Shown piece after piece: positions 1 to 64,000 of a DNA stretch of 64,000 nt. A program made the position numbers and the translations under genes. The notes beneath the pieces are model-generated. The model had not been told where the DNA came from and made no database searches. It saw nothing but the letters and a program-made list of their open reading frames with translations. The DNA is from Candidatus Binatia bacterium (GTDB lineage Bacteria > Desulfobacterota > Binatia > UBA9968). Within the stretch, counting starts at the first letter, position 1. The number at the start of each line of letters is the position of its first letter. The DNA is taken from NCBI GenBank assembly GCA_041483675.1, contig JBGPGE010000003.1, positions 22,502 to 86,501 on the forward strand, given 5' to 3'.

Positions 1-686
1 GCCGCATTCCGGCGGCGATCCAAGGCGGCTTTGACGACTCGCACGTAGTCGGTTCGCGCCTGGCGGCGCACAATGCCCTGGTTGGCGGCATGGAGCCTCC
101 GTCGCAGGAGGACATCGGGTAAAAGTATGCTTTTGAGCCCGGTCTGTCGGGCACGCGCATACCAGTCGATGAATTCTCCGACCTGCCACCCGACCTCGAA
201 CGGACCGACGCGCGAGAAGGCCTCGCGCGTGACGAGCATCGTCGAGCAGGAATATCCCGGCATCGCTTCCGGCGGGCAATGGATTTTCTGCTTGGCCGCT
301 TCAGGTAGGTCCGGGCTGTGAAAATGGCGCACGTGTCCCAGGGCGATGTGCAATCCGGGGTCGCGGTCGAAAGCGGCCGTCTGAAGCGCGAGTTTGTCTT
401 CCGTCCACAGGTCGTCCGCATCGAGGAATGCCAGGTAGCGGCCCCGCGCTACCTCGGTGCCGCGATTGCGCGCCGCGCCGATGCCGGCGTGGGTTTGCGA
501 GCAGTAGCGAACGGGCGGGCCGAAGCGTCGAGCCGCTGGGTCGCTGTTATCCGTCGAGCCGTCGTCAACGACGATGATATCGAGCGGCCGATAGGTCTGC
601 CGGAGCGCGCTCTCGATCGCGTCGCCCAGATAACGCTCGCAGTTGTAAACCGGGATGATGACGCTCACCAGGGAATTGTTCTTCAC
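1..686 (-). CDS. Glycosyltransferase family 2 (partial; C-terminus runs off the window start)
   Basis: Reverse complement of ~600-686 translates V-K-N-N-S-L-V-S-V-I-I-P-V-Y-N-C-E-R-Y-L-G-D-A-I-E-S-A-L, the GT2 N-terminal signature. The + strand ORF 318..794 shows the same antisense 'VVNDDD...AVVNRDDDAH' pattern seen opposite the neighbouring GT2 genes. GTG start at 686 overlaps the stop of the upstream gene. No stop occurs before the window edge. Confidence 0.55.
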   Translation of the reverse strand, partial: MKNNSLVSVIIPVYNCERYLGDAIESALRQTYRPLDIIVVDDGSTDNSDPAARRFGPPVRYCSQTHAGIGAARNRGTEVARGRYLAFLDADDLWTEDKLALQTAAFDRDPGLHIALGHVRHFHSPDLPEAAKQKIHCPPEAMPGYSCSTMLVTREAFSRVGPFEVGWQVGEFIDWYARARQTGLKSILLPDVLLRRRLHAANQGIVRRQARTDYVRVVKAALDRRRNA

Positions 687-1393
687 GATCGCCGCTTCCT
701 CGACGGGACTTCGGCCGGTCTCAGTTTGCGCAGGCGTTCGATGGATGATTTTACAGCTCGCAAAAACTCCGAAGCCATAGGCCCGGTCTCGTAAGATTGG
801 TTCGAATCATGAAGGCGCCTGTAGAGGAGAACTTCAGGGAGAACGGTTAATGGCATCCCGGCCTGTTTGGCGCGAAAAAACCAGTCCGTGTCGTTGGCGA
901 CCCGATAACTAGGATCAAAATCACCGACGACTTTGAAAGCCGACTTCCGCGCCGTCAGAGCGCCGACAATCATGGTCGCAGACTCCGTCACCAGGAGGTC
1001 TTTTCTCTTCGGCGGTCGCGTTCCCGGCTCGATAAAATTGCGCATTTTGGCGGAGACATAGGGGATGTCGGGGTGATCAAGGAGATAGCCGATCTGCGCG
1101 CTCAATTTATGAGGCGCCCACAGATCGTCTGCGTCGAGAAAGGCGATAAACTCTCCGGAAGCGGCAGCGAGCCCGGCGTTCTTAGCCTTGCCGTGGCCCT
1201 GGTTGGCTTGATAGATGTAGCGCACCTCTTGATAGGATTTGGCGATCTCGGCAGTCCCGTCGACGGAACCGTCGTCAACGACAATTACCTCCAGAGGGCG
1301 ATAGTCCTGGGCAAAGATGCTGTCGAGCGCGGCCGCCAGGAAGCGCTCGCCGTTGTAAACCGGCACAACCACGCTCACTAGAGGCCCTTTCAT
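683..1393 (-). CDS. Glycosyltransferase family 2
   Basis: N-terminus VSVVVPVYNGERFLAAALDSIFAQDYRPLEVIVVDDGSVDGT and a DADD motif are typical GT2/GT-A features. Confidence 0.85.
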   Translation of the reverse strand: MKGPLVSVVVPVYNGERFLAAALDSIFAQDYRPLEVIVVDDGSVDGTAEIAKSYQEVRYIYQANQGHGKAKNAGLAAASGEFIAFLDADDLWAPHKLSAQIGYLLDHPDIPYVSAKMRNFIEPGTRPPKRKDLLVTESATMIVGALTARKSAFKVVGDFDPSYRVANDTDWFFRAKQAGMPLTVLPEVLLYRRLHDSNQSYETGPMASEFLRAVKSSIERLRKLRPAEVPSRKRRS

Positions 1394-2176
1394 CTATTCG
1401 GTTTCCCCACCGTCTTCGACGCTGCCGGGCAGTTTCATCGCGGACCCTCTTTGGTAATAGGGCAGCCCGGGTAGGGACTCGGCTACGCCGTCATTCCGCT
1501 GCCGGCGGCGATCCAGCGACTGCTTGAACATCCTCATCATATAATGGTCGTTTAACTCTCTTCGATTCGTCAGGTTGTGTTCGTGCCGTCGGTAAAAGAG
1601 GACAACCTCCTGGTTCATCGCCATCGACACGCGCAGCTCGCGGGCGCGCATAAACCAATCCCAGTCGTCCTGGTATCGCAGCGTCTCATCAAAAAGACCG
1701 ACCTTCTCAAACACGGATTTTCTGAAGAGCGCCGCCCCCACATCGAGGCTAATGACCGGCTCCGAGGAGCTTTCATGTTTGGGTCTGCCGTCGATGACGT
1801 CGCTCGACTGTATAATCCGTTTGCGTCCCACGATGATTTCGATGGACGGCTCGTTAACCAGGCGCGCGAGCTGGCGTGCCAGCTTCGTTTCAGGCCACAG
1901 GTCGTCGGCATCCAGGAAGGCGATCACGTCTCCCTTCGCCATTTTCAAGCCGCGGTTGCGGGCCGCCGGCGGGCCGCTGTTTTCTTGGAAAACGTACCGG
2001 ATATTCCGAAAGCCGCCGGCGACTTTAGCGCTGTCGTCGGTCGAGCCGTCGTCGACGACGATGATCTCCAGCGGCTCGTAGGCCTGCCGCAGGATGCTCT
2101 CGATCGCTTCCGCCAGGAAGGCTGCGCCGTTATAGACGGGGATTATCGCGCTGACGGGAACCGGTTTCGTAGGCAT
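1394..2176 (-). CDS. Glycosyltransferase family 2
   Basis: VSAIIPVYNGAAFLAEAIESILRQAYEPLEIIVVDDGSTDDS and LDADD (DXD) motifs. Its stop abuts the previous gene's start. Confidence 0.85.
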   Translation of the reverse strand: MPTKPVPVSAIIPVYNGAAFLAEAIESILRQAYEPLEIIVVDDGSTDDSAKVAGGFRNIRYVFQENSGPPAARNRGLKMAKGDVIAFLDADDLWPETKLARQLARLVNEPSIEIIVGRKRIIQSSDVIDGRPKHESSSEPVISLDVGAALFRKSVFEKVGLFDETLRYQDDWDWFMRARELRVSMAMNQEVVLFYRRHEHNLTNRRELNDHYMMRMFKQSLDRRRQRNDGVAESLPGLPYYQRGSAMKLPGSVEDGGETE

Positions 2177-2179
2177 CGT

Positions 2180-3259
2180 CTAACTCCGAGCCAGCACCCC
2201 GAGGATGATGTCGGGCATTTTGCCCGCGTCGGTTCCGAGTTGCAAGTGATAACAAGGGACCTGTTTCACGACCGCGGCCATCGCCGCCAGCGCCGCATCG
2301 CCCGCGCCCGATAGCTGAAAGAGAGTGCTCGGAGCGAGGGCCTTGAGCGCGGCGGCGGGCGACGCCGGCTTCCAGGCGCTCTCCCGCTTATCCGTGATGC
2401 TCGGCAGGAGGATCGCGCGAACCGGAAAGCCGGACACGATGTTTTCCGGGTAAAGTTTGTGCAGAAAGAAAAGCGCTTTTTCCGAATCAAGACGTTCCGC
2501 ATTGCTAATGGTCGGCGCGAGATGCGGAAATCTCTGTATGCCGTCCGCGTCCAGCTTGGCCGAGTTATAGATGCTGAAGACGTGGGGAGAGGGATCGTGC
2601 GCCAGCAGGCAATAGTCGTCACTGACGTAGCGTAGCTTCGAGCGCAAGCATGCCAGCGCGGTGGTAGACTTTCCTGAGCCGCCTTTGCCGACGATCAGGG
2701 CGCCCCCCGCCGCCGTTCCTACCGCGGCGGCATGAATCAACTGCCGGCCGTGGTCCCGCATCCACCAATGAAAGATGGCTCGCAGCGGCGCGCCGCTTTC
2801 ATAATAGGGCAGCCGGCCGGCGTCGCGGACCCAGAAAAACGCCAGGTCGCGCTCCCGATCGAGAACACTGAGCGCATCGGCCCCGAAATGGAAAGCCGTC
2901 TGAATGCGCCGATCGCTGTAACCGCGCACGTCTCCGCGCGAGATGTAATCGGAAGTGGACCAGGGAGGGGAAGGCATTCGGGTCTGCGTTGAGGCGCTGT
3001 CCCATAGACAGACGGTCAAGACGGGGGCCGAGCTCGGCGGAATCGCCAGGTGTTCTAAGGCCGGCGTGAGGAGCGACAAGAGAGCGGGGCCAGCGAAGCG
3101 CAGACGAATGACGGAGCCGCCGATCCTGTAGAATTGCTCTATCGGCTCTCCGGTTGTCGCCTCGGCGCGCTGAAAGGTTCGGGAGACGGTTTCAAAAAAT
3201 TCCGCAGCGTCGTCCCTGGTGGTCTCGGGAGCGACGGACGGCACTACGGCGCTAGTCAT
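2180..3259 (-). CDS. HprK-related serine kinase (HPr kinase C-terminal-domain-like, P-loop)
   Basis: Walker-A-like GALIVGKGGSGKSTTALACL followed by YVSDDYCLL resembles the HPr kinase/phosphorylase C-terminal domain fold. The ATG at 3259 overlaps the upstream PqqD gene's stop. Confidence 0.7.
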   Translation of the reverse strand: MTSAVVPSVAPETTRDDAAEFFETVSRTFQRAEATTGEPIEQFYRIGGSVIRLRFAGPALLSLLTPALEHLAIPPSSAPVLTVCLWDSASTQTRMPSPPWSTSDYISRGDVRGYSDRRIQTAFHFGADALSVLDRERDLAFFWVRDAGRLPYYESGAPLRAIFHWWMRDHGRQLIHAAAVGTAAGGALIVGKGGSGKSTTALACLRSKLRYVSDDYCLLAHDPSPHVFSIYNSAKLDADGIQRFPHLAPTISNAERLDSEKALFFLHKLYPENIVSGFPVRAILLPSITDKRESAWKPASPAAALKALAPSTLFQLSGAGDAALAAMAAVVKQVPCYHLQLGTDAGKMPDIILGVLARS

Positions 3260-3719
3260 CGTCTTTGGGAGAGGGCGGTTTAGTGTTGGGCCAGCCCGTT
3301 TCGTCGACTTGGTGAATCGGATCGAGCAGGATCAGCTCCTGCATGTCGGTAAATTTCTCCAGGTGAGGTGGCTGGAAAGCGCTTTTTTCGCTTGGGGGCG
3401 CCGCATGCGCGCGCCCTTCCGGGCGGTCTCCGAGCTCCCGCTCTCCGTCGGCGACGATCAGATTTTCCAGCTCCAGCTCGGCTATCAGGCGATGGACGCC
3501 GTCCTCGATCTCCGGGCGGCTACCCTCGTAGCGGCCGGCGATGGCCTCGACAATTTCGCCGAGGGCGGCGCTTGCTCCAATGATCCCCCAGATATCGGCT
3601 CCCGCCCCGTTCAGACTGTAATAGCTGCCCGTATCGAAGTTGATGATCACCACTTCGTCGTCGAACGCTTCATCAATGACTTTAGGCCGGTTGATTCGAA
3701 AACGTTTGGCCGACAGCAT
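3252..3719 (-). CDS. PqqD-family protein (RiPP recognition element-like peptide chaperone) with C-terminal extension
   Basis: Core INRPKVIDEAFDDEVVIINFDTGSYYSLNGAGADIWGII matches the PqqD fold signature. The internal ATG at 3719 is preceded by GGAGGA 8 nt upstream. A ~60 aa acidic/proline-rich tail follows. Confidence 0.7.
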   Translation of the reverse strand: MLSAKRFRINRPKVIDEAFDDEVVIINFDTGSYYSLNGAGADIWGIIGASAALGEIVEAIAGRYEGSRPEIEDGVHRLIAELELENLIVADGERELGDRPEGRAHAAPPSEKSAFQPPHLEKFTDMQELILLDPIHQVDETGWPNTKPPSPKDDD

Positions 3720-3879
3720 GCCCCGTTCCTCCCGTCTTGGCGGAATATATATCGGGGATAGTGGCAGGGCAAGGGCGAAGAGGCGCAAGGGGGAGATTCA
3801 CCAGGAGGCGGTTTCATTGTTGTCGCGGGCGGAGGTGTGGGGAGTCGTTTGCGCAAGCGCCAGGCGCCGGGCGGGCCGG

Positions 3880-5100
3880 TCAGGACATCGCCTCAACGAA
3901 CCGGACCAGGGCGCGAACGTCGTGGTAGTTTCCTTTCCACGAGTGCGCCAGGCCCGTCGCCTTCGGCTTCCCGTCGGCTGTCACCGTGTCGAGCCAGATT
4001 CCCGTCCCGGCGTCGACCTGGTGACGCGCGACGAAGTCCAGCAATTGCCGCAGCGCCTTGATATACGCCCGGTCGCCCGGACGATTTCGCAGTCCATCGG
4101 TCAGGGCCGCGAGCATCTCCGCCTGCACCCACCAAACCTTGTCGGTGTCGCTCGCCGGCCCGTTCCCGTCCCCGCGCTTGAAGACGCCGCCGCGCTCGGA
4201 GTCGGCGCCCCAACGCAGGGTGTGTTCGAGATACGCGTGGAAGTGCGCCCACGCGGGCCGGATCCCCAGGACCTCGACGGCCCGCACCATCAGCCAGGCG
4301 AACTCGACGTTGTGCCCGTAGCTGAGGCCGGCGCTCCGCCGGTCGGTTACCGCCTGCCAGTCCGGCTGGAAATGGAACGCCGACCTGGCCGGTTCCGGCG
4401 GATAAAAGTAGGTGCGATTCAGCTCCAGCGACTCCACCAGCGCGGCGCGCACGGCGCCGTCCCGGCTCTCCGCATACAGCTCGGTGAACGCTTCCATCAA
4501 GTGCACGTGCGTGTTGGCGCTCTTGTACCCAGCGACTTCGACGGTCGCCTTCGGGTCCCGCTTCGCCAGCGGCTTCCAGTCCCGCTCGAAATGCTCGTTC
4601 CAGCCGCGGTTCCTCGCGTCGTGCGCCCGCTCCTGCACCAACCGGAACAACTCCAGCGCGTCACTCAACGCCGACCGCTCTCGGGTAGCCCGGTAATACT
4701 CGACCAACGCGTAGATCACGAAGGCCTGGCCATAGAGCAGCTTGCCCGGGTTCAAAGGCTTGCCGTCCGGCGTGACCGAGAAGAAATAACCGCCGTTGTC
4801 CGGGTCGTGCATCCGCGCGCGCAGAAATTCCACCCCATGCGCCGCAGCCTTCCGGTAATCGCGCCGGTCGTCGCCGTAGCCCTTGCGGTGCGCCAGCGAG
4901 AATCCCCAGACCAGCCGCGCCTGCGTGACCACCTGCTTCTCCACCGGCGTCGTCCGGCCCCGGACCGCGTCGTCCGACAAGGCGTACCCGCCACCAAACG
5001 GATCTACCGTGGTGTCGTGCCAGTAGGGCAGCACCCGCTCTCTCAGGTCCTGCCGGATGAACTCGGCATCCACGCCAAATGATGGCAAGTTATTTTTCAT
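3880..5100 (-). CDS. AGE-superfamily (N-acylglucosamine 2-epimerase / cellobiose 2-epimerase / YihS-like) sugar epimerase-isomerase
   Basis: Alpha6/alpha6-barrel family motifs: LPYWHD, GGGY, LYGQAFVIYALVEYYRAT, VWWVQAEMLAAL. ATG MKNNLPSF at 5100. Confidence 0.7.
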   Translation of the reverse strand: MKNNLPSFGVDAEFIRQDLRERVLPYWHDTTVDPFGGGYALSDDAVRGRTTPVEKQVVTQARLVWGFSLAHRKGYGDDRRDYRKAAAHGVEFLRARMHDPDNGGYFFSVTPDGKPLNPGKLLYGQAFVIYALVEYYRATRERSALSDALELFRLVQERAHDARNRGWNEHFERDWKPLAKRDPKATVEVAGYKSANTHVHLMEAFTELYAESRDGAVRAALVESLELNRTYFYPPEPARSAFHFQPDWQAVTDRRSAGLSYGHNVEFAWLMVRAVEVLGIRPAWAHFHAYLEHTLRWGADSERGGVFKRGDGNGPASDTDKVWWVQAEMLAALTDGLRNRPGDRAYIKALRQLLDFVARHQVDAGTGIWLDTVTADGKPKATGLAHSWKGNYHDVRALVRFVEAMS

Positions 5101-5274
5101 GTGCCGACCCCGAAGCCACAGGAATTGCGCGCGATACCACGGGCCAGCCCGGCTTCGAGCGGCGCAAGCCCTACTCGCCGGCCGGGAGTTTTGTACCACG
5201 TACTATGTTCGTAAGCCCTGTGCAAGCAGCTGGAGAAGGAGCTGCAACGCCTCTAGCATGGAAGCGGGAACAGG

Positions 5275-5303
5275 TTGACATATTCCGTGCTTATCGGATA
5301 CTT
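5275..5303 (+). promoter_or_regulatory. Candidate sigma70-like promoter (TTGACA-N17-ATACTT) upstream of Trm112/heptosyltransferase operon
   Basis: TTGACA at 5275-5280, a 17-nt spacer, then ATACTT. It lies in a 300-bp divergent intergenic region. Confidence 0.3.
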
Positions 5304-5396
5304 TTCTTGCAGTGTCTGAGGCTGGACGCTCTTTGGCGAGACGGGTGGCAGCGTCCCGGGAGCGAGCAGTCGTCGTTTACAACGGAGGCGATCCCG

Positions 5397-5567
5397 ATGC
5401 CGATCAGTCAAGAGTTGTTGGAGATTCTGGCCTGCCCGAAATGCAAGGGCGAGATCCATCTGAACGCGGCGGCGAGCGGACTTGTCTGCGACGCCTGTCG
5501 CCTGGTCTATCCCATACGGGACGAAATCCCCGTCATGCTCATCGACGAAGCGGGCAAACTGGATTGA
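5397..5567 (+). CDS. Trm112/YcaR family small protein (UPF0434)
   Basis: MPISQELLEILACPKCKGEIHLNAAASGLVCDACRLVYPIRDEIPVMLIDEA is the Trm112-like zinc-ribbon signature. GGAGG lies 7 nt upstream of the ATG. Confidence 0.75.
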   Translation: MPISQELLEILACPKCKGEIHLNAAASGLVCDACRLVYPIRDEIPVMLIDEAGKLD

Positions 5568-5650
5568 GCGGCCGCCGGCCGTCAACCATCAGCGGTCAGC
5601 CACGAGCCGAGACGCGCGATCTCGCAAGGAACGCTGGAAGCTGGACGCTT

Positions 5651-6745
5651 ATGGCCGGGACTGAAAAAATTCTTTTGGTTCAAACCAGCTTTCTCGGCGA
5701 CCTGGTCCTGACCACGCCGCTCCTCGCCGAAATTCGCCGCCGCTTCCCCCGCGCGCTGATCTCGCTCTTATGCCGCCGCGAGTTGAGCGACGTTTTGGCC
5801 GCCGATCCGGAGATTCACGAAATTATTGCCTACGACAAGCGGGGCCCTCGCGGCGGATGGACCGGTTTATGGCGCATGGCGCAAGAGCTTCGCGCGCGAG
5901 GCTTCGACCTGGCTTTGTCGGTCCATAAGTCGCTGCGCACGGCGTTGCTGTTGTTTCTCGCCGGGATTCCTCGGCGCGTCGGCTTCCGGCAGAGCGCCGG
6001 GTGGTTTCTTTATCACCTGAGGCCGAGGCGCGCCGCCGCGGGCCATGACGTGGAACGGAGCCTGTCGCTTCTGAGCGCCGTCGAGATCGCTCCGCCAACC
6101 GCGAACCCAGCGCTGCGCGTCGAAGTGAGTGCCCAAGTGCGAGCCGACGTCGAGCGGATATTTCGCGCCAGCGGGATCAGCGGCGACGGAATGATTTTCG
6201 GCGTCAATCCCGGTTCGGTCTGGGCGACCAAGCGATGGACGCCCGAGGGCTACGCGGAGCTGATCCGCCGGTTGCGCGAGAGTTACGGCGGCGAGGTCCT
6301 GCTGTTTGGCGGTCCCGACGATCGCGAGGTGGTCGATCGAATTCTCGATCTTTCGAATCACGGGGGCACGAGCCTCGTCGGAAAAATCGGTCTCCGCGAG
6401 CTTGCCGGGGCCATCGAGCGCTGCCGGGTTTTTATCACCAATGACAGCGGACCGATGCATATCGCGGTCGCGCGCGGCGTTCCCACGGCCGCGATCTTCT
6501 GCGCGACAACTCGAGAGCTGGGGTTTTATCCTTACAGCGCCAACGCCGTGGTCATCGAGAAATCGCTGTCGTGCCGCCCCTGCGCGCCTCACGGCGGGCT
6601 CAGATGCCCGCTCGGGACCGAGGACTGCATGCGTTTGATCTCCGCCGACGACGTGATGCGCGGCGTGGATCTATTGTTGAACTCCGATCGCCGCGGGGAA
6701 GCCGGGGGGGGCGATTCCCGGTTTCCCCGGATCCTCGCTGTTTAG
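5651..6745 (+). CDS. ADP-heptose:LPS heptosyltransferase (GT9)
   Basis: KILLVQTSFLGDLVLTTPLLAEIRRRFP N-terminus and C-terminal GPDD...ITNDSGPMHIAVARGVPTAAIFCAT are GT9 heptosyltransferase motifs. Confidence 0.8.
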   Translation: MAGTEKILLVQTSFLGDLVLTTPLLAEIRRRFPRALISLLCRRELSDVLAADPEIHEIIAYDKRGPRGGWTGLWRMAQELRARGFDLALSVHKSLRTALLLFLAGIPRRVGFRQSAGWFLYHLRPRRAAAGHDVERSLSLLSAVEIAPPTANPALRVEVSAQVRADVERIFRASGISGDGMIFGVNPGSVWATKRWTPEGYAELIRRLRESYGGEVLLFGGPDDREVVDRILDLSNHGGTSLVGKIGLRELAGAIERCRVFITNDSGPMHIAVARGVPTAAIFCATTRELGFYPYSANAVVIEKSLSCRPCAPHGGLRCPLGTEDCMRLISADDVMRGVDLLLNSDRRGEAGGGDSRFPRILAV

Positions 6746-6754
6746 TCGGTCGTC

Positions 6755-7519
6755 ATGTCCACCGTCGGCGTTGTTATTTTCAGCACCGCGAGCATGAAGC
6801 ATCTGGCCGAATGTCTGAAGAGCGTGGCCTGGGCGGATGAGATTGTGCTGCTTCACGCGGGCGCGACGCCGCCGGAGCTGCCAACCGCCGCGGGCCGGCC
6901 GATCGAGTTGAAGACAGCGCCCTCCCTGGCAGAAGCCGCCGCCGCGTGCGATGAGATCGGCAGCGAGTGGGTATTGAGCCTGTGGGGCGATGAGCGCGTG
7001 GAGCCGGAACTCAGGGAGGAACTGCAGGCGTTGCGCCAAGCCGAGTTTAGGGACGGTGGATCGACCTACCGGATTCCGATTCGCTCTTATCTCCTGGGGG
7101 GATGGGCGGTCGGCAGCGTCTCGGGCGCAAGTCCCGCGTTACGGCTTCGTCGAAAGAGCGGGAGCGCGGGGACCGGCTCGCGAATCGATATCGAAGAGGC
7201 AAAAGTCTTGCGGCGCGGTTGGATCGAAGACTATTCCTGCGCGGAGTTGGATCGCGCGGTCGATTACGTCCAGCTTCTCAGCGACTTTTGGGCGCGCCGG
7301 CCGGGGGTCATGAGATCGACGCCCGGCGGGATGCGGGCGGCGCTTGGTTCGCTGCGGGTTTTTTTTCGCATACTCTTCGCCAACGGGATATTTTTTCGCG
7401 GGCTGGCGGGGGTCGCGCTGGCGGCGCTGGCCGGCTATGCGGTGCTGCTGTCGGAGGCGAAATTGTGGGAAGCGAGATACGCGGCGGCGCGGGAAAGCGC
7501 GTCTAAAAGGGCGCCATGA
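6755..7519 (+). CDS. GT2-like protein, paralog of the WaaE-like LPS core glycosyltransferase with degenerate catalytic motifs
   Basis: Collinear with the GT2 at 30428..31216. VVIFSTASMKHLAECLKSVAWADEIVLL aligns to IVVCFNEEANIGRCLESLKWCDEIVVV, and the C-terminal amphipathic/TM tail RILFANGIFFRGLAG aligns to SYVLKRGFLEGFPGF. DSD/DXD are replaced by HAG and WGDE. Confidence 0.6.
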   Translation: MSTVGVVIFSTASMKHLAECLKSVAWADEIVLLHAGATPPELPTAAGRPIELKTAPSLAEAAAACDEIGSEWVLSLWGDERVEPELREELQALRQAEFRDGGSTYRIPIRSYLLGGWAVGSVSGASPALRLRRKSGSAGTGSRIDIEEAKVLRRGWIEDYSCAELDRAVDYVQLLSDFWARRPGVMRSTPGGMRAALGSLRVFFRILFANGIFFRGLAGVALAALAGYAVLLSEAKLWEARYAAARESASKRAP

Positions 7520-8295
7520 CGGCATCGGCCTGGTTCTGGGGCGAGCTGCCCGACGGGTTCAAGAGAGTTGACTCGCCTCCGGCGCGGATTGCGGTTGTGC
7601 GGCGGGATCTCGCGGCCCTTATTCCCCTAACCGCGCTGTTCGCGCAGGGGGAAACAATGCCGGAGGAAAGCCGCTTTGTCGGGAGAGCCAGGCTCGGTCT
7701 CGTGCGCCTCGCGAACGGCGAAGAGGTGTTGCTCAGGCCCTACCGTCATGGCGGGCTGCTGCGCGGTTTGACCCGTGGGATTTTCTGGACCTGGCCGCCT
7801 CGCCCGCTGAGGGAGCTCGCGGTCACGGAAGCGGCGCGCCTGAGAGGGGTGCCGACCTCCGAAATCGTGGCCGCTCTGGTGGAGCGGGTCGCCGGGCCGC
7901 TTTACCGCGGGTGGCTTGTGATTCGAGCGCTCCAAGGCGCGCGCGATCTATGGAGCGCCCTGCAAGGGCATGAGTTCGCCGGCGCCGGCGGTAAATCGGA
8001 GATGATTCGCGCCGCGGCCCAAGCGGTGCGAGAGATGCACCGAAAGGGCGTGTGTCACGGAGATCTCAACCTTAAAAATATCCTGATTCGGGCGGAGGGC
8101 GGCGGACTTAAGGCCTACGTGATCGATCTGGACAAGGCGAGTCTCTACCCGCACGAGGTGCCGGCGCGAAAAGCCCGGGCCAACCTCGCGCGGCTGCACC
8201 GTTCGGTTTGCAAGCTGGACCCGCAGCGATCGCGCCTATCGGCGGCCGACTGGGAGTCGCTCCTTCGCCGCTACCGAAGCGCTCAGCCAGCATGA
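7516..8295 (+). CDS. Lipopolysaccharide kinase (Kdo/WaaP family)
   Basis: Catalytic loop CHGDLNLKNILI and DLDKA (DFG-like) match the protein-kinase-like fold of LPS core kinases. The gene is flanked by heptosyltransferases. Confidence 0.75.
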   Translation: MTASAWFWGELPDGFKRVDSPPARIAVVRRDLAALIPLTALFAQGETMPEESRFVGRARLGLVRLANGEEVLLRPYRHGGLLRGLTRGIFWTWPPRPLRELAVTEAARLRGVPTSEIVAALVERVAGPLYRGWLVIRALQGARDLWSALQGHEFAGAGGKSEMIRAAAQAVREMHRKGVCHGDLNLKNILIRAEGGGLKAYVIDLDKASLYPHEVPARKARANLARLHRSVCKLDPQRSRLSAADWESLLRRYRSAQPA

Positions 8296-9332
8296 AGCCT
8301 AGTCCGCGAAAAATATTGATCGTGCTGCACGGCTCGATCGGAGACGTCACCCGGGCGATTCCCCTGGCGAATCTCGTGCGCAGGGGTTTTCCTCAAGCGT
8401 TTATCGCGTGGGCGATCGAGCCGGCCGCGGCGCCGCTGGTGGAGCGGCATCCGGCGATCGACGAGATAATTTTATTCGAGCGCGCCGAATGGCGCCGCAC
8501 TCTATGGGCGTTTCTTCGACGGATACGCGCGCATCGGTTCGATCTGGTCCTGGACCTCCAGCGCCATCTCAAGAGCGGCCTTATCAGCCGGTGGTCCGGG
8601 GCGGCCGCGCGGGTCGGATTCCACCGCCTCAACGCCAAGGAACTGAACTGGATGTTCAATAACCGGCACATTGCGGCGGCGGACACCGGAAGTTCAAAGC
8701 TCCGGGATTACTTGAAGTTCGCCGAGCTTCTCGGTATAGAGCCGTATCCTATCGAGTGGGACTTTCCGCTGCTGGCGGAGGAGGCGGAGCGCGTTGACGC
8801 CATCGTCGACGCGGTCGGCGGGCCGTTCGCCGCTTTCTACGTGGGAGCGCGATGGGAGAGCAAGCGCTGGTTCGCTCGCGAGACGGCAGAGGCCGGGGCT
8901 GAGATTCACCGGCGCTACGGGCTTGAGATCGTTCTCTTGGGAGGGCCGAATGACGCTCCGTTTGCGCAAGAGGTGCAGCGCCACGCCGCGATCCGATTGT
9001 TCGATTGGACCGGCCGGACGGCGCTGCGCGAGGCAATCGGGATTTTGAGCCGCGCGAAGGTTTCGATCGGGCCGGACTCCGGTCTCATGCATCTCTCGGC
9101 GGCGGTTGGGACGCCGGTCGTCTCGCTCTGGGGAGCGACCGACCCGGAGCGCACCGGGCCTTTCGGGTACGAGCGGTTGCTGCTTCAGGGAAGAGCGGCC
9201 TGCGCGCCCTGCTATCTCAGGCGCTGCCCGATCGGGCGGGTTTGCATGCGTTCCATCACGAGCGAGAGCGTCGTCGAAAAAGTCGGCGAGGCGCTCTCCC
9301 GGAAAGGGGGGGATCGTGACGCGCCCCGCTAG
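8292..9332 (+). CDS. ADP-heptose:LPS heptosyltransferase (GT9), second copy
   Basis: KILIVLHGSIGDVTRAIPLANLVRRGFP and SIGPDSGLMHLSAAVGTPVVSLWGATDP are GT9 motifs. ATGA overlap with the preceding kinase gene. Confidence 0.8.
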   Translation: MKPSPRKILIVLHGSIGDVTRAIPLANLVRRGFPQAFIAWAIEPAAAPLVERHPAIDEIILFERAEWRRTLWAFLRRIRAHRFDLVLDLQRHLKSGLISRWSGAAARVGFHRLNAKELNWMFNNRHIAAADTGSSKLRDYLKFAELLGIEPYPIEWDFPLLAEEAERVDAIVDAVGGPFAAFYVGARWESKRWFARETAEAGAEIHRRYGLEIVLLGGPNDAPFAQEVQRHAAIRLFDWTGRTALREAIGILSRAKVSIGPDSGLMHLSAAVGTPVVSLWGATDPERTGPFGYERLLLQGRAACAPCYLRRCPIGRVCMRSITSESVVEKVGEALSRKGGDRDAPR

Positions 9333-10188
9333 CTACCTGCGGCATTACGACGGCGGCTGGCGTCTCCTCGTCGTTCGGGAAGCGTGGAGCGATGCGCTGT
9401 GGGCGGCGGTGCGATCGGAGATGGAAGGCGCCGAGGCGTCGCGCCATCCGACGACCCGGCGATTGCGTTTTCCGTCGGGCGGTGGAGGCCGCGATTATTT
9501 TTTGAAGCTCTACTTTCCGTCGGCCGGTTTTGCCGGCGAAATCAAAGATATGCTTCGCGATTCAAGAGCGCTCCGCGCCCTGAAGCAGGGAGAGGCGCTC
9601 GGCCGGAACGGCTTTAACACGCCGCCGGCGATCGCCGCGGGAGAAGAGAGGATCTGCGGCCTGCTCAAACGCGCATTTTTGTTGACGGCCGAGATCGAGG
9701 CCCGGCCGATTGCGGCGCTGCTGCGCGAGCAGTTCACGCCGCCGCTCGACCGGATTCGGTTGGCGAGAAAACGCGCCTGGCTGAGAAAGCTCGCGTTCCA
9801 GGTCCGTCGGCTCCACGAGCTTGGCTTTGTTCACGGCGACCTCGTCCCGTCGAACATCTTCGCCCGGCCGGAGCAAGAAGAGGTGACGTTTTTCTACATG
9901 GACAACGACCGAACGCGACGCTATCCGAGCTGGATGCCGCAGCGGCTTTGGCGGAGAAATCTCGTACAGCTCAATCGCTTCGTGCTGCCCGGGATTTCGC
10001 TTCAGGACCGAATGAGGTTTTTGCGCGGCTACCTCGGAGAGCCGCCCTGGGCTGAAAGCGCGCGGCGCCTCATCCATTGGCTGGAGCTGAAGACCCGGCA
10101 GCGGCGCAAAGAATGCGACCAGATCGAAACCCAGGCGAGTTTTAGGGAGCTTATGAGATGGAACGGTCCTTTCGCTCAAAATTCTTAA
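9316..10188 (+). CDS. Lipopolysaccharide kinase (Kdo/WaaP family), second copy
   Basis: VHGDLVPSNIF catalytic loop and MDNDRT. GTG start is preceded by the G-rich AAAGGGGGGG. An alternative start further downstream is possible. Confidence 0.7.
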   Translation: MTRPASYLRHYDGGWRLLVVREAWSDALWAAVRSEMEGAEASRHPTTRRLRFPSGGGGRDYFLKLYFPSAGFAGEIKDMLRDSRALRALKQGEALGRNGFNTPPAIAAGEERICGLLKRAFLLTAEIEARPIAALLREQFTPPLDRIRLARKRAWLRKLAFQVRRLHELGFVHGDLVPSNIFARPEQEEVTFFYMDNDRTRRYPSWMPQRLWRRNLVQLNRFVLPGISLQDRMRFLRGYLGEPPWAESARRLIHWLELKTRQRRKECDQIETQASFRELMRWNGPFAQNS

Positions 10189-11639
10189 CACAAATATGGG
10201 ACGCGCTTGACCCGCAAGCGGGTCCGCCGCTTCAGAGCGACGGCTTGGAAGGGCAGGCGCTGGCCCGCCCGATCTTCCATGTCGGCATTCTGATCGCGCT
10301 GGCGATCGTCTATCACTTCGCCCAGATCGGCACGAAAGTGCTTGAAGGAGACGAGGCCACCTACGCGCTGTTATCCAAAACCATCGCGATGACCGGCGAT
10401 TGGGGCCGGCTCGCGCTGAATGGCGAGCCCTACGTGCGCAAGCCGCCGCTCTATTTCTGGCTCACTGCAGGGCTGTTTCAGTTCTTACCCATTTCAGGAT
10501 TCAGCGCGTCCGTCGTGTCATCTCTCTTCGGGGTGGCGGATACCCTGCTTGTTTATGTTCTCTGTCGCGCGATGTTCCCGGGCTGGGTGACCGCGTTCGC
10601 CTCTTCACTCGCCTATCTCACGACCCATGAGGTGCTTCACTGGAGCCGCGGCGTCCACCTGGAAACCCTGGTGACCTTTTGGCTGCTCTTGGGTCTTCTG
10701 GCTGTGTATTGGTCGGTGCGGCGTCCGGCGATCACAGTGATCGTGGGCGTGACGCTGGCCGGCGGTTGGCTCTCCAAAGGAGTGCAGGGGTTGTATCCGG
10801 CGGCGCTTCTCTTTCTGGTCTGGATGAAAGAGCGGATTCTCTTTCGCCGGCTGCTGTCGATCTGGGGCGTGATCATCGTTTGTCTGTTCGGGGCTGCGGT
10901 AGCGAGCTGGATTTGGCTCGGCAGCGGCGGCGCGAAACACTTTATCGAAGGCTATCTGGTAAAGCAGGTCGGCGCCAAGCTCTTCGGCAGTCTCGTTCCC
11001 GGCAATGGTTATTGGTTTTATCTTCGTCTCCTGCTCGCGACGTATTGGCCGTGGCTGCCCGCGGCCGTGATCGGCATCATACTGCTCGCGCGGAGTTGGC
11101 GGAGCTCGGCGGGGGCCAGGGTCTGGCTGCTGTTCGGCGCAATCGTGGCTGTTGCGATTTTGCTTACCAAGGAAAAGCGGACCCGCTATCTTTTTCAACT
11201 CTACCCCGTCCTCTCCGTCGCTTCCGGGATCGCCCTGGCACGCTGGACGGAACGCTTCCCGCGACTGCCGGTGTTGTTCGTCGGCCTGACCTTGGTGGGC
11301 GCGGCTTCCCTCGGTGTCTTTGGGGGCCGGCACTCCGCCCCCGCGCAGAAAACGCGGGAGACTGTTCTCATTGCGGAGCGGCTCGAATCAGAATCAATGC
11401 GGCCGGTCCTCATCACGGAGCGGACACAGCATGGGCGGCCGAGAGTGGGACGAACCCTTGGTTTCTACGCGGCCCCGCTGCTTCGCACCTGCAAAGCGCG
11501 CTGCCTGGAGGAGGCGGTTCCGGGATCGACCATCGTGGCTCGATCGGAGGAGGCCGATCGGGTGGCGTCGGAAGTCGGCGGCCAGGTGTCTTACGGCAAC
11601 GGCACCCTGGCGATCGTTGTCGTGCCGGAAAAATCCTAG
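10158..11639 (+). CDS. ArnT/PMT-like (GT39/GT83) integral-membrane glycosyltransferase with C-terminal soluble domain
   Basis: About 11 predicted TM helices. DEATYALLSKTIAMTGDW...RKPPLYFWL matches the conserved DE..Y and RKPPL loop of ArnT/PMT_2 family lipid-linked glycosyl/aminoarabinose transferases. Confidence 0.7.
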   Translation: MERSFRSKFLTQIWDALDPQAGPPLQSDGLEGQALARPIFHVGILIALAIVYHFAQIGTKVLEGDEATYALLSKTIAMTGDWGRLALNGEPYVRKPPLYFWLTAGLFQFLPISGFSASVVSSLFGVADTLLVYVLCRAMFPGWVTAFASSLAYLTTHEVLHWSRGVHLETLVTFWLLLGLLAVYWSVRRPAITVIVGVTLAGGWLSKGVQGLYPAALLFLVWMKERILFRRLLSIWGVIIVCLFGAAVASWIWLGSGGAKHFIEGYLVKQVGAKLFGSLVPGNGYWFYLRLLLATYWPWLPAAVIGIILLARSWRSSAGARVWLLFGAIVAVAILLTKEKRTRYLFQLYPVLSVASGIALARWTERFPRLPVLFVGLTLVGAASLGVFGGRHSAPAQKTRETVLIAERLESESMRPVLITERTQHGRPRVGRTLGFYAAPLLRTCKARCLEEAVPGSTIVARSEEADRVASEVGGQVSYGNGTLAIVVVPEKS

Positions 11640-11876
11640 CAGCGGTCGGTTGCGTGGGAGAGCGATCGGGTTGCGACAAAAATCAGACGCCCCTTTTGGT
11701 TGTGATCCTCCAAGGTAAGCGTCGTCGCCAACCGCAACTCCTGGGCTGCGGACGGAATCATAGGCCAGCTTGACATAAGACCGCCTTCAACGGATAATCA
11801 ACAACGCGAAAGTAAGCGAAGAAATCTACTGCAATCTTCTCCTCTAAACCTAAGTGTTCAGCGGTCGTTTCGCATA

Positions 11877-12479
11877 ATGGGCTTACAACTCGAATACATT
11901 AACTTCATCGACACGACTACCGCGCTCGGCGGATTCCAGCGGGCGACAGGGTTGAAGATGTGTGAGTTGGGTAACCAGAAGATCCGCGTAAGCGCAGCTC
12001 AAATAACGAAAGCCAAAACCGGCAAGGAGTACTTCAGCAGCCTGGGGTATGACCATACGTCGATCGATCGGAACGGATTGGATGGGGCGTTGCCGCTGGA
12101 CCTGTGCGAACCGATCGATACCCCGGAACTCATCGGACAGTTTGACGTTTTGACTAATTCGGGCACAAGCGAGCATGTCGAAGATCAATATGAGTGCTTC
12201 AAAAATATTCACTCTTTGGTGAGGCAGAACGGCATCTTTATCCACCTGAACCCCAAGACGGGCTCCTGGCGCAGGCACGGCCTTTACTATTACACGTTCG
12301 ACTTCCATCGCCGGCTAGCGAGCGGAGCCGATTATGAAATCCTCCAGGAAGCCGACATCGCCCCTAAAGAAGGAGAGTTCCACCTCGTCTGCGTGGGACT
12401 CAAAAAACGCGGGAGAAACCCGTTCATCTCTCGGATCGAATTCAAAAAAATTGCCTCAGCCACGATTTTTCGGGCGTGA
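11877..12479 (+). CDS. Class I SAM-dependent methyltransferase-like protein in a low-GC island
   Basis: DVLTNSGTSEHVED and LVRQNGIFIHL resemble Methyltransf_11/23 post-I/II motifs. The gene and its 237-bp upstream spacer are ~50% GC versus ~65% for flanking DNA. Confidence 0.5.
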   Translation: MGLQLEYINFIDTTTALGGFQRATGLKMCELGNQKIRVSAAQITKAKTGKEYFSSLGYDHTSIDRNGLDGALPLDLCEPIDTPELIGQFDVLTNSGTSEHVEDQYECFKNIHSLVRQNGIFIHLNPKTGSWRRHGLYYYTFDFHRRLASGADYEILQEADIAPKEGEFHLVCVGLKKRGRNPFISRIEFKKIASATIFRA

Positions 12480-12535
12480 GGCATGATGTCTTTTCCGAGC
12501 AGAGAGAATAGACTCACGGAAAGGACGGGCGCCGG

Positions 12536-13261
12536 ATGAAGCTGTCGAAAAGCGGGATGTGGTTCTTTTCTCCCTGCCCGGACCAAGTGGAATTGGACGG
12601 AGTCAGAGTCCCACTCAAGAATTCCCCTTTGGACCCCAAGACGCGGCGGCGGTTAATGCGCGGCTCGTACGAGCTACCCGAGTGCGACTTAGTCCGTACC
12701 TTCATCAAGCCGGGAGAGCAAGTCTTAGAATTGGGCGCATCGGTGGGCATTGTGACCTGTTTTCTCGGCCGCCAAGCCGGCTCCACCGGTCGCTTGGTGT
12801 GCGTCGAGGCGGATGCTCGTCTGAAAGCGCCGTTCGAGACGCAATTGGCCGTGAACGGCGTCCGCGCCGTCTGGGTTAACGCCCTCTGTTGCCCTCTCTG
12901 GCAGGACCAGGTGCCGGCTCATATCGCCAAAATGTCATTTCAACAATCGGAACGAACGCTCTCCGGGCGGGCTGTCGCCGGGCCCGCCGGGGGCGAGGGT
13001 GCTCCGTGGCTAACCGCTCTGGCCATCTGTCGGGAAACCAAATTGGAGCCTACCGCGCTCGTGGTCGACATCGAAGGCAGCGAAGGCGTTTGGAGCGAAT
13101 ATCCACCGAACTTGCCGGACTCGATCGGCCTCGTGATCGCCGAATTTCATCCGGGGTTGTTGGGATCGACGATCACGGGGCAAGCGGTCCAAGCGATCCT
13201 GGAACAGGGATTTGTCGTAGCGGCACTGCGCCAAAACGTCCTTGCGTTTAAACGGAGATAG
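12536..13261 (+). CDS. FkbM-family methyltransferase
   Basis: VLELGASVGIVT (SAM-binding glycine motif) and ALVVDIEGSEGVW...IAEFH are characteristic of the FkbM domain. Confidence 0.7.
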   Translation: MKLSKSGMWFFSPCPDQVELDGVRVPLKNSPLDPKTRRRLMRGSYELPECDLVRTFIKPGEQVLELGASVGIVTCFLGRQAGSTGRLVCVEADARLKAPFETQLAVNGVRAVWVNALCCPLWQDQVPAHIAKMSFQQSERTLSGRAVAGPAGGEGAPWLTALAICRETKLEPTALVVDIEGSEGVWSEYPPNLPDSIGLVIAEFHPGLLGSTITGQAVQAILEQGFVVAALRQNVLAFKRR

Positions 13262-13322
13262 CCGCCGTGCCGGGCGTTAAAGAAACAGACGCCGTCTCAC
13301 CTTCGCACGCTCCACTTGTGGT

Positions 13323-14477
13323 ATGAAGCTCGCCCTGGCCCATAAGAGACTGGATCTCGCCGGAGGCACTGAGAGGGACTTTTACCGAACCGCGCAGGCG
13401 TTGCGGGATCTCGGCCATGAGGTGCATCTGTTCTGCGCCGAGATCAGGACCGCTCCGCCCGCCGGCGTCGTGGCCCACAGAATATTCGTGCCGCCGTTGG
13501 GACGGACGGCCCGGCTGCTCGGCTTCGCTTTTCTCGGCCCAAAGATCATTCGGCGACACGGCTGCGATCTTGTGGTTGGCTTCGGGCGCATGACGTCGCA
13601 GGACGTGCTGCGCAGCGGCGGCGGCTCTCATCGGGTCTTTTTGGACAAGATGAAGGTCGGAGAGAATGTTTTGCGCCGTTTGTGGCATAACGTGAGCCTG
13701 TACCACCGGAGCGTGTTGGCCGTGGAGCGGCTCCAGTTTCAAGCGGGAAACTATAAACGGATTCTGGCCGTGTCGGCGGAAGTGAAACGCGAAATCGTTA
13801 CGACGTACGGCGTGCCCGAAGAAAAAGTCTGCGTGATCTACAACGGAGTGGACGACCGGCGATTTCACCCGCGCAACCGGGAGGCGGCGCGCGCCGCGAT
13901 CAAGCGGCAGTTGGGGATTCCGCTCGATCGGTCCCTGGCGCTGTTTGTCGGCAGCGGTTTCCAGAGAAAGGGACTGGAGAGGCTGCTGCGGGTTTGGGGA
14001 GCCGGGCGGCTCAACGACGTCTGTCTTTTGGTGGTGGGCGACGACGCGCAGATCGCCCGCTATCGCCTGCGAGCCGAGCGGGAATTCGGCGGGCGCGTCG
14101 TTTTTGCCGGACCGAGGGAAAACGTCGAGGATTACTTCGCCGCGGCCGATATTTTTCTCCTGCCGGCCTTTCAAGAGGCTTTCGGCAACGTGGTGCTGGA
14201 GGCATTGGCTTCCGGCCTTCCGGTTTTGGTTAGCCGCCAGGTCGGCGCTTCCGAAGTGCTCAGCGGCGCGATGGAAGAATGCTTTCTGGTCTCCCCCGAC
14301 GATCCGGTTGCCGTCGAATCGCAAATTCGCGCGTTGCTCGATACCGGTCGCTGGAGCGATCTGTCTCAGCGCGCTCGAACGATCGGCGAGCGATACTCGT
14401 GGAATAACCACTTTCAGGAGCTCGAGCGCCGCCTTCTGGAGGTGGCCGAACAAAAACGCCGTGCCAGCAAATCCTGA
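13323..14477 (+). CDS. Glycosyltransferase family 4 (GT-B, WaaG-like)
   Basis: C-terminal EAFGNVVLEALASGLPVLVS is the GT4 EX7E-type motif region. The N-terminus is Rossmann-like. Confidence 0.85.
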   Translation: MKLALAHKRLDLAGGTERDFYRTAQALRDLGHEVHLFCAEIRTAPPAGVVAHRIFVPPLGRTARLLGFAFLGPKIIRRHGCDLVVGFGRMTSQDVLRSGGGSHRVFLDKMKVGENVLRRLWHNVSLYHRSVLAVERLQFQAGNYKRILAVSAEVKREIVTTYGVPEEKVCVIYNGVDDRRFHPRNREAARAAIKRQLGIPLDRSLALFVGSGFQRKGLERLLRVWGAGRLNDVCLLVVGDDAQIARYRLRAEREFGGRVVFAGPRENVEDYFAAADIFLLPAFQEAFGNVVLEALASGLPVLVSRQVGASEVLSGAMEECFLVSPDDPVAVESQIRALLDTGRWSDLSQRARTIGERYSWNNHFQELERRLLEVAEQKRRASKS

Positions 14478-15327
14478 CCATCTCTGTCTGCGATTGGGCG
14501 ACTGCTCGCTGTGGATCTCGCGGGAAGCGTACGACAGCGCGGCCGCCATCGAGCTTTTGGCCGATCCGGACCGGCTCTTCTCCGAGCCCCGCGCCGAGGT
14601 CGTCAAAGATCAAAAAAAAATCAAGGTTGCTCGAATCTCGGGGGGCATAGCGGGGAGCGCCGCAAATGTTTATCTCAAGCGCTACAACGCATTTTCCTGG
14701 CGCTACCGGCTATTTTCCATACTCGGACCCTCCGCCGCGCGGCGGGCATGGCGCGGCGCTTCGATCTTGATTGAGAACGGGTTCCAGACGGGCCGCCCGG
14801 TCGCCGCCGTCGAGTGCCGCTCGTGGGGGATGCTCACGAAAAGCTTCTACGTCTCGCAGGAAATTCCTTCGGCCAAGACGGTGGACGCCTGCTGGATCGA
14901 AGAACTTTCCCGCGGCCGTGGAGCCGAAGAACGGCGCCGCAGAAGAGAGTTGCTTCAAGCCTCGGCCGCGCTCTTTCGCCGTCTTCACCAGGCGCGCATC
15001 TACCATAACGATCTTAAAGACGCGAACATTCTTGTCGGTCCCGCGGATCGCTACACAGAGCAATCCTTTTTCCTCCTCGATCTCGAAGGCATCCGGCGCG
15101 TCTCTCGGCTGGGTCTCAGGCGGCGGATAAAGAACCTCGTGCAGTTGAACCGGACCCTCGGCCGCTTCGTCAGCCGGGCCGAGAAATGGCGCTGGGCCAG
15201 GGTTTATCTCGGGCCGGAGTTCCATGATCGCGCCACAAGAAGAATCTGGCTTCAGCGGATCGTCAAGGCGACCGCGCGCGCCGACGCGCACTCGATGCGC
15301 AAGCGGAACCGTGATTTGACAAAGTAG
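14461..15327 (+). CDS. Lipopolysaccharide kinase (Kdo/WaaP family), third copy
   Basis: YHNDLKDANILV catalytic loop and LLDLEG. Proposed GTG start overlaps the GT4 stop by 17 nt, so the start is uncertain. The gene contains an A9 tract at about 14612-14620. Confidence 0.65.
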   Translation: MPANPDHLCLRLGDCSLWISREAYDSAAAIELLADPDRLFSEPRAEVVKDQKKIKVARISGGIAGSAANVYLKRYNAFSWRYRLFSILGPSAARRAWRGASILIENGFQTGRPVAAVECRSWGMLTKSFYVSQEIPSAKTVDACWIEELSRGRGAEERRRRRELLQASAALFRRLHQARIYHNDLKDANILVGPADRYTEQSFFLLDLEGIRRVSRLGLRRRIKNLVQLNRTLGRFVSRAEKWRWARVYLGPEFHDRATRRIWLQRIVKATARADAHSMRKRNRDLTK

Positions 15328-15349
15328 AGCCGGTTGTGTACGGTTTTAA

Positions 15350-17092
<1,743 letters not shown>

Positions 17093-17173
17093 AACGATCG
17101 GTCGCTTACGTTTCACCGCGCCGTCTGGCGCCGCCGGCTTTTGCTTACGGACTACCGGAAATAATCGAGACCC

Positions 17174-18205
17174 ATGACGACAAGCCACGTCAGCTGCATC
17201 GTCGGAATGCACCGCAGCGGGACTTCTATGGTCTCGCGGCTGCTCAATCTTTGCGGGCTCGACCTGGGGCGGCCTTACGAACTTACGGAGGCCAACAAAA
17301 ATAATCCGGTCGGTTATTTCGAGAACAAAGCCTTCAATAAGATCAACCGGGCGCTCCTGTCGCACCTAGGAAAGAGCTGGGCCAATCCGCCGGCGATCGG
17401 CGACGGATGGGAGACCGATCCGGCGTTGGCGGCGCTTGCCGAGGAGGGCCGGCGCGTGATCGAGAGCTTTGCCGGCAGCCCGCACTGGGGCTGGAAAGAC
17501 CCCAAGACCACGGTGGTCTTGCCCTTTTGGCAGCGCTTGCTTCCCGGGATGCGCTATGTCGTTTGCCTGCGCAACCCGGTGGAGGTGGCCGAGTCGCTGG
17601 CGAAGCGCAACGGCTTTCCGATCGAGCATGGCGCCTATCTGTGGCATCACTACACGCGCGCCGCGATCCGGTACACGGAAGGGCGCCGGAGGATATTTGC
17701 TTTTTACGAGGATTTTTTTACCGACGGCGCGGCGGAACTCGAGAGATTAGCGGTATTTTGCGGTTTGGGAGCGGCGGGCGATCGGAGCCATGCGTTGGAG
17801 ACGATCCTGCCCGATCTGCGTCACCATCGGGATCAAACCGCTCGACTCTTAGACCACGCCGAAATTGCGGCCGAGCACAAACTGTTTTACCTAGGACTCC
17901 GGGCCTTGGCCGCCGTAGAGCCGACGGATGCAGACGTTGACGGGGAGAGGGAGGCCGTTGTCTCCGAGAGAGTCGCGCGGATGGAGAGTCTCTTTGCGGC
18001 TTTCGAGGACCAGCAGCCGATCGCGCGCCTCGAATCCGAACTGGCGGAAAAGGAGCAGCGGCTGCGGGAACTCCACGCCAAACTTCGACGCGTGGAAGAG
18101 GCCGTGGCGGAGAGTCGCAGAAAATGGGGTTTCAGGTTGGCGACCGGGCTCGGCAGAATTTTTCGAATGGAAAAGTCTGCCGCGGGCGCGCGGAAACGGT
18201 CATAA
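17174..18205 (+). CDS. Sulfotransferase family protein
   Basis: 5'-PSB motif GMHRSGTS near the N-terminus and 3'-PB CLRNPVEVAESL (RNP) match PAPS-dependent sulfotransferases (Stf0/NodH-like). A coiled-coil C-terminus follows. Confidence 0.75.
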   Translation: MTTSHVSCIVGMHRSGTSMVSRLLNLCGLDLGRPYELTEANKNNPVGYFENKAFNKINRALLSHLGKSWANPPAIGDGWETDPALAALAEEGRRVIESFAGSPHWGWKDPKTTVVLPFWQRLLPGMRYVVCLRNPVEVAESLAKRNGFPIEHGAYLWHHYTRAAIRYTEGRRRIFAFYEDFFTDGAAELERLAVFCGLGAAGDRSHALETILPDLRHHRDQTARLLDHAEIAAEHKLFYLGLRALAAVEPTDADVDGEREAVVSERVARMESLFAAFEDQQPIARLESELAEKEQRLRELHAKLRRVEEAVAESRRKWGFRLATGLGRIFRMEKSAAGARKRS

Positions 18206-18239
18206 CGGTTGCGCCGTCGAAAGGAGTGACCCGCTTCCG

Positions 18240-19145
18240 ATGATCAGCGAATTGAAGTGGCGCTATCTCGACAATCTCGGTCCGCTGCTGGCTCATCGGC
18301 GGGAGCGGCAGCCACTGGCCGGCGAGGCGGCGCGTGTAGTCGCCGAGTTGAATCGGAACGGCATCGCGATGACGTCGGTGGCCGCCCTGCTGCGCGATGG
18401 GTCGTTTTTTTCCTCGCTTGAGACCGCCGTCGCCGAGTTGGAGCGGCTGGCGGCGGACGAGATCGCGGCGGCGAGACAGGCCGCCAATCGCGCCGACGGC
18501 TGGAAAACCTATCTTATTGAGTTTCTCGGAAAACATCCCGTGCTCGAGCCGCAGAGCGTTTGCGCCCGTTTTGCGTTGCAGCCGGAGATCCTCAACATCG
18601 CCAATGCGTACTTCGGGATGCGCACCCGGCTCAGGACCTATAATGTCTGGCGCAACTTCGCCACGAAAATAGCGCCGCGCAACTCCCAACTCTGGCACCG
18701 CGATCCCGAGGATCGTTACGTGCTGAAACTGTTTGTGTATCTCGACGATGTGGATCGGGGCTGCGGCCCCATCGCCTACGCGGCGGGCAGCCATCCCAAG
18801 CGGGGATTGAAGCGGGCGCCGGCTTTCACGAAGACGGCTGAGGACAAGGCGAGGCGCAGCGACGACGGCCAGATGGCCGAGGTGGCGCCGCGGGACCGCT
18901 GGATCGACGGGATCGGTCCTAAAGGGACGATGGTCTTTGCGGATACGCGGGGATATCACAAGGGCGGGCAGGCGACGGAGCGCGAGCGGCTCCTGTATAT
19001 GTGCATGTTTACCTCCAGAGCCTCGAGATATCCGGAAGGCTTTACGCGTCCTGCGGGGTTTGCCGCCCCGGAGGGAATCGACCGAGAACAGATGTTCGCC
19101 CTAAGCGCCGAGGACAGGGAGCAACGTGGTTTGGAAAGGCGTTAA
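18240..19145 (+). CDS. Phytanoyl-CoA dioxygenase (PhyH)-family Fe(II)/2-oxoglutarate oxygenase
   Basis: HRDPED (H-x-D) and a later GSH...R resemble the PhyH double-stranded beta-helix facial triad. GTG start has AAAGGAG upstream. Confidence 0.7.
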   Translation: MISELKWRYLDNLGPLLAHRRERQPLAGEAARVVAELNRNGIAMTSVAALLRDGSFFSSLETAVAELERLAADEIAAARQAANRADGWKTYLIEFLGKHPVLEPQSVCARFALQPEILNIANAYFGMRTRLRTYNVWRNFATKIAPRNSQLWHRDPEDRYVLKLFVYLDDVDRGCGPIAYAAGSHPKRGLKRAPAFTKTAEDKARRSDDGQMAEVAPRDRWIDGIGPKGTMVFADTRGYHKGGQATERERLLYMCMFTSRASRYPEGFTRPAGFAAPEGIDREQMFALSAEDREQRGLERR

Positions 19146-19162
19146 CCGCCATCGGCTTCTTC

Positions 19163-20347
19163 GTGAGACCTCTAAACATTCTGATCGCCAACAGCTGGCG
19201 CTACAACATCGGCGGGGTCGAGTTGTGGGCGGACCGATTGGCCGGTGGTTTGAGAGCGCGCGGTCACAACGTCGCTTTCGTCGTGCGCCGGGACTCCAAG
19301 CTCTATCCGAAGTTCATCGCCGACGGGGCCGAGGTTCATGCGTTTCCCATGCGCGGCGACATGGATCCGCGCACGGTGATTCCGTTAGCCCGGCTCATTC
19401 GGCGAAGGCGCGTGGACGTCATTCTCACCCTGAGAGAACGGGACTTTCGGTTGGCCGGGCTGGCGGCCAAGCTCGCCTGTCGAGGCCGTGTCGTTGCCCG
19501 GATGCGGGCGGTCTCGGGTCACGACCAGAGTCAACACAGGCGCGATTTACAGTTTTATCGGCAGCGGTGGAGGTACAATTATTTCGCCGCGAAAGTAATT
19601 ACGAATTCCACAAGAGGGAAGCGGGATTTAGTCGAGGGCGGGTGGCTTACGGCGGATCGGGTGGAGGTGCTGCGCAACGGCGTCGACCTAAACGCTTTCA
19701 ATCCGAAAAAAATCCTCGGCGGGCCGCTTAGAAAAGAGTACGGCATCCCCGCCGATGCGCCGGTCGTGTCTCTTATCGCCCGGTTAAGCGAAGGAAAAGG
19801 GCAGCTTCTGTTGGCCGAAGCTGCGTGTCGACTGCGGGAGCGCCACCCAAACGCGTTTTATTTATTGGTCGGAGGGCCGACGCGGCAAAAGTTTCTTCAG
19901 ACGCTAAGCGAGTTTATCCAGGAGACCGGCCTGCGGGAACGTTTGATTCTCACCGGTTTTCGGACCGACGTAGCGCGCATTCTCGCCGACACCGACGTGT
20001 TGGTGCTTCCCTCCGTCGCCGAGGGGCTGCCCAACGTGGTTCTGGAAGCGATGGCCATGCGCCGTCCGGTAATTGCCACGAATGTTGGCGGCACGGAAGA
20101 GGTTGTTGAGGATGGGGTGAACGGTTTTTTGCTCCCCGTTCCCGTGTCGGTCCCGCTGCTCTGCGAGAAACTTGATTTTCTCCTGGCGCATCCCGCGGAG
20201 CGGGAGCGAATGGGGAGAATGGGACGGGCCACGGTAGAGCGCGAGTTCGATCTTCGACGGAGCGTGGAGCGCTACGAAGAACTTTTCTATCGTGTCTTAG
20301 GCGAGCCTTGCGCGGGAGCGCGCCCGCCGGGCCTTTCCGATCGTTAA
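19163..20347 (+). CDS. Glycosyltransferase family 4
   Basis: GFRTDVARILADTDVLVLPSVAEGLPNVVLEAMAMRRPVIATNVGGTEEVV is the canonical GT4 C-terminal motif. Start is set at GTG and is uncertain. Confidence 0.8.
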   Translation: MRPLNILIANSWRYNIGGVELWADRLAGGLRARGHNVAFVVRRDSKLYPKFIADGAEVHAFPMRGDMDPRTVIPLARLIRRRRVDVILTLRERDFRLAGLAAKLACRGRVVARMRAVSGHDQSQHRRDLQFYRQRWRYNYFAAKVITNSTRGKRDLVEGGWLTADRVEVLRNGVDLNAFNPKKILGGPLRKEYGIPADAPVVSLIARLSEGKGQLLLAEAACRLRERHPNAFYLLVGGPTRQKFLQTLSEFIQETGLRERLILTGFRTDVARILADTDVLVLPSVAEGLPNVVLEAMAMRRPVIATNVGGTEEVVEDGVNGFLLPVPVSVPLLCEKLDFLLAHPAERERMGRMGRATVEREFDLRRSVERYEELFYRVLGEPCAGARPPGLSDR

Positions 20348-20364
20348 CTCGGAGGAGAAGATCC

Positions 20365-21102
20365 ATGGAGATTCTCGCCGTCATTCCCGCGCGAGGCGGT
20401 TCGAAGTCGGTGCCGCGGAAAAATATCCGGCCGCTTGCGGGCAGACCGCTGATCGCCTGGATCATCGGCGAAGCGAAAACATCCAAGCACATCACCCGCG
20501 CGATCGTGTCGACGGACGACCCGGAGATCGCCGCCGTGGCCAAAGCGCACGGCGCGGAAGTCCCGTTCATGCGGCCGGCGGAGCTGGCAGGGGATCTCTC
20601 GACCGACGTGGAGTTCCTGCTGCACGCGCTGGACCGGCTGAAGCGCGAAGAAAATTACGAGCCGGAGATCGTTCTCCGCCTCCCGCCGACCGCGCCTCTT
20701 TGCACGGCGGCGCGGATCGACGAGGGAATTCAGAAGCTTCTCGACACGCCGGAGGCCGACGCGGTTCGGCCGGTCGTCGAAGCCTCCAAGCATCCCTACA
20801 AAATGTGGAAGATCTCGGCCGATGGACGCTGGCTCGAGCCTTTCCTGGCGTCGGCGATCACCGGGTTCGCCGCGCCGCACGATCTGCCGCGGCAGCTCTT
20901 CCCGAAAGTCTACACGCAGACGGGGGCGATGGACGTGATCCGGCTCCGCACGCTGCGCGACTTGAAATCGACTTCGGGGAAAAAGCTCGCCTATTTTTTT
21001 ATGGAGCCTGAGGAAGCGATCAACATCGACCATGAGATGGATTTCGCGATGGCCGAATTCTTCATGCAGCGCCGTCTGCGGTCGCAGGCCGGCGGGAAAT
21101 AG
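20365..21102 (+). CDS. neuA: Acylneuraminate (nonulosonic acid) cytidylyltransferase, CMP-sugar synthetase
   Basis: ILAVIPARGGSKSVPRKNIRPLAGRPLIAW is the CMP-NeuAc synthetase/CTP-transferase-3 signature. GGAGGAG RBS. Confidence 0.8.
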   Translation: MEILAVIPARGGSKSVPRKNIRPLAGRPLIAWIIGEAKTSKHITRAIVSTDDPEIAAVAKAHGAEVPFMRPAELAGDLSTDVEFLLHALDRLKREENYEPEIVLRLPPTAPLCTAARIDEGIQKLLDTPEADAVRPVVEASKHPYKMWKISADGRWLEPFLASAITGFAAPHDLPRQLFPKVYTQTGAMDVIRLRTLRDLKSTSGKKLAYFFMEPEEAINIDHEMDFAMAEFFMQRRLRSQAGGK

Positions 21103-21193
21103 CCGTCCGGCATGGGCGCAAACCTTGCTACGGGGGCCGTTTAGGGTTAAAATCAACCAATTTTCGTCCGACAAAAGCAGCGGAGGTGCCAAG

Positions 21194-22753
21194 TTGCCGG
21201 AGGGCAAGGAATTCGATTTTAACGGCCTTTTTATCTTCGAGGTCGCGAACAATCACCAGGGAAGCGTGGCGCACGGTCACCGGATCGTCCGGGAGATCGG
21301 GCGCGTGGCGAAGGCCGCGGGGGTGCGCGGGGCCGTCAAGCTCCAACTACGCGATCTCGACACCTTTATCCATCCGGGCTACCGGGAGAGCCGCGAGAAC
21401 AAGCATATCCAGCGGTTCTTGTCGACGCGGCTTACGGAAGCTCAGTTCGGCGATCTGGTCGGCGAGATCAGGAACGAAGGGTTGATCCCGCTCTGCACGC
21501 CGTTCGATGAGCCGTCCGTGGATGTCATGATGCGGATGGGGCTCGATTTGATCAAGGTCGGCAGCTGCTCCGCGCAGGATTGGCCGCTGCTCGAGCGCGT
21601 GGCCGACGCGGGCAAACCGGTGATCTGCTCCACCGGCGGGCTGAGTGTCAAAGAGATCGACAACATCGTGAGCTTCTTCCAGCATCGCGGTATTCACTTC
21701 GCGTTGATGCATTGCGTGGCGATCTATCCTTCGCCCAACAGCAAGCTCTGCCTGTCGCAGATTCAAGTGCTGAAAAACCGCTATCCAGGCGTTCCGATCG
21801 GCTTTTCGACGCACGAAGAGCCGTCGAATCTGACCGCGGTCGGCGTCGCCTATGCGATGGGCGCGCGGCTCTTTGAGAAACACGTGGGCGTTCCCGACGC
21901 CGATGTCCAGCTAAACGCCTATTCCGCGACGCCGGAGCAGGTCGCGGCCTGGCTGGCCGCTTACGGCGAGGCCGTAGCGGCCTGCGGCGGGAACGGCGAG
22001 CGGCCGATCGAGGAGGCGGAGATCAAGGATCTGCGCTCTCTTACCCGCGGCGCCTACGCGAAGCGGCCGCTGAAAGCGGGCGTGGCGATGAAGCGCGGCG
22101 ACGTGTTTTTCGCGATGCCGCTGTTGGAAGGCCAGCTCACGAGCGGCCATTGGAATGAGGGACTGGTTGCCGATCGCGACTACGCGACGGGAGAGGCGCT
22201 CGCCGCCGCTTTGCGCTCCGGCCGCCCGGCCCGAAAAGAGCTGATCTATTCCAGCATCCACCAGCTCCGGGGGATGCTGAACGCGGCCCGTATTCCGCTC
22301 GGACACGATTTTTCGGTCGAGCTCTCTCATCACTACGGCCTGGAGCGGTTTCACGAGATCGGCTGCACGCTGATCGAGTGCATCAATCGCGACTACGCCA
22401 AGAAGCTGGTCGTCCAGACGCCGGGGCAGTGGAATCCGGTGCATTACCACAAAAAAAAGGACGAAACGTTTCAGGTGCTTCAGGGGGTGTTGGAGGTCGA
22501 GCTGGAGGGCAGAAAAAAAGTCCTCGAGCCGGGCGACGCGCTGTGGATTCCGCCCGGAGTCTGGCATGGGTTCGGCACCAAAACCGGCGTGATCTTCGAG
22601 GAGATTTCCACCCGCAGCTACAACGACGATTCGTTTTACGTCGATCGGGAGATCGCCGCGATGCCCCGGGAAGAGCGCAAGACATGGCTGCACAATTGGG
22701 GGCGGCACCAGTTTGATCCCCTGAGCGAGGAAGAAACGGAAGAGCGGAAGTAG
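21194..22753 (+). CDS. neuB: N-acetylneuraminate (nonulosonate) synthase fused to a C-terminal cupin domain
   Basis: FIFEVANNHQGS, LKVGSCS and ICSTGG are NeuB TIM-barrel motifs, followed by a SAF-like segment. The extra ~120 aa (VHYHKKKDETFQVLQGVLEVELEGRKKVLEPGDALWIPPGVWHGFG) is a cupin_2 barrel. TTG start has GGAGG 7 nt upstream. Confidence 0.8.
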   Translation: MPEGKEFDFNGLFIFEVANNHQGSVAHGHRIVREIGRVAKAAGVRGAVKLQLRDLDTFIHPGYRESRENKHIQRFLSTRLTEAQFGDLVGEIRNEGLIPLCTPFDEPSVDVMMRMGLDLIKVGSCSAQDWPLLERVADAGKPVICSTGGLSVKEIDNIVSFFQHRGIHFALMHCVAIYPSPNSKLCLSQIQVLKNRYPGVPIGFSTHEEPSNLTAVGVAYAMGARLFEKHVGVPDADVQLNAYSATPEQVAAWLAAYGEAVAACGGNGERPIEEAEIKDLRSLTRGAYAKRPLKAGVAMKRGDVFFAMPLLEGQLTSGHWNEGLVADRDYATGEALAAALRSGRPARKELIYSSIHQLRGMLNAARIPLGHDFSVELSHHYGLERFHEIGCTLIECINRDYAKKLVVQTPGQWNPVHYHKKKDETFQVLQGVLEVELEGRKKVLEPGDALWIPPGVWHGFGTKTGVIFEEISTRSYNDDSFYVDREIAAMPREERKTWLHNWGRHQFDPLSEEETEERK

Positions 22754-22776
22754 CTCCTCTCCGAAAATCCGCCTCC

Positions 22777-23427
22777 ATGATCAAAGCGGTTGTCCTCGAT
22801 TTCGACGGAGTGATCGTCGACTCCAACAAGCTCAAGCGTGAGAGCTTCTTCGCCCTATTTCCCCGGGACGAGGAAACCGCCGCCGTCGTCGGCGCGATCG
22901 TGTCGCAGAAGTGGCGGCGGTCGCGCTTTGAAATCCTGCGCGCGGCGATCGAGCGATTGAACCTGGCGGGCGAGGTAGAGATCGAGAGCCTGGTTCAGGC
23001 CTACGCTCGCCGTTACAACGAGAAGGTCCAGCGCGGCATCGCCGAGATGGGGCTGATCCCGGGCGTCGGCGAACGGCTGGCGGCGCTGTCGCAAAGGTAT
23101 CTCCTCTATGTCAATTCCGGGACCTACGAGCCGGCGCTGCGCGAGAGCGTCGAGCGGTTGAATATCTTGCAGCGGTTCCTGGCCGCGTACGGCGGTCCCG
23201 CGGGAAAAGTTGAAAATCTGCAAAAGATATTGGCTCATCGGTCGATCCGGGCGGAGGAGTCGGTCTTCGTCGGCGACGGGGCGGAGGACCGCGACGCGGC
23301 CCGCGAATGCGGCTGTCGGTTCGTCGGCGTAGCGAATGAATTCAACGGCTGGGGCGAGGAGGAGTTCCCGGTAGTCGGCGGCCTCGGCGCGGCTATCCCT
23401 ATCATCGACGGCTTTAATTCAATGTGA
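22777..23427 (+). CDS. HAD-superfamily hydrolase (subfamily IA phosphatase-like)
   Basis: Motif I VVLDFDGVIVDS. Motif IV VGDGAEDRDAA. Confidence 0.75.
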   Translation: MIKAVVLDFDGVIVDSNKLKRESFFALFPRDEETAAVVGAIVSQKWRRSRFEILRAAIERLNLAGEVEIESLVQAYARRYNEKVQRGIAEMGLIPGVGERLAALSQRYLLYVNSGTYEPALRESVERLNILQRFLAAYGGPAGKVENLQKILAHRSIRAEESVFVGDGAEDRDAARECGCRFVGVANEFNGWGEEEFPVVGGLGAAIPIIDGFNSM

Positions 23428-23430
23428 ACC

Positions 23431-23446
23431 CCGCCTCTTGAGGCGG
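23431..23446 (+). terminator. GC-rich hairpin (CCGCCT-CTTG-AGGCGG) immediately after the HAD gene stop
   Basis: Perfect 6-bp inverted repeat 4 nt after the TGA. No U-tract follows, so intrinsic-terminator function is uncertain. Confidence 0.3.
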
Positions 23447-23554
23447 GCACAAAGCCGATGGGGTTTCCAATGGGGAGAAGTGGCAGCTCTCCCCTTTGGT
23501 CGAACGCGGGGATTCAAGCCCCGTGTTCGATATAACTTGATTTGCAGAATCCTG

Positions 23555-24646
23555 GTGAAAACGATCAAAGTCAAAATAATCGGCGCAGGCTCGATCGGTA
23601 ATCATCTCGCCCACGCTTGCCGGCGGATGGATTGGGAGGTCGTGGTGGTGGACCGCGACCGCGCCGCGCTCGACCGGATGCGAAACGATCTCTACCCGGG
23701 CCGCTATGGCGGCTGGGACGAGCGCATCGAGCTTTGCGCCTCGGCGGACGAGCCGCGCGGCGGGTTCGATATCATTTGTATCGGCACTCCGCCCGACGCG
23801 CGCATGGGCTTGGCGGTCAAGGCGTTGGAAGAAATGCCGCGGATCTTACAGCTGGAAAAACCGCTCTGCTGCCCGACGTTGGAGGGGCTGGATCTCTTTT
23901 TGTCGCGCTACCGCGCGCAGCGGGAGACGATTGGGGTGGTCGGTTACGATCACGCGGTCTCGCAGGCGGTCTCCGCCGTGCTTGAGCGGCTGGATTCCGG
24001 TTGGGCCGGCGAAATGGCGACGGTTGATGTTGAATTCCGCGAGCATTGGAACGGCATTTTCAAAGCGCATCCGTGGCTTGCCGGTCCGCAGGATTCCTAT
24101 CTCGGATTTTGGTCGCGCGGCGGCGGCGCCGGCGGCGAGCACTCTCATGCGCTCCATCTCTGGCAGCTTCTCGCCCGGCGCGGCGGGCTGGGGAGTTGGC
24201 GCCAGGTCAGCGCCGTCATGGCGATGGAGCAGGCGGGAGGCGCGGATTACGATTCGTTATGCGCATTTTCATTTGTGACCGACCGGGGAAGGGTGGGACG
24301 GGTGGTCCAGGACGTCGTGACCTCGCCGCCGCGCAAATGGGCGCGGCTTCAGGGGTCGGAGGGCTTTATCGAGTGGATTTGCAACGGCGACGCCAAAGGG
24401 GATATGGTTCGCTATGGACGCGCAGGCAAGGATCCGGTCGAAGAGGTCTACCCGAAGACGCGGCCCGATGATTTTTATCGCGAGATGCAGCACCTGCGGG
24501 AGCTGCTCGAAAACCGGATTTCGCCGGAGCAGTCGCCGATCTCGCTGGAGAGCGGGGTGGCGGTGATGCGGGTCCTGGCGACGGCGCACCGGCATCGCAA
24601 CGGGACGGCGGAAATCCCATCGGCTCCGAACACTTTTCCCCGATAG
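23555..24646 (+). CDS. Gfo/Idh/MocA-family NAD(P)-dependent oxidoreductase
   Basis: IKVKIIGAGSIGNHLA Rossmann motif and EKP consensus (LQLEKPL). GTG start. The upstream in-frame region lacks an ATG. Confidence 0.7.
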   Translation: MKTIKVKIIGAGSIGNHLAHACRRMDWEVVVVDRDRAALDRMRNDLYPGRYGGWDERIELCASADEPRGGFDIICIGTPPDARMGLAVKALEEMPRILQLEKPLCCPTLEGLDLFLSRYRAQRETIGVVGYDHAVSQAVSAVLERLDSGWAGEMATVDVEFREHWNGIFKAHPWLAGPQDSYLGFWSRGGGAGGEHSHALHLWQLLARRGGLGSWRQVSAVMAMEQAGGADYDSLCAFSFVTDRGRVGRVVQDVVTSPPRKWARLQGSEGFIEWICNGDAKGDMVRYGRAGKDPVEEVYPKTRPDDFYREMQHLRELLENRISPEQSPISLESGVAVMRVLATAHRHRNGTAEIPSAPNTFPR

Positions 24647-24700
24647 ACGTTTCGATTCGTAGTTCGATTCGTGGTTTAAGGATAACGAAGGGCTCAAGAG

Positions 24701-26158
24701 ATGACGTTGTTTATCTACCTTCGGTTGGGCAATTCCCACCGTAACATCCTGCGTTCGGAGCTTTTTCCAACGCTCAGGTCCAATCGCAACTTGCGACTGG
24801 TCATTATCTCTCCGCTGGGCGATGAAGGCTATCTCAAGAGCGAGTTTCAAAGCGAGAACGTGTTCGTCGAGCGGCTGCCGAAAACCCGTCCCGACGGGCT
24901 GGAGCGCCAGCTCAAGAAGCTGAAAAACTATATCTGGTTGTCGCACAACCCGCCGGAGACGTTTCGCATCCGCCGGGAAAGGACGCGGCGGGAGGGGCTC
25001 TCCGGACGTCTACGGGTCGTTTGGGAAGAGAGCGTCGCGGCATTCATGAACGGCTTGGGGATTACCGAGAAAACCGTCGACGGATGGGAACTCGCGCTGT
25101 TTCGCCGCCGCAAGATCGCGCGCCTGTTCGACCGTTATCGGCCCGATGCGGTGTTGTTTACCAAGCTCCATTCCACCAATATCCACGTGGTGAAGGAGGC
25201 CAAGAAACGCGACATCGAAGCCGTCTGTTTCGTGGAGGGGTGGGACAATCCGACGAGCAAGGGGCCGTTTTCGGTCGAGCCGGACCATGTCCTCGTCTGG
25301 AACGAGTGCATGAAGCGGGAAATCGTCGAGCACCACCGCTTTCCGGCGGAGAAAATCGACGTCGTGGGGGTGCCGCAGTTCGATTTTTATTATGACCGCT
25401 CGAAGTTTTGCGGCCGGGAAGAGTTTTTTCGTAAACACGGATTCGATCCGACCCGGAAGCTGATCGCCTACTGCGTCGCGGGCGGCACGATCGCGCGGAG
25501 CGAGCCGCTGATCATCGACATGCTCTATCGGGCGATGATGGAGGGGCGGGTGAAATCGCCGGCGCAGCTTCTGGTCAGGCTCCATCCCACGACCCACGGA
25601 GACTATCTGAAAGAATTCGACCGGTTCAAGGGGCTGCCGCACTTGATCCTGCAGCCCGCGGGGCGGGTGGCGAAGATTCAGGACGGCTGGGATCCCTCCC
25701 AGCAGGACATGATGCGCTTGGCGGAAACCATGATCCATTCGAACGTCGTGATCAACGTCGCTTCGACGATTTCGCTCGACGCGATCGCTTTCGACACCCC
25801 GGTGGTCGGTATCGCGTTCGAAGGGGACGGGCCGCACGATTATCTGGATTCTTACCGCCGTTACTACGACTATACGCACTTCAACCCGGTGTTGCGCAAC
25901 GGCGGGCTTCGGCTCGCCGGCAGCCTGGCGGAATTGATCGACCACGTGAATCGGTATCTCGACGATCCGTCGCTGGATGCGGAGGGGAGGGCGCGGGTGA
26001 GGAAAGAACAGATGTACGCGCTGGACGGGAAGTCGGCAAGGCGAGCGGGCGAAGCGATTCTCAAGGCGCTCGGGCTCAGACCGGGCGTCGCCGAGGCTCA
26101 GCTTCGGGGGGATTTGGCGATTGCGCCAGCGAAACTTGAGTCCCCTTCGGAGGCGTAA
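24701..26158 (+). CDS. GT-B fold TagF/KpsC-like glycosyl- or glycerophospho-transferase (putative capsule/nonulosonate transferase)
   Basis: LVRLHPTTHGDY (HP motif) and VINVASTISLDAIAFDTPVVGIAFEG resemble the CDP-glycerol glycerophosphotransferase and KpsC/KpsS capsule families. The assignment is by motif only. Confidence 0.5.
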   Translation: MTLFIYLRLGNSHRNILRSELFPTLRSNRNLRLVIISPLGDEGYLKSEFQSENVFVERLPKTRPDGLERQLKKLKNYIWLSHNPPETFRIRRERTRREGLSGRLRVVWEESVAAFMNGLGITEKTVDGWELALFRRRKIARLFDRYRPDAVLFTKLHSTNIHVVKEAKKRDIEAVCFVEGWDNPTSKGPFSVEPDHVLVWNECMKREIVEHHRFPAEKIDVVGVPQFDFYYDRSKFCGREEFFRKHGFDPTRKLIAYCVAGGTIARSEPLIIDMLYRAMMEGRVKSPAQLLVRLHPTTHGDYLKEFDRFKGLPHLILQPAGRVAKIQDGWDPSQQDMMRLAETMIHSNVVINVASTISLDAIAFDTPVVGIAFEGDGPHDYLDSYRRYYDYTHFNPVLRNGGLRLAGSLAELIDHVNRYLDDPSLDAEGRARVRKEQMYALDGKSARRAGEAILKALGLRPGVAEAQLRGDLAIAPAKLESPSEA

Positions 26159-26165
26159 TATTTCT

Positions 26166-27083
26166 GTGAATGCGAGAGAATATTGTGTATCCGTGGCTAT
26201 CGCCACCAAAGGGCGCATCGAGGGGCTGGACCGGCTCTTGCGCACGCTTTCGGAGGACGAGGCCCGCGAGGAGATTCCTCATGAGATTTTAGTCGGCAAC
26301 AACGCGCCCGACGAGGCGGCCGCTCGCGCGGTCGAGGAGACGGTGCGAAAGTATTCGGGGCGGCCGAATTCCGCCCTGCGCTCGTCCCGCGAGCCGGTGC
26401 CGGGCAAATGCCTCACTTTGAATCGTCTCCTGCCGATCGCCAAAGGGGAGATCCTTGCCTACCTGGACGACGACGTTGAAGTCGCGCCGGGCTGGCTCAG
26501 GGCGACGCGCGATTTTTTCGTTCAGCATCCCTACGAGGTGATGCAGGGCCGTATTCTTTTTCCGCCGGCGATCAAGGACGATCCCGAGTTCCTGAAAGCC
26601 TGGAACCGCTATCGCACGATCATGTACGTGAATTTCGGGGACGAGGTGAAGCAAATCCGCGACCTCACGGGCGCCAATATGGCGGTCAGGCGGGAGGTTT
26701 TCGACAAGGTCGGCCTGTTCGACGAGCGCATCGGTCCGGGACAGTCCGGTACCTCGATGGATGTAGAATTCGGCCAGCGGGTCATGCGCATGGGACTCCG
26801 CATCGGCTACGCGCCGGCCTCGATCGTCTACCACGACATCGACTGGTCGCGGTTTACCGAGGAATATTTCCGTTCGCGTCACGAACAGCAGGGCCGGAGC
26901 CGTCTGATCTACAAGAACAGCTCGATGGCGGCGATTGTCGCAGATCTCACTCGTTCGCTGCTTTCGCTCGGGTGGTATTCCCTGTTTTACAACGAGCGTA
27001 AGCGATACCGATCTCTGGGAAGAACCTATCATTATCGAGCCATGCTGAAGGAAAAGATGGGACGCCTATGCGAGTCTGCCTGA
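26166..27083 (+). CDS. Glycosyltransferase family 2
   Basis: VSVAIATKGRIEGLDRLLRTL and a LDDDVEV DXD-type motif. GTG start. Confidence 0.75.
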   Translation: MNAREYCVSVAIATKGRIEGLDRLLRTLSEDEAREEIPHEILVGNNAPDEAAARAVEETVRKYSGRPNSALRSSREPVPGKCLTLNRLLPIAKGEILAYLDDDVEVAPGWLRATRDFFVQHPYEVMQGRILFPPAIKDDPEFLKAWNRYRTIMYVNFGDEVKQIRDLTGANMAVRREVFDKVGLFDERIGPGQSGTSMDVEFGQRVMRMGLRIGYAPASIVYHDIDWSRFTEEYFRSRHEQQGRSRLIYKNSSMAAIVADLTRSLLSLGWYSLFYNERKRYRSLGRTYHYRAMLKEKMGRLCESA

Positions 27084-28540
27084 TTTTCCCGAAATCCACA
27101 TTTTTAGAAGACCCGATGGTGTTTCCACCTCTGGGTCTCTGGTGGCTCTGGTCGGTGCTGGAAAAGGCCGGCCATGAAGTCGCGTTCATCGACATGTCGG
27201 AGCACAACCTCGATACGAGCGAGGTTCCGCGCGGCTTTGACGCCTATCTGGTTTCGGGGACCTCGCCCCAAGGCCGGGAGATAAGAAAGCTCGGAGTAGA
27301 GTGTCGCAACCGTGGAGTGCCGGCGATCCTGGGCGGCCCCCATGCGACCAACTATCCTCGCGACTGTCGAAAGTATTTTCCGCTGGTTGTCCGTAGGGAA
27401 GGCGAGAGCGCCGTGCTGAAGGCCCTGGAGCGCGTGCAGCGCGGCGCGGCGCTCGAGTATCTCTCGGACGAGGATCTGGTGAGAGTGCGAATGGGCGAAA
27501 AGCCCGCTTTGGAAAAATGCCAGCGCGGCGTGATCGAGGACGCCTTCATCGGCGACCTGGGCACGGTCCCGATACCGAATCGCACTTACGCCGGACACTA
27601 TCATTATTATCTTGCGGACGAGAACGGCGTCAAGCGGCGGGGAACCAGCATGTTTACCTCGCGCGGCTGTCCGAAGCGCTGCGATTTTTGCGACTCGCCC
27701 AACCTGTGGTCGCGCGTCGTTCGCAATACGCCGGTTACCAGGGTCGCCGAGGAATTCGCTCAGATCAAAGCATTGGGGCTGGACGCCATTCAGTTCTACG
27801 ACGACATCCTGCCGATCAATCCGCGCCGGGTCGCCGAGATCTGCGGCCATCTCAAGCGCTACGGGTTTATCTGGAGATGTTTCTGCCGCGTCGATATCAT
27901 CACGAAGCACGGCGGCAAGGACTACCTTAAGTTCATGTACGACCATGGGCTGCGGGAGGTCCTGATCGGCGCCGAGTCCGGCTCGCAGACGATCCTCAAC
28001 AACATTCACAAAGAGACGACGGTCGAGCAGAACGCCAATGTCCTCCAGTGGTGCGACGAGGTCGGGATACGGTGCAAGCTGTCTTTCATCGTCGGACTCC
28101 CGGGCGAAACGCGAGAGACCCTGGAGGAGACGCGAAAGTTTCTCCGTACGCACCTGATCCAGGCGTCGCGCAGGATGCCGCACAAAGTCGATCTCTGCTC
28201 GTATATCCCGATGGCGGGAACACCGATCTACAAAGCCGTGATGCGCCGGCAGGACGACAGCCTGGATGGGGGAGAGGAGTTCGACAGCTACGGCTATCAT
28301 CCGGGGGAAAACGTCTCCGATTTCGATCTGCGGTGGAATGTCGATGCCGCGCTGATGGATAATTTTTTCTACGAACCGGACAGCCTCGACGGCCATTTGG
28401 CCCCCGACGAGATTTTCTACAAAGGAAGGGCCGGCGCCGTGCGCCAGATCGTCTCCACTTCGAGTATAACCCGGGAAGAGCTGCAAAAGGCCCGCGATGA
28501 GATGGAAGCCGAGGTGCGGGCTGCGGGAATCTCATACTGA
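27068..28540 (+). CDS. B12-binding domain-containing radical SAM protein (class B radical SAM)
   Basis: N-terminal cobalamin-binding Rossmann-like region (LIFPKS...GHEVAFIDMS...LVSGTS) and a CxxxCxxC cluster SRGCPKRCDFCDS. A downstream GAESGSQTIL-type motif is also present. Confidence 0.8.
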   Translation: MRVCLIFPKSTFLEDPMVFPPLGLWWLWSVLEKAGHEVAFIDMSEHNLDTSEVPRGFDAYLVSGTSPQGREIRKLGVECRNRGVPAILGGPHATNYPRDCRKYFPLVVRREGESAVLKALERVQRGAALEYLSDEDLVRVRMGEKPALEKCQRGVIEDAFIGDLGTVPIPNRTYAGHYHYYLADENGVKRRGTSMFTSRGCPKRCDFCDSPNLWSRVVRNTPVTRVAEEFAQIKALGLDAIQFYDDILPINPRRVAEICGHLKRYGFIWRCFCRVDIITKHGGKDYLKFMYDHGLREVLIGAESGSQTILNNIHKETTVEQNANVLQWCDEVGIRCKLSFIVGLPGETRETLEETRKFLRTHLIQASRRMPHKVDLCSYIPMAGTPIYKAVMRRQDDSLDGGEEFDSYGYHPGENVSDFDLRWNVDAALMDNFFYEPDSLDGHLAPDEIFYKGRAGAVRQIVSTSSITREELQKARDEMEAEVRAAGISY

Positions 28541-28623
28541 ACCCTCTGGCGAGCGCGGTGGCGGCCACTGGGTGTCGTGCGAGGCTTGCCAAGCGGTGCT
28601 ACCCGCTCATACTTACATAACCG

Positions 28624-29523
28624 ATGAAGGAACAGAGGATCAGCGTTGTCGTCCCGACGCGAAATCGCCGCGACAGCCTCCAGAGACTGCTTTCCAGCTT
28701 ACGGCAAACGCGCGGTCTGGCAAAAATCGCGCTGGAGGTGATCGTCGTGGACAACGGCTCTACGGACGGCACGGCGGACTACCTCAAGAAAGCGAGCGCG
28801 GAATGGCCGCTGCTCCGAGGAATATTCGAAGAGAGGGCGGGCAAAAATTTCGCGCTCAATAAAGGCATCCGCGAGGCTAGGGGTGAGATCCTTTGTCTGA
28901 TGGACGACGATATCGTGCTGGATACGGGATGGCTGGAGGCGCTGGTCGAAGATTACGCGACGACCCGATACGATGCGCTGCAACCTCGAGTCCTTCCGGG
29001 CACCGATCCGGAGGGAAAGCCGGCGGACCTGAGCCGCCTTCACGAGTACAACATTCCGATCGTGGACTACGGCGACTCGATCAGGGATCGGCGGGGCCTC
29101 ACCGGCGTCATCATGTCGTTCAGGCGACGCGTCATCGAGAAAGCCGGGTCGTTTGATGAAAGGCTTCCGGCGCTGGGATATCACGGAGACACGGATCTTT
29201 CCCGACGCATTCGTGGAGCAGGCTTTTCCATCGGCTACACGCCGCACGTCGTCGCGTACCACGAGCTAAACCCGAATCGCTATGGGATCCGTTATGCCCG
29301 CCTGTTCCAATATCGAAAAGGCGTGAGCCGCAGTCTCTATGCGCGGGATTCCATCTGGTTCAACGTTATCCCGAACCTGCTGGCGAATATCCCGCGTTAT
29401 GTCTATTATCGCGCCGCGGGGAATGCGCGGAAGATCTACAAAACAGAGATGCGCATCATGAAATACTGGGGTTACCTCGCGGGAAGACTGCAGCGCGCGA
29501 TCGGCAAAGAGCCATGGAAATAG
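28624..29523 (+). CDS. Glycosyltransferase family 2
   Basis: ISVVVPTRNRRDSLQRLLSSL, VIVVDNGSTDGT, and MDDD (DXD). Confidence 0.85.
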   Translation: MKEQRISVVVPTRNRRDSLQRLLSSLRQTRGLAKIALEVIVVDNGSTDGTADYLKKASAEWPLLRGIFEERAGKNFALNKGIREARGEILCLMDDDIVLDTGWLEALVEDYATTRYDALQPRVLPGTDPEGKPADLSRLHEYNIPIVDYGDSIRDRRGLTGVIMSFRRRVIEKAGSFDERLPALGYHGDTDLSRRIRGAGFSIGYTPHVVAYHELNPNRYGIRYARLFQYRKGVSRSLYARDSIWFNVIPNLLANIPRYVYYRAAGNARKIYKTEMRIMKYWGYLAGRLQRAIGKEPWK

Positions 29524-30422
29524 CCTCGCAGAACAAAAGTCCCGCCGTTTCCGTCGTCGTCGCCACATTTAATCGAGCGCAACTTCTTCCCAAGACGATC
29601 GACAGTCTGCTCCGCCAGAGCTTCAAGGATTTCGAGCTGATCGTGGTGGACGACGGCTCGACGGACTCTACCGCCGATCTGCTTAAAGGCTACGGCGACC
29701 GCGTGCGATTTTTCCGCCAGGAAAATCGCGGGCCATCGGCCGCGCGCAATCTCGGCGTGCGCCAGGCGCGGGGGGGGTGGATCGCGTTCCAGGACTCCGA
29801 TGACGTGAGCGCGCCGGACCATCTCCAGTCGCTCTTCGACTTCGCCCAAATGCGCCTCGACCACGCGCTGATTTTCGCCAACGGCGGTTATCTCGCCGGC
29901 CCGCAGCACGACCGGGAGACGATCATTCCGGCGGCCAAGTCGCGACGGCTCGCCGCGCACGGCGTGTCGCTTAAGGACCTTTTCGACAAGAGTATTTTTC
30001 GCCTGCAGGCGTCGCTCATTCGAAAATCCACGCTGGAGGCTGTTGGGGGCTTCGACGAGAGCATTCGCGTCGGCGAGGATCTCGATCTGGCGATGAGGAT
30101 TTGGCTCAGCTACCCCGTGGCCTATTTGGATAAGGTCGTGTTTTTTTATCGCCGCCACGAAGGCAACCTCGTGGGCGACAGCGAGCTACGGCTGACGGAC
30201 AACATCCGGGTGATCGAGAAGCTGGCGCGCGAGTTCCCGCGGGCACGCGAGATCCTCGGTCCGGCCAGGATTGCGCGGCGGACCGCCTATCGCTATTATC
30301 GGCTCGCTAAGAGCTGCTGGAAACGCGGCGAGCGGGAGAAGGCGCGGCGGGCGATCCGGCAGGCGGTTTCGCTGCGGCCCCTGGCCCTGAAGTACCGCTA
30401 TTACCGGTCGGTGTGGGTCTAA
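29514..30422 (+). CDS. Glycosyltransferase family 2 (contains a G8 homopolymer)
   Basis: VSVVVATFNRAQLL, LIVVDDGSTDST, and QDSDD. A G8 tract at about 29770-29777 encodes R-G-G-W. Confidence 0.85.
   Translation: MEIASQNKSPAVSVVVATFNRAQLLPKTIDSLLRQSFKDFELIVVDDGSTDSTADLLKGYGDRVRFFRQENRGPSAARNLGVRQARGGWIAFQDSDDVSAPDHLQSLFDFAQMRLDHALIFANGGYLAGPQHDRETIIPAAKSRRLAAHGVSLKDLFDKSIFRLQASLIRKSTLEAVGGFDESIRVGEDLDLAMRIWLSYPVAYLDKVVFFYRRHEGNLVGDSELRLTDNIRVIEKLAREFPRAREILGPARIARRTAYRYYRLAKSCWKRGEREKARRAIRQAVSLRPLALKYRYYRSVWV
29770..29777 (+). repeat. Poly-G (G8) tract inside GT2 coding sequence
   Basis: Seen directly in the sequence: GCGCGGGGGGGGTGG. Confidence 0.8.
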
Positions 30423-30427
30423 TTTCC

Positions 30428-31216
30428 ATGTCCCCTGCGAAGCTGGAAATCTCCGCGATCGTCGTCTGCTTCAACGAAGAGGCAAACATCGGGCGCTGTC
30501 TCGAAAGCCTCAAATGGTGCGATGAGATCGTCGTGGTCGATTCCTTCAGCACCGACCGGACGGTCGAGATCTGCCGCCGCTACACCGACCGGGTGATTCA
30601 ACGGCCCTGGGCGGGCTATCGCGATCAGAAAGCTTTCGCTCACTCGCAGGCGTCGAAGGAATGGGTCTTTCTGGTCGATTCCGATGAGCAGGTCTCCCCT
30701 GAATTGAAGGAAGAGATTTCTTCTGCTTTGGCTCATGCCGATGGCGGTGTCGATGCGTTCGCCGCGCCCCGTCTGGTTCATTATCTCGGCCGATGGTGGT
30801 GGAACGGCGGCTGGTATCCGGACTACGATATTAGGATTTTCCGGCGCGAGCGGGCGCGCTGGGGCGGGAACGATCCGCATGAAAAAATTCTGGTCGATGG
30901 CGCGGTGCGGCGGCTGAAACATCCGTTGTTCCACTATTCGTATCGCGACGTGGCCGACCATTGGCAACGCATCAATCGCTTCACCACCATCTCGTCGGCT
31001 GAGTTGCAGGCCGCCGGAAAACGGTGGAAGTGGATCGACAATCTGCTGCGGCCTCCGTTCCGCTTCTTGCGCTCCTATGTGTTGAAACGCGGCTTTCTCG
31101 AAGGCTTTCCCGGATTTTTCGTCTGCGCCACGGCGGCGATTTACGTATTTCTCAAATATGCTAAGCTCAGGGAACTCGAGCTGAAGCCGCGGGAAAGCGG
31201 GCACAGTGGATCGTGA
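30428..31216 (+). CDS. Glycosyltransferase family 2, WaaE/KdtX-like LPS core glycosyltransferase
   Basis: ISAIVVCFNEEANIGRCLESL, VVVDSFSTD, LVDSDE, plus the C-terminal membrane-associating tail typical of the WaaE-like family. Confidence 0.8.
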   Translation: MSPAKLEISAIVVCFNEEANIGRCLESLKWCDEIVVVDSFSTDRTVEICRRYTDRVIQRPWAGYRDQKAFAHSQASKEWVFLVDSDEQVSPELKEEISSALAHADGGVDAFAAPRLVHYLGRWWWNGGWYPDYDIRIFRRERARWGGNDPHEKILVDGAVRRLKHPLFHYSYRDVADHWQRINRFTTISSAELQAAGKRWKWIDNLLRPPFRFLRSYVLKRGFLEGFPGFFVCATAAIYVFLKYAKLRELELKPRESGHSGS

Positions 31217-32312
31217 ACGGAGGCCTCTCCGAATCCTTCACATCGATCCCGAAAGGGCGTGGGGAGGCGGGGAGCGGCAGGTGATGGGGCTGTTGAGCCA
31301 CCTGTCCCGCTGGGGACATGAGAATCATCTCCTTTGCCATCCGGATTCGCCGCTTGAGCAGGCGGCGCGGCGAATCGAGGTTCGGACATCGCCGATCGGA
31401 ATCCGCAACGAGATCGACCTGCGGGCCGTCGTTCCGTTGAGGCGGCTGCTTAGGGTCGGGGGATACGACATTCTCCATTTTCATACCAAGCGGGCGCATG
31501 CTTTGTCGTTCTGGCTTGGGCGGCCGGCTGGAGGATTGCGGCGCGTGGTCACGCGCCGCATGGATTATCCGATGCGGCGCAACTGGTACGAGCGCGCTCT
31601 TTATAACCGGAAAGTGGACGGCGTGATCGCCATATCGGAGAAGATCGCGGCGCTGTTGATCGAGGGCGGCGTCGCCAGAAAAAAGATCCGCGTGATCTAC
31701 AGCGGCGTCGATATCGCTTTCTTCGACAATCGGAGCGAGTCAACGGAACGAGATAGCGCGCCGGTGGTCGGCATGGTGGCGGCGCTGGAAGAGAGAAAGG
31801 GCCATCGTTTTCTGTTCGAGGCGGCGGCGGAGCTGAAGCGGGGGGGGGATCGGTTGCATTACAAAATCGCCGGCGACGGGCCTGAGCTGGAAAAGTTGCG
31901 TGCGCTGGCGGCAGCGCTGGGCCTGCAAGCGGAGATCGAGTTCGTGGGGTTCGTTTCCGACGTGGCGGCGTTCTTAGCTTCCATCGACCTTTTTGTCCTG
32001 CCGTCGCTGTTCGAAGGGCTGGGCGTCGCGGCGCTGGAGGCGATGGCGGCGGGAAAGCCGGTCATCGCGACAGAGGTCGGCGGCTTGAGCGAGCTGGTCG
32101 AAGATCGCCGCACGGGTCTGCTGGTTCCACCGGGGGATGCTCATGCTCTGGCGCGGGCGATTCACGAGCTGGTCTCGCAGGACGACCTGATGCGCGAGCT
32201 GGGCGAGAACGGCAGGCGGCGGGTCGCCGAGCGGTTTACGATGGAGCGGATGGCGCGGCAAAACGAGGCCTATTATTACGAGTTGCTTGCGGCGCCGGGA
32301 ACGGCCCGGTGA
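31206..32312 (+). CDS. Glycosyltransferase family 4 (contains a G9 homopolymer)
   Basis: LFVLPSLFEGLGVAALEAMAAGKPVIATEVGGLSELV is the GT4 motif. A G9 tract at about 31840-31848 encodes K-R-G-G-D. Confidence 0.8.
   Translation: MDRERRPLRILHIDPERAWGGGERQVMGLLSHLSRWGHENHLLCHPDSPLEQAARRIEVRTSPIGIRNEIDLRAVVPLRRLLRVGGYDILHFHTKRAHALSFWLGRPAGGLRRVVTRRMDYPMRRNWYERALYNRKVDGVIAISEKIAALLIEGGVARKKIRVIYSGVDIAFFDNRSESTERDSAPVVGMVAALEERKGHRFLFEAAAELKRGGDRLHYKIAGDGPELEKLRALAAALGLQAEIEFVGFVSDVAAFLASIDLFVLPSLFEGLGVAALEAMAAGKPVIATEVGGLSELVEDRRTGLLVPPGDAHALARAIHELVSQDDLMRELGENGRRRVAERFTMERMARQNEAYYYELLAAPGTAR
31840..31848 (+). repeat. Poly-G (G9) tract inside GT4 coding sequence
   Basis: Seen directly: AAGCGGGGGGGGGATCGG. 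Confidence 0.8.
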
Positions 32313-32331
32313 AAACAAAGGGAGGGTGCGC

Positions 32332-33327
32332 GTGGCGGCGAGTGTGAACCGATTGTGGGCGCTGTTGGGGAGATTCTCCCGCCGTCGCCTGATGGTGGTG
32401 GGCGATTTGATGCTGGACCGCTTCATTTGGGGCGAGGTCGACCGCATCTCGCCCGAGGCGCCCGTGCCGGTGTTGCGCGTGACGTCGGAGAGCTTTCGTC
32501 TGGGCGGCGCGGCGAACGTGGCGCACAATATCAGGACGCTCGGCGGGAGCGTCAGTGTGGCAGGCATCGTGGGGCCCGATCGCATGGGACGCATGCTGCT
32601 TCAGCAGTTGCGCGATATCGGCGTTCCTACGACCGGCGTGTTCTTAGAGTCCGGCTTTCAGACGATCCAGAAGACGCGCGTGATCGCGCATCCGCGCAAT
32701 CAACAGATCGTCCGTCTGGATCGGGAAAATCACGCCGGAGCGCGGCGGCCGATGCGTGACCGGATTCGCCGCTTTGTCGGCCGGCAGCTTGCGCGCTGCG
32801 ACGGCGTCGTGATCTCCGATTACGGCAAGGGCGTGATCCACGGAGAGCTGCTGGAAATGGTCGCAGGGCTGGCGCAGGAGAAAAATCTGCTCTGTGTCGT
32901 CGATCCGAAGAAGGAGAATTTCAAGGCCTATCGCGGCGCGAGCCTGGTGACGCCCAATCTGGACGAGGCGGCGCAGGCGTCCGGGATCGAGATCACGGAC
33001 GACGCGTCGCTGCTCGCGGCGGGCCGCAGGCTGCTCGAGCTTTGGCAGACCAAAGCGGTGTTGATCACGCGGGGCTCGCGCGGGATGAGCCTGTTCCGCC
33101 CAGGAAGGGAAGTGCGGCACTTTTCCACCGAGCCGCGGGAAATTTTCGACGTGACCGGCGCCGGCGATACGGTTGTGGCCGCGATCGCTCTGGCGCTCGC
33201 GAGCGGGTCGACCTATGAAGAGGCGGCCACGATCGGCAACCTGGCGGGCGGACTCGTCGGTCGGGAGGTCGGGCCGGTCGCGGTGGCGCTCGGGGATCTC
33301 AAACTGGCGGTGCGGGGGCAAAGATGA
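32332..33327 (+). CDS. hldA: D-glycero-beta-D-manno-heptose-7-phosphate kinase (RfaE domain I, PfkB family)
   Basis: MVVGDLMLDRFIWGEVDRISPEAPVPVL aligns with the E. coli HldE N-terminus. PfkB motif DVTGAGDT near the C-terminus. GTG start has GGAGG 8 nt upstream. Confidence 0.8.
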   Translation: MAASVNRLWALLGRFSRRRLMVVGDLMLDRFIWGEVDRISPEAPVPVLRVTSESFRLGGAANVAHNIRTLGGSVSVAGIVGPDRMGRMLLQQLRDIGVPTTGVFLESGFQTIQKTRVIAHPRNQQIVRLDRENHAGARRPMRDRIRRFVGRQLARCDGVVISDYGKGVIHGELLEMVAGLAQEKNLLCVVDPKKENFKAYRGASLVTPNLDEAAQASGIEITDDASLLAAGRRLLELWQTKAVLITRGSRGMSLFRPGREVRHFSTEPREIFDVTGAGDTVVAAIALALASGSTYEEAATIGNLAGGLVGREVGPVAVALGDLKLAVRGQR

Positions 33328-34193
33328 AGAGCATGACGGGATACGGCGAAGCGGCGGCCCAGGGGCGCTGGGCCCGGGTCGTGGCGCAACTCAGAACGGT
33401 CAACCATCGGAGCCTCGACCTCCAGCCGCGCCTGCCGCGGGAGTATCTCGCGTTGGAGGAGGAGATCCGTAAACGCGTGCGGGAGCGGATTTCGCGGGGC
33501 AGGGTGGAGCTGTTCGTTACGCGCTCCCTGATTCACGGCCACAACCGCACGATCGAGCTTGACGAAGCGCTGCTCAGGCAGTATCTCCAGTCGTTCCGGC
33601 GCGCGCAGCGGAAGTTCGGCCTTAAAGGACAGGTGGATATCTCGCTCTGCGCTTCTCTGCCCGAGCTCTTCCGGGTGAAGGAGGCGGAGGCCGGCGGCGA
33701 TGACGAGGCGCCGTTGGTTTTTAAGGCGCTCAGCGGCGCGCTCGCCGATCTCGAACGCTCGCGGCGGCGCGAAGGCCGGCAGCTTCAGTTGGATATTTTG
33801 AGCCAGGTGCGCCATTTGCGCGGCGTGAGCGCGGCCTTGATCAAGGAGGCGGGTGAGATCGAAACGCGCAACAAGCAGACACTCGCCCTGCGGTCGGCGG
33901 CGCAGCCTGGGGCGACATCGACTTTCAACGGCGCGCCGGAGAACGAAAGTTGGGGCTTTAAGGGCGACATCCACGAAGAGGTGGTCAGGCTCAAAGCCCA
34001 CGTCGAAGAGTTAGGCCGGCTGGCGCGGAGCCGTGAGCCGGTCGGCAAACGGGTCGAGTTCTTGCTGCAAGAGATCCTCCGCGAGCTAAATACAGTGGGC
34101 TCCAAGGCGCCGCATATGGCGGCGGTCCAGTGGGTCGTGGCGGGGAAGGAGCGGGTGGAGCAGATCCGCGAACAGGCCCACAATATAGAATAA
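33324..34193 (+). CDS. yicC: YicC-family protein
   Basis: MKSMTGYGEA start, N-terminal YicC domain and conserved C-terminal DUF1732-like region. The conserved yicC-gmk arrangement is also present. Confidence 0.8.
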   Translation: MKSMTGYGEAAAQGRWARVVAQLRTVNHRSLDLQPRLPREYLALEEEIRKRVRERISRGRVELFVTRSLIHGHNRTIELDEALLRQYLQSFRRAQRKFGLKGQVDISLCASLPELFRVKEAEAGGDDEAPLVFKALSGALADLERSRRREGRQLQLDILSQVRHLRGVSAALIKEAGEIETRNKQTLALRSAAQPGATSTFNGAPENESWGFKGDIHEEVVRLKAHVEELGRLARSREPVGKRVEFLLQEILRELNTVGSKAPHMAAVQWVVAGKERVEQIREQAHNIE

Positions 34194-34882
34194 TGGAGCC
34201 GACTTCGATCGTTAGCCGACCCTTCGACGCGGGCCGCGGCTTTTGGCCGCGGGCCCTCGCTCAGGGTCGTCCAGAGCGAGCGAAGCGAGTCGCGGGACGC
34301 CAGGGCATAGTCTTTATCATCTCCGCTCCGTCCGGGGCCGGCAAGACCACGCTGATCAAAGGGCTGCTCAAGCGCTTTCCGGAAATGGCGCTTTCGGTTT
34401 CCTACACCACCCGCCTGCGCCGCGCTGGAGAGGCGGACGGCCGGGACTATCGGTTCGTTACGCCGGGCCGCTTTTCAACCATGCGCTCCGCCAAGGCGTT
34501 TGCCGAGTGGGCCGGTGTGCACGGATATCTCTATGGCACTCCGCGCGCGCCGCTCGAGCGCGCCATCCGCGGCGGGCGGGACATGCTCCTCGACATCGAC
34601 GTTCAGGGGGCGCGCAAAATCAAGCGCCAGTATCCCGCGGCCGTCTCGATCTTCGTCCTTCCTCCCTCCTGGCGCGAGTTGGAGAAGCGGCTGGCGCTGC
34701 GCGGCACCGACCGCAAGGAGACGATCCGCAAGCGACTCGCCAACGCTCGGCGTGAAATCCGCGCGATCCTGCGCTATGATTATTTCGTAGTCAACCGGGA
34801 GCTCAAGGTCGCGCTGGAGTCCCTGCAAGCCGTGGTTCGCGCCGAGCGCCTCCGCGTCTCCCGGCTATCAGCGTCGAAATAG
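34193..34882 (+). CDS. gmk: Guanylate kinase
   Basis: P-loop SAPSGAGKTT, SVSYTTR and YGT motifs. TAATG overlap with yicC. Confidence 0.85.
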   Translation: MEPTSIVSRPFDAGRGFWPRALAQGRPERAKRVAGRQGIVFIISAPSGAGKTTLIKGLLKRFPEMALSVSYTTRLRRAGEADGRDYRFVTPGRFSTMRSAKAFAEWAGVHGYLYGTPRAPLERAIRGGRDMLLDIDVQGARKIKRQYPAAVSIFVLPPSWRELEKRLALRGTDRKETIRKRLANARREIRAILRYDYFVVNRELKVALESLQAVVRAERLRVSRLSASK

Positions 34883-35010
34883 ACGGCCGCCCCTCAGGGT
34901 CTGTCCTGCCTTCGACCAGCTCAGGTCCTGAGTTAATCGAAGGGAGTGAAGTCGAAGAGATCAGCCTGACCGGCTGAGCGCGCGAAGGCCAAGCAGCCGA
35001 AGATAGAGCC

Positions 35011-37176
35011 ATGAGCAAAGAAATCCGCGTCAGCGATCTGGTGGAAAAAATCCAGGTCTACCATCCGACGGCCGACGTCGCGTTGATCCAACGCGCTTAC
35101 GATTTCTCCAACGAGGTCCACCAGGGACAGAAGCGGCTTTCCGGCGAGCCCTTTTTCACCCATCCGATGGCCGTGGCCGATCTGATCGCCGACTTGAAGC
35201 TCGACGTGCCGAGCGTCGTCGGCGGCCTGCTCCACGATACGGTCGAGGACACGCTGGCGACTCTGGAGCAGGTCAAAGCTATTTTCGGCCCGGAGATCGC
35301 CGGGCTGGTGGACGGGGTGACCAAGTTGAGCCAGATCAACTTCACCAGCCGCGAAGAGAAGCAGGCCGAGAATTTCCGCAAGATGATCCTGGCGATGGCC
35401 AAGGACATCCGCGTGATCCTCATCAAGCTCGCCGACCGCACGCACAATATGCGGACGCTCGATCATCTCCCCGCCGAAAAACAGCTTGCGACGGCGCAGG
35501 AGACGCTCGATATCTACGCGCCGCTGGCCCATCGGTTGGGGATCGCCTGGGTCAAGGACGAGCTGGAGGATCTGGCGCTCAAACACCTGCACCCGGAGAT
35601 CTACTACCAGCTCAAACGCAACGTCGCCAAAAAGAAGGCGGCGCGGGAAAAGTACATCAACGAGGTCATCGGGTCGATCGGCAAAATTCTCGAAGCGGAA
35701 GGGATCGACGGGGAGGTCACGGGACGGCCCAAGCATTTCTTCAGCATCTACCAGAAGATGGAGAACCAGAATCTCCTCTACGACCAGATTTACGATCTGG
35801 TCGCGTTCCGCATCATCGTCGACACGGTCAGGGAATGCTACGAGGCGCTTGGCGTGATCCACTCCCAGTGGAAGCCGGTCCCCGGTCGCTTCAAAGACTA
35901 TATCGCGCTGCCGAAGCCTAACATGTATCAATCGCTCCATACGACCGTGATCGGCCCTTATGGCGAGCGCATGGAGATCCAGATCCGCACCCAAGAGATG
36001 CACCGCGTCGCGGAAGAAGGGATCGCGGCCCACTGGCGCTATAAGAAGGAAGGCAAAGACTTTCAGTTCAACGACATCCAAAAGTTCGCCTGGCTGCGCC
36101 AGTTGCTCGAGTGGCAGCAGAACGTGGAAGACCCGCAGGAATTTCTCCATAGCATCAAAGAGGACCTGTTCGCCGACGAGGTCTATGTCTTTACGCCGAA
36201 GGGCGACCTGATCGGCTTTCCCAAAGGCGCCACGGCGGTCGATTTCGCCTATCGAATACACTCTGAAGTCGGCCATCACTGCTCAGGCGCGCGGGTGAAC
36301 GGCCAGTTGCTTCCGCTCAAATACCTGCTGCGCAGCGGCGATACGGTGGAGATTATCACCACGCATCAGCAGACCCCGAGCCGCGATTGGCTCAAGCTGG
36401 TGAAGACGCCGCGCGCCAAGTCCAAGATACGAAACTGGCTGAAATCGCAGCAGCGCGAGAGGAGCGTCGCGTTGGGGCGCGAACTGCTCGAAGGCGACCT
36501 CGGGCGCCACAAGCTCGAATACGCGACGCTCAGGCGCGAGGGGAAAATCGAATCGATCGCCAAGGAGCTGGGGCTCAAGGACGAAGAGGCGCTGCTGGCG
36601 AGCGTCGGCTACGGCAGGATCACGCCGCGCCACGTGCTCGCCAAGCTGCTGCCGCCGGAAAAGCTCGACGGCGGCAAAAAACCGGCCGAGGGGGCGCTGG
36701 AGCGGCTGTTTCGCATCGTTTCCGGCCAGAAGCGCGATCTCGGCGTCAAGGTGACGGGTGTCGGGGACGTGATGGTGCGTTTTGCGCGCTGCTGTCATCC
36801 GCTGCCCGGAGAGCCGGTCACCGGATTCATCACGCGTGGACGGGGTGTGACGGTCCACGTCTCAGCCTGCTCGACGGTGCTCGAGAGCGATCCTCATCGT
36901 CGGGTCGAAGTGACCTGGGAGGAGGGCGAGCAGACCCCGCGGCCGATCAAGATCGAGGTGAGCTGCATCGACCGGCCGGGATTGCTGGCGGCGATCAGCG
37001 CGGCGATCACCGGCGCGGACGTCAATATCGCGCGCGCTCAGGTGCGCACCTTCCCGGACCAGAAGGCGCTCAACACGTTCGAGGTGCTGATCACCCACTC
37101 CGATCAGCTCCGGCGCGTCCTCAGCAGCATCGCGAAGGTTAAAGGGGTCTACAAAGCCACGCGTGCGCGTGGCTGA
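35011..37176 (+). CDS. spoT: Bifunctional (p)ppGpp synthetase/hydrolase (RelA/SpoT homolog)
   Basis: HD domain HDTVEDT and synthetase RxKD-region motifs, with TGS and ACT C-terminal regions. 721 aa. Confidence 0.9.
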   Translation: MSKEIRVSDLVEKIQVYHPTADVALIQRAYDFSNEVHQGQKRLSGEPFFTHPMAVADLIADLKLDVPSVVGGLLHDTVEDTLATLEQVKAIFGPEIAGLVDGVTKLSQINFTSREEKQAENFRKMILAMAKDIRVILIKLADRTHNMRTLDHLPAEKQLATAQETLDIYAPLAHRLGIAWVKDELEDLALKHLHPEIYYQLKRNVAKKKAAREKYINEVIGSIGKILEAEGIDGEVTGRPKHFFSIYQKMENQNLLYDQIYDLVAFRIIVDTVRECYEALGVIHSQWKPVPGRFKDYIALPKPNMYQSLHTTVIGPYGERMEIQIRTQEMHRVAEEGIAAHWRYKKEGKDFQFNDIQKFAWLRQLLEWQQNVEDPQEFLHSIKEDLFADEVYVFTPKGDLIGFPKGATAVDFAYRIHSEVGHHCSGARVNGQLLPLKYLLRSGDTVEIITTHQQTPSRDWLKLVKTPRAKSKIRNWLKSQQRERSVALGRELLEGDLGRHKLEYATLRREGKIESIAKELGLKDEEALLASVGYGRITPRHVLAKLLPPEKLDGGKKPAEGALERLFRIVSGQKRDLGVKVTGVGDVMVRFARCCHPLPGEPVTGFITRGRGVTVHVSACSTVLESDPHRRVEVTWEEGEQTPRPIKIEVSCIDRPGLLAAISAAITGADVNIARAQVRTFPDQKALNTFEVLITHSDQLRRVLSSIAKVKGVYKATRARG

Positions 37177-37179
37177 CAA

Positions 37180-37228
37180 TTTTCGATTTTAGATTAATCG
37201 AAAATCGGCAATCGAAAATCTAAAATCG
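37180..37228. terminator. AT-rich bidirectional hairpin between convergent spoT and rpmB
   Basis: CGATTTTAGATT (37184-37195) pairs with AATCTAAAATCG (37217-37228). The 12-bp stem is in an AT-rich 75-bp convergent spacer that also holds internal TTTTCGATT/AATCGAAAA repeats. Confidence 0.5.
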
Positions 37229-37251
37229 GGAGTTGGGTGGGTGAGGTGTGG

Positions 37252-37443
37252 CTAGGCTACTTTTTCCACGCGGCCCGAGTGAATGCAGTCTGTACAGACG
37301 AGGATCCGCCGCACCTGGCCCTCCACTCGGGCCCTTACTTTTTGCAGATTCGGCCGCCAGGTTCTTTTGGTTTTATTGTTGGCGTGGCTGACGGTGTTTC
37401 CGACAGAGCGTCTTTTGCCGCAGAGGGTACAGATTCTTGCCAT
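37252..37443 (-). CDS. rpmB: 50S ribosomal protein L28
   Basis: [34 protein letters not shown] is the L28 signature. Confidence 0.9.
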
Positions 37444-37445
37444 GA

Positions 37446-37919
37446 TTATAACTTCCTCACCCTTTCGATAATATTGGTCGTCGAGTGGCCCCGGCGGAAA
37501 GGAACGACGACCACCTTGCCGCCCCTTTGCTCCACCAGCTCTCTTCCCACGACCTGATTCTCCGCCCAGTCGCCGCCTTTCACCAGCACGTCGGGGTTCA
37601 ACGCCCGGATCAAGTTCACCGGCTCGGCTTCATTGAATATCGTCACGTAGTCTACCATCTCCAGCGCGCCAATCAACTCCGCCCGCTCGGCTTGAGGCAG
37701 CACCGGACGCTCCGGGCCCTTGATCCCTCCGATCGAGCTGTCGCTGTTCAGCGCCACGATCAGCAGATGGCCGAGCTTCTTAGCCTCGCGCAGCAGGTGG
37801 AGATGGCCGACGTGCAGCAGATCGAAGCAGCCGTTGGTAAAGACGACTTTCTTACGCGCCGCTTTCGCCTTCGCCACGATCTCCTTCAGCTCTTCGACGC
37901 CCGCAAGCTTGCCTTGCAC
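37446..37919 (-). CDS. hldC: D-glycero-beta-D-manno-heptose-1-phosphate adenylyltransferase (RfaE domain II, cytidylyltransferase-like)
   Basis: [39 protein letters not shown] matches the (H/T)xGH nucleotidyltransferase motif of HldE domain II. The C-terminus matches RfaE-II. Start is placed at GTG by analogy to standalone HldC length. The ORF is open up to 38015. Confidence 0.65.
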
Positions 37920-38076
37920 ACTAGATGGGTAGCATGCCCCACGGTCGGATTCAACGAGATCGCCCCGCAGTCCATGGGGTCTACTTGAACATCCCAATTT
38001 TTCGCTTTCCGCCACGGCGAAAGTGCGCTAATATCTCCGGCAGCAACAAGGCCGTTATGGAAAGGGGGATAAACGC

Positions 38077-38331
38077 ATGAAGCTGTCGGTAAGAGGATTA
38101 ATGGTTGCGGCGGGAATTGTCTGGGCGCTCACGTTTTTCGTGGTGGCGTATGCCAATCTCCAGTGGCCTCCCTACGGGAAAGCCTTCCTCGATCTCATGA
38201 GCTCTATCTATCCCGGATACAAGACCGCGGTGGGGTTGCAGGGCGTGCTCGTGGGGACCGGCTACGCGCTGGTCGATGGCGCTCTCGCGGGCATGATCTT
38301 CGGCTGGTTCTATAACGGCGTCGCTAGGTAA
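38077..38331 (+). CDS. Small hypothetical membrane protein (two predicted TM helices, glycine-zipper C-terminus)
   Basis: 84-aa ORF with hydrophobic segments AAGIVWALTFFVVAYA and GTGYALVDGALAGMIFGWFY. GGAAAGGGGG precedes the ATG. No recognisable family. Confidence 0.4.
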   Translation: MKLSVRGLMVAAGIVWALTFFVVAYANLQWPPYGKAFLDLMSSIYPGYKTAVGLQGVLVGTGYALVDGALAGMIFGWFYNGVAR

Positions 38332-38425
38332 CCGCTCGGCGCGCCGCCGTCGTTGCAGAAAAGCGGACGGTTCTTCGGAATCGGACCGACGAGGCCGTCG
38401 GGCACACCGAGGTGCGCCCAAAGCC

Positions 38426-38454
38426 TTGACCCTACGAAAAAATTTCGCTAGGTT
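38426..38454 (+). promoter_or_regulatory. Candidate promoter TTGACC-N17-TAGGTT with internal palindrome CGAAAAAATTTCG upstream of the UbiD gene
   Basis: Seen in the 175-bp intergenic region. The spacing fits a sigma70 pattern. Confidence 0.3.
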
Positions 38455-38506
38455 TGTGGAAGTTTGAGTATTTCGGCGGCGTTTCGGTTAGGCAAGGAGG
38501 AATAGG

Positions 38507-39943
38507 ATGGAATATCGCGATTTAAGAGACTGGATTAAGGTAGCGGGAGAGGGCGAGGTCAGGACCCTCACCGGCTGCGACTGGAACCTGGAGATCGGCG
38601 CAGTCACCGAGTTGGTGGGCCATAAAGAGGACGGGCCCGCCGTTCTGTTCGACGACATCAAGGGCTTCCCCAAAGGCTACCGGATTTTGTCCAATTCGCT
38701 CAGCTCGCGCAAGCGACTGGCCCTCACGTTAAATATGTCTCCCGGCGAGAGCAAGATGGACTTTGTTCGCGCCTGGCGGGAAAGGTACAAACAGATCAAG
38801 CCGATTCCCGCCAAGGTCGTCAAAAACGCCCCCGCGCTCGAGAATATCCAGCGCGACGGCGAGGTCGATATTCTGAAATTCCCTACGCCGAAATGGCACG
38901 AGCACGACGGCGGCCGCTACATCGGCACCGGCAGCATCGACATCACGCGTGACCCGGACGAAGGCTGGGTCAATTACGGAACCTACCGGGTGATGATTCA
39001 CGACAAGGACACGGTCGGTTTCTACATCTCACCGGGAAAACACGGCCGCATCCAGCGCGAGAAATATTCCGGGACCGGGCGGCCCTGCAAGATCGCCATG
39101 TCGTTCGGCCACGATCCGCTGACCTTTTTGGCCGGCAGCATCGAAGTGCCCTACGGCGTGCAGGAGTGCGACTTTATCGGCGGCGTGCGCGGCGAGCCGT
39201 TTGAAGTCTTCGAGGGCGAATACACGGGCCTGCCGATCCCCGCGACCTCCGAGATCGCCGTCGAAGGGGACGTGATCTTCGATCAGCCGAGGACCGAAGG
39301 GCCTTTCGGCGAGTGGACGGGTTATTACGCGAGCGATGAGCGGCCCGAGCCGATCGTCAAGATCAAACGGGTTTATCACCGTAACAATCCGATCATCCTC
39401 GGCTCGCCTCCGGGGAGGCCGCCGGCGGAGTTGGGCTGGTACCGGTCCTATCTGCGGTCCGCTTTGATCTGGGACGAGATGGAAAAGGCCGGCGTGCCGG
39501 ACGTGAAAGGCGTATGGCTGACCGTTTCGGGCGGAAGCCGCCTCATGCTGGTGGTCGCCATCAAGCAGCGCTATCCGGGCCACGCCCGCCAAGCGGCTCT
39601 GGTGGCGTCGCAATGTCACGCCGGCGCCTACCTGGGACGCTACGTGATCGTGGTGGACGAGGACATAGACCCCAGCAACAACGACGATGTCATGTGGGCG
39701 ATGTCGACCCGCTCCGATCCGGTCGAGGATATCGAGATCCTCCGGCGCTGCTGGAGCGGGCCGCTCGATCCGATCATCCATCCGAGCAAGAAAGGCTTCA
39801 ATTCGCGGGCGATCATCGATGCCTGCCGGCCGTACGAGTGGATGAAAGATTTCCCCAAAGTCGCGGAGTCGAGCAAGGAAGTTCTCGACGCCACCGAGAA
39901 AAAGTGGGGCAAAATCCTGTTCAGCGGCAACGGCGCGCGTTAA
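38507..39943 (+). CDS. UbiD-family (prFMN-dependent) decarboxylase
   Basis: Collinear with the UbiD family: N-terminal MEYRDLRDWI, then DGGRYIGTG, ISPGKHG and GHDP. AAGGAGG RBS. Confidence 0.85.
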   Translation: MEYRDLRDWIKVAGEGEVRTLTGCDWNLEIGAVTELVGHKEDGPAVLFDDIKGFPKGYRILSNSLSSRKRLALTLNMSPGESKMDFVRAWRERYKQIKPIPAKVVKNAPALENIQRDGEVDILKFPTPKWHEHDGGRYIGTGSIDITRDPDEGWVNYGTYRVMIHDKDTVGFYISPGKHGRIQREKYSGTGRPCKIAMSFGHDPLTFLAGSIEVPYGVQECDFIGGVRGEPFEVFEGEYTGLPIPATSEIAVEGDVIFDQPRTEGPFGEWTGYYASDERPEPIVKIKRVYHRNNPIILGSPPGRPPAELGWYRSYLRSALIWDEMEKAGVPDVKGVWLTVSGGSRLMLVVAIKQRYPGHARQAALVASQCHAGAYLGRYVIVVDEDIDPSNNDDVMWAMSTRSDPVEDIEILRRCWSGPLDPIIHPSKKGFNSRAIIDACRPYEWMKDFPKVAESSKEVLDATEKKWGKILFSGNGAR

Positions 39944-39953
39944 CGGCTCTTCT

Positions 39954-40751
39954 CTAGGGGGACGGTGGCGCCTGGAGCGGTAGCTCCAGCGCCACCGTCT
40001 TTCCTTTTCTCAGCAGTTCGATCTTAACCGGCGAGGCTTTTGAAGCGGCTTCAAGGAACGCTTCAAGCTCCGCCGCTTTCTGAAGCGGCTTGTTGTTCGC
40101 CTTCAAGATAATATCGCCCCGTTGAACGCCGGCCTCCGCCGCCGCGCTCCCCAGTTCCACGTCGGCCACCAGCACCCCGCTTTTCGCCGCGAGGTCGAGG
40201 AGTCTCGCCAGCTCCGGTGTGAGATCCTGCCCCTGAATTCCTAGCTTTCGAAGGTGATCTTGTTTCTCTTCTGCAGGCAGGGGCTGCGCCTTGGCCAGAA
40301 CCTTGGTCGTCGCATAAATCGGCGCTTTCATCCTTAAAGCCACGGCGATCGCGTCGCTCGGTCTGGAGTCGATCTGATAGTCCTGCCCCCTCAAGCGCAA
40401 CGCGATGCTCGCGTAATAGACGTTGTCGCGCAAATCGGTGATGGTGATCCGCTGCACGGTCGCTCCGACGCCGTTTAAGATATTGCGAATGAGATCGTGC
40501 GCGTTCGGCCTCGGCGCCGCCATCTTTTCCAGCTCCAGGGCAATCGAGGTCGCCTCCTCGCCGCCGATCCAGATCGGGAGCGGCTCCTTCTTGCCGGCGC
40601 TTTCGAGGATCACGACCGGCGTCTTGCTGTAGGGGTCGAGCACCACCCGCCTGACCTTCATCTCGACCGAAGGCTCCTCTTGGGCGGCGGAGACCCAAGA
40701 GGGAAACAAGCATATCAGCAGAATGGCGATCCACGGAAATCCGGTTTTCAT
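39954..40751 (-). CDS. Secreted bifunctional-nuclease-family (DUF151) protein with C-terminal PDZ domain
   Basis: Signal peptide MKTGFPWIAILLICLFPSWVSAAQE. DUF151 core VVLDPYSKTPVVILE...PLPIWIGGEEATSIA...AHDLI. PDZ-like GVLVADVELGSAAAEAGVQRGDIILKANNK. GGAGGG RBS. Confidence 0.65.
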   Translation of the reverse strand: MKTGFPWIAILLICLFPSWVSAAQEEPSVEMKVRRVVLDPYSKTPVVILESAGKKEPLPIWIGGEEATSIALELEKMAAPRPNAHDLIRNILNGVGATVQRITITDLRDNVYYASIALRLRGQDYQIDSRPSDAIAVALRMKAPIYATTKVLAKAQPLPAEEKQDHLRKLGIQGQDLTPELARLLDLAAKSGVLVADVELGSAAAEAGVQRGDIILKANNKPLQKAAELEAFLEAASKASPVKIELLRKGKTVALELPLQAPPSP

Positions 40752-40777
40752 GTTTCCCTCCTGGAGGCTTGAAGGCC

Positions 40778-41875
40778 TCACTTGCGGAGTAGGGATGGAG
40801 CCAATGGCAGTTGCGCGATCCGGCCGGCGATCTTGCGGCCGCCGTTATCGACGGTAATCGGTGTGCCCGGCGCGAGAAAATCCCGATGGACGTAGCCGAG
40901 CGCTACCGGTCGTTCCAGCGCCGGCGAGAGGACGGAGCTGGTAATCTTGCCGATCTCGCGCCCGTCGCTTTCAACCGTGGCGCCGCGCGCGGCCGCGTCG
41001 CTTCCCTCCAACACAATGGCCGCCAGCTTTCGGTTGACGTGGCCGCGCGAGCGGATGCGCTCCACGACTTCCTGGCCCAAATAGCAGCCCTTATGAAAAC
41101 TGACGGCGTCGTCCAGGCCGATCTCCAGGAACAGCGTATTCTCGTCCATATCGACGCCGTAGCGCGGGATGCCCGCCTCGACGCGCAGCAGTTCCTGCGC
41201 TTGACACCCGACCCAACGGAGGGAGAACGGCGCTCCGGTTTTTTGGATTTGCGCGACGACGGAGGCGAGACTTTGCAGCTCGATCAATAGATCGAAGCCC
41301 TCTTCGCCGGTGTGCGTCGAGCGGATCGCGCGAACGTCACGGTCTGCAATGCGGATCGCGCGATGGCTGTGCATTTCCTGGGGAATTTCGCTCGGAGGAA
41401 CGACTGCTCCGAGCATGGATCGGGCCTTAGGCCCTTGGAGCGAGATCATGCCATATGCCGTTTCCGGCGCTGCGATCTCAACGTCATCGGCAACGAGATA
41501 GCGGTTTAGGTGAGCCGCGACCTTTTGCGCCAGCGGCTCCGAGAGCAAGAGCATGAAAGAGTTTTCCGTCGAGAGGACTCTCAAGTCCGCCAGGATTTTG
41601 CCGCTCACGTCGAGGACCGCGGCGGACATGCCGCTTCCCGGTAGCAGTTTTTTCACGTCATTGGTCACCATGCCCTGGAGAAAGGAGACGCGGTCCGGGC
41701 CGGTGAGGGTGAAGACAGTGTAGTCGCACATGTCCAGTATTCCCACGCCGGAGCGGACGGCGCGGTATTCGTCGAGCGGAGCGCCGAAATGAGCGGGCAG
41801 AATCCAGCCGTTTTCGTCGACCATTTCAGCGCCGTTGGCGCGGTGGAACTCGAGGAGAGGAGTCGGCTGAGCCAT
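40778..41875 (-). CDS. Glycine-cleavage T-protein family aminomethyltransferase (folate-binding)
   Basis: MAQPTPLLEFHRANGAEMVDENGWILPAHFGAPLDEYRAVRSGVGILDMCDYTVFTLTGPD aligns closely with the E. coli GcvT N-terminus. No gcvH or gcvP is adjacent. The upstream in-frame ORF extension to 42796 is judged non-coding. Confidence 0.75.
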   Translation of the reverse strand: MAQPTPLLEFHRANGAEMVDENGWILPAHFGAPLDEYRAVRSGVGILDMCDYTVFTLTGPDRVSFLQGMVTNDVKKLLPGSGMSAAVLDVSGKILADLRVLSTENSFMLLLSEPLAQKVAAHLNRYLVADDVEIAAPETAYGMISLQGPKARSMLGAVVPPSEIPQEMHSHRAIRIADRDVRAIRSTHTGEEGFDLLIELQSLASVVAQIQKTGAPFSLRWVGCQAQELLRVEAGIPRYGVDMDENTLFLEIGLDDAVSFHKGCYLGQEVVERIRSRGHVNRKLAAIVLEGSDAAARGATVESDGREIGKITSSVLSPALERPVALGYVHRDFLAPGTPITVDNGGRKIAGRIAQLPLAPSLLRK

Positions 41876-41944
41876 GCCAGGGGAATATAGCTCCATCGAT
41901 CGAGGTTGACAATGCGGCGGGGGATTACGTTTAATGAAGGCCCT

Positions 41945-42856
41945 ATGGTTCGGGTGAAGAAGGAGTTGGATCTCCATAAACTCGAAGTGCTCTATTGGGT
42001 CGCCGAGCTGAAGAGCTTCTCGCTCGCGGCCGAGCATCTTTCGCTCAGGCAGCCCACGATCAGCGCGCACATTCGGGTGTTGGAAGAGACACTCGGCTCC
42101 AAGGTTATCAATCGAGTCGGCGGCGAGGCGACTCCCACCGCGCTCGGGCAGATGCTGGTTGAGCGGGCGAAGGGGCTGCTCGCGCTCAAAAAAGAGATGC
42201 TCGTCGCCCTGGATCAGTTTCACGGCAAGGTGAGGGGAGAGCTGCCGGTCGGAGGGAGCAACATTCCGGGCGAGTACATCCTGCCCCCCAAGCTGGCGAG
42301 CTTTGTCGAGCAGTATCCCGACGTCAAGCCGGTGCTCCGCATCGGCGATTCCGAGAGCATCGTCCAGGCCGTCCTGGATGGAGAGGTCGAGATCGGTTTC
42401 GTCGGCTTCAAAGGAGACGACCGGCGGCTCGCGTTTCACAAGCTCTGGAAAGACGAGATGGTCCTGGCCGTGCCGAAGAACCATCCGTGGGGCCGTCTCA
42501 GGGCGATCAATCTCAAGGAGCTCAGGAACGAAGGTTTTATATCCCGCGAGGGGGGCTCCGGGACGCTGCGCTCGTTCCGGAAACTGCTGGCCGGAAGGGG
42601 CGGAAAGCCGGAGCAGCTGCTTCGCGTGGTCATGGAGCTTGGCAGCACCGAGGCGATCAAAGAGGCGCTGATCGCCGGCTTCGGCATCTCCATTCTCTCC
42701 CGCACCTCCATCCAGCGGGAGCTCCGCGACGGCTTTCTCAAGGAAGTTCCGATTCGCGGGCTCAGGCTCGAGCGCGATTTTTATCAGGTCACTCACCGGC
42801 AGCGCTCTCTCTCGCCCGTATCCCAGGCGTTCGTCGCGTTCGTTCGACGAGCCTGA
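41945..42856 (+). CDS. LysR-family transcriptional regulator
   Basis: N-terminal HTH LHKLEVLYWVAELKSFSLAAEHLSLRQPTISAHIRVLEETLG and a C-terminal substrate-binding domain. Divergent from the GcvT-family gene across a 69-bp spacer. Confidence 0.8.
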   Translation: MVRVKKELDLHKLEVLYWVAELKSFSLAAEHLSLRQPTISAHIRVLEETLGSKVINRVGGEATPTALGQMLVERAKGLLALKKEMLVALDQFHGKVRGELPVGGSNIPGEYILPPKLASFVEQYPDVKPVLRIGDSESIVQAVLDGEVEIGFVGFKGDDRRLAFHKLWKDEMVLAVPKNHPWGRLRAINLKELRNEGFISREGGSGTLRSFRKLLAGRGGKPEQLLRVVMELGSTEAIKEALIAGFGISILSRTSIQRELRDGFLKEVPIRGLRLERDFYQVTHRQRSLSPVSQAFVAFVRRA

Positions 42857-42965
42857 GCGCTTCTCGCGCCATCTATCCTTTTCCCACTTCCATAGATGCT
42901 TTCTATTTGACAGATAGAATGGAATGTAGTCTAAAGATAAGCTTCACGGAAAAGGAGGGTCTCTC

Positions 42966-43832
42966 ATGTTGAAGCGACAGCTTAGCCTTAGCAGCATCTT
43001 GATTTTCTTTGCGGCGATCGCCGGCGTTGCATTTGCCCAGCAGGCGCCGAAAGAGTTGCGCATCTCGGCGATCCCGGACGAGAACCCGCAGGAGATGCTG
43101 CGCATCTACACGCCGTTCGCGGACTATCTCACCAAGGAGATCGGCATTCCGGTCAAATTCACCCCGGTCGTAGACTACGCTGCGACGGTGGAAGGTCTCG
43201 CGGGCAATAAACTGGAAATGGTCTGGTACGGAGGGCTCACCTCGGTGCAAGCCGCGCGCCAGGCGAAGGGCGCGCGCAGGGTGATCATGCGGAAAGAGGA
43301 CGCCGAGTTCAAAAGCCATTTCATCACCCGCAAAGAGACCGGCATCAAAGAGCTGAAGGACCTCAAAGGCAAGACCTTCTCCTTCGGCAGCGTCAGCTCC
43401 ACCTCCGGCCACTTGATGCCGCGCTACTTCCTGCTCAAGGCGGGCATCAATCCGGAGAAGGATTTTTCCAAGTTCGCCTTCAGCGGCGCTCACGATGCGA
43501 CGGCCGCCTGGGTCGAAGCGGCCAGAGTCGATGCCGGCGCGCTCAACTTTTTAGTCTGGGACAAGCTGGTGGAAACGAAGAAAGTGGATACCAGCAAAGT
43601 CGTTATCTTCTGGACGACCCCTCCGTATGTCGATTATGTCTGGATGGTGAGGGCCGGGCTGGACCAGGGGACGGTCGACAAGATTTCCAAGGCATTCCTC
43701 AAGCTCAACTACAACAACCCGGAGGACAAGAAGCTCCTCGACCTGCACCGGACTAAGGGTTACATCCCCGCGAAGGACGAAGACTGGAGGGGAACGGAAG
43801 AGGCTGCGATCGCCGCGGGGCTGGTGAAGTAG
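42966..43832 (+). CDS. phnD: Phosphonate/phosphite ABC transporter substrate-binding protein
   Basis: Signal peptide, then RISAIPDENPQEM...YGGLTSVQA...FGSVSSTSGHLMPRYFLL, typical of the PhnD/PtxB family. AAAAGGAGGG RBS. Confidence 0.8.
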   Translation: MLKRQLSLSSILIFFAAIAGVAFAQQAPKELRISAIPDENPQEMLRIYTPFADYLTKEIGIPVKFTPVVDYAATVEGLAGNKLEMVWYGGLTSVQAARQAKGARRVIMRKEDAEFKSHFITRKETGIKELKDLKGKTFSFGSVSSTSGHLMPRYFLLKAGINPEKDFSKFAFSGAHDATAAWVEAARVDAGALNFLVWDKLVETKKVDTSKVVIFWTTPPYVDYVWMVRAGLDQGTVDKISKAFLKLNYNNPEDKKLLDLHRTKGYIPAKDEDWRGTEEAAIAAGLVK

Positions 43833-44109
43833 GCTGGTTTGTCGGAGGAGTATGCATTATCTCTCGCGATCACCCTTGACGATGAAAGCCGCCGCCCGCT
43901 CTCCGAGCCTGCGCAATGGGTCGCTGCTTAATCCCACCGGCAGTATCGGATGCGCAGGCCCTCCGACCGGGCGCCGGCTTTTCCTGCGAGACCGAGGGGC
44001 GCGAGGGAGAGGGCCGCGGACGTCCGATGAGACCGGTTCGACTCATGGTAGCTACTCATCGGCCGCGGCCCGAAGACTCGCGCCGTGAGGGCTCGCTTTC
44101 GGAGGAATC

Positions 44110-44913
44110 ATGGAGCAGTACCGGCTGGAAAAGGTCGCCAAGGTTTTTTCGCGGCAGCAGATCGGCCTGGCGGGGATCGATCTGAGCGTCCGGCCGGGCG
44201 AGAAGATCGCGTTCATCGGGCCGAGCGGGGCCGGCAAGACGACTCTTTTCCGGCTGCTCAACCTGACTCTGAGGCCGAGCTCCGGCAAGCTCTGGCTCGA
44301 CGGCGACGACGTCGAGAAATTGCACGGCAAGAGGTTGCGGGAGACGCGATGCAAGATCGGCACAGTGTACCAGCAACACAACCTGGTCCCGCGCCTCAAA
44401 GTCATCCATAACGTGCTCTCGGGCCGGCTGGGGCGATGGTCCACGGCCGGCTCGCTTTTCTCCCTGGTGCGGCCGTTGGACGTCGAATCGGCCCACCAGG
44501 CGCTGAAACAGGTCGGAATCGAGGAAAAGATCTTCACCCGGACCGACGAGCTCTCCGGCGGCCAGCAACAGAGAGTGGCGATCGCGCGCGTGCTCATTCA
44601 AGATCCGGAAATCATTCTGGCCGACGAGCCGGTCTCGTCGGTCGATCCCTCGCTCGCCACGGCGATCGTCAGGCTGCTGATTGAGATCAGCCGGGACATG
44701 CGTAAGACGCTGCTGGTCAACCTGCACAGCGTCGATCTGGCGCTGGAGTTTTTTCCGCGGGTTATTGGAATAAAAAACGGCGCGGCGCTGTTCGACCTCT
44801 CGCCGGACAAGGTTACAGACGGTCTCCTGGAGGATCTCTACTCGAGCCATTTCCCGCAGAACGGCCGGGACGATATCACGGATGAAGAGCCCATCGCGCC
44901 TATCCTTCAATAA
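44110..44913 (+). CDS. phnC: Phosphonate ABC transporter ATP-binding protein
   Basis: Walker A GPSGAGKTT, signature LSGGQQQRVAIAR, Walker B ILADEP. Confidence 0.85.
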   Translation: MEQYRLEKVAKVFSRQQIGLAGIDLSVRPGEKIAFIGPSGAGKTTLFRLLNLTLRPSSGKLWLDGDDVEKLHGKRLRETRCKIGTVYQQHNLVPRLKVIHNVLSGRLGRWSTAGSLFSLVRPLDVESAHQALKQVGIEEKIFTRTDELSGGQQQRVAIARVLIQDPEIILADEPVSSVDPSLATAIVRLLIEISRDMRKTLLVNLHSVDLALEFFPRVIGIKNGAALFDLSPDKVTDGLLEDLYSSHFPQNGRDDITDEEPIAPILQ

Positions 44914-45736
44914 CTCGGAAAAATCGCTCTTTCCCTACCTGTTCGCCGTTCTCTTCGTTTTGACTTTGGCGGATAGCTGGCGACGGGTCGGAGTGGACCT
45001 GCTGGTTTTCTTCGAGCGCCAGGGACGGGAGAACATCGTCAAGTTCCTGGGCGGGATGTTCCCGCCCGACCTTTCCTCGGGCTTTCTGGCGCTCATGGTC
45101 GGCCCGACGCTGGAGACGATTCAGATCTCCGTCATGGGGACGCTGATCGCAATCGCCCTCGGCTTTCCGATCGGCATTCTGGCGACGAGAAATTTCAGCG
45201 TCGGGGGCATTTTGAACGAGGCCGACACTGCGGGCGCGCCCGGGCGCTTTGTGCTGCGCTTCTCGATCTATTGCTTTGCCAGGGGCCTTTTAAGCTTCTT
45301 CCGGTCGATCCCCGAGTTCGTCTGGGCCTTCATGTTCGTCCGGGCCGTCGGTCTGGGGCCGTTTCCCGGCGTGCTGGCGATCGGCGTCGCCTACGGCGGG
45401 ATGCTGGGCAAGGTCTATTCGGAAATCTTCGAAGCGGTCAATCCGCGGCCCCTGGAGGCGCTCCAGTCTACCGGCGCGAACAAGCTGCAAATATTTTTTT
45501 ACGGCTGGCTGCCGCAGGTGTTCCCGAATTTTATCTCCTACACCCTTTACCGGTGGGAGTGCGCGGTCAGGGCATCGGCGATTTTGGGCCTGGTCGGCGC
45601 CGGCGGCCTCGGACAGCAGATCGAGATCTCCATGCGGATGTTCAATTTCAACGAGATCCTGACGCTGCTCATCATTCTTTTTCTGATGGTGGCGGGAGTG
45701 GACTACATCAGCGCGAAGGTGCGGGCGATCTTATGA
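44882..45736 (+). CDS. phnE: Phosphonate ABC transporter permease
   Basis: PhnE-family permease with the EAA-like loop RGLLSFFRSIPEFVWAFMFVRAVGLGPFPG. Overlaps the phnC 3' end. Confidence 0.8.
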   Translation: MKSPSRLSFNNSEKSLFPYLFAVLFVLTLADSWRRVGVDLLVFFERQGRENIVKFLGGMFPPDLSSGFLALMVGPTLETIQISVMGTLIAIALGFPIGILATRNFSVGGILNEADTAGAPGRFVLRFSIYCFARGLLSFFRSIPEFVWAFMFVRAVGLGPFPGVLAIGVAYGGMLGKVYSEIFEAVNPRPLEALQSTGANKLQIFFYGWLPQVFPNFISYTLYRWECAVRASAILGLVGAGGLGQQIEISMRMFNFNEILTLLIILFLMVAGVDYISAKVRAIL

Positions 45737-45779
45737 CCCGTTCGACTATACTCAGGGTCATGGTGAGGAAGATCGAACC

Positions 45780-46661
45780 ATGAGCAGCCCCTCCGAGCGA
45801 AAGCGGTTTTCGGTCCCGTGGCCGGGCCACGAGGCGGCGGTCCGGCCGAATGTCGGCAATTACCTGATCACCGCCGGGCTGATCCTGCTGGTGTTCTGGA
45901 GTTACTCCGGCTCGGAAGTGCGCCTTAGCGAGCTGTTCAGCCGGGAGGCCGGCGGGCAGATCTTGGCTTACGTCAAGAAGCTGTTCCCGCCCGATCTCTC
46001 CGCTTTCACGCTGCAAGAGGCCGTGCGTGGAACGATCGAGACCTTCGCGATCTCCTTCCTCGGCACGATTATGGCGGCGGCGATCGCGCTCTGCGTCGTT
46101 TTTTTCGCTTCCCGCAATCTTATGTACTCTGGCCTGCTCTACGAAATGGAGCCGGGGGAGGGGTGGAAGCGGGCGCTCAGTCTCTTTCCCTACCTCGTGG
46201 CCAAGTCGCTGTTGAATATGCTGCGGACGATTCCGGAGATGGTGTGGGCGTTGATTTTCGTTTTCATCGTCGGCCTCGGCCCGTTTCCCGGGATGCTGGC
46301 TCTGGGAGTTCATACGGGAGGAGTCTTGGGTAAGCTCTTCGGCGAGGTGCTGGAGGATGTGGACATGCAGCCGATCGAATCGCTTCAATCCACCGGCGCA
46401 AACCGCTTGCAGATCCTATTTTACGGGATTCTGCCCCAGGTGCTGCCCCAGTTCATCTCCTACACGCTCTACCGCTGGGAGGTAAATATCCGCGTCGCCG
46501 CCGTGCTGGGCTTCGTCGGAGCCGGCGGGTTGGGGCAAAGAATTCACATCGCCATCAGCCTCTTTTTTGAAAATCAGCTCCTTACTTTTTTGATCTTCAT
46601 CTACGTCCTAGTGACGATCGTCGATTATCTGAGCGCGTATCTAAGACGGAAGGCGATCTGA
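45780..46661 (+). CDS. phnE: Phosphonate ABC transporter permease, second copy
   Basis: Paralog of the preceding gene. LNMLRTIPEMVWALIFVFIVGLGPFPG. Confidence 0.8.
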   Translation: MSSPSERKRFSVPWPGHEAAVRPNVGNYLITAGLILLVFWSYSGSEVRLSELFSREAGGQILAYVKKLFPPDLSAFTLQEAVRGTIETFAISFLGTIMAAAIALCVVFFASRNLMYSGLLYEMEPGEGWKRALSLFPYLVAKSLLNMLRTIPEMVWALIFVFIVGLGPFPGMLALGVHTGGVLGKLFGEVLEDVDMQPIESLQSTGANRLQILFYGILPQVLPQFISYTLYRWEVNIRVAAVLGFVGAGGLGQRIHIAISLFFENQLLTFLIFIYVLVTIVDYLSAYLRRKAI

Positions 46662-46677
46662 CGCGGAGAGGCTGCGC

Positions 46678-47910
46678 TCAGTTCCCGGCTTCGCGGACGA
46701 AATCCTTGATCCGCCCCGGTGTCGTGACGATCACGCGCAGGGCGCCGTCCGCTTCCAGCGAGAGCGGCGCAACCGCCACGCCTGCCTGTGCATTCTGGTA
46801 AACCCGGTGTTCTCCGGCGCCGGGCACAAACGGCGCTCCGGACAATTTGCCTATGCTCGGATTCGCGTTGGCCACGCGCACGATCCCGGTTCCCTCCGGT
46901 TGCGAGGTATCGACTTCGAGCACTAGCAGGCCAGCGGCGGGGAGCACCGCGTCGGCTCCCGTCTTTTGGCGATTCTCGATCAACAGATAGCGGCCGGCAT
47001 CGAGCGGGATGCGCACGACCAGCGGCCCGGCGCCCGAGGCGAGCGGTTTCAGCGCGACTTCACGTGTTTCTCCGGCCTTCATCGCAATGACTTGGTCTGG
47101 GGCGATCCAGCCGAGCTGCAATCGCGTGAATGAGGAGGGCGCGGGCGGAGGCAAATTGCGCTCGATCCAATGCTGGCTCATGATATCCCACGGTCCCGCG
47201 TGGATGGCGAACGTCTCGGGCAGCATCGGCGAAGAGCCTGGATTGCTTTGTAGCTCGTAGTCATAGAGGTCGGGCACGGCGCGCTTCCCGCCGCTGGCGC
47301 CGCCGAGCGCGTGCAGCAGGTCGTGGACAACGTGCCCGACGTGGGCGTTCTCGGCGCTGACGGTCACCGCGCCCGAGAACGAGCCGCCGCCGGGAAGGTT
47401 CACCGTTTCGAGCCTTGCTTTGTCTCCGCGCACGCTGGATAACATCCCGGGGTTGGCGGCATAGCCGATCATGCCGTATCCCTTTCCCGGACCCGTGAAG
47501 ACGCCGACCACGATCCACACCAAAGGATAAATCGACAGATCGACATCGCGCCGGGCCGCAGTGAGAGACTCGCTCACTAACCGGCGCACCCGGCTGCGGT
47601 CGACCTTGAAGTTATGCGGGCTCACCTGGTATTCGCCGACCGGCGCGGGCATGTCGTACCACCCGCCCAGTTTCGGCTCAAGCCACGCTTTGCCGTACGA
47701 GACCGTTCGTAGGTAGCGATCGACGCGGCTGATCTTGTCCTTGATTTGCGCCAGCGATAACGTTGGCTCGCTGCCCGGAAACCGTACCGCCACCACGAGT
47801 AACCGCTGAGCACCGATTGCCGATACGGGCTCCGCCACGTCGGCCGTCGCCGGCCCGGTAGCTAGGGCCATGGCGAGGAGCACTATCATAGGCATCAACA
47901 AGGGCTGCAT
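46678..47910 (-). CDS. Secreted putative zinc metalloprotease (M6/immune-inhibitor-A-like) with variant HDxxH motif
   Basis: Signal peptide MQPLLMPMIVLLAMALATGPATA. Motif VGHVVHDLLHALG (H-D-x-x-H) resembles the HExxH of the M6-like domain. Only 23 nt separate it from the VWA gene on the same strand. Confidence 0.5.
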   Translation of the reverse strand: MQPLLMPMIVLLAMALATGPATADVAEPVSAIGAQRLLVVAVRFPGSEPTLSLAQIKDKISRVDRYLRTVSYGKAWLEPKLGGWYDMPAPVGEYQVSPHNFKVDRSRVRRLVSESLTAARRDVDLSIYPLVWIVVGVFTGPGKGYGMIGYAANPGMLSSVRGDKARLETVNLPGGGSFSGAVTVSAENAHVGHVVHDLLHALGGASGGKRAVPDLYDYELQSNPGSSPMLPETFAIHAGPWDIMSQHWIERNLPPPAPSSFTRLQLGWIAPDQVIAMKAGETREVALKPLASGAGPLVVRIPLDAGRYLLIENRQKTGADAVLPAAGLLVLEVDTSQPEGTGIVRVANANPSIGKLSGAPFVPGAGEHRVYQNAQAGVAVAPLSLEADGALRVIVTTPGRIKDFVREAGN

Positions 47911-47933
47911 GGCTTTTCCTAATTCAATATCAC

Positions 47934-49520
47934 TCAGAATTTCACAAATATATGTTTGGCGCCATCAACGTTTAGGCCGGTCAGCTGCTTGATGGTGGTG
48001 ATGCGGTCGCTGAATTCTTTCAGCGTGCCGAGGGAGCTGGAGCCGACGTCGATGAGAATCGAGTAGAGCGAGAAGCCCAGCCTCTCCTTTTCGTCGCGAA
48101 AGTGTTCCGCCCACTCCGCCGCTACCTGGCACTCACCGTCGGTGATGAAGACAACGTCGCCCTTTTTATATTTGGATTGCTTGAGGCATTCGAGCGCGGC
48201 GTCCAGCGGCTTTTGAAAGTCCGTCCCGCCGCCGGGGAAGTATTCGGCCAGGTCCATCACTTTTTCCATTTCGACCTGGTAGTGGGCTCGCGGATTCATG
48301 TCGAGGACCTGAAGCGGCTGGTCGCCGGAAGAGAAACAGATCGAGCGGAAGAGCCGCCGCTGGCGGCGGGCGATTTCGAGCAGCGTCAGCGTCACCGCTT
48401 TCGACCAGACCTCCTTATCGCCGGCCATCGACGAGCTGCCGTCGAGACAGACGATCATCGGCCCTTTGCCTTTCTCCTCGACGCCCCTGAGGGAATACTG
48501 CAGCAGCTCCTGGTCCAACAAGCGGCGGTAGAAATCCTTCCGCAGCAAGGGGTGGGAGAGCGTGAGCAGCTCGTGCGGCAGCAAGCGATGGAGCGCGTCG
48601 CCTCTTTCGACTTCAAGAACCTCTTCGCTCGAGCGCTCGAAAATCTTCTTGCGCAGCGCCAGGGCGTGAAACTTCATCCGCCCCAGCATCCGGCTGAGCT
48701 TTTTGAGCTTCTCGTTTCCCGCGAGCCGCTTGCCGAGTTCGATCTTTTGCCCGGCGGGCGAGCGGTAGCCGGCGCCGAGGGTGAGACCCCAGGTCTCGGC
48801 CTCCTCGGCCGCGTCTTCAAGCTTCTGAGTCGCCTTGATCGCCTCGGCCTGAAAACGGTTAGCTGCCTGGGCCTGATTCTGCTGAAACTCTTCCGCGAGT
48901 CTCCGGGACTTTTGCCGCAGCAGGGCTTCGGCGCCGCTCAGCTCTCCGTCCAACCTGTCCTTCGCCCGATCTATGGCCCGCTGCTTCTCCTTGTCGCCGG
49001 CCTGTTCGTCCGAGAGCTTTTCGGCCTCCGTAAGCTCTTGGCGCTTCTCCTCGAAGACTTCTTCCTGTTTTTTGAGATCCCAGAGATCCAGCATGTCGCG
49101 GCGTGTCAGAAGCTTCTCCGATTTAAGCAGCGAGACGAGACTCTCGGCGAGGAGCATGGTGCAAAGCCCCGCCTTCGCCTCATCCAGCAGCGTCATCTCA
49201 CGCAAGATTGGGTAGAGGTTTCCCCGGCGCAGCCCGTCGAGGAGCGTGCGGTTGAAAAGCGCGCTCTGCAAGACCTCGCCTTCTTCGAGAACAATGATGT
49301 TGTTCTTGAATAAGAGGCAAAACAGGTCCTGCAGCAACGAGGGAAAATGGGGCAGGAAGGTTACGCCGCTCTCCTCGGCGGAGCGCAGCGACGGCGACTC
49401 TTGGCGGAGATTTGCGAATGCCCTCCGATCATAGGCGTCGCTCTCGATCCAGCAGGAATTTTTCGGCAGCGGCTGGGGGATTCTTCTTGGGGCGGGAATC
49501 TTTTGTTTCTTCCGTGCCAT
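47934..49520 (-). CDS. VWA-domain protein (ViaA/CoxE-like partner of MoxR-class ATPase)
   Basis: C-terminal von Willebrand A domain with MIDAS-like DGSSSM and ITDG. A long coiled-coil/charged N-terminal region precedes it. Start set at the ATG preceded by GAGGCGG. Confidence 0.7.
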   Translation of the reverse strand: MARKKQKIPAPRRIPQPLPKNSCWIESDAYDRRAFANLRQESPSLRSAEESGVTFLPHFPSLLQDLFCLLFKNNIIVLEEGEVLQSALFNRTLLDGLRRGNLYPILREMTLLDEAKAGLCTMLLAESLVSLLKSEKLLTRRDMLDLWDLKKQEEVFEEKRQELTEAEKLSDEQAGDKEKQRAIDRAKDRLDGELSGAEALLRQKSRRLAEEFQQNQAQAANRFQAEAIKATQKLEDAAEEAETWGLTLGAGYRSPAGQKIELGKRLAGNEKLKKLSRMLGRMKFHALALRKKIFERSSEEVLEVERGDALHRLLPHELLTLSHPLLRKDFYRRLLDQELLQYSLRGVEEKGKGPMIVCLDGSSSMAGDKEVWSKAVTLTLLEIARRQRRLFRSICFSSGDQPLQVLDMNPRAHYQVEMEKVMDLAEYFPGGGTDFQKPLDAALECLKQSKYKKGDVVFITDGECQVAAEWAEHFRDEKERLGFSLYSILIDVGSSSLGTLKEFSDRITTIKQLTGLNVDGAKHIFVKF

Positions 49521-49542
49521 GTTCCGCCTCATAACTAAAAAC

Positions 49543-50661
49543 TTAAAACTGCTCGAGCATTTGCTTCTGCATCCCTTCGATCTCTTCTTTGACTGCGCCG
49601 ACGCGTTCTAGCGGGCGGCCGAGCTCTCTCGCTTTCTCCACGATCTGGTCCACTTTTGCCAGGATGTTGCGCAACTTGGTGTGGACTTCGATCAGCGCGC
49701 GGGCGCGCTCGTCGCTGGTGGGCCAGGGGCGGAGCGCGGAATCCCGAATCTCGCGCGACTCGTAGAGCAGCTCTTTGACCTCTTCTTCGTAGCCTTGGAT
49801 CAGGTCGCGGATCGTAGCGCGGACTTCGACCTGCTCGGCGGGGTCGCGCCAGAGCGCATGTTCGATAAAGAACAGATCGCTGTCCCGCACTTCCTCCTGT
49901 CCCGCGAGGTAGGCGTGGGCCTGGAGCAAACCCAGGCACTGCCGGTAGCGCCGGTCCGACGGCTCGAGAGATTTCTTTTTCAGCTCGCGCCGGATATCGG
50001 CGATGGAGCGATAGATGCCGGCGGGGATGCGAAGGCCTCCGGCCTGTTTCTGCATCTCACGCAGTTCGTCCAGGGTGATCGTGGTGCGCTCGGCCGGCGC
50101 GGCGGCTTCGAGCATGCGGAGAAAACGGAAGTCCTCCGCGATGTAGCTGACGACAAAGCGGAGCAGAAAACGGTCGTAGAGCGCGGTCAGCTCGTCGTCC
50201 TCGGGCAGCTCGTTGCTCGCGCCGAAGAGCGTGAGCAAGGGCACGGGGACGATCTCCTTGCCGTTGTGAAAGATGCGCTCGTTGATGAGCGCGAGAATGG
50301 CGTTCAAAATGGAGGAGTTCGCCTTGAAAATCTCATCGAGAAAAGCAATGTGCGCCTCGGGGAGCTTGTGGGCCGTGACCCTGCGGTAGTCGTCTTGTTC
50401 CAGCGCCTTGAGACTGACCGCGCCGAACAGCTCCTCAGGCGTCGAGAAGCGGGTGAGCAGCCATTGAAAGTAGCCGGCCCCTTCGATGCGGCGGCAGATC
50501 TCGTCGGCGAGCATCGACTTGGCCGTGCCCGGCGGGCCGATGATCAGCAGGTGTTGGGAGGAGAGCAGGGCGCAGAGCGTGCCGTCGATCAGCTCGCCCC
50601 GTTCGAGAAAGATCTGCCGGAGTTCGTCGCGAATCTTCTTGAGCTTTTCCTGAGCGCTCAT
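49543..50661 (-). CDS. MoxR-class AAA+ ATPase, RavA-like
   Basis: LLIIGPPGTAKSMLADEI (Walker A), TRFSTPEELFG, and HIAFLDEIFKANSSILNAILALINER align closely with E. coli RavA. It lacks the RavA LARA domain (372 aa). Confidence 0.75.
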   Translation of the reverse strand: MSAQEKLKKIRDELRQIFLERGELIDGTLCALLSSQHLLIIGPPGTAKSMLADEICRRIEGAGYFQWLLTRFSTPEELFGAVSLKALEQDDYRRVTAHKLPEAHIAFLDEIFKANSSILNAILALINERIFHNGKEIVPVPLLTLFGASNELPEDDELTALYDRFLLRFVVSYIAEDFRFLRMLEAAAPAERTTITLDELREMQKQAGGLRIPAGIYRSIADIRRELKKKSLEPSDRRYRQCLGLLQAHAYLAGQEEVRDSDLFFIEHALWRDPAEQVEVRATIRDLIQGYEEEVKELLYESREIRDSALRPWPTSDERARALIEVHTKLRNILAKVDQIVEKARELGRPLERVGAVKEEIEGMQKQMLEQF

Positions 50662-50724
50662 GCGTGCCTTAAACCTACCAAAGGGCATCGGGAGAAACAA
50701 TCAGGATAGGATCGAGGCTTCCTG

Positions 50725-50754
50725 TTGACATCGGCCTCCGCCAGCGGCTAACGT
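50725..50754 (+). promoter_or_regulatory. Candidate sigma70-like promoter (TTGACA-N17/18-TAACGT) upstream of the M24 peptidase gene
   Basis: Seen in the 106-bp divergent spacer between the RavA-like gene and the M24 gene. Confidence 0.3.
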
Positions 50755-50767
50755 CACCTCGCACGGT

Positions 50768-51880
50768 ATGAATCCCGAGATCGTGGAAAAGCAAAAGAAA
50801 GCGATAGCCGACGCCGGCCTGGACGCGCTCGTCGCGCTCTCGCCCGAGAACGTGACTTACGCGACCGGGATCGTCGTGCCGTCGCAGTCGCTCATGCGCT
50901 GGCGGCACGCGGCTGCCGTCGTGACCGCCGACGGTCGGGTTTCGATGCTCGTAATCGACATGGAAGAAACGACCGTCAAGAGCCATTCCAAGATCCGGCG
51001 GATCGAAGTCTACCAGGAGTTCAGCGACGACCCGATGGAGAAACTCGCCGGGCTGTTGCAGGAGCTTGGGTTGGCCAAGGCCAGGCTTGGCATTGAGATG
51101 GATTATCTTCCGGCGAAAGATTTCCAGACGCTGCAGCGGAAACTTCCGGGCGCCTCTTTCGTCGCCGGACACGCCATTTATCACCGACTCCGGCAGGTGA
51201 AGACGCGCGCCGAGATCGATCTGCTGCGCTCGCTCAGCAAAATCACCGACCGCGCCATCGGCGAGACTTTACAAAGCGCTCGTATTGGGATGACGGAGAT
51301 GGAGCTTGCGGGTGGGCTGGTGAGCCGGCTGTTCGTCGGAGGAGCGGAGAACTTCAAACTGATGATTATCGCTTCCGGCGAGCGCAGCCAATATCCGAAC
51401 GTCGGGCCTACGGAGCGCCGTCTCCAGGGAGGCGATCTCATCCGCATGGAGATCTTCGGGATGAAAAGCGGCTACCTCGCCGGCGTATGCCGCACGGCCG
51501 TGGTGCAAAAGCCGACCCCCGAGCAGGAGAGAATCTGGAAACATCTGATCGAGTGCAAGTATCTTGTCATGGATACGCTCAAGCCCGGGGCGAAGTGTAA
51601 GGAAATCTATCGAAAATTTCTCGCCCGTTTCAGCGCGCTCGGCTTCGAGCCGATCGGCTTCGTCGGCCACGGCATCGGCCTCTTTCTCCACGAGGAGCCA
51701 TATCTCGGCCGCTACGGCGACGAGACTCTGGAAGAGGGGATGGTGGTGGCGATCGAGCCTCTGGTGTACATCCCCGGACGGATGGGGTTGCAAAATAAGG
51801 ATATGCTCGTGGTGACGAGCGACGGTTGCGAGCTGCTCTCCGACTGCACGGCGACGGACGAGCTGCTCCGCGTCGGGTGA
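50768..51880 (+). CDS. M24-family metallopeptidase (Xaa-Pro aminopeptidase/creatinase-like)
   Basis: Creatinase_N-like N-terminus plus a pita-bread domain with HGIGLFLHEEP and metal ligands D, D, H, E, E in order. Confidence 0.8.
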   Translation: MNPEIVEKQKKAIADAGLDALVALSPENVTYATGIVVPSQSLMRWRHAAAVVTADGRVSMLVIDMEETTVKSHSKIRRIEVYQEFSDDPMEKLAGLLQELGLAKARLGIEMDYLPAKDFQTLQRKLPGASFVAGHAIYHRLRQVKTRAEIDLLRSLSKITDRAIGETLQSARIGMTEMELAGGLVSRLFVGGAENFKLMIIASGERSQYPNVGPTERRLQGGDLIRMEIFGMKSGYLAGVCRTAVVQKPTPEQERIWKHLIECKYLVMDTLKPGAKCKEIYRKFLARFSALGFEPIGFVGHGIGLFLHEEPYLGRYGDETLEEGMVVAIEPLVYIPGRMGLQNKDMLVVTSDGCELLSDCTATDELLRVG

Positions 51881-51886
51881 ATCGCG

Positions 51887-53041
51887 ATGAAGATCTCGAA
51901 GATCGAAACGATCCCGATCAGGCTGCCGACGCGGCGCGTTCACCAGTGGTCGAGCCTCACGACGCCGATCGGCGTCTATGTGATTCTTAAGGTAGCCACG
52001 GACGAAGGGCTGATCGGCCTCGGCGAAGCGCCGGTGCTGAAGGACTGGGGCGGCGATTACATGAGATATTACGGGGAGACGCCGCAGACGACCGTCCACG
52101 TCATCAACGATATCCTGGCGCCTGCGCTGGTCGGCCGGGACCCGCGCTCCATCGCCCTGCTTCATTCCGTCATGGACAAGGCGATCAGGGGATATCCCTA
52201 CTGCAAGGCGGCGCTCGACATGGCGCTCTACGATCTTGCCGGCAAGGCCCTCGGCGTGCCCGCGTATCGACTGCTCGGCGGCTGTTACCGTAGGCGCGTG
52301 ACCGTGGCGCACAGCATCGGCTTGATGGAGATTGAGAAGGCGGTGGAGGAAGCAGTCCAGGTAAAAAGCGAGGGAATCAAAACTATTAAACTCAAAGGCG
52401 GGCAGGCGTCGAAGCGCGATGTCGAGCTGGTCAAAGAAATACGCAACGCCGTAGGTCCGGATATCCGGCTCGCGGTCGACGCGAATCAGGGCTACCCGAC
52501 GCCGAAGATCGCGGTGCAAACGATCAGGGCGATGGAGAGCTACGGGATTCATTATATGGAGCAGCCCGTCGAAGGGATCGACGCGATGGCGCTGGTGGCG
52601 GAGAGCGTGGAAACTCCGATCATGGCGGACGAGAGCGCCTGGACGCCTCAAGATGTGCTTGAGATTATCCGCAAGAAAGCCGCGGACATCATCTCGATCT
52701 ATACGACCAAGCCCGGTGGTCTTTACAAGGCGAAGCAGGTTGCGGCCGTGGCCGAAGCCGCGGGTCTTCAGTGCAACGTGAACGGCTCGGTGGAGACGGG
52801 CGTGGGAAACGCGGCGAACGTGCATCTCGCCGCTTCCACCGCCGTCGCGTCTCTGGCCTGCGTGATCCCGGTCTCGACGCCGAAGGGAAAGGGCAGAGGC
52901 GGAATCGCCGGCGTTTACTACACCGACGACATCATCACCGAGGCGTTCGAGTACACGGACGGCGAGGTTGTGGTGTCCGACAAGCCGGGGCTGGGAGTTG
53001 AGCTGGATGAGGAGAAAGTTGAGCGCTACCGCGCGGACTGA
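51887..53041 (+). CDS. Enolase-superfamily mandelate racemase/muconate lactonizing enzyme family protein (possible dipeptide epimerase/racemase)
   Basis: KLKGG..., LAVDANQGY and IMADES motifs are the MR/MLE metal ligands and KxK. An N-terminal capping domain is present. Confidence 0.8.
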   Translation: MKISKIETIPIRLPTRRVHQWSSLTTPIGVYVILKVATDEGLIGLGEAPVLKDWGGDYMRYYGETPQTTVHVINDILAPALVGRDPRSIALLHSVMDKAIRGYPYCKAALDMALYDLAGKALGVPAYRLLGGCYRRRVTVAHSIGLMEIEKAVEEAVQVKSEGIKTIKLKGGQASKRDVELVKEIRNAVGPDIRLAVDANQGYPTPKIAVQTIRAMESYGIHYMEQPVEGIDAMALVAESVETPIMADESAWTPQDVLEIIRKKAADIISIYTTKPGGLYKAKQVAAVAEAAGLQCNVNGSVETGVGNAANVHLAASTAVASLACVIPVSTPKGKGRGGIAGVYYTDDIITEAFEYTDGEVVVSDKPGLGVELDEEKVERYRAD

Positions 53042-53043
53042 AC

Positions 53044-54174
53044 GTGAGTATTCATAGCATCGCAGTTTTAGGGGCGGGCAACGGCGGCTGCGCGGCGGCG
53101 GCGGATCTGACGCTACGGGGTTATGAGGTCCGGCTCTACTCGCGCGCCGAGAAAACGCTTGAGCCGATCCTGAAGAGAGGCGGTATCGAGTTGGTTGAGG
53201 CGGGCAAAAACAATTTTGCGAAGCCGTCGCTGATCACGAACAAGTTGTGCGAGGCGGTGGCGGGGGCCGATCTCATCATGATCGCGGCTCCCGCCGTTGC
53301 GCACGAGACGCTGGCGACAAATTTGGCAGGCTGCCTGAGCGACGGCCAGATTATTTTTCTCAATCCCGGTCACACGGGCGGCTCGCTTCACGTTGCCGCG
53401 CTGTTGCCCCGCCTCGGCGTCCCGGCGAAGGTCCAAGTATGCGAGACGGTCACGCTGACCTACATCTGCCGCTTGACCGGCCCGGCGCAAGTTGAAGTCT
53501 ATCGTCGCACGGAGAATCTCCGCTTTGCCGCGTTTCCGGGGAAGTTGACCGCGCGCCTGTTGCCGGAGATCGGCGAGGTCTATCCCAAAATCATTCCGGC
53601 TGCGAATGTGCTGGAGACCGGGCTGTCGAATATCAACGCCGTCATGCATCCGGCGGGCATGGTGGGCAACGCGGGGCGGATCGAGGCCGGCCGGGGCGAC
53701 TTCTATTTCTATCGGGACGGTATCACGCCGGCGATCGCTCACGTCATTGGCGCGGTCGATCGCGAGCGGATGGCTATCGGGCAACGCTTGGGGCTTCCGC
53801 TTCTTAGCTTCGTCGATATTTTTCATCAGGCCGGCCTCACCAGCGACGCGGCGCGGCAGAGCCAATCCATTTACCAGGCGACGCAGGAGAGCGCGGCCAA
53901 CCGGACGATCAAGGCGCCGCGGACCTTGAACCATCGCTACTTGAATGAAGACGTCGGCTTCGGCCTGGCGCCGATCTCCGAGCTCGGGCGGCTTGTGGGC
54001 GTCGAGACGCCCGTGATCGATGCGCTCATCACCCTCGCCTCTGAGCTGAATCGAATCGACTACCGGTGTGAGGGAGTGACGCTAAAGAAAATGGGGCTGG
54101 CTGGGGTAAAGCCGGAGAATCTCAAGGCACTGCTTCACGAAGGGTTCGCAGCACCGGACAGGAGCGTGTCATGA
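53044..54174 (+). CDS. NAD(P)-dependent opine (octopine/nopaline) dehydrogenase-family oxidoreductase
   Basis: N-terminal IAVLGAGNGGCAAAADL Rossmann motif and the C-terminal opine dehydrogenase helical domain. The call is by motif and architecture. Confidence 0.7.
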   Translation: MSIHSIAVLGAGNGGCAAAADLTLRGYEVRLYSRAEKTLEPILKRGGIELVEAGKNNFAKPSLITNKLCEAVAGADLIMIAAPAVAHETLATNLAGCLSDGQIIFLNPGHTGGSLHVAALLPRLGVPAKVQVCETVTLTYICRLTGPAQVEVYRRTENLRFAAFPGKLTARLLPEIGEVYPKIIPAANVLETGLSNINAVMHPAGMVGNAGRIEAGRGDFYFYRDGITPAIAHVIGAVDRERMAIGQRLGLPLLSFVDIFHQAGLTSDAARQSQSIYQATQESAANRTIKAPRTLNHRYLNEDVGFGLAPISELGRLVGVETPVIDALITLASELNRIDYRCEGVTLKKMGLAGVKPENLKALLHEGFAAPDRSVS

Positions 54175-55148
54175 GAGTCGGACTCTGCTTCGATGGTTTT
54201 TATTCGATCACCGAGATGGTGGAGCTGGCGCGGCTGGCGGACGAAGCGGGCATGCATTCGATATGGATGTCCGATCATCTGTGCTTTCGCGACTCTCTGA
54301 CTTCCGCGATGGCCTTCCTCGCCACGACGAAGAGGATCACAGTAGTCCCGGCGCCGCTAAGCCCCTACACGCGTCATCCGATGGTTTCCGCCATGGCGAT
54401 CTGCACGATGGACGAGCTCGCCCCTGGAAGAGTCTGGGCGACGGCGGGCACGGCCAACGCCGCGGCGTTGGCCGAGATCGGCGTCACGGTTACTCGGCCC
54501 CTGAAGACGATGCGGGAGTACATGACGATCCTGCGGAGCTTTTTGCGAGGGGAGACGGTGAAGTTTCAGGGTGAGATTTTTAGAATCAACGGCGCCAAGA
54601 TGGGCTTCGCCCCGGCAGCCCACATACCAATCTATATGACCGCGGTGAAAACCCGGATGCTCAGGCTTGCGGGAGAGATCGGCGACGGCGTACTGCTGTC
54701 CGCGGGTTGCGCGCCGAAGTATATCGCGCAGTGCGCCGCGGAGGTAAAGAGCGGGGCGGAGAAAGCGAGGAACGGCGTTACGCGGCGCGATGTGGCCGGC
54801 TTCATCACGACGTCGGTCTCGTCGAACGCTCGCGAGGCGATCGACGCCAGCAAGGGTTACCTGGCCTATATATTTCGCAATAAACACCACGCCGAGAATA
54901 TTGGCATGGGCGGGGGCCGGGTCGATCGGGAACGTCTCGCGGCGGCGATCGCGAATAGGGATTGGGAGGGCGCAAAAAAGTTTATAAGCGACGAGGTGGT
55001 TTACGCCCATTCCATCACGGGAACCCCAGCGGAGTGCCGCAGGCGGCTGGACGAGTTCATCGAAGGCGGGCTCGACCTTCCGGTTCTCCTGCCGATGGGG
55101 ACGCAGGAGATGAGGAAGCAAGTAGTTGAACTGGCGCGACGGCTATAA
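54171..55148 (+). CDS. LLM-class (luciferase-like) flavin-dependent oxidoreductase
   Basis: TIM-barrel LLM signatures: SIWMSDHL, PLSPYTRHPM, GIGMGGG-type. Confidence 0.8.
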   Translation: MRVGLCFDGFYSITEMVELARLADEAGMHSIWMSDHLCFRDSLTSAMAFLATTKRITVVPAPLSPYTRHPMVSAMAICTMDELAPGRVWATAGTANAAALAEIGVTVTRPLKTMREYMTILRSFLRGETVKFQGEIFRINGAKMGFAPAAHIPIYMTAVKTRMLRLAGEIGDGVLLSAGCAPKYIAQCAAEVKSGAEKARNGVTRRDVAGFITTSVSSNAREAIDASKGYLAYIFRNKHHAENIGMGGGRVDRERLAAAIANRDWEGAKKFISDEVVYAHSITGTPAECRRRLDEFIEGGLDLPVLLPMGTQEMRKQVVELARRL

Positions 55149-55208
55149 TAAACTCGGGGCTGCGTGGAGCGACATAGTGTTGGAATTCTCAGTGGAGGTG
55201 ACCTGAAG

Positions 55209-56228
55209 ATGCGTAAAACAAATGGGTTGTCGGTTGTGGGCCTGCTCGCCATCGGCACGCTTCTGTGTTCCCCGGTCGCTGCTCAGGCGCAGCCTGCGAA
55301 CGTGGATGCGGCCAAGAAGGAAGGGGAGGTCGTGGTCTATGGCTCGGTCGTGCCGCAAGCCATGGAGGGCTTGAATAAAGGATTTGAGAAGAAATACGGC
55401 ATCGAGGTCAAGTACTGGCGCGGCTCGTCGACACAGGTCTCGGAGCGCGCCCTGACGGAATGGCGCGCCGGCAAGCCGGCCTTCGACATCGCGGAGGGGA
55501 ACCGGGGCGTTCAACTGATTATGAGAGACGAGGGGCTCTTCACGAAGTACATCCCGCCTTCATCGGACAAGTTTCCGGCGCAGTTTAAAGAGAAAGACGC
55601 TCTCATCACACCCTGGCGCGTGCTCCCGATCAGCATTCTCTACAACACCGACATGGTGAAAGCCGGCGATGTCCCGAAGACGCTGGACGATCTGTTGAGT
55701 CCCAAGTGGACCGGGAAGATCAGTATGCCCGACCCCACGCGGCACACGACCACGGCGCAGTTTCTCTGGAATCTCTCGAAATTCAAGGGCGACAAGTGGC
55801 TCGATTATGTCAAGGCATTGGCGAAACAGAAGCCGCTCCTGGTGGAATCCCTGGCGCCGGTTGCGCCGGCGATCATCAAAGGCGAGGTGCTGGTCGGGAT
55901 CAGCTACATAAAATACCTGAAGCAATATAAAGGTCCCCTGGGCTATGTCCTGATGGACAAGTATCTGACCGATCCGAACTACATGAGCCTCAGCGGAAAG
56001 GCGGCGCATGGGAATGCAGCCAGGCTCTACATCGATTACGCCTGTTCGCCGGAGGGTCAGAAGGCTATCTCCGAAGACGGCGAGTTCGTCTTGTCCCCGG
56101 GAATCTTTCCGCCCATCAAAGATTCGGAGAAGGTCGCGCCGAACATGGTCTTCATGGACAATCCGTCCGAGGAAGAGTTCAAAAAGCTCATGGGCGACAC
56201 GTTCCGGCAGATCTTCTTTGCCAAGTAG
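55209..56228 (+). CDS. ABC transporter periplasmic substrate-binding protein (Fe(III)/FbpA-like family 1)
   Basis: Signal peptide MRKTNGLSVVGLLAIGTLLCSPVAAQA. GEVVVYGS. start. Typical type II PBP. GGAGGTG RBS. Confidence 0.75.
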   Translation: MRKTNGLSVVGLLAIGTLLCSPVAAQAQPANVDAAKKEGEVVVYGSVVPQAMEGLNKGFEKKYGIEVKYWRGSSTQVSERALTEWRAGKPAFDIAEGNRGVQLIMRDEGLFTKYIPPSSDKFPAQFKEKDALITPWRVLPISILYNTDMVKAGDVPKTLDDLLSPKWTGKISMPDPTRHTTTAQFLWNLSKFKGDKWLDYVKALAKQKPLLVESLAPVAPAIIKGEVLVGISYIKYLKQYKGPLGYVLMDKYLTDPNYMSLSGKAAHGNAARLYIDYACSPEGQKAISEDGEFVLSPGIFPPIKDSEKVAPNMVFMDNPSEEEFKKLMGDTFRQIFFAK

Positions 56229-56293
56229 CAGGGCGCTGAAAGGCCCGTCCGTTCCGTTGCGCTCGAACCGCCCGCTCCGACGTGCTGTTGAGT

Positions 56294-56346
56294 GGAGTAC
56301 TGGAGTGATGGAGTAATGCATTTAAAACCTAATACTCCAGTACTCC
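56294..56346. repeat. Intra-operon inverted repeat / stem-loop GGAGTACTGGAGT...ACTCCAGTACTCC
   Basis: Perfect 13-bp inverted repeat with a 27-nt loop, flanked by further partial complementarity. It lies in an unusually long 215-bp spacer between the binding-protein and permease genes. Confidence 0.6.
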
Positions 56347-56443
56347 CATCCTCCAACACTCCATGTCCGTCGGACGCCTTCGCTCGACCGTTGATCTTTA
56401 CGCATGTCGCTGCGGCTCAGGGTCGCCCTCATTGAGCTGATCC

Positions 56444-58147
56444 ATGCGACCGCTTTTCCAAAATCCCCACACCGCGGTGGTCGCCGTCGTCGCCGTGGTG
56501 ATCGGCTACCTGAGTCTCTCGCCGACGCTGATGCTCTTCTACGGCAGCTTTCTCAGCAAGCCGCTCGGCGTGCCGGGGAATTTTACCTTTGCCCACTACG
56601 TCCAGGCTTACGCCGACCCGTCGACTTACCAGCTCCTGCTCAACTCTTTTCTCTTTGCCGCCGGCTCCTCCCTGCTGGCTACAGCGCTGGCCGCCGCTCT
56701 GGCATGGATATCGGTGCGGACGAACGCTCCGTTCCGACGGCTGTTCGAGCTGACGGCGATCATTCCCAATATCTTTCCGCCGGTAATGCTGGCGGTCGCC
56801 TGGACAGTGTTGCTGAGCCCGCGGACGGGCCTGATCAACCGGCTATTTATGGAGCTGTTCGGCTTGGAAAGCGCGCCGCTCGATATCTACTCGATGTGGG
56901 GAATGGTGTTCGTCGAGGCGCTGATCACCACGCCGCTCGCGTTTTTAATTATCTCCGCGTCGCTCTATTCGATGGACCCGTCCCTGGAGGAATCCGCTAG
57001 AGTGGCGGGCTCCAGTAATCTGCAAATCGCCCGGCGCATCACCTTCCCGATCATCCGGCCCGCCATGCTCGCGGCGGCGACGCTCAATTTCGTGCGCGCG
57101 ATCGAGAGCTTCGATACGCCGGCGATCATCGCGCTGCCGGCGCGGATCGAGGTCTTCACCACCAAGATTTACCGCGAGGCCGTCGGAGCCTTTCCGCCGA
57201 ACCAGAACGTTGCCGCCGCCTATGCCGTCTCGCTGCTGCTGATCACGATGCTGTTCGTCTATTTCTACCGGCGGCTCACGATGCGCTCGGAGCGTTACGT
57301 GACCGTGACCGGGCGCGGTTATCGTCCGATGGTCATCGACTTGGGCAAGTGGCGCTATTTCGCCGCCGCGGTCGCCGCCGCGATCTTGCTGCTGATCGTC
57401 GTGCTCCCGTTCGTCGTGCTGCTGTATGCTTCCGTCGTAACCTATGTTCACGTGCCGGGAACGAAAACCTGGGATCTGCTGACGCTCGACAACTACCGCG
57501 GGAATCTGACGGATACGCGCACCTATCGCGCGCTAAAGAACAGCCTCATCCTTGCCGTCGGAGGCGCGACGCTGTGCATGCTCCTCGCGGCCGTGACAGC
57601 CTATGTAACGACGAAGACCAAGGCGGCGGGAAGAGGGTTAATCGAAGCGCTCACCTTCATCCCCTGGGCCTTTCCTGGCACGGCGCTCGCCATCGGACTG
57701 CTCTGGACCTATGTTTATATTCCGCTGCCGATCTACGGCTCGCTGTGGATTCTGTTGATCGGCTATATCACGCGCTTCATGCCTTACGGGCTTCGGACCA
57801 TGACCAGCACCGTGGTGCAAATCCACGATGATATGGAGGATGCTTCGAAAACCTGTGGCGCCGGCTTTTTTTCGACGTTCCGGCGCGTGCTACTTCCGCT
57901 GATGAGACCGGGGTTCATCGCGGGTTGGATTATTCTAGCCACGATCTATCTGCGTGAGTTCAGCACGTCGATTTTCCTCTACTCGCCGGGGGCTGAGCCG
58001 ATCGGTCCTTTGCTCTATCATTTCTACGTCGATGGGAACCTCGGGCCCATGTGCTCACTCGGCGTGATCGTGAGCGTTGTTTCTGTTTTGCTCATCATGC
58101 TTGCGCGTAGGATCGGTAAGGTTCGAGAGAATTTTGAGGGAGGATGA
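56444..58147 (+). CDS. ABC transporter permease, fused two-domain (FbpB-like iron(III) permease)
   Basis: 567 aa, ~12 TM helices, two EAA-like loops. No ATPase gene follows. Confidence 0.8.
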   Translation: MRPLFQNPHTAVVAVVAVVIGYLSLSPTLMLFYGSFLSKPLGVPGNFTFAHYVQAYADPSTYQLLLNSFLFAAGSSLLATALAAALAWISVRTNAPFRRLFELTAIIPNIFPPVMLAVAWTVLLSPRTGLINRLFMELFGLESAPLDIYSMWGMVFVEALITTPLAFLIISASLYSMDPSLEESARVAGSSNLQIARRITFPIIRPAMLAAATLNFVRAIESFDTPAIIALPARIEVFTTKIYREAVGAFPPNQNVAAAYAVSLLLITMLFVYFYRRLTMRSERYVTVTGRGYRPMVIDLGKWRYFAAAVAAAILLLIVVLPFVVLLYASVVTYVHVPGTKTWDLLTLDNYRGNLTDTRTYRALKNSLILAVGGATLCMLLAAVTAYVTTKTKAAGRGLIEALTFIPWAFPGTALAIGLLWTYVYIPLPIYGSLWILLIGYITRFMPYGLRTMTSTVVQIHDDMEDASKTCGAGFFSTFRRVLLPLMRPGFIAGWIILATIYLREFSTSIFLYSPGAEPIGPLLYHFYVDGNLGPMCSLGVIVSVVSVLLIMLARRIGKVRENFEGG

Positions 58148-58160
58148 GAAGTAAAAAGTA

Positions 58161-58181
58161 AAAATGCAAAATGCAAAATGC
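58161..58181 (+). repeat. Tandem heptamer (AAAATGC)x3 spanning the M20 gene start
   Basis: Seen directly. It creates four closely spaced ATGs, two in frame. Confidence 0.6.
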
Positions 58182-59370
58182 AATGGAAGCGCTAGAAGCT
58201 AAGAAAATAATTGAAGCAGGACTGCGATACGAGGAGGTTAAGAGGCTTCTCGTAAAGCTCGTGCAGGCGGCGAGCCCGCAGACGGAATTGCTGGAAGAGG
58301 AGCCGAAGGTTCTGGCGCTGATTCGGGATGTCATCAAGCCGGAGCTGGAGAGTGCAGGGCTGCGGCCTGCGATCGATGACCAGGGAAATCTTCTCGTCAG
58401 GCTCGCCGGCAAGGGAGGCGGCAAGCGGCTCTTGCTCGTCGCCTATGCGATGAACGCCGCCCCTAGCACGATGAAGAATCCCTATTCGGGTGAGATCGTG
58501 GACGGAACGCCCTATGTGGCTCAAGGCGAGTGCATCTGGGGCCGGGGCGCCTGCGAGCAGAAGGGGAGCCTGGCGGCGATGATGGCGGCGATCAAGCTCA
58601 TCGCCGGCAGCAAGGCTGAATTGCCGGCCGATCTTTACTTCGTCACGAGCACGGCGGGCGAAACGGGGCGGCATGATTCTCTGGCTCACGTGCTGGACTA
58701 TGGCAAGGTAGAGGCCGACTGGGGAATCATCGACGGCCCTCCCGAGATACAGCTCGGCAACAAGGGGCGCGTCGATATTCTGGTGATTGTCCGGGGCAAG
58801 CAGGCGCACAGCAGCCGCCCGTGGGACGGCATCAACGCGATCGAGGGGGCGGTAAAAGTTTTGGAGAAACTTAAGCCGCTCATGCCTTATCCCTCCGAGC
58901 GCGCGCACCCCGATCTTGGCAAGGTCTCCTTGACGCCGACTTCGATCGAGAGCTTTCCCAAAGCGACGCACACGATTCAGAACGAGTGTCGGATCGTATT
59001 CGACCGCAGATTGCTTCCGGGCGACGATCCCGCGGCCGCGATTGAGGAACTCGAAGCGGCGATCGGCAAGATCGAGCCGTTTGAGATCGAAGTTCAGAGG
59101 AGAGATTTCATGTATCCGAGCGAAGTATCGAAGGACTCCGATGTCGCCCGAGCGCTCAGCCGGGCCGTCGAGACGATGCTCGGCTGCGAGGCGAAATACA
59201 GCTATTCGACGGCGGCCAACGACACCGGCCTGCTCAATGTAAGAGGGATTGAGGCCGTAAACTACGGCTCGCGGGATATCCGCTTCCAGCACACCGACCA
59301 CGATCTCGTGTCGGTAAAGAACGTCTTCGAAGCGGCCAACGTATTTGCCTTCATGGCGCTCTGCCGGTAA
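58171..59370 (+). CDS. M20-family metallopeptidase (ArgE/DapE/carboxypeptidase-like)
   Basis: AYAMNAAPST, GRGACEQKGSLAAM (D/E-K-G) and HSSRP-type motifs. Dimerisation lid region. Start lies inside a heptamer repeat. Confidence 0.8.
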   Translation: MQNAMEALEAKKIIEAGLRYEEVKRLLVKLVQAASPQTELLEEEPKVLALIRDVIKPELESAGLRPAIDDQGNLLVRLAGKGGGKRLLLVAYAMNAAPSTMKNPYSGEIVDGTPYVAQGECIWGRGACEQKGSLAAMMAAIKLIAGSKAELPADLYFVTSTAGETGRHDSLAHVLDYGKVEADWGIIDGPPEIQLGNKGRVDILVIVRGKQAHSSRPWDGINAIEGAVKVLEKLKPLMPYPSERAHPDLGKVSLTPTSIESFPKATHTIQNECRIVFDRRLLPGDDPAAAIEELEAAIGKIEPFEIEVQRRDFMYPSEVSKDSDVARALSRAVETMLGCEAKYSYSTAANDTGLLNVRGIEAVNYGSRDIRFQHTDHDLVSVKNVFEAANVFAFMALCR

Positions 59371-59385
59371 GTCGTCGCCGAAAAA

Positions 59386-60145
59386 TTACTCAAACGATAG
59401 CATCGCGCCGTGGGTCAGGCGGGAGTCGAATAGCGGTTTCTCTTTCGCGGTCGAACGAAGAGTCGCCGCGTAAGGCGAAGAGCCGTTTTGCTCAAGCCGC
59501 CGCGCGAGCGGACTCTTGCCGGCGGGCGTGAGAAACTTGAGCTTGTGCGGGCCGATTTCAAACGCCAGCCCGTAGGCCTCGATATCAGGCCGCTTCACGG
59601 CCGTTCCATCGACTCCCAGCGCGCTTCGATACCAATGGCTGACCTGCGGGAGATCTGCGACGGCGACGGTGATCGTACCGATACCAAGCGCTCCGTTTCG
59701 GTGCACGGTCTCTCGCGGAATCCGCTCTTCTCTCGGCGTCTCGTCCTGGATCAAAAACGGGGCGACTCCTCGATGCTCGCCGCGCGCGAGAGATAAGAGC
59801 CACTTCAGTTGATAGCCGTCCGGGCGCGTCCTGCTCCACGGAACGGGATCTTCGATCTTCACGCCGGCGGCGCGGAGTCTAATTGTGTCGCCGATCAGAT
59901 CGTCCGTCTGCATGCAGAAATCGACGAAACCTTCGCCACGTTGAAGGGCGGCCCACCAGCGATGGTCGGGGTTGTCCCGATAAAATGCGATCAGCTCGAT
60001 GTAGGCGCCGTCGGCGAAGGCGACCAGGACGTTGTGCGTGCCGACGGGGTGCTTTCCACCGGGGACAACAGTAAAGCCGAGCGTCGTGTAGTCTTTTGCC
60101 GCCGCATCCAGGTCGCGGACGGCAATGACGATGTGATCGATGCCG
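59386..60145 (-). CDS. VOC-family (glyoxalase/bleomycin-resistance/extradiol-dioxygenase fold) protein, two tandem domains
   Basis: GIDHIVIAVRDLDAAAKDYTTLGF and a second GIGTITVAVADL-type beta-alpha-beta-beta-beta module. Confidence 0.7.
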
Positions 60146-60158
60146 AGGAGCATGGAGG

Positions 60159-61163
60159 CTAAGAAGTAAACGCCGGGACGACTTCGTTGAGAAAGCGCTT
60201 GAGCTGGTAATCCTGCTCCCACGAGGTCAAGCGGAGCGTGATGTGCTGCAGGCCGGCGCTAAAGTATTCCTTTAACTCTTCGATGCAATGCTTCGGACTG
60301 CCGGCGGTGGTAAACCCCTCGACGAACGCCGCGCTGAAGTTCGAGGTGTAGTACTTATCGAGAAACGCCTTGCTCTCGGCCAGGGCCGCGTTGCGATCTT
60401 CATTGATATTGATGTTGTGGTAGAGGGCGTTGCCCAGCTTGCCGGGGTCCCGGCCTTCCTCCGTGGTCATCGCCAGGATGCGCGCCCACTGGCGGCGGAA
60501 TTGCTCCGGGCTGACCTTGTTAGTCATCCAGCCGTCGGCGTAGCGCGCCACGCGGCGGAAGCTGCGCTCGATAATCGGTTCAGCGGCGCTCGCGCCGTCG
60601 CGCCACGTGAGCCCCGTGGGGTTGCTGGCGATCCAGATAGGGCAGGGCTGCTGCACGGGTCGCGGCTCCAGCGTAACATTCTCGAACTGATAGAAGCGGC
60701 CCTGGTGAGAGGCGTTTTTCTCCGCGAACAGTTTGCGCAGGATGACGATGCCTTCTCCGAGGCGAGCGGGGCGCTCTTTCGCCTCGATGCCCATCACTTT
60801 GTGTTCCAGCGCTTGCGCCGCGCTCTGTTCGTTCGGACCGCCGAGACAGACGCAGAGCCATGAGCGTCCGTTGGAGATCAGGTCGAGGCTCGCCCACTGT
60901 TGGGCGAAAAGTATCGGGTGGCGATGGACGAAGGTCGCCATGCAGCCGACGGCAAGACGCACTTTCGTCGTCACGGCGGCGAGCGCGGAAAGCAGCGCGA
61001 CGGACTCAAGCCGAGGTTTGGCCAGCAGACTGTCGCCGACCCAGACCGCGTCGAACGCGCCGGAGGATTCCGCCTGTTGAGTCATGTGGATCAGGTCGCT
61101 CGCTTTCACCGCGCCGATGATGACGCCGCGGTTGGCAAGAGTAAGGCCGAAGGATGCATTCAT
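60159..61163 (-). CDS. LLM-class flavin-dependent oxidoreductase
   Basis: Luciferase-like TIM-barrel signatures: AVWVGDSLL, NGRSWLCVCLGG. Confidence 0.8.
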   Translation of the reverse strand: MNASFGLTLANRGVIIGAVKASDLIHMTQQAESSGAFDAVWVGDSLLAKPRLESVALLSALAAVTTKVRLAVGCMATFVHRHPILFAQQWASLDLISNGRSWLCVCLGGPNEQSAAQALEHKVMGIEAKERPARLGEGIVILRKLFAEKNASHQGRFYQFENVTLEPRPVQQPCPIWIASNPTGLTWRDGASAAEPIIERSFRRVARYADGWMTNKVSPEQFRRQWARILAMTTEEGRDPGKLGNALYHNININEDRNAALAESKAFLDKYYTSNFSAAFVEGFTTAGSPKHCIEELKEYFSAGLQHITLRLTSWEQDYQLKRFLNEVVPAFTS

Positions 61164-61328
61164 GGTTCTCTGCGTACTCGAAGTGAGAACGGGTTGTCAA
61201 GGGACTAATCGGTGTAGGCAAGAGCGACCGCTCCGCTCATTCGCTCCAGCGCCCGGAACCGTCACTCCCGCCCCCGATCGGAGTCGAGGGCAGGCTCGAG
61301 CGGGAGTCCAGGATTGGGAGGGGCCTGG

Positions 61329-61348
61329 ATTCCCGTTTGCACGGGAAT
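61329..61348. promoter_or_regulatory. Perfect palindrome ATTCCCGT-TTGC-ACGGGAAT, candidate operator
   Basis: 8-bp inverted repeat with a 4-bp spacer, ~40 nt upstream of the UbiD start in the 223-bp divergent spacer. Confidence 0.4.
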
Positions 61349-61386
61349 GACTCAAGTACTAAGGTGCAAGCCTTGGGAGGATTTAT

Positions 61387-62973
61387 ATGGCGGCAAGCTT
61401 CAGAGATTATCTGCAGACTCTGCGCAAGCATGACGAGCTAATACAGATATCCAAGCCGGTCGATCTTCGCAATATCGCGGCGCTCGTGCCGCAGTCCGAC
61501 AAGGCGCTGCTTTTTTCCAACGTGCGCGGCTACTCCATGCCCGTCGTCTCCGGCTTGCTCCAGTCGAGAAATCGGTTGGCGCTGGGGATGGGCGTGGAGT
61601 ACGGCGGGATCGAAGCCAAGCTCCGTTCGGCGATGGACCATCCGATCAAGCCGAGGATTGTGAAGCAGGCGCCGGTGAAAGACGTCATCCTGACGAAGAA
61701 CAAAGTGGATCTGTACCGGCTTCCCGTGCCGATTTTCTCCGTCATGGACGGTGGACCGATGATCACCGGCGCCGTGGTCATCGCGCTGGACCCCGAGTAC
61801 GGGATGAACGCCGGGATGTATCGCCTTATGCTGAAAGAGAAAAATGTCACCGGCATCGACATCGTGACGCCGAACAATTTGCGACGCTATGCCGAGCGCG
61901 CCTTGCAGAAAAAAAAGCCGCTGCCGATCTCCATGTCGATCGGCGTCCATCCCTACGAAATGGTCGCGTCGACCTTCAAAGCCGCGCTGGGGGAGAATGA
62001 GCTGGGCTATGCCGGAGGGCTCAGGCGCAAGCCGCTTGCGCTCGCGGAAGGGGAGACGGTTCCCGTCCCCTGCATCGCCGACGCGGAAATTGTTCTTGAG
62101 GGCGAGATCATCCCGGAAGGCTGGACGCAGAGCGAAGGGCCGTCCTCGGAATTCAACCGCCTGATGGGCGGCATCCACCTCAACCCGCGGGTGCGGATTA
62201 AGGCGATCATGCACCGGCGCGATCCGATCTACTACGCGCTGCATATGCCGTGGGAAAATATCTGGATGAGCGCGCCGATCTACGAAGCGGCGGCGTTTCG
62301 CGTGTTGCGCGAGGCGGGTGTGGCGGCGACCGCGATCAACGTAACGCCGGGCGGCTGCTGCCACTGGCACATCGTCGCGGCGATCAAGAAACAGCCCGGC
62401 GACGGCAAGAACGCGATCATGGCGCTGCTTTCGATTGCCGACATCAAACACGTCGTGGTGACGGACGACGACATCGACATTTTCGATCCGGTCGATCTCG
62501 AATGGGCGCTGGCGACACGAGTCCAGGCGGATCGCGACGTGATCGTCGTCTCCAACGCGCGGTCGAAGCCGCTGGATCCGTCATTGCCTCCGACGAACGG
62601 CATCCCGACGACGGCGAAGATGGGAATCGACGCGACAATTCCGGAGAACGTCCCGCGAGAGCGCTACAGGCGGATCGTCTACGTCAACGAGGGAAAAGTT
62701 CAACTGAAGGATTATCTAGGATCGCAGGCGGACACGGGGCAGCGAAGCGTCAGAACCGCGGCGGCAGCCGACGCCGGCTCAGTCGAACAGAAGATTCTCG
62801 ACAGCCTGTCAAAGTCGCACAGGTTCTTCGCGGATATTCTTGGACTGTTCCCTAGAGAAGATTTCGGCGCTATCGCCCGCGCGATCGGCGAGCTGACGAG
62901 CGCGGGAAAAATCACCCAGGACGGCGACGGAAAGTATCAACCGGCGGTGGAAGGCTTGAGCCAGACGCGGTAG
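61387..62973 (+). CDS. UbiD-family decarboxylase, second paralog, with C-terminal extension
   Basis: Collinear UbiD domain (DGGPMITGAVV, MPWENIW...) followed by a ~70-aa tail. 528 aa. Confidence 0.8.
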   Translation: MAASFRDYLQTLRKHDELIQISKPVDLRNIAALVPQSDKALLFSNVRGYSMPVVSGLLQSRNRLALGMGVEYGGIEAKLRSAMDHPIKPRIVKQAPVKDVILTKNKVDLYRLPVPIFSVMDGGPMITGAVVIALDPEYGMNAGMYRLMLKEKNVTGIDIVTPNNLRRYAERALQKKKPLPISMSIGVHPYEMVASTFKAALGENELGYAGGLRRKPLALAEGETVPVPCIADAEIVLEGEIIPEGWTQSEGPSSEFNRLMGGIHLNPRVRIKAIMHRRDPIYYALHMPWENIWMSAPIYEAAAFRVLREAGVAATAINVTPGGCCHWHIVAAIKKQPGDGKNAIMALLSIADIKHVVVTDDDIDIFDPVDLEWALATRVQADRDVIVVSNARSKPLDPSLPPTNGIPTTAKMGIDATIPENVPRERYRRIVYVNEGKVQLKDYLGSQADTGQRSVRTAAAADAGSVEQKILDSLSKSHRFFADILGLFPREDFGAIARAIGELTSAGKITQDGDGKYQPAVEGLSQTR

Positions 62974-64000
62974 CCGTTGTTGGGATAGTTGAGCGCGTCG
63001 ATCTGGAATTGTTTCAACTCCGGCATCGCCCGGTCGGCAAAACGTTTCACAGACTTCATCACCTTGTCGTGTTCCAAGGCGCCGAAGGTAAACTCGCCTA
63101 GGAAACAGTCCGCGCCCGCCTGCGAGGCGATCTCCTTGATTTGCCGGACGACGGTATCGGGCGAGCCGCAGATGAAAGAACCCTCCTTGATGGCGTGATC
63201 GACATCGAGCAGCTCCTTTTTCCGCTCTTCGCGCGTGACGGTGGCGAGGTTCTCATTGCCGTAAGCGCCGTAGGCCCTGCCGCCGCCGACGCGGTGCCAG
63301 AAGTAAATCCAGTGCTCCTTGGCATCCTCGTAGGCCTGCTTATCCGTCTCTCCGACGTAGATTTCGCGCATCAGGGCGACGTGCGGCGCTCTGCCGTTGG
63401 GTTTGACCTTGCGGCGGACTTCACGGAAATAGTCGAAGATTTCCCGCACCACCTCCATTTTGGGCGGGCACCATTGCACGGTGCTCATGCCCTGGGTGGC
63501 CGCCGCTTCGACCGATTCGCGGCTGCGCGTCGGCATCCAGAGCGGAGGATGGGGTTTTTGTACCAGCGGGACGTTCAGCTCGGCATGCCGGACGTTGAAA
63601 AACTTGCCCTGATAGCTGTACTTGGGATTGGCCCACATGCCTTTCATGATTTCGAACGCTTCCCACATGACATCGTTTTTATTGTCCCACGGGGCGTCGT
63701 AAGCGCCGAAGGCGTACTTGCCGATGCCGCTGCCGATGCCGCATTCGAGACGGCCGCCGGTGATGTTGTCGAGCATCGCGACCTCTTCGGCGACGCGGAC
63801 CGGATGCCATAGCGGGAGGACGTAGACGAGCGGGCCGAGGCGGATTCTCTTGGTCCGTTGCGAGGCGGCGGCGATCCAGGCGCCGGGGCTGGCGCATTCG
63901 GCGAAGCCCATGTCGAAATGGTGCTCGGCGACGAAATAGTAGTCGAAGCCGGCTTCGTCGAGAAACTGCACCATGTCCAGGTGGCGGGCATAGAGGTTCT
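62937..64000 (-). CDS. LLM-class flavin-dependent oxidoreductase (partial; N-terminus beyond window end)
   Basis: FVAEHHF and the luciferase-like barrel. The reading frame stays open from the listed ATG (63974) to the window edge, and the upstream residues ...NLYARHLD match the canonical LLM N-terminus. Confidence 0.75.
   Translation of the reverse strand, partial: NLYARHLDMVQFLDEAGFDYYFVAEHHFDMGFAECASPGAWIAAASQRTKRIRLGPLVYVLPLWHPVRVAEEVAMLDNITGGRLECGIGSGIGKYAFGAYDAPWDNKNDVMWEAFEIMKGMWANPKYSYQGKFFNVRHAELNVPLVQKPHPPLWMPTRSRESVEAAATQGMSTVQWCPPKMEVVREIFDYFREVRRKVKPNGRAPHVALMREIYVGETDKQAYEDAKEHWIYFWHRVGGGRAYGAYGNENLATVTREERKKELLDVDHAIKEGSFICGSPDTVVRQIKEIASQAGADCFLGEFTFGALEHDKVMKSVKRFADRAMPELKQFQIDALNYPNNGYRVWLKPSTAG

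Follow-up and report, generated by a model that had tools for sequence, protein, structure and literature searches.

Organisation of the locus

The window, which is the whole stretch of 64,000 nucleotides analysed from a Candidatus Binatia bacterium, carries at its left edge an operon whose features all lie on the minus strand, in the order PqqD-family gene, kinase gene, three GT2 glycosyltransferase genes and a gene for an NTP_transf_5 nucleotidyltransferase. The PqqD-family gene (3252..3719, PF05402 49 bits) encodes a protein of 155 aa that consists of a RiPP recognition element (RRE) domain, a linker and a conserved tail. Its start is the ATG at 3719, with GGGAGG upstream, and its homologues span 90-100% of the resulting length; a TTG start at 3788, giving 178 aa, was rejected as an over-extension. 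The kinase gene (2180..3259) encodes 359 aa with an HprK/PEPCK fold, is peptide-kinase-like and has the Walker A sequence GKGGSGKST. The PqqD gene ends 8 nt inside the kinase gene, its stop and the kinase start both lying in ATGACTAG, which makes it plausible that the two genes are translationally coupled.

The glycosyltransferase genes follow closely, with GT2a (1394..2176, 260 aa, PF00535 121.6 bits) beginning 3 nt past the kinase stop and GT2b (683..1393, 236 aa, 125.4 bits) abutting GT2a with zero gap. GT2c starts at 686 (1..686, 114 bits; L001 12574-13308) and runs past the left window edge, with ~16 C-terminal codons missing from the window, and the sixth operon gene, NTP_transf_5, lies just outside it (L001 13253-14473, PF14907 144.6 bits). 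In the initial annotation a GT2 operon was said to open with the coupled genes of an HprK-related P-loop kinase and a PqqD-family protein, which is supported, as are the three same-strand GT2 genes downstream of the pair; these match PF00535 at 114-125.4 bits. On the other side of the PqqD-family gene is an AGE-family sugar epimerase/isomerase (3880..5100, minus strand, 406 aa, PF07221 145 bits), which is found within the cassette in Acidobacteriota loci, is missing from the closest relative and is probably an accessory gene. Both in the window and in a relative of 82% identity the cassette is embedded among LPS core and lipid A genes.

It had been proposed that a precursor peptide is hidden in the 160-bp spacer (3720-3879) or in the overlapping ORF at 3647-3856, and short ORFs are indeed present there. 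A conventional small precursor gene in this region is nevertheless highly improbable, as conservation of the small ORFs fails already in the relative of 82% identity, which the 69-aa ORF matches over 22 residues only, overlapping the PqqD 5' region, with zero matches in the remaining loci. Searches with the three small ORFs in 3600-3900 (tblastn, 96 loci) and with the spacer (blastn) found nothing conserved beyond the ~75 nt promoter/5' region in the closest relative. Nor was a conserved small ORF found anywhere in the cassette: when 17,164 ORFs, taken from 83 loci and at least 25 aa long, were clustered all against all, the result was nothing other than alternative-frame shadows of real genes. 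The spacer has no Rfam match and carries a sigma70-like promoter ahead of the PqqD gene (TTGCCC-17-TATATT, 3744..3772, minus strand, 1 site vs 0.1 expected), which sits in the one stretch that the spacer shares with the 82% relative, ~75 nt (81%) immediately upstream of the PqqD start.

The recognition element

The first 92 residues of the PqqD-family protein (3444..3719, minus strand) form a winged helix, modelled by AF2 with pLDDT >90, and this PqqD-type domain is a lasso-B1-type RRE. Its closest relatives are TbiB1, PbaB1, TfuB1 and LppB, with TbiB1 the closest solved relative (Foldseek TM 0.9, 29-31% identity); the RRE profile gives 70.5 bits for TbiB1 (E 1e-18), 48.6 for PbaB1, 26.7 for LppB and ~15 for true PqqD structures. 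The assignment of the ORF to the PqqD family stands, the Pfam PqqD model being passed with 49 bits against a cutoff of 23.4. Among NCBIfam models the best match is lasso_PqqD_Bac at 41.6 bits, under its cutoff of 80, and all lasso_PqqD models fall below their cutoffs, while TIGR04353 gives no match at E <= 0.01. Identity with the PqqD of PQQ biosynthesis, which calls for TIGR03859 at its cutoff in a pqqABCE context, was rejected, with 18.9 bits to this model against 46.

The linker that follows (aa 93-110, 3390..3443, minus strand, pLDDT <50) is unconserved in sequence and constrained in length, with the spacing from GxYYS to DPIH being 96-109 aa with a median of 102 (n=203).

The conserved tail

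After the RRE domain there are 63 aa, in which the linker leads to a nearly invariant motif of ~30 aa with the consensus FxxPxLxK[YF][TS]DMQ[DE]LLLLDPIH[ED]VD[ED]xGWP. The initial annotation had described a ~60-aa acidic, Pro-rich tail; the composition is right, but the tail is not of low complexity and holds the most conserved segment of the protein. What that plain description overlooked is the main feature, a nearly invariant leader-like peptide fused to an RRE.

The leader-like part is F115-x-x-P118-x-L120 (3360..3377, minus strand), for which 332 unique tails have F in 317, P in 327 and L/I/V/M in 328 cases. This fits the [Y/W]xxPx[L/V/I] motif that B1 RREs bind (PMC13381572, PMC10368454). 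In the AF2 model the block 111-120 averages a pLDDT of 91 and leads into a strand at 121-123. This confidence, together with the motif and the constraint on linker length, makes it appear that the motif docks in cis in its own RRE, as far as AF2 pLDDT and DSSP secondary structure can tell. The distal motif, xK[YF][TS]DMQ[DE]LLLLDPIH[ED]VD[ED]xGWPxxK (aa 121-147, 3279..3359, minus strand), is nearly invariant, with D125, D133, P134, H136, G142, W143 and P144 kept in 331-332 of the 332 tails. AF2 leaves it unplaced (pLDDT 45-69), and this low confidence suggests that the segment needs a partner. In crystal complexes the residues past xxPxL extend the RRE sheet, with the leader's C-terminal portion free for enzymes (PMC13381572), an arrangement with which the AF2 pattern of a confident FxxPxL and a less confident distal part agrees.

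Several features of the tail count against the mechanism proposed below. Among the 332 tails no hydroxyl residue is strictly conserved. S/T stands at position 124 in 93%, the rest having N, A, D or V, and at position 141 in 64%, and Asp133/Pro134 occupy the offset of the phospho-Ser in BsfA and LppA. A lasso-type C-terminal Ser acceptor was rejected, with Ser as the last residue in 15 of 265 proteins and 32% having no S/T after GWP. The tail HMM scores -0.6 bits on the BsfA precursor, with 121 of 2000 shuffles equal or better, so that homology to lasso precursors comes down to the short motif. A PDB sequence search with the tail returned chance matches alone (Ni-SOD, mitoribosomal uS7m).

A tail-profile search of 1.84 billion representative proteins gave 2916 cluster representatives, nearly all ~150-aa proteins of PqqD plus tail, and no separate precursor family with the tail motif, the matches being essentially PqqD-fused copies or fragments. 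A single tail-bearing ORF is present in 91 of 96 loci. L093 has the tail as a clean stand-alone ORF of 56 aa, ATGA-coupled to the kinase gene and without a fused RRE, and is the sole clean case among the short matches; the other free-standing tail genes are mostly fragments at contig edges (L092) or, in L094, a remnant disrupted by an IS, and those of L095 and L096 may be frameshifts in low-coverage contigs.

These results bear on the idea that the real substrate peptide is encoded elsewhere in the genome, with the fused tail a pseudo-substrate or autoinhibitory leader mimic until displaced. The apparent cis-docking of the leader-like motif would suit such a mimic, as would the lack of an invariant hydroxyl, and since the RRE LppB is insoluble without leader a mimic in cis could simply stabilise the RRE. 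This is an improbable explanation, given that conservation of the distal 20 residues goes far beyond what a placeholder requires, that the 1.84 billion representatives yielded no separate precursor family and that one locus has the tail alone beside the kinase. The tail itself is the best candidate for the substrate, though a candidate only.

The kinase

The kinase has two parts, a family-specific N-terminal domain (aa 1-165, 2765..3259, minus strand) and a catalytic domain (aa 166-359, 2183..2764, minus strand) with H176, the P-loop G191-x2-G194-x-G196-K197-S198 and D214-D215, residues that are invariant. The catalytic motif of the lasso-peptide kinase BsfK is H148/G163/G166/G168/K169/S170/D186/D187 (PMC10368454), and H176/G191/G194/G196/K197/S198/D214/D215 map on it one-to-one with equal spacing. 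Residues 170-355 align to BsfK by hhalign with a probability of 96.3% (E 1.7e-9), and the catalytic half is homologous to BsfK. The N-terminal domain could not be aligned to BsfK by hhalign, and it superposes with PEPCK and not with the HprK N-domain. More than 2249 homologues of the kinase were found, and its precomputed Pfam match is PF27840 'ScmC', marked faint. It is predicted to phosphorylate Ser/Thr of a leader-bearing peptide, with T/S124 of the tail as the candidate position. The link to lasso-peptide tailoring made in the initial annotation is thus borne out, by an RRE nearest to TbiB1/PbaB1 and by a BsfK-like catalytic half.

A weak P-loop match to HprK models could be taken to indicate a genuine HPr kinase/phosphorylase acting in carbon catabolite control. 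This is hardly conceivable, as the matches are far below their cutoffs (TIGR00679 20.8 bits vs 240; PF07475 19.3 vs 33.3), the alignment covers merely 35-45 residues, Pfam finds no HprK-type N-terminal domain in the protein and the neighbours are glycosyltransferases and not ptsH or ccpA. The scores rule out a bona fide HprK/P, a point on which the HprK-related, non-HprK/P description of the kinase could have failed and did not. The other HprK-type models match weakly as well, TIGR04352 at 37.9 bits (cutoff 200) and TIGR04355 at 36.7.

Distribution of the cassette and its accessory genes

The pair of tailed PqqD protein and kinase has full-length homologues in at least 80 genomes, with identities of 45-59% for the kinase and 34-53% for the PqqD protein, and because it recurs in this way the pairing is not chance. 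The whole set of PqqD-tail, kinase, cassette-type GT2s and NTP_transf_5 is found in at least 80 genomes from around ten phyla, among them Cyanobacteria, Chloroflexota, Acidobacteriota, Nitrospirota, Bacteroidota, Planctomycetota, Bacillota and Proteobacteria. By tblastn nearly all of 80 loci with enough flank have the PqqD-tail, kinase and NTP_transf_5 together with 2-7 GT2 genes, so the co-occurrence of the pair with GT2 genes in relatives, which the initial annotation had proposed to look for, is widespread. Cross-phylum orthologues of GT2a/b/c have median identities of 44-51% (GT2a 44%, GT2b 44%), compared with 37-41% between paralogues.

The operon in the window has no MsbA-like exporter; in 13 of 83 related cassettes one stands directly before NTP_transf_5. 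Six cyanobacterial cassettes contain Wzm/Wzt-type exporters, and beside a few others there is a Wzt with a Wzt_C cap-binding domain; the presence of such exporters at some loci counts against the fused-peptide mechanism proposed below, as they normally move lipid-linked glycans. Sulfotransferases and FkbM methyltransferases are frequent accessories. No lasso cyclase C or B2 protease was found in the annotations +/-10 kb around five loci, as a conserved gene among the 83 loci, or among the window ORFs scanned with Pfam (~11.9-37.2 kb), in keeping with what had been reported for this locus. An SpI-like (SipW-type) leader peptidase is likewise missing from the annotated contexts and the conserved clusters of the 83 loci, and no radical SAM genes are in the operon. 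That no conserved peptidase accounts for release of a peptide also speaks against that mechanism.

With such neighbours it could be that the target is a glycan, with the kinase putting phosphate on a sugar in an intermediate of polysaccharide or LPS core, for instance to cap and terminate the chain in the manner of WbdD. To the same degree, NTP_transf_5 and the GT2s could decorate that glycan, with the tailed PqqD protein a scaffold or regulatory subunit whose tail docks the enzymes. Such a role would fit the LPS core and lipid A genes around the cassette in the window and the 82% relative, the Wzm/Wzt-type exporters inside or beside some cassettes, the sulfotransferases and FkbM methyltransferases, which are typical glycan-capping enzymes, and a tail without a strictly conserved hydroxyl. 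It is still rather unlikely. The flanks are unrelated between genomes, with a dcw cluster in one and restriction-modification genes in another, and the tail and GT2 set are kept across phyla, which would be unexpected for species-specific surface polysaccharides. No membrane segment was found in the cassette proteins, and no conserved priming phosphoglycosyltransferase, flippase or polymerase among the 83 loci. Furthermore, RREs bind peptides, and all characterised relatives of the kinase clade phosphorylate peptides with the help of an RRE.

Proposed mechanism

A peptide target is preferred here, and there is about an even chance that the cassette's recognition element and its precursor-like peptide are joined in one protein, the peptide receiving first phosphate and then sugars. 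The PqqD-type domain would serve as a lasso-B1-type RRE, and the tether of constrained length would let the protein's own FxxPxL dock in the RRE groove in the manner of a leader, leaving the invariant distal segment DMQxLLLLDPIHxVDxxGWP exposed for enzymes. A kinase of BsfK/LppK type would bind this segment and phosphorylate the tail, with Thr/Ser124 the only candidate hydroxyl; an RRE accelerates BsfK (PMC10368454), and LppK phosphorylates the Ser right after the leader (PMC13381572). By analogy and from its co-inheritance, NTP_transf_5 may then add to the phosphate in the way that PsmN puts hexoses onto the phosphate in pseudomycoidin (PMC6993621), and on the same grounds the three conserved soluble GT2 paralogues may lengthen a short conserved oligosaccharide. 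Such a pathway would yield a phospho-linked glycoconjugate carried by the 155-aa protein or a fragment of it, with synthesis in the cytoplasm and a functional tie to envelope-glycan loci. That LppN was inactive in a heterologous host counts against this mechanism, as regards the step assigned to NTP_transf_5.

A stronger form of this proposal, put forward tentatively, is that the 155-aa protein is a self-recognising carrier, whose RRE holds its own tail while the kinase, nucleotidyltransferase and three glycosyltransferases build a conserved phosphate-linked oligosaccharide. If true it would represent a protein-primed, RiPP-derived glycoconjugate pathway in around ten phyla. A bolder and speculative idea is that the invariant Asp133-Pro134-x-His136 might form a self-cleaving or ester-forming site as in GDPH/ITIH-type motifs, by which the peptide might be coupled to a glycan or the glycan passed to the cell envelope.

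A separate precursor peptide, presented to the enzymes by a recognition element, is what defines RiPP pathways. Fusion of an RRE to its own peptide would be a new solution to substrate presentation, and no description of an RRE naturally fused to its own leader-like peptide was found in the searchable literature. The cassette is large and widespread, and it is present in cultured cyanobacteria that can be used for experiments. It may also help to show the products of NTP_transf_5 enzymes and nearby glycosyltransferases, as met in the pseudomycoidin and LPP work of 2019-2026; with the glycosyltransferases a conserved core and the acceptor nearly invariant, the final product should be alike in many organisms and so easier to identify.

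Comparison with known systems

A number of other systems combine an HprK-like P-loop protein with a PqqD-like protein. HPr-rel-A (TIGR04352 and TIGR04353) and SynChlorMet (ScmC/ScmD) both do so, and the initial annotation had suggested the HPr-rel-A families. This could not be upheld, with the kinase at 37.9 bits against the 200 of TIGR04352 and the PqqD protein without a TIGR04353 match; ScmD is equally distant (TIGR04248 23.6 bits vs 100). SynChlorMet has two radical SAM/SPASM enzymes, whereas the cassette has no such partners. With HPr kinase/phosphorylase and PEP carboxykinase the cassette kinase shares the fold without sequence-level membership, without the HprK N-domain and in another context.

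The modules that phosphorylate or phosphoglycosylate lasso peptides (paeninodin PadeK, pseudomycoidin PsmK/PsmN, BsfB1/BsfK/BsfN) are closer, sharing a homologous kinase catalytic domain with an identical motif, a B1-type RRE and a PF14907-type nucleotidyltransferase, and RRE-assisted phosphorylation has been shown in them for BsfK. Unlike lasso clusters, the cassette has no cyclase C, B2 protease or separate precursor, and the YxxPxL leader that lasso clusters carry on a separate precursor has its counterpart in the C-terminal tail of the RRE. Lasso tailoring uses a C-terminal Ser or Ser3 of a core peptide as acceptor, which the cassette would not, and the N-terminal domain of the kinase cannot be aligned to that of a lasso kinase. 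That the cassette acts in the way of the module that tailors phosphorylated lasso peptides and LPPs, with the recognition element and the recognised peptide as one polypeptide, is a proposition evenly balanced between being right and wrong.

The closest known system is formed by the LPP clusters of Bacillota (Popov et al., Nat Commun 2026, PMC13381572), and the cassette looks like a so far undescribed, self-contained relative of the LPP and lasso-tailoring pathways. LPP clusters share with it a core of B1-like RRE, HprK-like kinase and uncharacterised NTP transferase, the absence of a lasso cyclase, a setting in glycosyltransferase-rich surface-polysaccharide loci, and a peptide that opens with [Y/F]xxPx[V/L] and continues in a conserved enzyme-recognition stretch. 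An MsbA-like exporter adjoining the NTP transferase is common to LPP clusters and the 13 related cassettes noted above, the same D-N adjacency also being found in lasso clusters. In LPP clusters the peptide is a separate LppA of 35-200 aa with the motif YxxPxVLxHQxIxFETxxS, whereas in the cassette it is fused to the C-terminus of the RRE and its consensus differs, without the conserved Ser. LPP clusters have an SpI-like leader peptidase that the cassette lacks, and the cassette-specific GT2 enzymes are core components, unlike in LPP clusters. LPPs are reported as restricted to Bacillota, whereas the cassette occurs in Gram-negative phyla and cyanobacteria and would therefore extend LPP-like chemistry to Gram-negative phyla, in physical linkage with LPS and envelope-glycan loci. 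The RRE of the cassette is nearer to TbiB1 and PbaB1 than to LppB.

Organisation of the operon

Every gene of the kinase/PqqD operon is carried on the minus strand. The PqqD-family gene (3252-3719, 155 aa) most plausibly starts at the ATG at 3719, which has GGGAGG just 5' of it, a TTG start at 3788 being rejected as an over-extension, and its stop overlaps the start of the P-loop kinase gene (2180-3259, 359 aa) within ATGACTAG. With hardly any gaps the kinase is followed by three GT2 genes, at 1394-2176, at 683-1393 and from 686 to past the window edge, and a look-up on the contig places a sixth gene, NTP_transf_5 (PF14907, 144.6 bits), just beyond that edge. The operon order is PqqD-kinase-GT2x3-NTP_transf_5, and the kinase/PqqD pair at the head of a GT2 operon, as first observed, is real. 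In the closest relative, the 82%-identical MAG 'Deltaproteobacteria bacterium RIFCSPLOWO2_12_FULL_60_19', the three GT2 paralogues form a single 732-aa three-domain fusion (L003/L004, 11084-13282), which argues that they work jointly on one acceptor.

The kinase and the recognition domain

The kinase is not a true HprK/P, an identity essentially excluded by 20.8 bits on the HprK model TIGR00679, and it falls outside the 'HPr-rel-A' family to which the initial annotation pointed, with 37.9 bits against a cutoff of 200 on TIGR04352 and no match of the PqqD protein to TIGR04353; on TIGR04355 the kinase scores 36.7 bits. The catalytic motif validated in BsfK of a Bradymonas lasso cluster (H148-G163-G166-G168-K169-S170-D186-D187; PMC10368454) is matched one-to-one, with identical spacing, by H176, G191, G194, G196, K197, S198, D214 and D215, all of them unchanged throughout 24 homologues. 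When profiles are compared, residues 170-355 match the BsfK family with 96.3% probability (E 1.7e-9), and the N-terminal 165 residues, which do not align with that family, are family-specific (mean AF2 pLDDT of the whole model 89).

The PqqD-family assignment is solid (Pfam PqqD, 49 bits), and among NCBIfam models lasso_PqqD_Bac comes out top, with 41.6 bits where the cutoff is 80. Residues 1-93, modelled at AF2 pLDDT >90, find their best structural match in leader-bound TbiB1, a lasso B1 protein (TM 0.9, 29-31% identity), and the family profile gives 70.5 bits on TbiB1, 48.6 on the paeninodin-type PbaB1, 27 on TfuB1 and 26.7 on LppB of the linear polyphosphorylated peptide (LPP) clusters, with only about 15 bits on true PqqD structures. 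The domain is a B1-type RiPP recognition element (RRE).

A conserved tail fused to the recognition domain

The pair is of more interest than a generic kinase/PqqD pair, for a reason that was initially overlooked. Homologues of the PqqD protein span 90-100% of its length, and their alignment divides the C-terminal extension into a variable linker and, after it, the best-conserved segment of the whole protein. The consensus of 332 unique tails is F115-x-x-P118-x-L120-x-K-[YF]-[TS]124-D-M-Q-[DE]-L-L-L-L-D133-P134-I-H136-[ED]-V-D-[ED]-x-G142-W143-P144, with D125, D133, P134, H136, G142, W143 and P144 invariant in 331-332 of them. Its first six residues match [Y/W]xxPx[L/V/I], the motif bound by B1 RREs in lasso and LPP leaders (PMC13381572, PMC10368454). 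Residues 111-120 are predicted with a mean AF2 pLDDT of 91 and a strand at 121-123, the linker (94-107) and distal motif (131-155) falling to about 45-50, a modelled pattern like that of crystal complexes. The distance from GxYYS to DPIH is held at 96-109 residues (n=203) despite the unconserved linker sequence, as a geometric requirement, for instance docking in cis, would lead one to expect, and the tail may dock in this way on its own RRE. The invariant Asp-Pro-Ile-His (residues 133-136; window 3309-3320, minus strand) resembles self-cleaving or ester-forming Asp-Pro motifs, such as the GDPH of vWD domains and the DPHFII of ITIH heavy chains, which are ester-linked to chondroitin sulfate, and might be a lead on how the peptide could couple to a glycan.

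No other precursor is encoded in the cassette. Its proposed hiding place, the 160 bp spacer 5' of the PqqD gene or the overlapping small ORF, is essentially excluded as the candidate ORFs are unconserved; the spacer holds a sigma70-like promoter (3772-3744), and its conservation against the 82% relative is limited to about 75 nt adjoining the PqqD start. Clustering every ORF of 25 aa or longer across 83 loci revealed no small ORF that is conserved, alternative-frame shadows aside, and a tail HMM found exactly one tail-bearing ORF in 91 of 96 loci. Against 1.84 billion representative proteins the tail profile had 2916 matches, nearly all proteins of about 150 aa with PqqD then tail, the short ones being mostly fragments. 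A clean stand-alone 56-aa ORF with the tail motif alone does occur in one locus (L093, 773-943), ATGA-coupled to the kinase gene, with stop codons directly upstream, a divergent gene 62 bp off and no upstream PqqD domain on its 1 kb contig, and this suggests that the tail is able to function unfused and stays with the kinase. The cyanobacterial chromosome OY970166.1 bears two kinase/NTP_transf_5 cassettes, one with a PqqD-tail gene and the other without any within +/-10 kb, so that two sets of enzymes may share a single tail protein.

Comparison with known systems and a possible mechanism

Lasso clusters of the paeninodin/pseudomycoidin type have an HprK-like kinase that phosphorylates the precursor and a nucleotidyltransferase, PsmN, that puts one or two hexoses onto the phosphate (PMC8498205, PMC6993621); BsfK is strongly accelerated by the RRE BsfB1 (PMC10368454). 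LPP clusters, reported as restricted to Bacillota, sit in glycosyltransferase-rich capsule loci, and LppN was inactive in a heterologous host (PMC13381572). Like these systems, the cassette has a core of RRE, kinase and NTP-transferase and follows the leader logic. Unlike them, it has dedicated GT2s and no cyclase, B2 protease (both initially noted as missing) or SpI peptidase, and in place of a separate precursor has an RRE-fused peptide that is different from, and much more conserved than, theirs. It is best classed with LPP and lasso-tailoring chemistry, in a form that has its own glycosyltransferases and a nearly invariant peptide fused to the RRE; the literature that could be searched gave no earlier account of this kind of fusion or of the cassette.

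The best-supported reading, to which we give an even chance, is that the RRE-bound tail is itself phosphorylated and elaborated. The RRE would bind its own FxxPxL, leaving the invariant segment exposed for recognition by the kinase and downstream enzymes; the tail would then be phosphorylated, and NTP_transf_5 and the GT2s would elaborate the phosphate, probably in that order. Counting against the tail as acceptor, no hydroxyl in it is strictly conserved, position 124 being S/T in 93%. Further weak points are that Asp133/Pro134 occupy the offset of the phospho-Ser of the BsfA and LppA peptides, that there is no C-terminal Ser, that the tail scores against BsfA no better than shuffles, and that no peptidase accounts for peptide release. 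A precursor encoded in trans, with the tail as pseudo-substrate, is very doubtful.

Distribution and gene content of the cassette

Scanning a single genome for each species turned up 446 relatives of the kinase, the best 80 loci falling in Cyanobacteria, Chloroflexota, Acidobacteriota, Nitrospirota, Bacteroidota/Ignavibacteriota, Planctomycetota, Bacillota and Gammaproteobacteria. Among these 80, almost all loci with sufficient flank carry PqqD-tail, kinase, NTP_transf_5 and 2-7 GT2 genes; the genes are co-inherited. This LPP/lasso-tailoring-like cassette is widespread beyond Bacillota, and cultured cyanobacteria among its carriers, which include Oscillatoria PCC 10802, Scytonema UTEX 2349, Planktothrix and Anabaena, make it testable. 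The GT2s are specific to the cassette: across phyla the median identity is 44-51% for orthologues of GT2a, b and c, close to the 49% of the kinase and above the 37-41% among the three paralogues.

No membrane segment is predicted in any cassette protein. An MsbA-like exporter immediately precedes NTP_transf_5 in 13 loci, Wzm/Wzt occur in six cyanobacterial cassettes, and other accessories are SDR and SMP-30 pairs, GT4 enzymes, sulfotransferases and methyltransferases. The LPS context and the Wzm/Wzt of some loci lend support to a glycan-directed module with the PqqD-tail protein as scaffold, which is possible if unlikely; the flanks are unrelated from genome to genome, with LPS core genes in the window, a dcw cluster in L010 and restriction-modification genes in L006.

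Genes flanking the operon

An AGE-family (cellobiose 2-epimerase/mannose isomerase-like) gene lies upstream of the cassette (3880-5100, minus strand). It is missing from the 82% relative, and in several Acidobacteriota loci (L048, L062, L063, L081, L083) an AGE-family epimerase is part of the cassette, flanked by the GT2s and NTP_transf_5.

The plus strand at 5300-33300 is one long envelope-glycan locus with two GT9 heptosyltransferases, three Kdo/WaaP-family kinases, a PMT_2/ArnT-like protein, a sulfotransferase together with a bifunctional ATP-sulfurylase/APS-kinase, glycosyltransferases of GT4 and GT2, a NeuB-cupin fusion alongside a CMP-sugar cytidylyltransferase, a B12-radical SAM enzyme and a PfkB/HldE-like kinase, a content that suggests a sulfated LPS core or O-glycan with nonulosonic acid. 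Between a heptosyltransferase and a Kdo-family kinase there is a 254-aa ORF (6755-7519, plus strand) with no Pfam match, and a gene is called at the matching position in the 82% relative.

Follow-up and report, generated by a model that had tools for sequence, protein, structure and literature searches.

What sugar would a NeuB-family synthase make when it is fused to a cupin domain and encoded apart from NeuC, Pse, and Leg pathway genes? This question is raised by a gene set in the window, i.e., the whole 64,000-nucleotide stretch of DNA from a Candidatus Binatia bacterium that was analyzed. The initial annotation described a NeuA-like gene, a NeuB-cupin fusion gene, a HAD phosphatase gene, and then a Gfo/Idh/MocA oxidoreductase gene; Pfam and fold searches agreed with these coordinates and contents. 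Together with a GT-B gene, the features are as follows.

20365..21102, + strand: NeuA-like cytidylyltransferase, 245 aa, predicted CMP-ulosonic acid synthetase (Pfam CTP_transf_3, E 4e-22)
21194-22753, + strand: NeuB-SAF-isomerase fusion, a single uninterrupted 519-aa open reading frame (ORF) with no internal stop
21194..22225, + strand: NeuB-type TIM barrel plus SAF, residues 1 to ~344 of the fusion, predicted PEP-dependent aldose-condensing synthase (Pfam NeuB PF03102, E 1e-40)
22226..22753, + strand: D-lyxose/D-mannose-isomerase-like Mn-cupin domain, residues ~345-510 plus a short tail (Cupin_2 PF07883, E 4e-14)
22777..23427, + strand: HAD-IA (HAD_2) phosphatase, 216 aa (Pfam HAD_2, E 8e-15)
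~23555..24646, + strand: Gfo/Idh/MocA NAD-dependent sugar dehydrogenase by predicted fold, ~363 aa, start uncertain
24701..26158, + strand: TagB/TagF-like GT-B protein, 485 aa, candidate CMP-sugar transferase (sub-threshold NCBIfam matches)

The fusion and its genomic context

We found that the 519-aa ORF starts with a TTG codon, has GGAGG ~8 nt upstream, and encodes a NeuB barrel followed by a SAF domain and then, at the C terminus, a cupin. The product matches a database protein of the same length (P0001) at 100% identity. The same architecture was found in >5000 database protein clusters and is encoded in at least 545 GTDB species, chiefly CPR/Patescibacteria and Desulfobacterota. A frameshift or other artifact was excluded, because the fusion is one ORF and recurs on this scale. 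The fusion had been called unusual, which holds relative to the characterized NeuB/PseI/LegI enzymes, from which it is absent, but not overall; it represents a large conserved family, and the NeuB+SAF portion of one relative was already available in the PDB in 2009 (3G8R). Our literature search found no paper on this fused NeuB-isomerase family, and the five-gene set is widespread but unstudied.

GT9 heptosyltransferase genes and HldA/HldC-like genes mark the window as an LPS island that contains heptose. Among its ~50 ORFs, the Pfam scans identified no DegT, Polysacc_synt_2, or NeuC-type genes, consistent with the annotated absence of NeuC, Pse, and Leg genes, and no SDR gene. An N-acylglucosamine 2-epimerase (AGE) family gene is located at 3880-5199, on the opposite strand and 15 kb from the module.

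The synthase and isomerase-like domains

The SAF domain is present before the cupin, and fold matches to 3G8R and Neisseria meningitidis NeuB (NmNeuB) extend over 331-350 columns. PDB entry 3G8R, a structural genomics entry from Chromobacterium violaceum ("probable spore coat polysaccharide biosynthesis protein E"), matches the synthase part in both sequence (E 7e-91) and fold (TMt 0.92). This entry is the NeuB+SAF part of a fused-superfamily member, and the full-length protein behind it (P0254, 495 aa) has NeuB+SAF+Cupin_2. Unlike the protein in the window, the crystallized chain ends before the cupin and comes from a sister subfamily whose gene surroundings differ. For the NeuB-family structures NmNeuB (1XUU) and Campylobacter jejuni PseI (8H2C), Foldseek gave E 1e-25 (3.5e-25 for 1xuu) and TMt 0.80-0.83. 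As in these two enzymes, the fusion has a TIM barrel with SAF, two metal His, PEP-binding Lys/Ser, and Gln51/Tyr178; unlike them, at ~23% identity, it has an extra 175-aa isomerase-like domain.

Conserved residues of the synthase are the metal-binding His207/His230 and Glu16, Lys49, Gln51, Lys121, Ser124, Ser146, Tyr178, and Ser205. Among these, H207/H230, K49, K121, S124, S146, and S205 align with H215/H236, K53, K129, S132, S154, and S213 of NmNeuB. By contrast, other residues differ: the position of NmNeuB Arg314 is Met308 in the profile alignment ("FFAMP" vs. "WVKRP") and hydrophobic across the family, and Glu134, Asn184, and Asp247 of NmNeuB are also replaced. In NmNeuB, Arg314 of the SAF domain is essential and binds the N-acetyl group of ManNAc (cf. 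the R314A/K structures 4IPI/4IPJ). The retention of the metal and PEP residues together with the loss of Arg314 would fit an aldose substrate with a hydroxyl rather than an acetamido group at C2. Scores against the NeuB equivalog model NeuB_NnaB (TIGR03569; 123.3 bits, cut-off 399.65) and the PseI model (TIGR03586; 109.4 bits, cut-off 340.25) were far under the cut-offs.

For the C-terminal extension, the cupin fold annotated initially was recovered by both domain search and Foldseek, but the size of ~120 aa was not; the extension forms an entire domain of ~175 aa, which can be superposed on full-length D-lyxose isomerases. Foldseek matches to 7nzp, 2y0o, and 3kmh had E 4e-12 to 6e-11. The TMt was 0.71-0.73 for 7nzp/7nzo/7nzq and 2y0o, with 164-185 aligned columns, and 0.55-0.57 for 3kmh/3mpb. 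The fold match includes the N-terminal helices, and profile alignment to TsLI and YdaE spans the entire domain. The Lyx_isomer model (PF07385) gave a whole-protein score of 29.8 bits (cut-off 20.8), with only profile positions 57-110 of 222 covered and no single stretch that passes.

In TsLI, eight residues contact mannose/fructose and Mn (PMC8378251). Seven of them (K62, H75, H77, K86, E88, H143, and E156) correspond to residues invariant in the fused family (K404, H417, H419, K422, E424, H458, and E470), namely, four metal ligands (three His and one Glu) and three more substrate-contact residues. The eighth, D163, aligns to N477, with an invariant D479 two residues on, and the pentose-gating Arg175 of TsLI is Ala489. 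The isomerase motifs YxxK, PxHxH, KxETF, and SEFS-like EEIS (EE/SE-x-S) are present, and SHHYG and RKT...NWG are additional invariant motifs. In comparison with Thermofilum TsLI (7NZO-Q), Bacillus subtilis YdaE (2Y0O), and Escherichia coli Z5688 (3KMH), the whole-domain fold, Mn ligands, catalytic Lys/Glu, and motifs are shared; the differences are an identity of 22-25%, the location after a synthase, the shifted D163 equivalent, and the absence of Arg175. Since stand-alone versions of 160-185 aa with the same motifs exist, the domain appears to be an autonomous unit.

By fold, profile, and conserved residues, the cupin is a D-lyxose/D-mannose-isomerase-like domain, and it probably supplies the synthase with its own substrate. 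D-lyxose isomerases produce the exact C2/C3 configuration that NeuB-family enzymes consume. To our knowledge, all characterized D-lyxose isomerases act on free sugars, and a phosphosugar route would thus need a change in specificity. The retained acidic residues E470 and D479 would sit poorly with a nearby phosphate and make it slightly less likely that the isomerase site takes a phosphosugar.

Flanking genes and their conservation

By sequence comparison, the cytidylyltransferase is much nearer to the NeuA/PseF type than to KdsB. The closest NCBIfam model is PseF (TIGR03584; 137.7 bits, below the cut-off of 205.7), and KdsB models scored ~50 bits, also below their cut-offs. Among PDB structures, NeuA/CMP-NeuAc synthetases matched with E 2.5e-30 to 1e-19 and KdsB with ~1e-7. 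The HAD protein is of the capped HAD_2 type, with motif I DxD (DFDGV, residues 8-12) and motif IV GDGxxD (GDGAEDRD near residue 166) intact.

For the dehydrogenase, the Pfam N-domain hit is marginal (24.5 vs. 24), and the nearest chain in the PDB sequence search is inositol 2-dehydrogenase (E 0.03), so that no close solved relative turned up there. Its AF2 model (pLDDT 95.7) matched sugar dehydrogenases in Foldseek with E ~1e-20 (~5e-21) and TM 0.72-0.81, including levoglucosan DH, scyllo-inositol DH, YjhC/RgNanOx, 1,5-AF reductase, and WlbA. The motifs GAGSIG, EKP (LEKPL), and GGGxxxEHSH (GGGAGGEHSH) are present, with Asp33 after beta-2. YjhC/NanOx-type enzymes act at C4 of sialic acid. A precedent for a role in tailoring the sugar, which we infer by analogy, is ElaA, a Gfo/Idh/MocA protein that was proposed from structures and docking to oxidize C8 of CMP-legionaminic acid and that adjoins the cytidylyltransferase ElaB in the 8-epi-legionaminic acid module (ElaA/ElaB/ElaC) of A. 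baumannii KL49 (PMC13656337). As with ElaA, the dehydrogenase is encoded with the cytidylyltransferase (64/80 loci) or fused to it (P0190); unlike in the ElaA module, the SDR partner (ElaC) is absent from the window, and just some of the related loci have an adjoining SDR gene.

The GT-B protein is a candidate transferase for the CMP-sugar. It matched TIGR04396 and, partially and below threshold, the BFO_1060 family (NF046086; E 2.5e-16, 59.8 bits, cut-off 200, residues 137-257 only). Orthologues of BFO_1060 are genetically shown Pse/Leg transferases in Tannerella forsythia (Tanf_01245, BFO_1060; PMC5420450), in which a TagB-like GT-B protein is likewise found beside nonulosonic acid genes.

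We surveyed the neighborhoods of ~80 loci of fusion relatives, with the cytidylyltransferase scored at distances of up to 6 kb if encoded on the same strand. The cytidylyltransferase was found near the synthase and on the same strand in 65 of the 80 loci, the dehydrogenase in 64, and the HAD gene in 55. Relatives of the GT-B gene were found in 26 loci, and another 19 have a TagF-like family instead. The gene order differs between phyla. Natural fusions join the cytidylyltransferase to NeuB-isomerase (P0096 and P0020), NeuB-isomerase to HAD_2 (P0378), and the cytidylyltransferase to the dehydrogenase (P0190). As conserved neighbors that are fused to pathway partners elsewhere, the HAD and dehydrogenase appear to belong functionally to the module. 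Neither seems strictly essential, because about a dozen complete loci lack the HAD gene and a few (L025, L069, and L014) lack the dehydrogenase gene.

No kinase, aminotransferase, acetyltransferase, or NDP-sugar enzyme was conserved among the neighbors in these loci, which suggests that the pathway begins with a ketose phosphate of central metabolism. Several CPR loci have a separate canonical NeuB+NeuC+NeuA set beside the fusion module, which suggests that the product of the fusion differs from Neu5Ac. The betaproteobacterial sister subfamily (C. violaceum and Azoarcus) has nearly the same invariant residues, except that the first cupin metal His is Gln. Its genes reside among CDP-6-deoxyhexose, TPP-enzyme, methyltransferase, and NUDIX genes, with no NeuA, HAD, or dehydrogenase gene nearby. 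Given the CDP-6-deoxyhexose context, the substrate of the fused enzyme may be other than a simple hexose.

Proposed pathway and alternatives

On balance, we lean toward the reading that the genes at 20365-26158 form one module that builds, CMP-activates, tailors, and transfers a Kdn-type (non-amino, 5-hydroxy) 3-deoxy-2-ulosonic acid. The initial view of a nonulosonic-acid-type module of a non-canonical kind is supported. The domain identities, the conservation of catalytic residues and of gene linkage, and the natural fusions are observations; the substrates of all the enzymes, the final sugar, and the points at which the HAD and the dehydrogenase act are inferred. The C-terminal Mn-dependent aldose-ketose isomerase would convert a ketose or ketose phosphate (in the simplest case, fructose or fructose-6-P) into a manno/lyxo-configured aldose, which the SAF-capped NeuB barrel would condense with PEP. 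The HAD enzyme would strip the phosphate from a Kdn-9-P-like ulosonate phosphate, but could equally act on the ketose phosphate before isomerization. The NeuA-like enzyme would then form the CMP-sugar. The dehydrogenase may oxidize one hydroxyl, or epimerize it via a keto intermediate, on the free or CMP-bound sugar. The TagB-like GT-B protein would transfer the sugar, probably to the LPS or surface glycan of the surrounding island. The initial annotation gave no role to the oxidoreductase and no aldose-making role to the cupin; both are putatively assigned here.

The product may have 8, 9, or 10 carbons. More speculatively, it could be a CMP-activated ulosonic acid that is new to science, such as a Kdn derivative that is oxidized to a keto form or epimerized, or an 8-/10-carbon analog. 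If true, fusing the synthase to the isomerase would allow a manno/lyxo aldose that is otherwise scarce to be channeled directly from a central ketose, and CPR/Patescibacteria and sulfate-reducing Desulfobacterota would have in this sugar a major surface component that has been overlooked.

Could a plain phosphorylated Kdn pathway suffice? In such a pathway, the cupin would convert Fru-6-P to Man-6-P, from which Kdn-9-P, Kdn, and CMP-Kdn would be formed by NeuB, HAD, and NeuA, respectively, and the dehydrogenase would be accessory or unrelated. A Kdn-9-P synthase, a phosphatase, and a CMP-Kdn synthetase make up the logic of Bacteroides thetaiotaomicron and vertebrates; the three B. thetaiotaomicron enzymes (with Kdn-9-P phosphatase as the second) were reportedly described by Wang et al. 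in 2008. In that bacterium, as in the module, a NeuB-family synthase, a HAD phosphatase, and a cytidylyltransferase are encoded together with no amino-sugar genes, and a route of this type, to which the initial annotation pointed, is plausible. The HAD neighbor in 55/80 loci and its fusion in P0378, the cupin-type phosphomannose isomerase 7zvm among the matches, and the fact that no kinase is required also favor it. The likeness does not extend to the phosphatase, which is capped HAD_2 here and presumably of the cap-less KdsC-like type in B. thetaiotaomicron, or to the built-in isomerase and the conserved dehydrogenase. Moreover, the best cupin matches are free-sugar D-lyxose isomerases, whose acidic pocket residues are retained, and the subfamily found among 6-deoxyhexose genes has the same basic residues close to the sugar site, which are therefore not phosphate-specific. 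A plain Kdn pathway needs no dehydrogenase, and because this gene is as conserved as the cytidylyltransferase, to which it is fused in P0190, such a pathway appears insufficient for the module. We consider it rather unlikely.

More doubtful is an undescribed CMP-ulosonic acid of other than nine carbons, in which xylulose(-5-P) would give lyxose(-5-P) and an 8-carbon acid, or sedoheptulose-7-P would give D-glycero-D-manno-heptose-7-P and a 10-carbon acid. Several isomerases of the family prefer D-lyxose, and TsLI is specific for lyxose (PMC8378251). The heptose-containing island and the additional HldC/TagD-like nucleotidyltransferase domain of relatives P0020 and P0027 also point in this direction, whereas the NeuA/PseF-like cytidylyltransferase and the replacement of the pentose-gating Arg175 by Ala489 argue against it. 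We know of no 8- or 10-carbon sugars of this kind in nature.

That the aldose comes from another source and the cupin instead binds sugar in a regulatory role, is a dioxygenase, or works elsewhere as a KdgF-like enzyme is quite improbable. Cupins are functionally diverse, the top PDB matches by sequence alone are quercetinase and KdgF, and the first metal His is Gln in the betaproteobacterial subfamily. However, the quercetinase match is limited to the generic barrel motif, whereas the whole-domain fold and profile matches, including the N-terminal helices and the family-specific motifs YxxK, KxETF, and EEIS, are to D-lyxose isomerases, and the catalytic Lys/Glu pair is invariant. A canonical synthase for Neu5Ac, Pse, or Leg whose extension is merely decorative, supplied with ManNAc by the AGE-family epimerase in the window, is hardly credible despite the NeuB family membership, given the low NeuB_NnaB and PseI scores, the loss of Arg314, the distant and opposite-strand epimerase gene outside the conserved neighbors, and the canonical sets that coexist with the fusion.

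Gene content and distribution of the fusion

Five consecutive genes on the plus strand, with intergenic gaps of 23-127 nt, make up the module:

20365-21102, plus strand: cytidylyltransferase, 245 aa (Pfam CTP_transf_3, 4e-22)
21194-22753, plus strand: NeuB-cupin fusion, 519 aa (Pfam NeuB, 1e-40, and Cupin_2, 4e-14, with a partial Lyx_isomer match)
22777-23427, plus strand: HAD hydrolase, 216 aa (Pfam HAD_2, 8e-15)
about 23555-24646, plus strand: oxidoreductase, about 363 aa (marginal Rossmann/GFO Pfam matches)
24701-26158, plus strand: TagB-like GT-B protein, 485 aa

The Pfam and NCBIfam matches at 20365-24646 agree with the initial annotation, which had listed NeuA, a NeuB-cupin fusion and a HAD phosphatase at 20365-23427, followed by a Gfo/Idh/MocA oxidoreductase. 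The cytidylyltransferase scored 138 bits against NCBIfam PseF, under the cut-off of 206. The initial annotation had also raised the possibility that a frameshift created the fusion. Such an artefact is ruled out, and the fusion is real: the uninterrupted 519-aa ORF, with zero internal stops, begins at a TTG codon that GGAGG precedes by about 8 nt, its product matches a database protein at 100% identity, and the architecture is conserved.

The NeuB+cupin architecture is common to more than 5000 protein clusters (57-76% identity), and the fusion family spans hundreds of 50%-identity clusters. When each GTDB species was represented by a single genome, at least 545 species encoded the fusion. The carriers are mostly CPR/Patescibacteria and Desulfobacterota, including the cultured Desulfofustis glycolicus DSM 9705; others belong to Gammaproteobacteria, Verrucomicrobiota, Aminicenantes, Marinimicrobia, Actinomycetota, and Bacillota. 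Relatives are publicly labelled "N-acetylneuraminate synthase family protein", "cupin domain-containing protein" or "hypothetical", the last being the label of a close relative in a groundwater Deltaproteobacteria MAG. In the literature, we found no report joining NeuB to a cupin or a lyxose isomerase and none on nonulosonic acids in Patescibacteria. All parts are of known kinds, and their combination is uncharacterised; a synthase bearing what is predicted to be its own substrate-forming isomerase is new to the literature.

The synthase and isomerase-like domains

Residues 1 to ~340 of the fusion model are closest to 3G8R, a NeuB-type PDB chain from Chromobacterium violaceum (TMt 0.92), followed by NmNeuB (Neisseria meningitidis NeuB, 1XUU) and PseI. 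In the profile alignment to NmNeuB, the two metal-binding His and the PEP/sugar residues K49, Q51, E16, K121, S124, S146, S205, and Y178 are kept. Arg314 of NmNeuB, the residue that binds the ManNAc N-acetyl group, is replaced by Met308, and this position is hydrophobic across the family; Glu134, Asn184, and Asp247 are changed to Ser, Ala, and Asn, respectively. These residues fit an active PEP-condensing enzyme that would use an aldose other than an acetamido sugar. A canonical Neu5Ac or Pse synthase is rejected on the loss of Arg314 and on scores far below the NCBIfam cut-offs (NeuB_NnaB, 123 vs 400 bits; PseI, 109 vs 340).

For the region after the SAF domain, the initial annotation had proposed a cupin of ~120 aa. 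A cupin is present (Cupin_2, 4e-14), but the extension is a whole domain of ~175-185 residues rather than a 120-aa appendage. In the AlphaFold model of the fusion (111 homologues; pLDDT 92.8, pTM 0.83), this domain matches whole D-lyxose isomerases, namely those of Thermofilum (TsLI, 7NZO-Q), Bacillus subtilis (YdaE, 2Y0O) and Escherichia coli (Z5688, 3KMH), with E-values of 4e-12 to 6e-11 and 17-25% identity. The TMt was 0.71-0.73 against TsLI and YdaE, and 0.55-0.57 against Z5688. The profile alignment with TsLI and YdaE spans the whole domain, including the helices preceding the barrel. A generic quercetinase- or KdgF-like cupin is rejected, given that sequence-only PDB matches are limited to the barrel motif and that fold and profile favour D-lyxose isomerase.

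In TsLI, mannose or fructose and Mn are held by K62, H75, H77, K86, E88, H143, E156, and D163, and the E. coli enzyme loses activity when the counterparts of K86, E156, and D163 are mutated (PMC8378251). The first seven correspond to K404, H417, H419, K422, E424, H458, and E470 of the fusion, all invariant across the family. D163 is aligned with N477, and an invariant Asp lies two residues on. The pentose-gating Arg175 of TsLI is replaced by Ala489. When used alone as a query against 1.84 billion representative proteins, the isomerase-like domain retrieved 325 clusters at E<=1e-10, most of them ~500-aa fusions; some of the clusters are stand-alone proteins of 160-185 aa that look complete and share the same motifs. 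Because of these fold and profile matches, the invariant residues and the stand-alone versions, the C-terminal domain is regarded as an autonomous unit, and probably a catalytic one, of the aldose-ketose isomerase kind.

The 3G8R chain is a truncated construct of 350 residues; its C. violaceum parent (database protein P0254) has 495 aa and a NeuB+SAF+Cupin_2 architecture. Omission of the C-terminal domain has hidden the fusion in the deposited structure. This parent belongs to a betaproteobacterial sister subfamily (C. violaceum and Azoarcus KH32C) that has nearly all invariant residues in common with the fusion, except for a Gln in place of the first cupin His. Its two gene clusters are:

6846-18234 of locus L081: C. 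violaceum sister cluster
2806-19966 of locus L082: Azoarcus sp. KH32C sister cluster, adjoining flagellin

These clusters contain genes for Glc-1-P nucleotidyltransferase, 4,6-dehydratase, DegT, TPP-enzyme, C-methyltransferase-like, NUDIX, radical-SAM, and epimerase proteins, and no NeuA, HAD or dehydrogenase gene was found near the sister-subfamily genes at either locus. They resemble an undescribed pathway for a branched or extended sugar, which may serve to glycosylate flagellin. Since the sister subfamily has these residues and this gene context, the fused enzyme may take a sugar less ordinary than mannose. Basic residues near the sugar site (K70, R74, and R79) were considered as a phosphate-binding signature and rejected as uninformative, because they are common to the subfamily sited among 6-deoxyhexose genes.

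Conserved linkage and a proposed pathway

We clustered all ORFs in the 10-kb flanks of 80 related loci. Within 6 kb of the synthase, relatives of the cytidylyltransferase were found in 65 of the 80 loci, the dehydrogenase in 64, and the HAD protein in 55, nearly all on the same strand. About a dozen complete loci lack the HAD gene and a few lack the dehydrogenase, which counts against a strict need for either. Close to the synthase, 26 loci have a TagB/BFO_1060-like protein and a further 19 a member of a TagF-like family. Gene order varies by phylum, being NeuA-synthase-HAD-dehydrogenase in CPR and dehydrogenase-synthase-HAD-NeuA in Desulfobacterota. Natural fusions among database proteins link cytidylyltransferase, NeuB and isomerase (P0096 and P0020), NeuB, isomerase and HAD_2 (P0378, 723 aa), and cytidylyltransferase and dehydrogenase (P0190); the HAD part of P0378 is weakly similar to that in the window, and we claim no orthology. 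Conservation of the module across the 80 loci does not extend to any kinase, aminotransferase, acetyltransferase or NDP-sugar enzyme.

Five loci (L004, L018, L020, and L027 from CPR MAGs, and L023, labelled Gammaproteobacteria) combine the fusion cassette, within one glycan locus, with a distinct canonical set of NeuB (327-370 aa), NeuC, and NeuA. This coexistence indicates that the two systems make different sugars, and these cells probably make two distinct nonulosonic acids.

The dehydrogenase, modelled with a pLDDT of 95.7, clearly adopts the Gfo/Idh/MocA fold and has the motifs GAGSIG, EKP, and GGGxxxEHSH, and an Asp after beta-2 suggests NAD as the cofactor. A PDB sequence search with this protein returned nothing useful. 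In the fold search, the nearest structures were sugar secondary-alcohol dehydrogenases, namely levoglucosan dehydrogenase, scyllo-inositol dehydrogenase, 1,5-anhydrofructose reductase, WlbA, and GenD2. YjhC/RgNanOx, which act at sialic acid C4, were also among the matches. A direct precedent comes from 8-epi-legionaminic acid synthesis, for which crystal structures and docking led to the proposal that the Gfo/Idh/MocA protein ElaA takes the CMP-sugar formed by ElaB, the cytidylyltransferase encoded alongside, and oxidises it at C8, and that the SDR ElaC re-reduces it (PMC13656337). Some related loci likewise have an SDR adjoining the cassette, but none was found in the window.

D-lyxose isomerases yield the manno/lyxo configuration that NeuB-family enzymes take as input. 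In the proposed pathway, the isomerase domain would convert a central ketose or ketose phosphate to a manno/lyxo-configured aldose, in the simplest case fructose or fructose-6-P to mannose or mannose-6-P. The NeuB barrel would then condense PEP with this aldose, which would give a ulosonic acid of the 5-hydroxy (Kdn) type. The HAD protein would remove phosphate from the product (Kdn-9-P-like) or, earlier, from the ketose phosphate; the NeuA-like enzyme would form the CMP-sugar, and the dehydrogenase would oxidise or epimerise one position. Attachment of the sugar would fall to the TagB-like protein, which is distantly related to the Pse/Leg transferases established by genetics in Tannerella forsythia (PMC5420450).

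Building on the observed domain identities, conserved residues, linkage, and fusions, we modestly favour this general scheme (isomerase, NeuB, HAD, NeuA, dehydrogenase, TagB), in which we infer what every enzyme acts on and where the HAD and dehydrogenase steps fall, with no preference between a phosphorylated and a free-sugar sub-route. The Kdn-9-P reading is weakened because the D-lyxose isomerases known to us use free sugars and the isomerase-like domain keeps its acidic pocket residues. The product may have 8, 9 or 10 carbons.

Nonulosonic acids shape the recognition of bacterial surfaces, and to our knowledge the known routes (Neu, Pse, Leg, and Kdn) all take a pre-made manno-configured aldose. 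If the scheme is true, a synthase with its own isomerase would represent a fifth logic that could start from a central ketose, and would explain how the very small genomes of CPR bacteria afford such a sugar. With a defined product, better annotation would also be possible for the thousands of genes now labelled "N-acetylneuraminate synthase family", of which Neu5Ac is almost certainly not the product. A half-solved structure lacking a function is already at hand in 3G8R, and cultured carriers (D. glycolicus, and C. violaceum for the sister subfamily) make the question directly testable.

Several related loci have additional genes. An HldC/TagD-like nucleotidyltransferase (PF01467) occurs in some CPR relatives (proteins P0020 and P0027; L004 at 9428-9952, L005, and L008); it is encoded by a small gene that separates NeuA from the synthase, or forms part of the synthase protein itself as a fusion. 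By sequence reading, lineage-specific insertions in the cassette resemble a NodU/CmcH-type carbamoyltransferase (L033, 11543-13261) and aminoglycoside-phosphotransferase-type kinases (L011, 8704-9798; L064, 11601-12716), which hint that the sugar may also occur in carbamoylated or phosphorylated forms.

The surrounding glycan island

The module sits within a glycan island at about 680 to 33300, which encodes GT2, GT4, and GT9 (heptosyl) transferases, a PMT_2 protein, a Kdo/WaaP-family kinase, an HldA-like kinase, a bifunctional PAPS synthase, a sulfotransferase, a PhyH-like dioxygenase, and a B12-radical-SAM enzyme. Given this content, the sugar probably belongs to an LPS core/outer glycan that carries sulfate as well. 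The features of interest in and near the island are:

3880-5199, minus strand: N-acylglucosamine 2-epimerase (AGE/RENBP) family (Pfam E 4e-42), beside two GT9 heptosyltransferase genes
5312-6745 and 8208-9332, plus strand: two GT9 heptosyltransferases
14476-15327, plus strand: Kdo/WaaP-family kinase
15374-19145, plus strand: sulfate adenylyltransferase/APS kinase (PAPS synthase), sulfotransferase, and PhyH-like dioxygenase, directly upstream of the module
27068-28540, plus strand: B12-binding radical SAM enzyme, among glycosyltransferases just downstream of the module
32287-33327, plus strand, and 37446-38015, minus strand: split RfaE-like pair (PfkB kinase; HldC-like CTP_transf_like)

The RfaE-like pair, the GT9 pair, and the Kdo/WaaP kinase together indicate an LPS inner-core locus with ADP-heptose genes. 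The AGE/RENBP family includes GlcNAc/ManNAc epimerases and aldose-ketose isomerases; the gene at 3880-5199 is absent from the conserved neighbours of the synthase fusion. The genes at 15374-19145 suggest a sulfated, hydroxylated glycan. PhyH-like genes were also observed near the cassette in L011 and L030. Among the related loci, only the close relative L001 has kept the radical SAM enzyme, which could be a sugar C-methylase or carry out some other radical modification.

Outside the island, the window contains:

38507-39943 and 61387-62973, plus strand: two UbiD-family decarboxylases
47934-50700, minus strand: MoxR-VWA pair of the MoxR-vWA-beta-propeller ternary system type
54171-55148, plus strand, 60159-61163 and 62937-63974, minus strand: three luciferase-like monooxygenases

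The luciferase-like monooxygenases surround an enolase-superfamily/octopine-dehydrogenase/ABC-transporter cluster.

Follow-up and report, generated by a model that had tools for sequence, protein, structure and literature searches.

A class B radical SAM family linked to glycosyltransferases probably tailors a carbohydrate in an LPS-core-like glycan cluster

Known class B radical SAM (rSAM) enzymes that act on sugars belong to antibiotic or hopanoid pathways. HpnJ converts bacteriohopanetetrol glucosamine to the cyclitol ether; ring contraction is proposed for this enzyme on bacteriohopanetetrol-glucosamine and has been shown for OxsB on deoxyribose. For LPS, O-antigen, capsule and phage glycosylation, no class B rSAM enzyme is known to us to have been characterised, and a literature search over these settings, polysaccharides included, found none.

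Several class B enzymes offer points of comparison. GenK, GenD1/GntE, Fms7 and MoeK5 are B12-domain rSAM proteins that tailor the sugars of assembled glycosides in glycosyltransferase-rich clusters, and the substrate of MoeK5 is a lipid-linked phosphoglycolipid (PMC12931638; PMC9204698; PMC5461906). They serve here as a working model, with the likeness drawn at the superfamily level: they come from actinomycete antibiotic pathways, whereas the family described below is associated with envelope glycans and phages. HpnJ, OxsB and BchE are non-methylases among class B enzymes, and a published sequence network puts HpnJ into one cluster with Fom3 and MoeK5, both methylases (PMC9204698). The class I layout, an N-terminal five-strand Rossmann B12 domain followed by the barrel (PMC12931638), is seen in QCMT/MgmA (9ccb), TsrM (6wte), TokK (7kdy), CysS (9n1b) and OxsB (5ul4), as in the protein under study. 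These enzymes differ from it in their substrates (peptides, proteins, beta-lactams or nucleotides) and in their C-terminal domains, and most of them are larger proteins. AprD4 belongs to the B12-rSAM network yet binds no cobalamin according to a 2026 review, and membership of that network does not guarantee cobalamin binding, as AprD4 and ArsL illustrate (PMC12931638). AprD4 also requires a reductase, AprD3 (PMC5461906).

The gene considered here lies in a 64-kb stretch of DNA, which as a whole is called the window. It is embedded in an LPS-core-like cluster, with one family 2 glycosyltransferase (GT2) gene upstream and three GT2 genes and one GT4 gene downstream:

26121..27083, + strand: upstream GT2 (PF13641/PF00535); public gene calls start later and give products of 296-305 aa
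27068..28540, + strand: B12-domain radical SAM gene, ATG start, 490 aa (ORF call, Pfam, AF2 model)
27068..27442, + strand: N-terminal Rossmann-type B12-binding-like domain, aa 1-125 (Pfam, conservation, predicted strands)
27632..28162, + strand: radical SAM partial TIM barrel, aa 189-365 (Pfam match at 197-359, alignment to the AprD4 barrel, conservation)
27668..27691, + strand: [4Fe-4S] motif C201-PKR-C205-DF-C208 (CxxxCxxC; sequence GCPKRCDFC)
28163..28540, + strand: family-specific C-terminal region, aa 366-490 (conservation and gap analysis)
28624..29523, + strand: downstream GT2 (PF00535, 97.5 bits)
29514..30422, + strand: GT2 (Pfam)
30413..31216, + strand: GT2 (Pfam)
31206..32312, + strand: GT4 (Pfam)

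The rSAM gene is real, since four independent contigs carry a gene call for the identical protein and numerous homologues share its length at 74-80% identity. Its ATG overlaps the stop codon of the upstream GT2 (TGA, 27081-27083) by 16 nt and is preceded by a purine-rich GGAAAAGATGGGA stretch. The gene is probably co-transcribed with the glycosyltransferases of the cluster, with translational coupling. An antisense ORF at 27104..28486 (460 aa) is an ordinary high-GC shadow ORF.

PF02310 (B12-binding) matches residues 18-116 of the protein at 41.3 bits (gathering cutoff 32.1; E=1.6e-10), and PF04055 (Radical_SAM) matches residues 197-359 at 66.4 bits (gathering cutoff 29.5). The CxxxCxxC motif lies within the PF04055 barrel, which makes the protein a member of the radical SAM superfamily; C201, C205 and C208 are invariant in 40 aligned sequences, and in a set of 138 each keeps a conservation of 95% or more. 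The AF2 model (pLDDT 87, pTM 0.87) shows a five-strand Rossmann domain (predicted strands 2-7, 37-42, 59-63, 86-89 and 106-109) followed by the barrel, and it places the invariant residues of the B12 domain where β1, β3, β4 and β5 reach their C-terminal ends or directly beyond. Among the 138 members, P21-L22-G23, S63/T65/Q68, G89-G90 and a GE motif each reach a conservation of 95% or more; the GE motif is numbered G112/E113 in the 40-sequence alignment and E111 in the larger one. P21-L22-G23-L24 is invariant. The family fingerprint PPLGL / SGTSPQ / GGPHAT / EGE is likewise invariant and agrees, column for column, with PPLGL / TxTP / GGPHxT / GEGE in nine mainstream class B proteins; these in turn match BchE, HpnJ, ApyD and HpnR across both domains.

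On sequence grounds, the PF02310 domain ahead of the barrel and the fingerprint loops support a class B architecture. The original prediction, a class B, B12-binding rSAM enzyme with a CxxxCxxC cluster at 27068-28540 and GT2 genes on both sides, is borne out by the exact ORF, both Pfam domains, the three cysteines, the AF2 model and the fingerprint alignment, in which the B12-binding motif set is present; both flanking genes, 26121..27083 and 28624..29523, are GT2 (PF00535/PF13641).

Within the barrel, the conserved motifs are W269-R270-C271-x-x-R274-x-D276, G301-x-E303-S304 and G343-L344-P345-G346-E347. The C-terminal region conserves P381, P386, D420, G453 and T464-S465-x-L467; alignments through to its end are confined to true family members. 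Model confidence is low in the clade-specific inserts at 394-414 and 431-445, with pLDDT below 50 at 398-409 and 426-450.

Every NCBIfam equivalog for a characterised family scores far below its cutoff for the window protein. HpnJ (TIGR03471) is the top partial match in all 40 aligned members (best E 4.9e-40), and for the window protein it reaches 116.8 bits against a cutoff of 577.6, with the barrel alone aligned. PhpK follows at 110.8 bits (cutoff 600) and, with the Sden_1168 P-methyltransferase model at 73.8 bits, is among the better partial matches; QCMT gives 77 bits (cutoff 360) and HpnR 57 (cutoff 650). Ten more distant representatives of ~470 aa also reach no equivalog cutoff. The comparison covers the NCBIfam models, which include none for sugar C-methyltransferases of the GenK/GenD1/MoeK5 type. 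By these profiles the rSAM is a member of a family uncharacterised so far, and its reaction type is unreadable from sequence, GenK/Fom3-like methylation being one of several reactions known for the class.

Among solved structures, AprD4 (6fd2), the radical SAM 1,2-diol dehydratase of apramycin C3'-deoxygenation, is the best match both by sequence (E 1.6e-17 with the single sequence, 1.3e-27 with the profile) and by fold (TM 0.68/0.73 at ~19% identity). The two proteins are similar in size (AprD4 has ~455 aa) and in their succession of N-terminal Rossmann domain, barrel and C-terminal region, and they have the barrel motifs GLPxET and WxCxxRxD in common. Fold matches to the QCMT, TsrM, TokK, CysS and OxsB structures give TM 0.5-0.68 at 16-21% identity. 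Alignment of the family profile extends into the N-terminal domain of the proven cobalamin binders QCMT 9ccb, CysS 9n1b, TsrM 6wte, TokK 7kdx and 4q37, whereas in AprD4 it is confined to the barrel. Searched by itself against the PDB, the N-terminal domain gives a single match, 4q37, which is weak and borderline (E=0.037). Cobalamin genes are absent from the 64-kb window, as are cobalamin riboswitches in an Rfam scan of it. Taken with the fingerprint, these alignments suggest that the window rSAM may use cobalamin.

Glycosyltransferases are the only recurring neighbours of the rSAM gene over 28 bacterial and viral loci, and each of the contexts at 79%, 63%, 62%, 44% and 42% identity is a glycan cluster. 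A search of the same 28 loci for a conserved reductase or other non-GT partner found none; an SDR-type cluster (c3) occurs in seven of them and is not adjacent to the rSAM gene in the window. The two GT2 genes and the GT4 gene at 29514..32312 form a conserved block that accompanies the rSAM gene in close relatives. In a tblastn comparison, one locus (L009) carries orthologues of the block genes at 89-95%, and another (L141), whose rSAM is a 79% orthologue, carries them at 46%, 69% and 58%. L141 also has a 65% orthologue (11576) of the GT2 at 28624..29523, again immediately downstream of the rSAM, and a 53% orthologue of the upstream GT2 (26121..27083) elsewhere in the locus. Between the window and L141, the rSAM (79%) is thus better conserved than the glycosyltransferases conserved with it (46-69%).

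L141 lacks the NeuB, cytidylyltransferase, HAD and 485-aa transferase genes and keeps the rSAM and the GT2/GT4 block. A nonulosonate is therefore an unlikely target, because the orthologous locus retains the block without the NeuB/CMP-sugar module. Of the two substrates originally proposed, a sugar gains support from the glycosyltransferase association over 28 loci, and the nonulosonate does not hold up. Genes for WaaP-like kinases, PAPS synthesis and a sulfotransferase are present in the window cluster too, and its glycan therefore carries non-sugar groups.

The rSAM is very likely a functional member of a class B clade that tailors a carbohydrate, namely a glycosyltransferase-attached sugar in an LPS-core-like glycan cluster and not a nonulosonate. 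Its substrate would be a sugar already placed by a neighbouring GT2 or GT4 on a lipid-linked or assembled glycan, and its target would not be the nonulosonate of the variable NeuB module. As for the reaction, we tentatively favour a cobalamin-dependent C-methyltransferase acting on a sugar of the growing or assembled glycan. The CxxxCxxC [4Fe-4S] cluster would cleave SAM reductively to a 5'-deoxyadenosyl radical, which would abstract hydrogen from a sugar carbon that is not activated. Methylcobalamin, bound base-off/His-off on the N-terminal Rossmann domain, would then donate a methyl group to the substrate radical, and the resulting cob(I)alamin would be re-methylated by a second SAM. This putative chemistry is of the GenK/GenD1/MoeK5 type. 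Methylation is supported by the top partial match, HpnJ, which clusters with the methylases Fom3 and MoeK5. It is weakened by the absence of any characterised methylase family at cutoff (PhpK, QCMT, HpnR), by the cobalamin-free dehydratase AprD4 as best overall solved-structure match, by sugar-acting non-methylases (HpnJ, OxsB, AprD4) that are nearly as many as the methylases, and by the lack of a cobalamin gene or riboswitch within the 64-kb window. Several class I SAM methyltransferases are already present in many rSAM contexts, so methyl groups on the glycan alone would not implicate the rSAM.

A non-methylating, cobalamin-dependent rearrangement of the sugar, for instance a ring contraction that turns a pyranose into a five-membered carbocycle or furanose-type ring, or a BchE-like oxidation or cyclisation, is rather doubtful. 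It would accord with the intact B12 fingerprint, with OxsB among the top fold matches and with the consistent rank of HpnJ in all 40 members. HpnJ moreover acts after the GT2 HpnI on a lipid-anchored aminosugar, a logic like that of the GT2-rSAM arrangement here (PMC9204698). Yet the HpnJ match covers the barrel only and stays at 116.8 bits of the 577.6 needed, the window contains no hopanoid (hpn/shc) genes, and the family differs by its own conserved C-terminal region; identity with HpnJ was rejected on the score and the missing hopanoid context. The co-clustering of HpnJ with Fom3 and MoeK5 also means that likeness to it is not specific to ring contraction. Dispensing with cobalamin altogether, so that the Rossmann domain would serve the substrate only, is less probable still; the reaction would be an AprD4-like 1,2-diol dehydration to a keto/deoxy sugar, or an epimerisation or oxidation. 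AprD4, the best PDB match in sequence and fold, acts without cobalamin on the glucosamine ring of an already assembled glycoside, as proposed for the window rSAM (PMC12931638). Against this, AprD4 has a CxxxCxxxC cluster (GCPYPCRFYC) and its three closest relatives share the C-x3-C-x3-C spacing (including GCPHPCGYYC and GCPFACAYYC), whereas the window family has an invariant CxxxCxxC. The AprD4 family model NF033070 gives 79.8 bits against a cutoff of 500, over the barrel only (160-360), with a best E of 2.1e-29 among 40 members. The family profile does not recognise the N-terminal domain of AprD4, which has PPLDL (Asp) where the family has the invariant G23 (PPLGL). A search with the AprD4 barrel segment returned eight matches, all without the N-terminal domain, and contributed the CxxxCxxxC observation alone. 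No counterpart of the AprD3-like reductase is conserved in the 28 loci, the SDR-type gene being confined to seven and the window neighbours being GT2. Membership of the AprD4 family was rejected for the absent CxxxCxxxC, the low NF033070 score and the missing reductase partner. The shared W-x-C-x-x-R-x-D motif is general to class B: W-R-C271-x-x-R-x-D (WWCETRID in AprD4) was considered as a pointer to sugar binding in the manner of AprD4, or to a cysteine that donates hydrogen, and dropped, since it occurs in the nine mainstream class B proteins.

A substrate other than a sugar is improbable. P-methylation of a phosphonate or phosphinate decoration would fit the partial matches to PhpK (110.8 bits) and Sden_1168 (73.8 bits), which are both P-methyltransferases; the WaaP-like kinases, PAPS synthesis and sulfotransferase of the cluster also speak for a non-sugar target, and an acyl or lipid chain or a glycosylated protein would be in keeping with class B enzymes that modify lipids and peptides (PMC12931638; PMC9204698). 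The cluster, however, lacks PEP mutase and other phosphonate-synthesis genes, and the conserved neighbours over the 28 widely differing loci are glycosyltransferases, with no kinase, lipid-enzyme or peptide gene among them. The idea of a housekeeping or mis-annotated enzyme unrelated to the glycan (HemN-like, a BchE cyclase or YgiQ), or of an inactive remnant, is effectively refuted. Source (JGI) annotations do name the protein 'anaerobic magnesium-protoporphyrin IX monomethyl ester cyclase' (BchE) or 'YgiQ', but the BchE model TIGR02026 gives 81.6 bits against a cutoff of 481.35 and no photosynthesis context surrounds the gene, and the BchE label was rejected on both counts. The protein is not HemN-like either: hemN (TIGR00538) leaves the window protein unmatched at E≤1e-10 and matches one of the 40 members marginally, and HemN 1olt is a distant fold match over the barrel only. 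None of the catalytic motifs varies within the family, conservation is higher for this protein than for those encoded next to it, and glycan genes surround it in every locus examined.

If the preferred C-methylation, or else a rearrangement, of a surface sugar is true, it would be a novel type of modification that bears on antigenicity and on the recognition of receptors by phages; if the protein is simply a further methylase, the gain would be modest, namely a better annotation than 'BchE' or 'YgiQ'. A compact, tightly conserved and glycosyltransferase-linked family offers a convenient way in. Uncultivated phages carry about half of its members, grouped by identity clustering, and there the gene again lies beside glycosyltransferase genes; a GT-GT-MT-rSAM module is among the phage arrangements. 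One more speculative and, in our estimate, fairly unlikely reading is a dedicated glycan-editing radical enzyme common to bacteria and phages, with a carbon-level modification undescribed for envelope glycans. Such an enzyme might make a C-methyl-branched, ring-contracted or deoxygenated sugar after glycosyl transfer, on LPS-core-type glycans in bacteria and, for phages, on glycans attached to the virion or, during infection, on those of the host surface. It would amount to a radical SAM step in phage-encoded glycosylation, and the phage-borne half would extend radical chemistry to virus-encoded glycosylation. In some of the phage genome types, a few genes separate the rSAM gene from the major capsid gene upstream of it.

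The radical SAM gene of the window (27068..28540, + strand) encodes a 490-aa protein in which Pfam detects a B12-binding domain (PF02310, residues 18-116, 41.3 bits, cutoff 32.1) and a Radical_SAM domain (PF04055, residues 197-359, 66.4 bits, cutoff 29.5). The sequence GCPKRCDFC supplies the CxxxCxxC motif (C201-x3-C205-x2-C208), and a GT2 glycosyltransferase (GT) gene lies on each side, so the original observation of an ORF with class B architecture between GT2 genes is confirmed. The ATG has a 16-nt overlap with the stop codon of the upstream GT2 gene and is preceded by a purine-rich stretch, suggesting translational coupling between the two, and a scan of the co-directional run found no convincing + strand terminator. 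An identical protein is encoded on four independent contigs, MAG GCA_041490805.1 among them, and numerous 490-aa homologues share 74-80% identity, which indicates that the gene is real and under selection. An antisense ORF covering nearly all of it (27104-28486, - strand, 460 aa) was rejected as a shadow of high GC content (about 60%); no evidence was found that it is a gene.

Together with its homologues, this protein effectively represents a new and uncharacterised class B radical SAM subfamily. No NCBIfam equivalog reaches its cutoff on the window protein or on 40 aligned family members; scores against cutoffs for the window protein are 116.8/577.6 for HpnJ, the closest model, 110.8/600 for PhpK, 94/750 for ApyD, 81.6/481 for BchE, 79.8/500 for AprD4, and 77/360 for QCMT. 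With all equivalogs so far under cutoff, "BchE cyclase" and "YgiQ", the names assigned by JGI, over-annotate the protein. Searched exhaustively, a set of 1.84 billion representatives yielded 347 clusters at E<=1e-30. True members are recognised by an alignment running through the conserved C-terminal region. At least about five full-length loci occur among 185,579 species genomes, those listed all being uncultivated MAGs; the nearest among the matches listed is Deltaproteobacteria bacterium RIFCSPLOWO2_12_FULL_60_19 (96% identity). Four matching proteins of 2096-2633 aa (P0177, P0178, P0182, and P0212) contain one or more matching domains (E about 1e-39 to 1e-43) and are apparently multidomain fusions built from class B modules.

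The N-terminal region is a putative cobalamin-binding domain with an intact fingerprint. The AlphaFold2 model is confident (pLDDT 87, pTM 0.87) and has a five-strand Rossmann domain followed by a barrel and then a C-terminal region. Residues P21-L22-G23-L24, S63, T65, Q68, G89-G90, and a GE motif (G112/E113 in one alignment, E111 in the 138-sequence alignment) are at least 95% conserved across 138 members, and the conserved B12-domain residues lie at or just past the C-terminal ends of β1, β3, β4, and β5. The cobalamin fingerprint of MetH is DxHxxG...SxL...GG. Its SxL-like and GG elements are kept in the family, along with their spacing. The DxH element is replaced, as is usual among base-off/His-off class B enzymes (PMC12931638). 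At the elements PPLGL, TxTP, GGPHxT, and GEGE the family aligns column for column with nine mainstream class B proteins; these nine in turn match BchE, HpnJ, ApyD, and HpnR across both domains. Alignment of the family profile also extends into the B12 domain of QCMT, CysS, TsrM, TokK, and 4q37; in AprD4 it covers the barrel only. The B12-binding motif, whose absence would have counted against the original prediction, is thus present on alignment.

The co-directional run of ~27 kb holding the gene resembles a locus for LPS-core or surface-glycan synthesis, in which the GT9, kinase, and PMT_2 genes all fall inside 5312-15327 (+).

Features of the co-directional run
5312 and 8208, +: GT9 heptosyltransferase-like genes
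7516, 9106, and 13945, +: three Kdo/WaaP-family kinase genes
10158, +: PMT_2/ArnT-like membrane protein gene
15374-18205, +: bifunctional ATP sulfurylase/APS kinase gene (PAPS synthesis), with a sulfotransferase gene directly after it
17928-19145: weak PhyH-like dioxygenase ORF after the sulfotransferase
20308-26158, +: CMP-sugar module

The GT9, kinase, and PMT_2 genes predict a heavily phosphorylated, heptose-containing core, and the sulfurylase/kinase-sulfotransferase pair predicts a sulfated surface glycan. The CMP-sugar module encodes a cytidylyltransferase, a NeuB with a C-terminal cupin fusion, a HAD phosphatase, an NAD-binding oxidoreductase, and a 485-aa TIGR04396-like/BFO_1060-like transferase; its NeuB and HAD phosphatase pair may represent a Kdn-type pathway. 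The order that follows is GT2, radical SAM, GT2, GT2, GT2, GT4, PfkB, GT4 genes also being present in the run, and beyond it lie the housekeeping genes YicC, guanylate kinase, RelA/SpoT, rpmB, and UbiD. No cobalamin gene or riboswitch was found within the 64-kb window. The downstream 25 kb carry two UbiD-family decarboxylase paralogues (38507-39943 and 61387-62973, +), three luciferase-like monooxygenase genes (54171-55148, +; 60159-61163, -; 62937-63974, -), a phosphonate-type ABC transporter (42966-46661), and a MoxR/VWA pair (47934-50700), with no apparent tie to the glycan cluster.

Genomic context ties the family firmly to glycan assembly, in line with the original suggestion of sugar tailoring. 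Across 28 loci, GT4 and GT2 are the only recurring neighbour families, and every listed context is a glycan cluster (L141, 79% identity to the window protein; L142, 63%; L005, 62%; L007 and L008, 44%; L089, 42%) with genes for GTs, class I methyltransferases, NDP-sugar enzymes, Wzx/Wzy, or PMT_2. L141 sits at the same chromosomal site as the window's cluster, likewise followed by PfkB, YicC, Gmk, and RelA genes, and each of the four GT2 genes as well as the GT4 gene has an orthologue there (46-69% identity). The NeuB/CMP/HAD/transferase module is entirely absent from L141 and complete in L009, the 96% relative, marking it as a swappable cassette. The radical SAM gene would therefore go with the GT block, which argues against a nonulosonate as its target. 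To our knowledge, the sugar-acting members of the class (GenK, GenD1, MoeK5, HpnJ, and AprD4) all use assembled glycosides, not NDP-sugars; by analogy, the substrate would be a sugar that has already been added to a lipid-linked or growing glycan. On L089, a 117-kb bacterial contig, a GT2/dTDP-sugar cluster has three genes for B12-domain radical SAM proteins within 15 kb (2088-4133, 14697-15215, and the family member at 7001-8215), two of them of a longer type (680-694 aa).

The original interpretation is thus partly supported. Cobalamin-dependent C-methylation, among the GenK/Fom3-like reactions that it named, is a tentative best guess, although methylation and other radical outcomes cannot be told apart from sequence. 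It is favoured because methylases are the majority of class B (PMC12931638), the B12 fingerprint is intact, and a published network groups HpnJ with Fom3 and MoeK5, both methylases (PMC9204698). A cobalamin-dependent rearrangement or ring contraction, which would draw on the same fingerprint, is unlikely.

Cobalamin-free dehydration, epimerisation, or oxidation is a slightly weaker candidate still. Of the solved structures, AprD4 matches best in both sequence and fold (TM 0.68/0.73); this sugar 1,2-diol dehydratase binds no cobalamin (PMC12931638) and requires the reductase AprD3 (PMC5461906). Four features nevertheless place the protein outside the AprD4 family. AprD4 and its near relatives carry CxxxCxxxC, whereas this family carries CxxxCxxC; the AprD4 model NF033070 scores far under cutoff; the family profile finds no alignment in the N-terminal domain of AprD4, which has Asp at the position of the invariant G23; and no conserved reductase partner adjoins the family gene across the 28 loci. 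The WxCxxRxD strand motif common to both is in fact general to class B. A non-sugar substrate is improbable beside such consistent GT neighbours, and a housekeeping or mis-annotated enzyme is scarcely credible.

Identity clustering divides the family into two halves, one of them bacterial and including the window protein. In the other (clusters 1, 2, and 5; 64 of the 138 sequences), members with known context lie on viral or phage-like contigs, with one exception. This is L013, a contig binned in a Paceibacterota MAG (JBBACM010000004.1), on which over 25 gene clusters surrounding the radical SAM gene follow the same order as on viral contig L105 (IMG/VR UViG_3300014205_000049); the CPR-binned contig is thus probably phage or prophage. 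About 20 IMG/VR contigs, 33-112 kb long, carry full-length members (32-37% identity).

Viral contigs carrying the radical SAM gene
L091/L092/L093-L097, L110: gene at about 7001-9300 in each
L090, L104, L116, L126
L101, L107, L108

One viral genome type has an SU10-type major capsid gene, small genes, GT4, GT4, a methyltransferase, the radical SAM gene, and large, probably structural genes; in another, aminotransferase, SDR, formyltransferase, GT2, and GT4 genes flank it. With about half of the family phage-borne and beside GT genes, these arrangements suggest phage-encoded glycosylation with a radical SAM step. The enzyme's significance would rise if this phage role were confirmed, or if its product were a new type of surface-glycan modification. 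A search of 50,697 deposited phage genomes did not turn up the family, and PHROGs lacks a model for it; its BFVD matches are exclusively uncultured-phage "Fe-S oxidoreductases".
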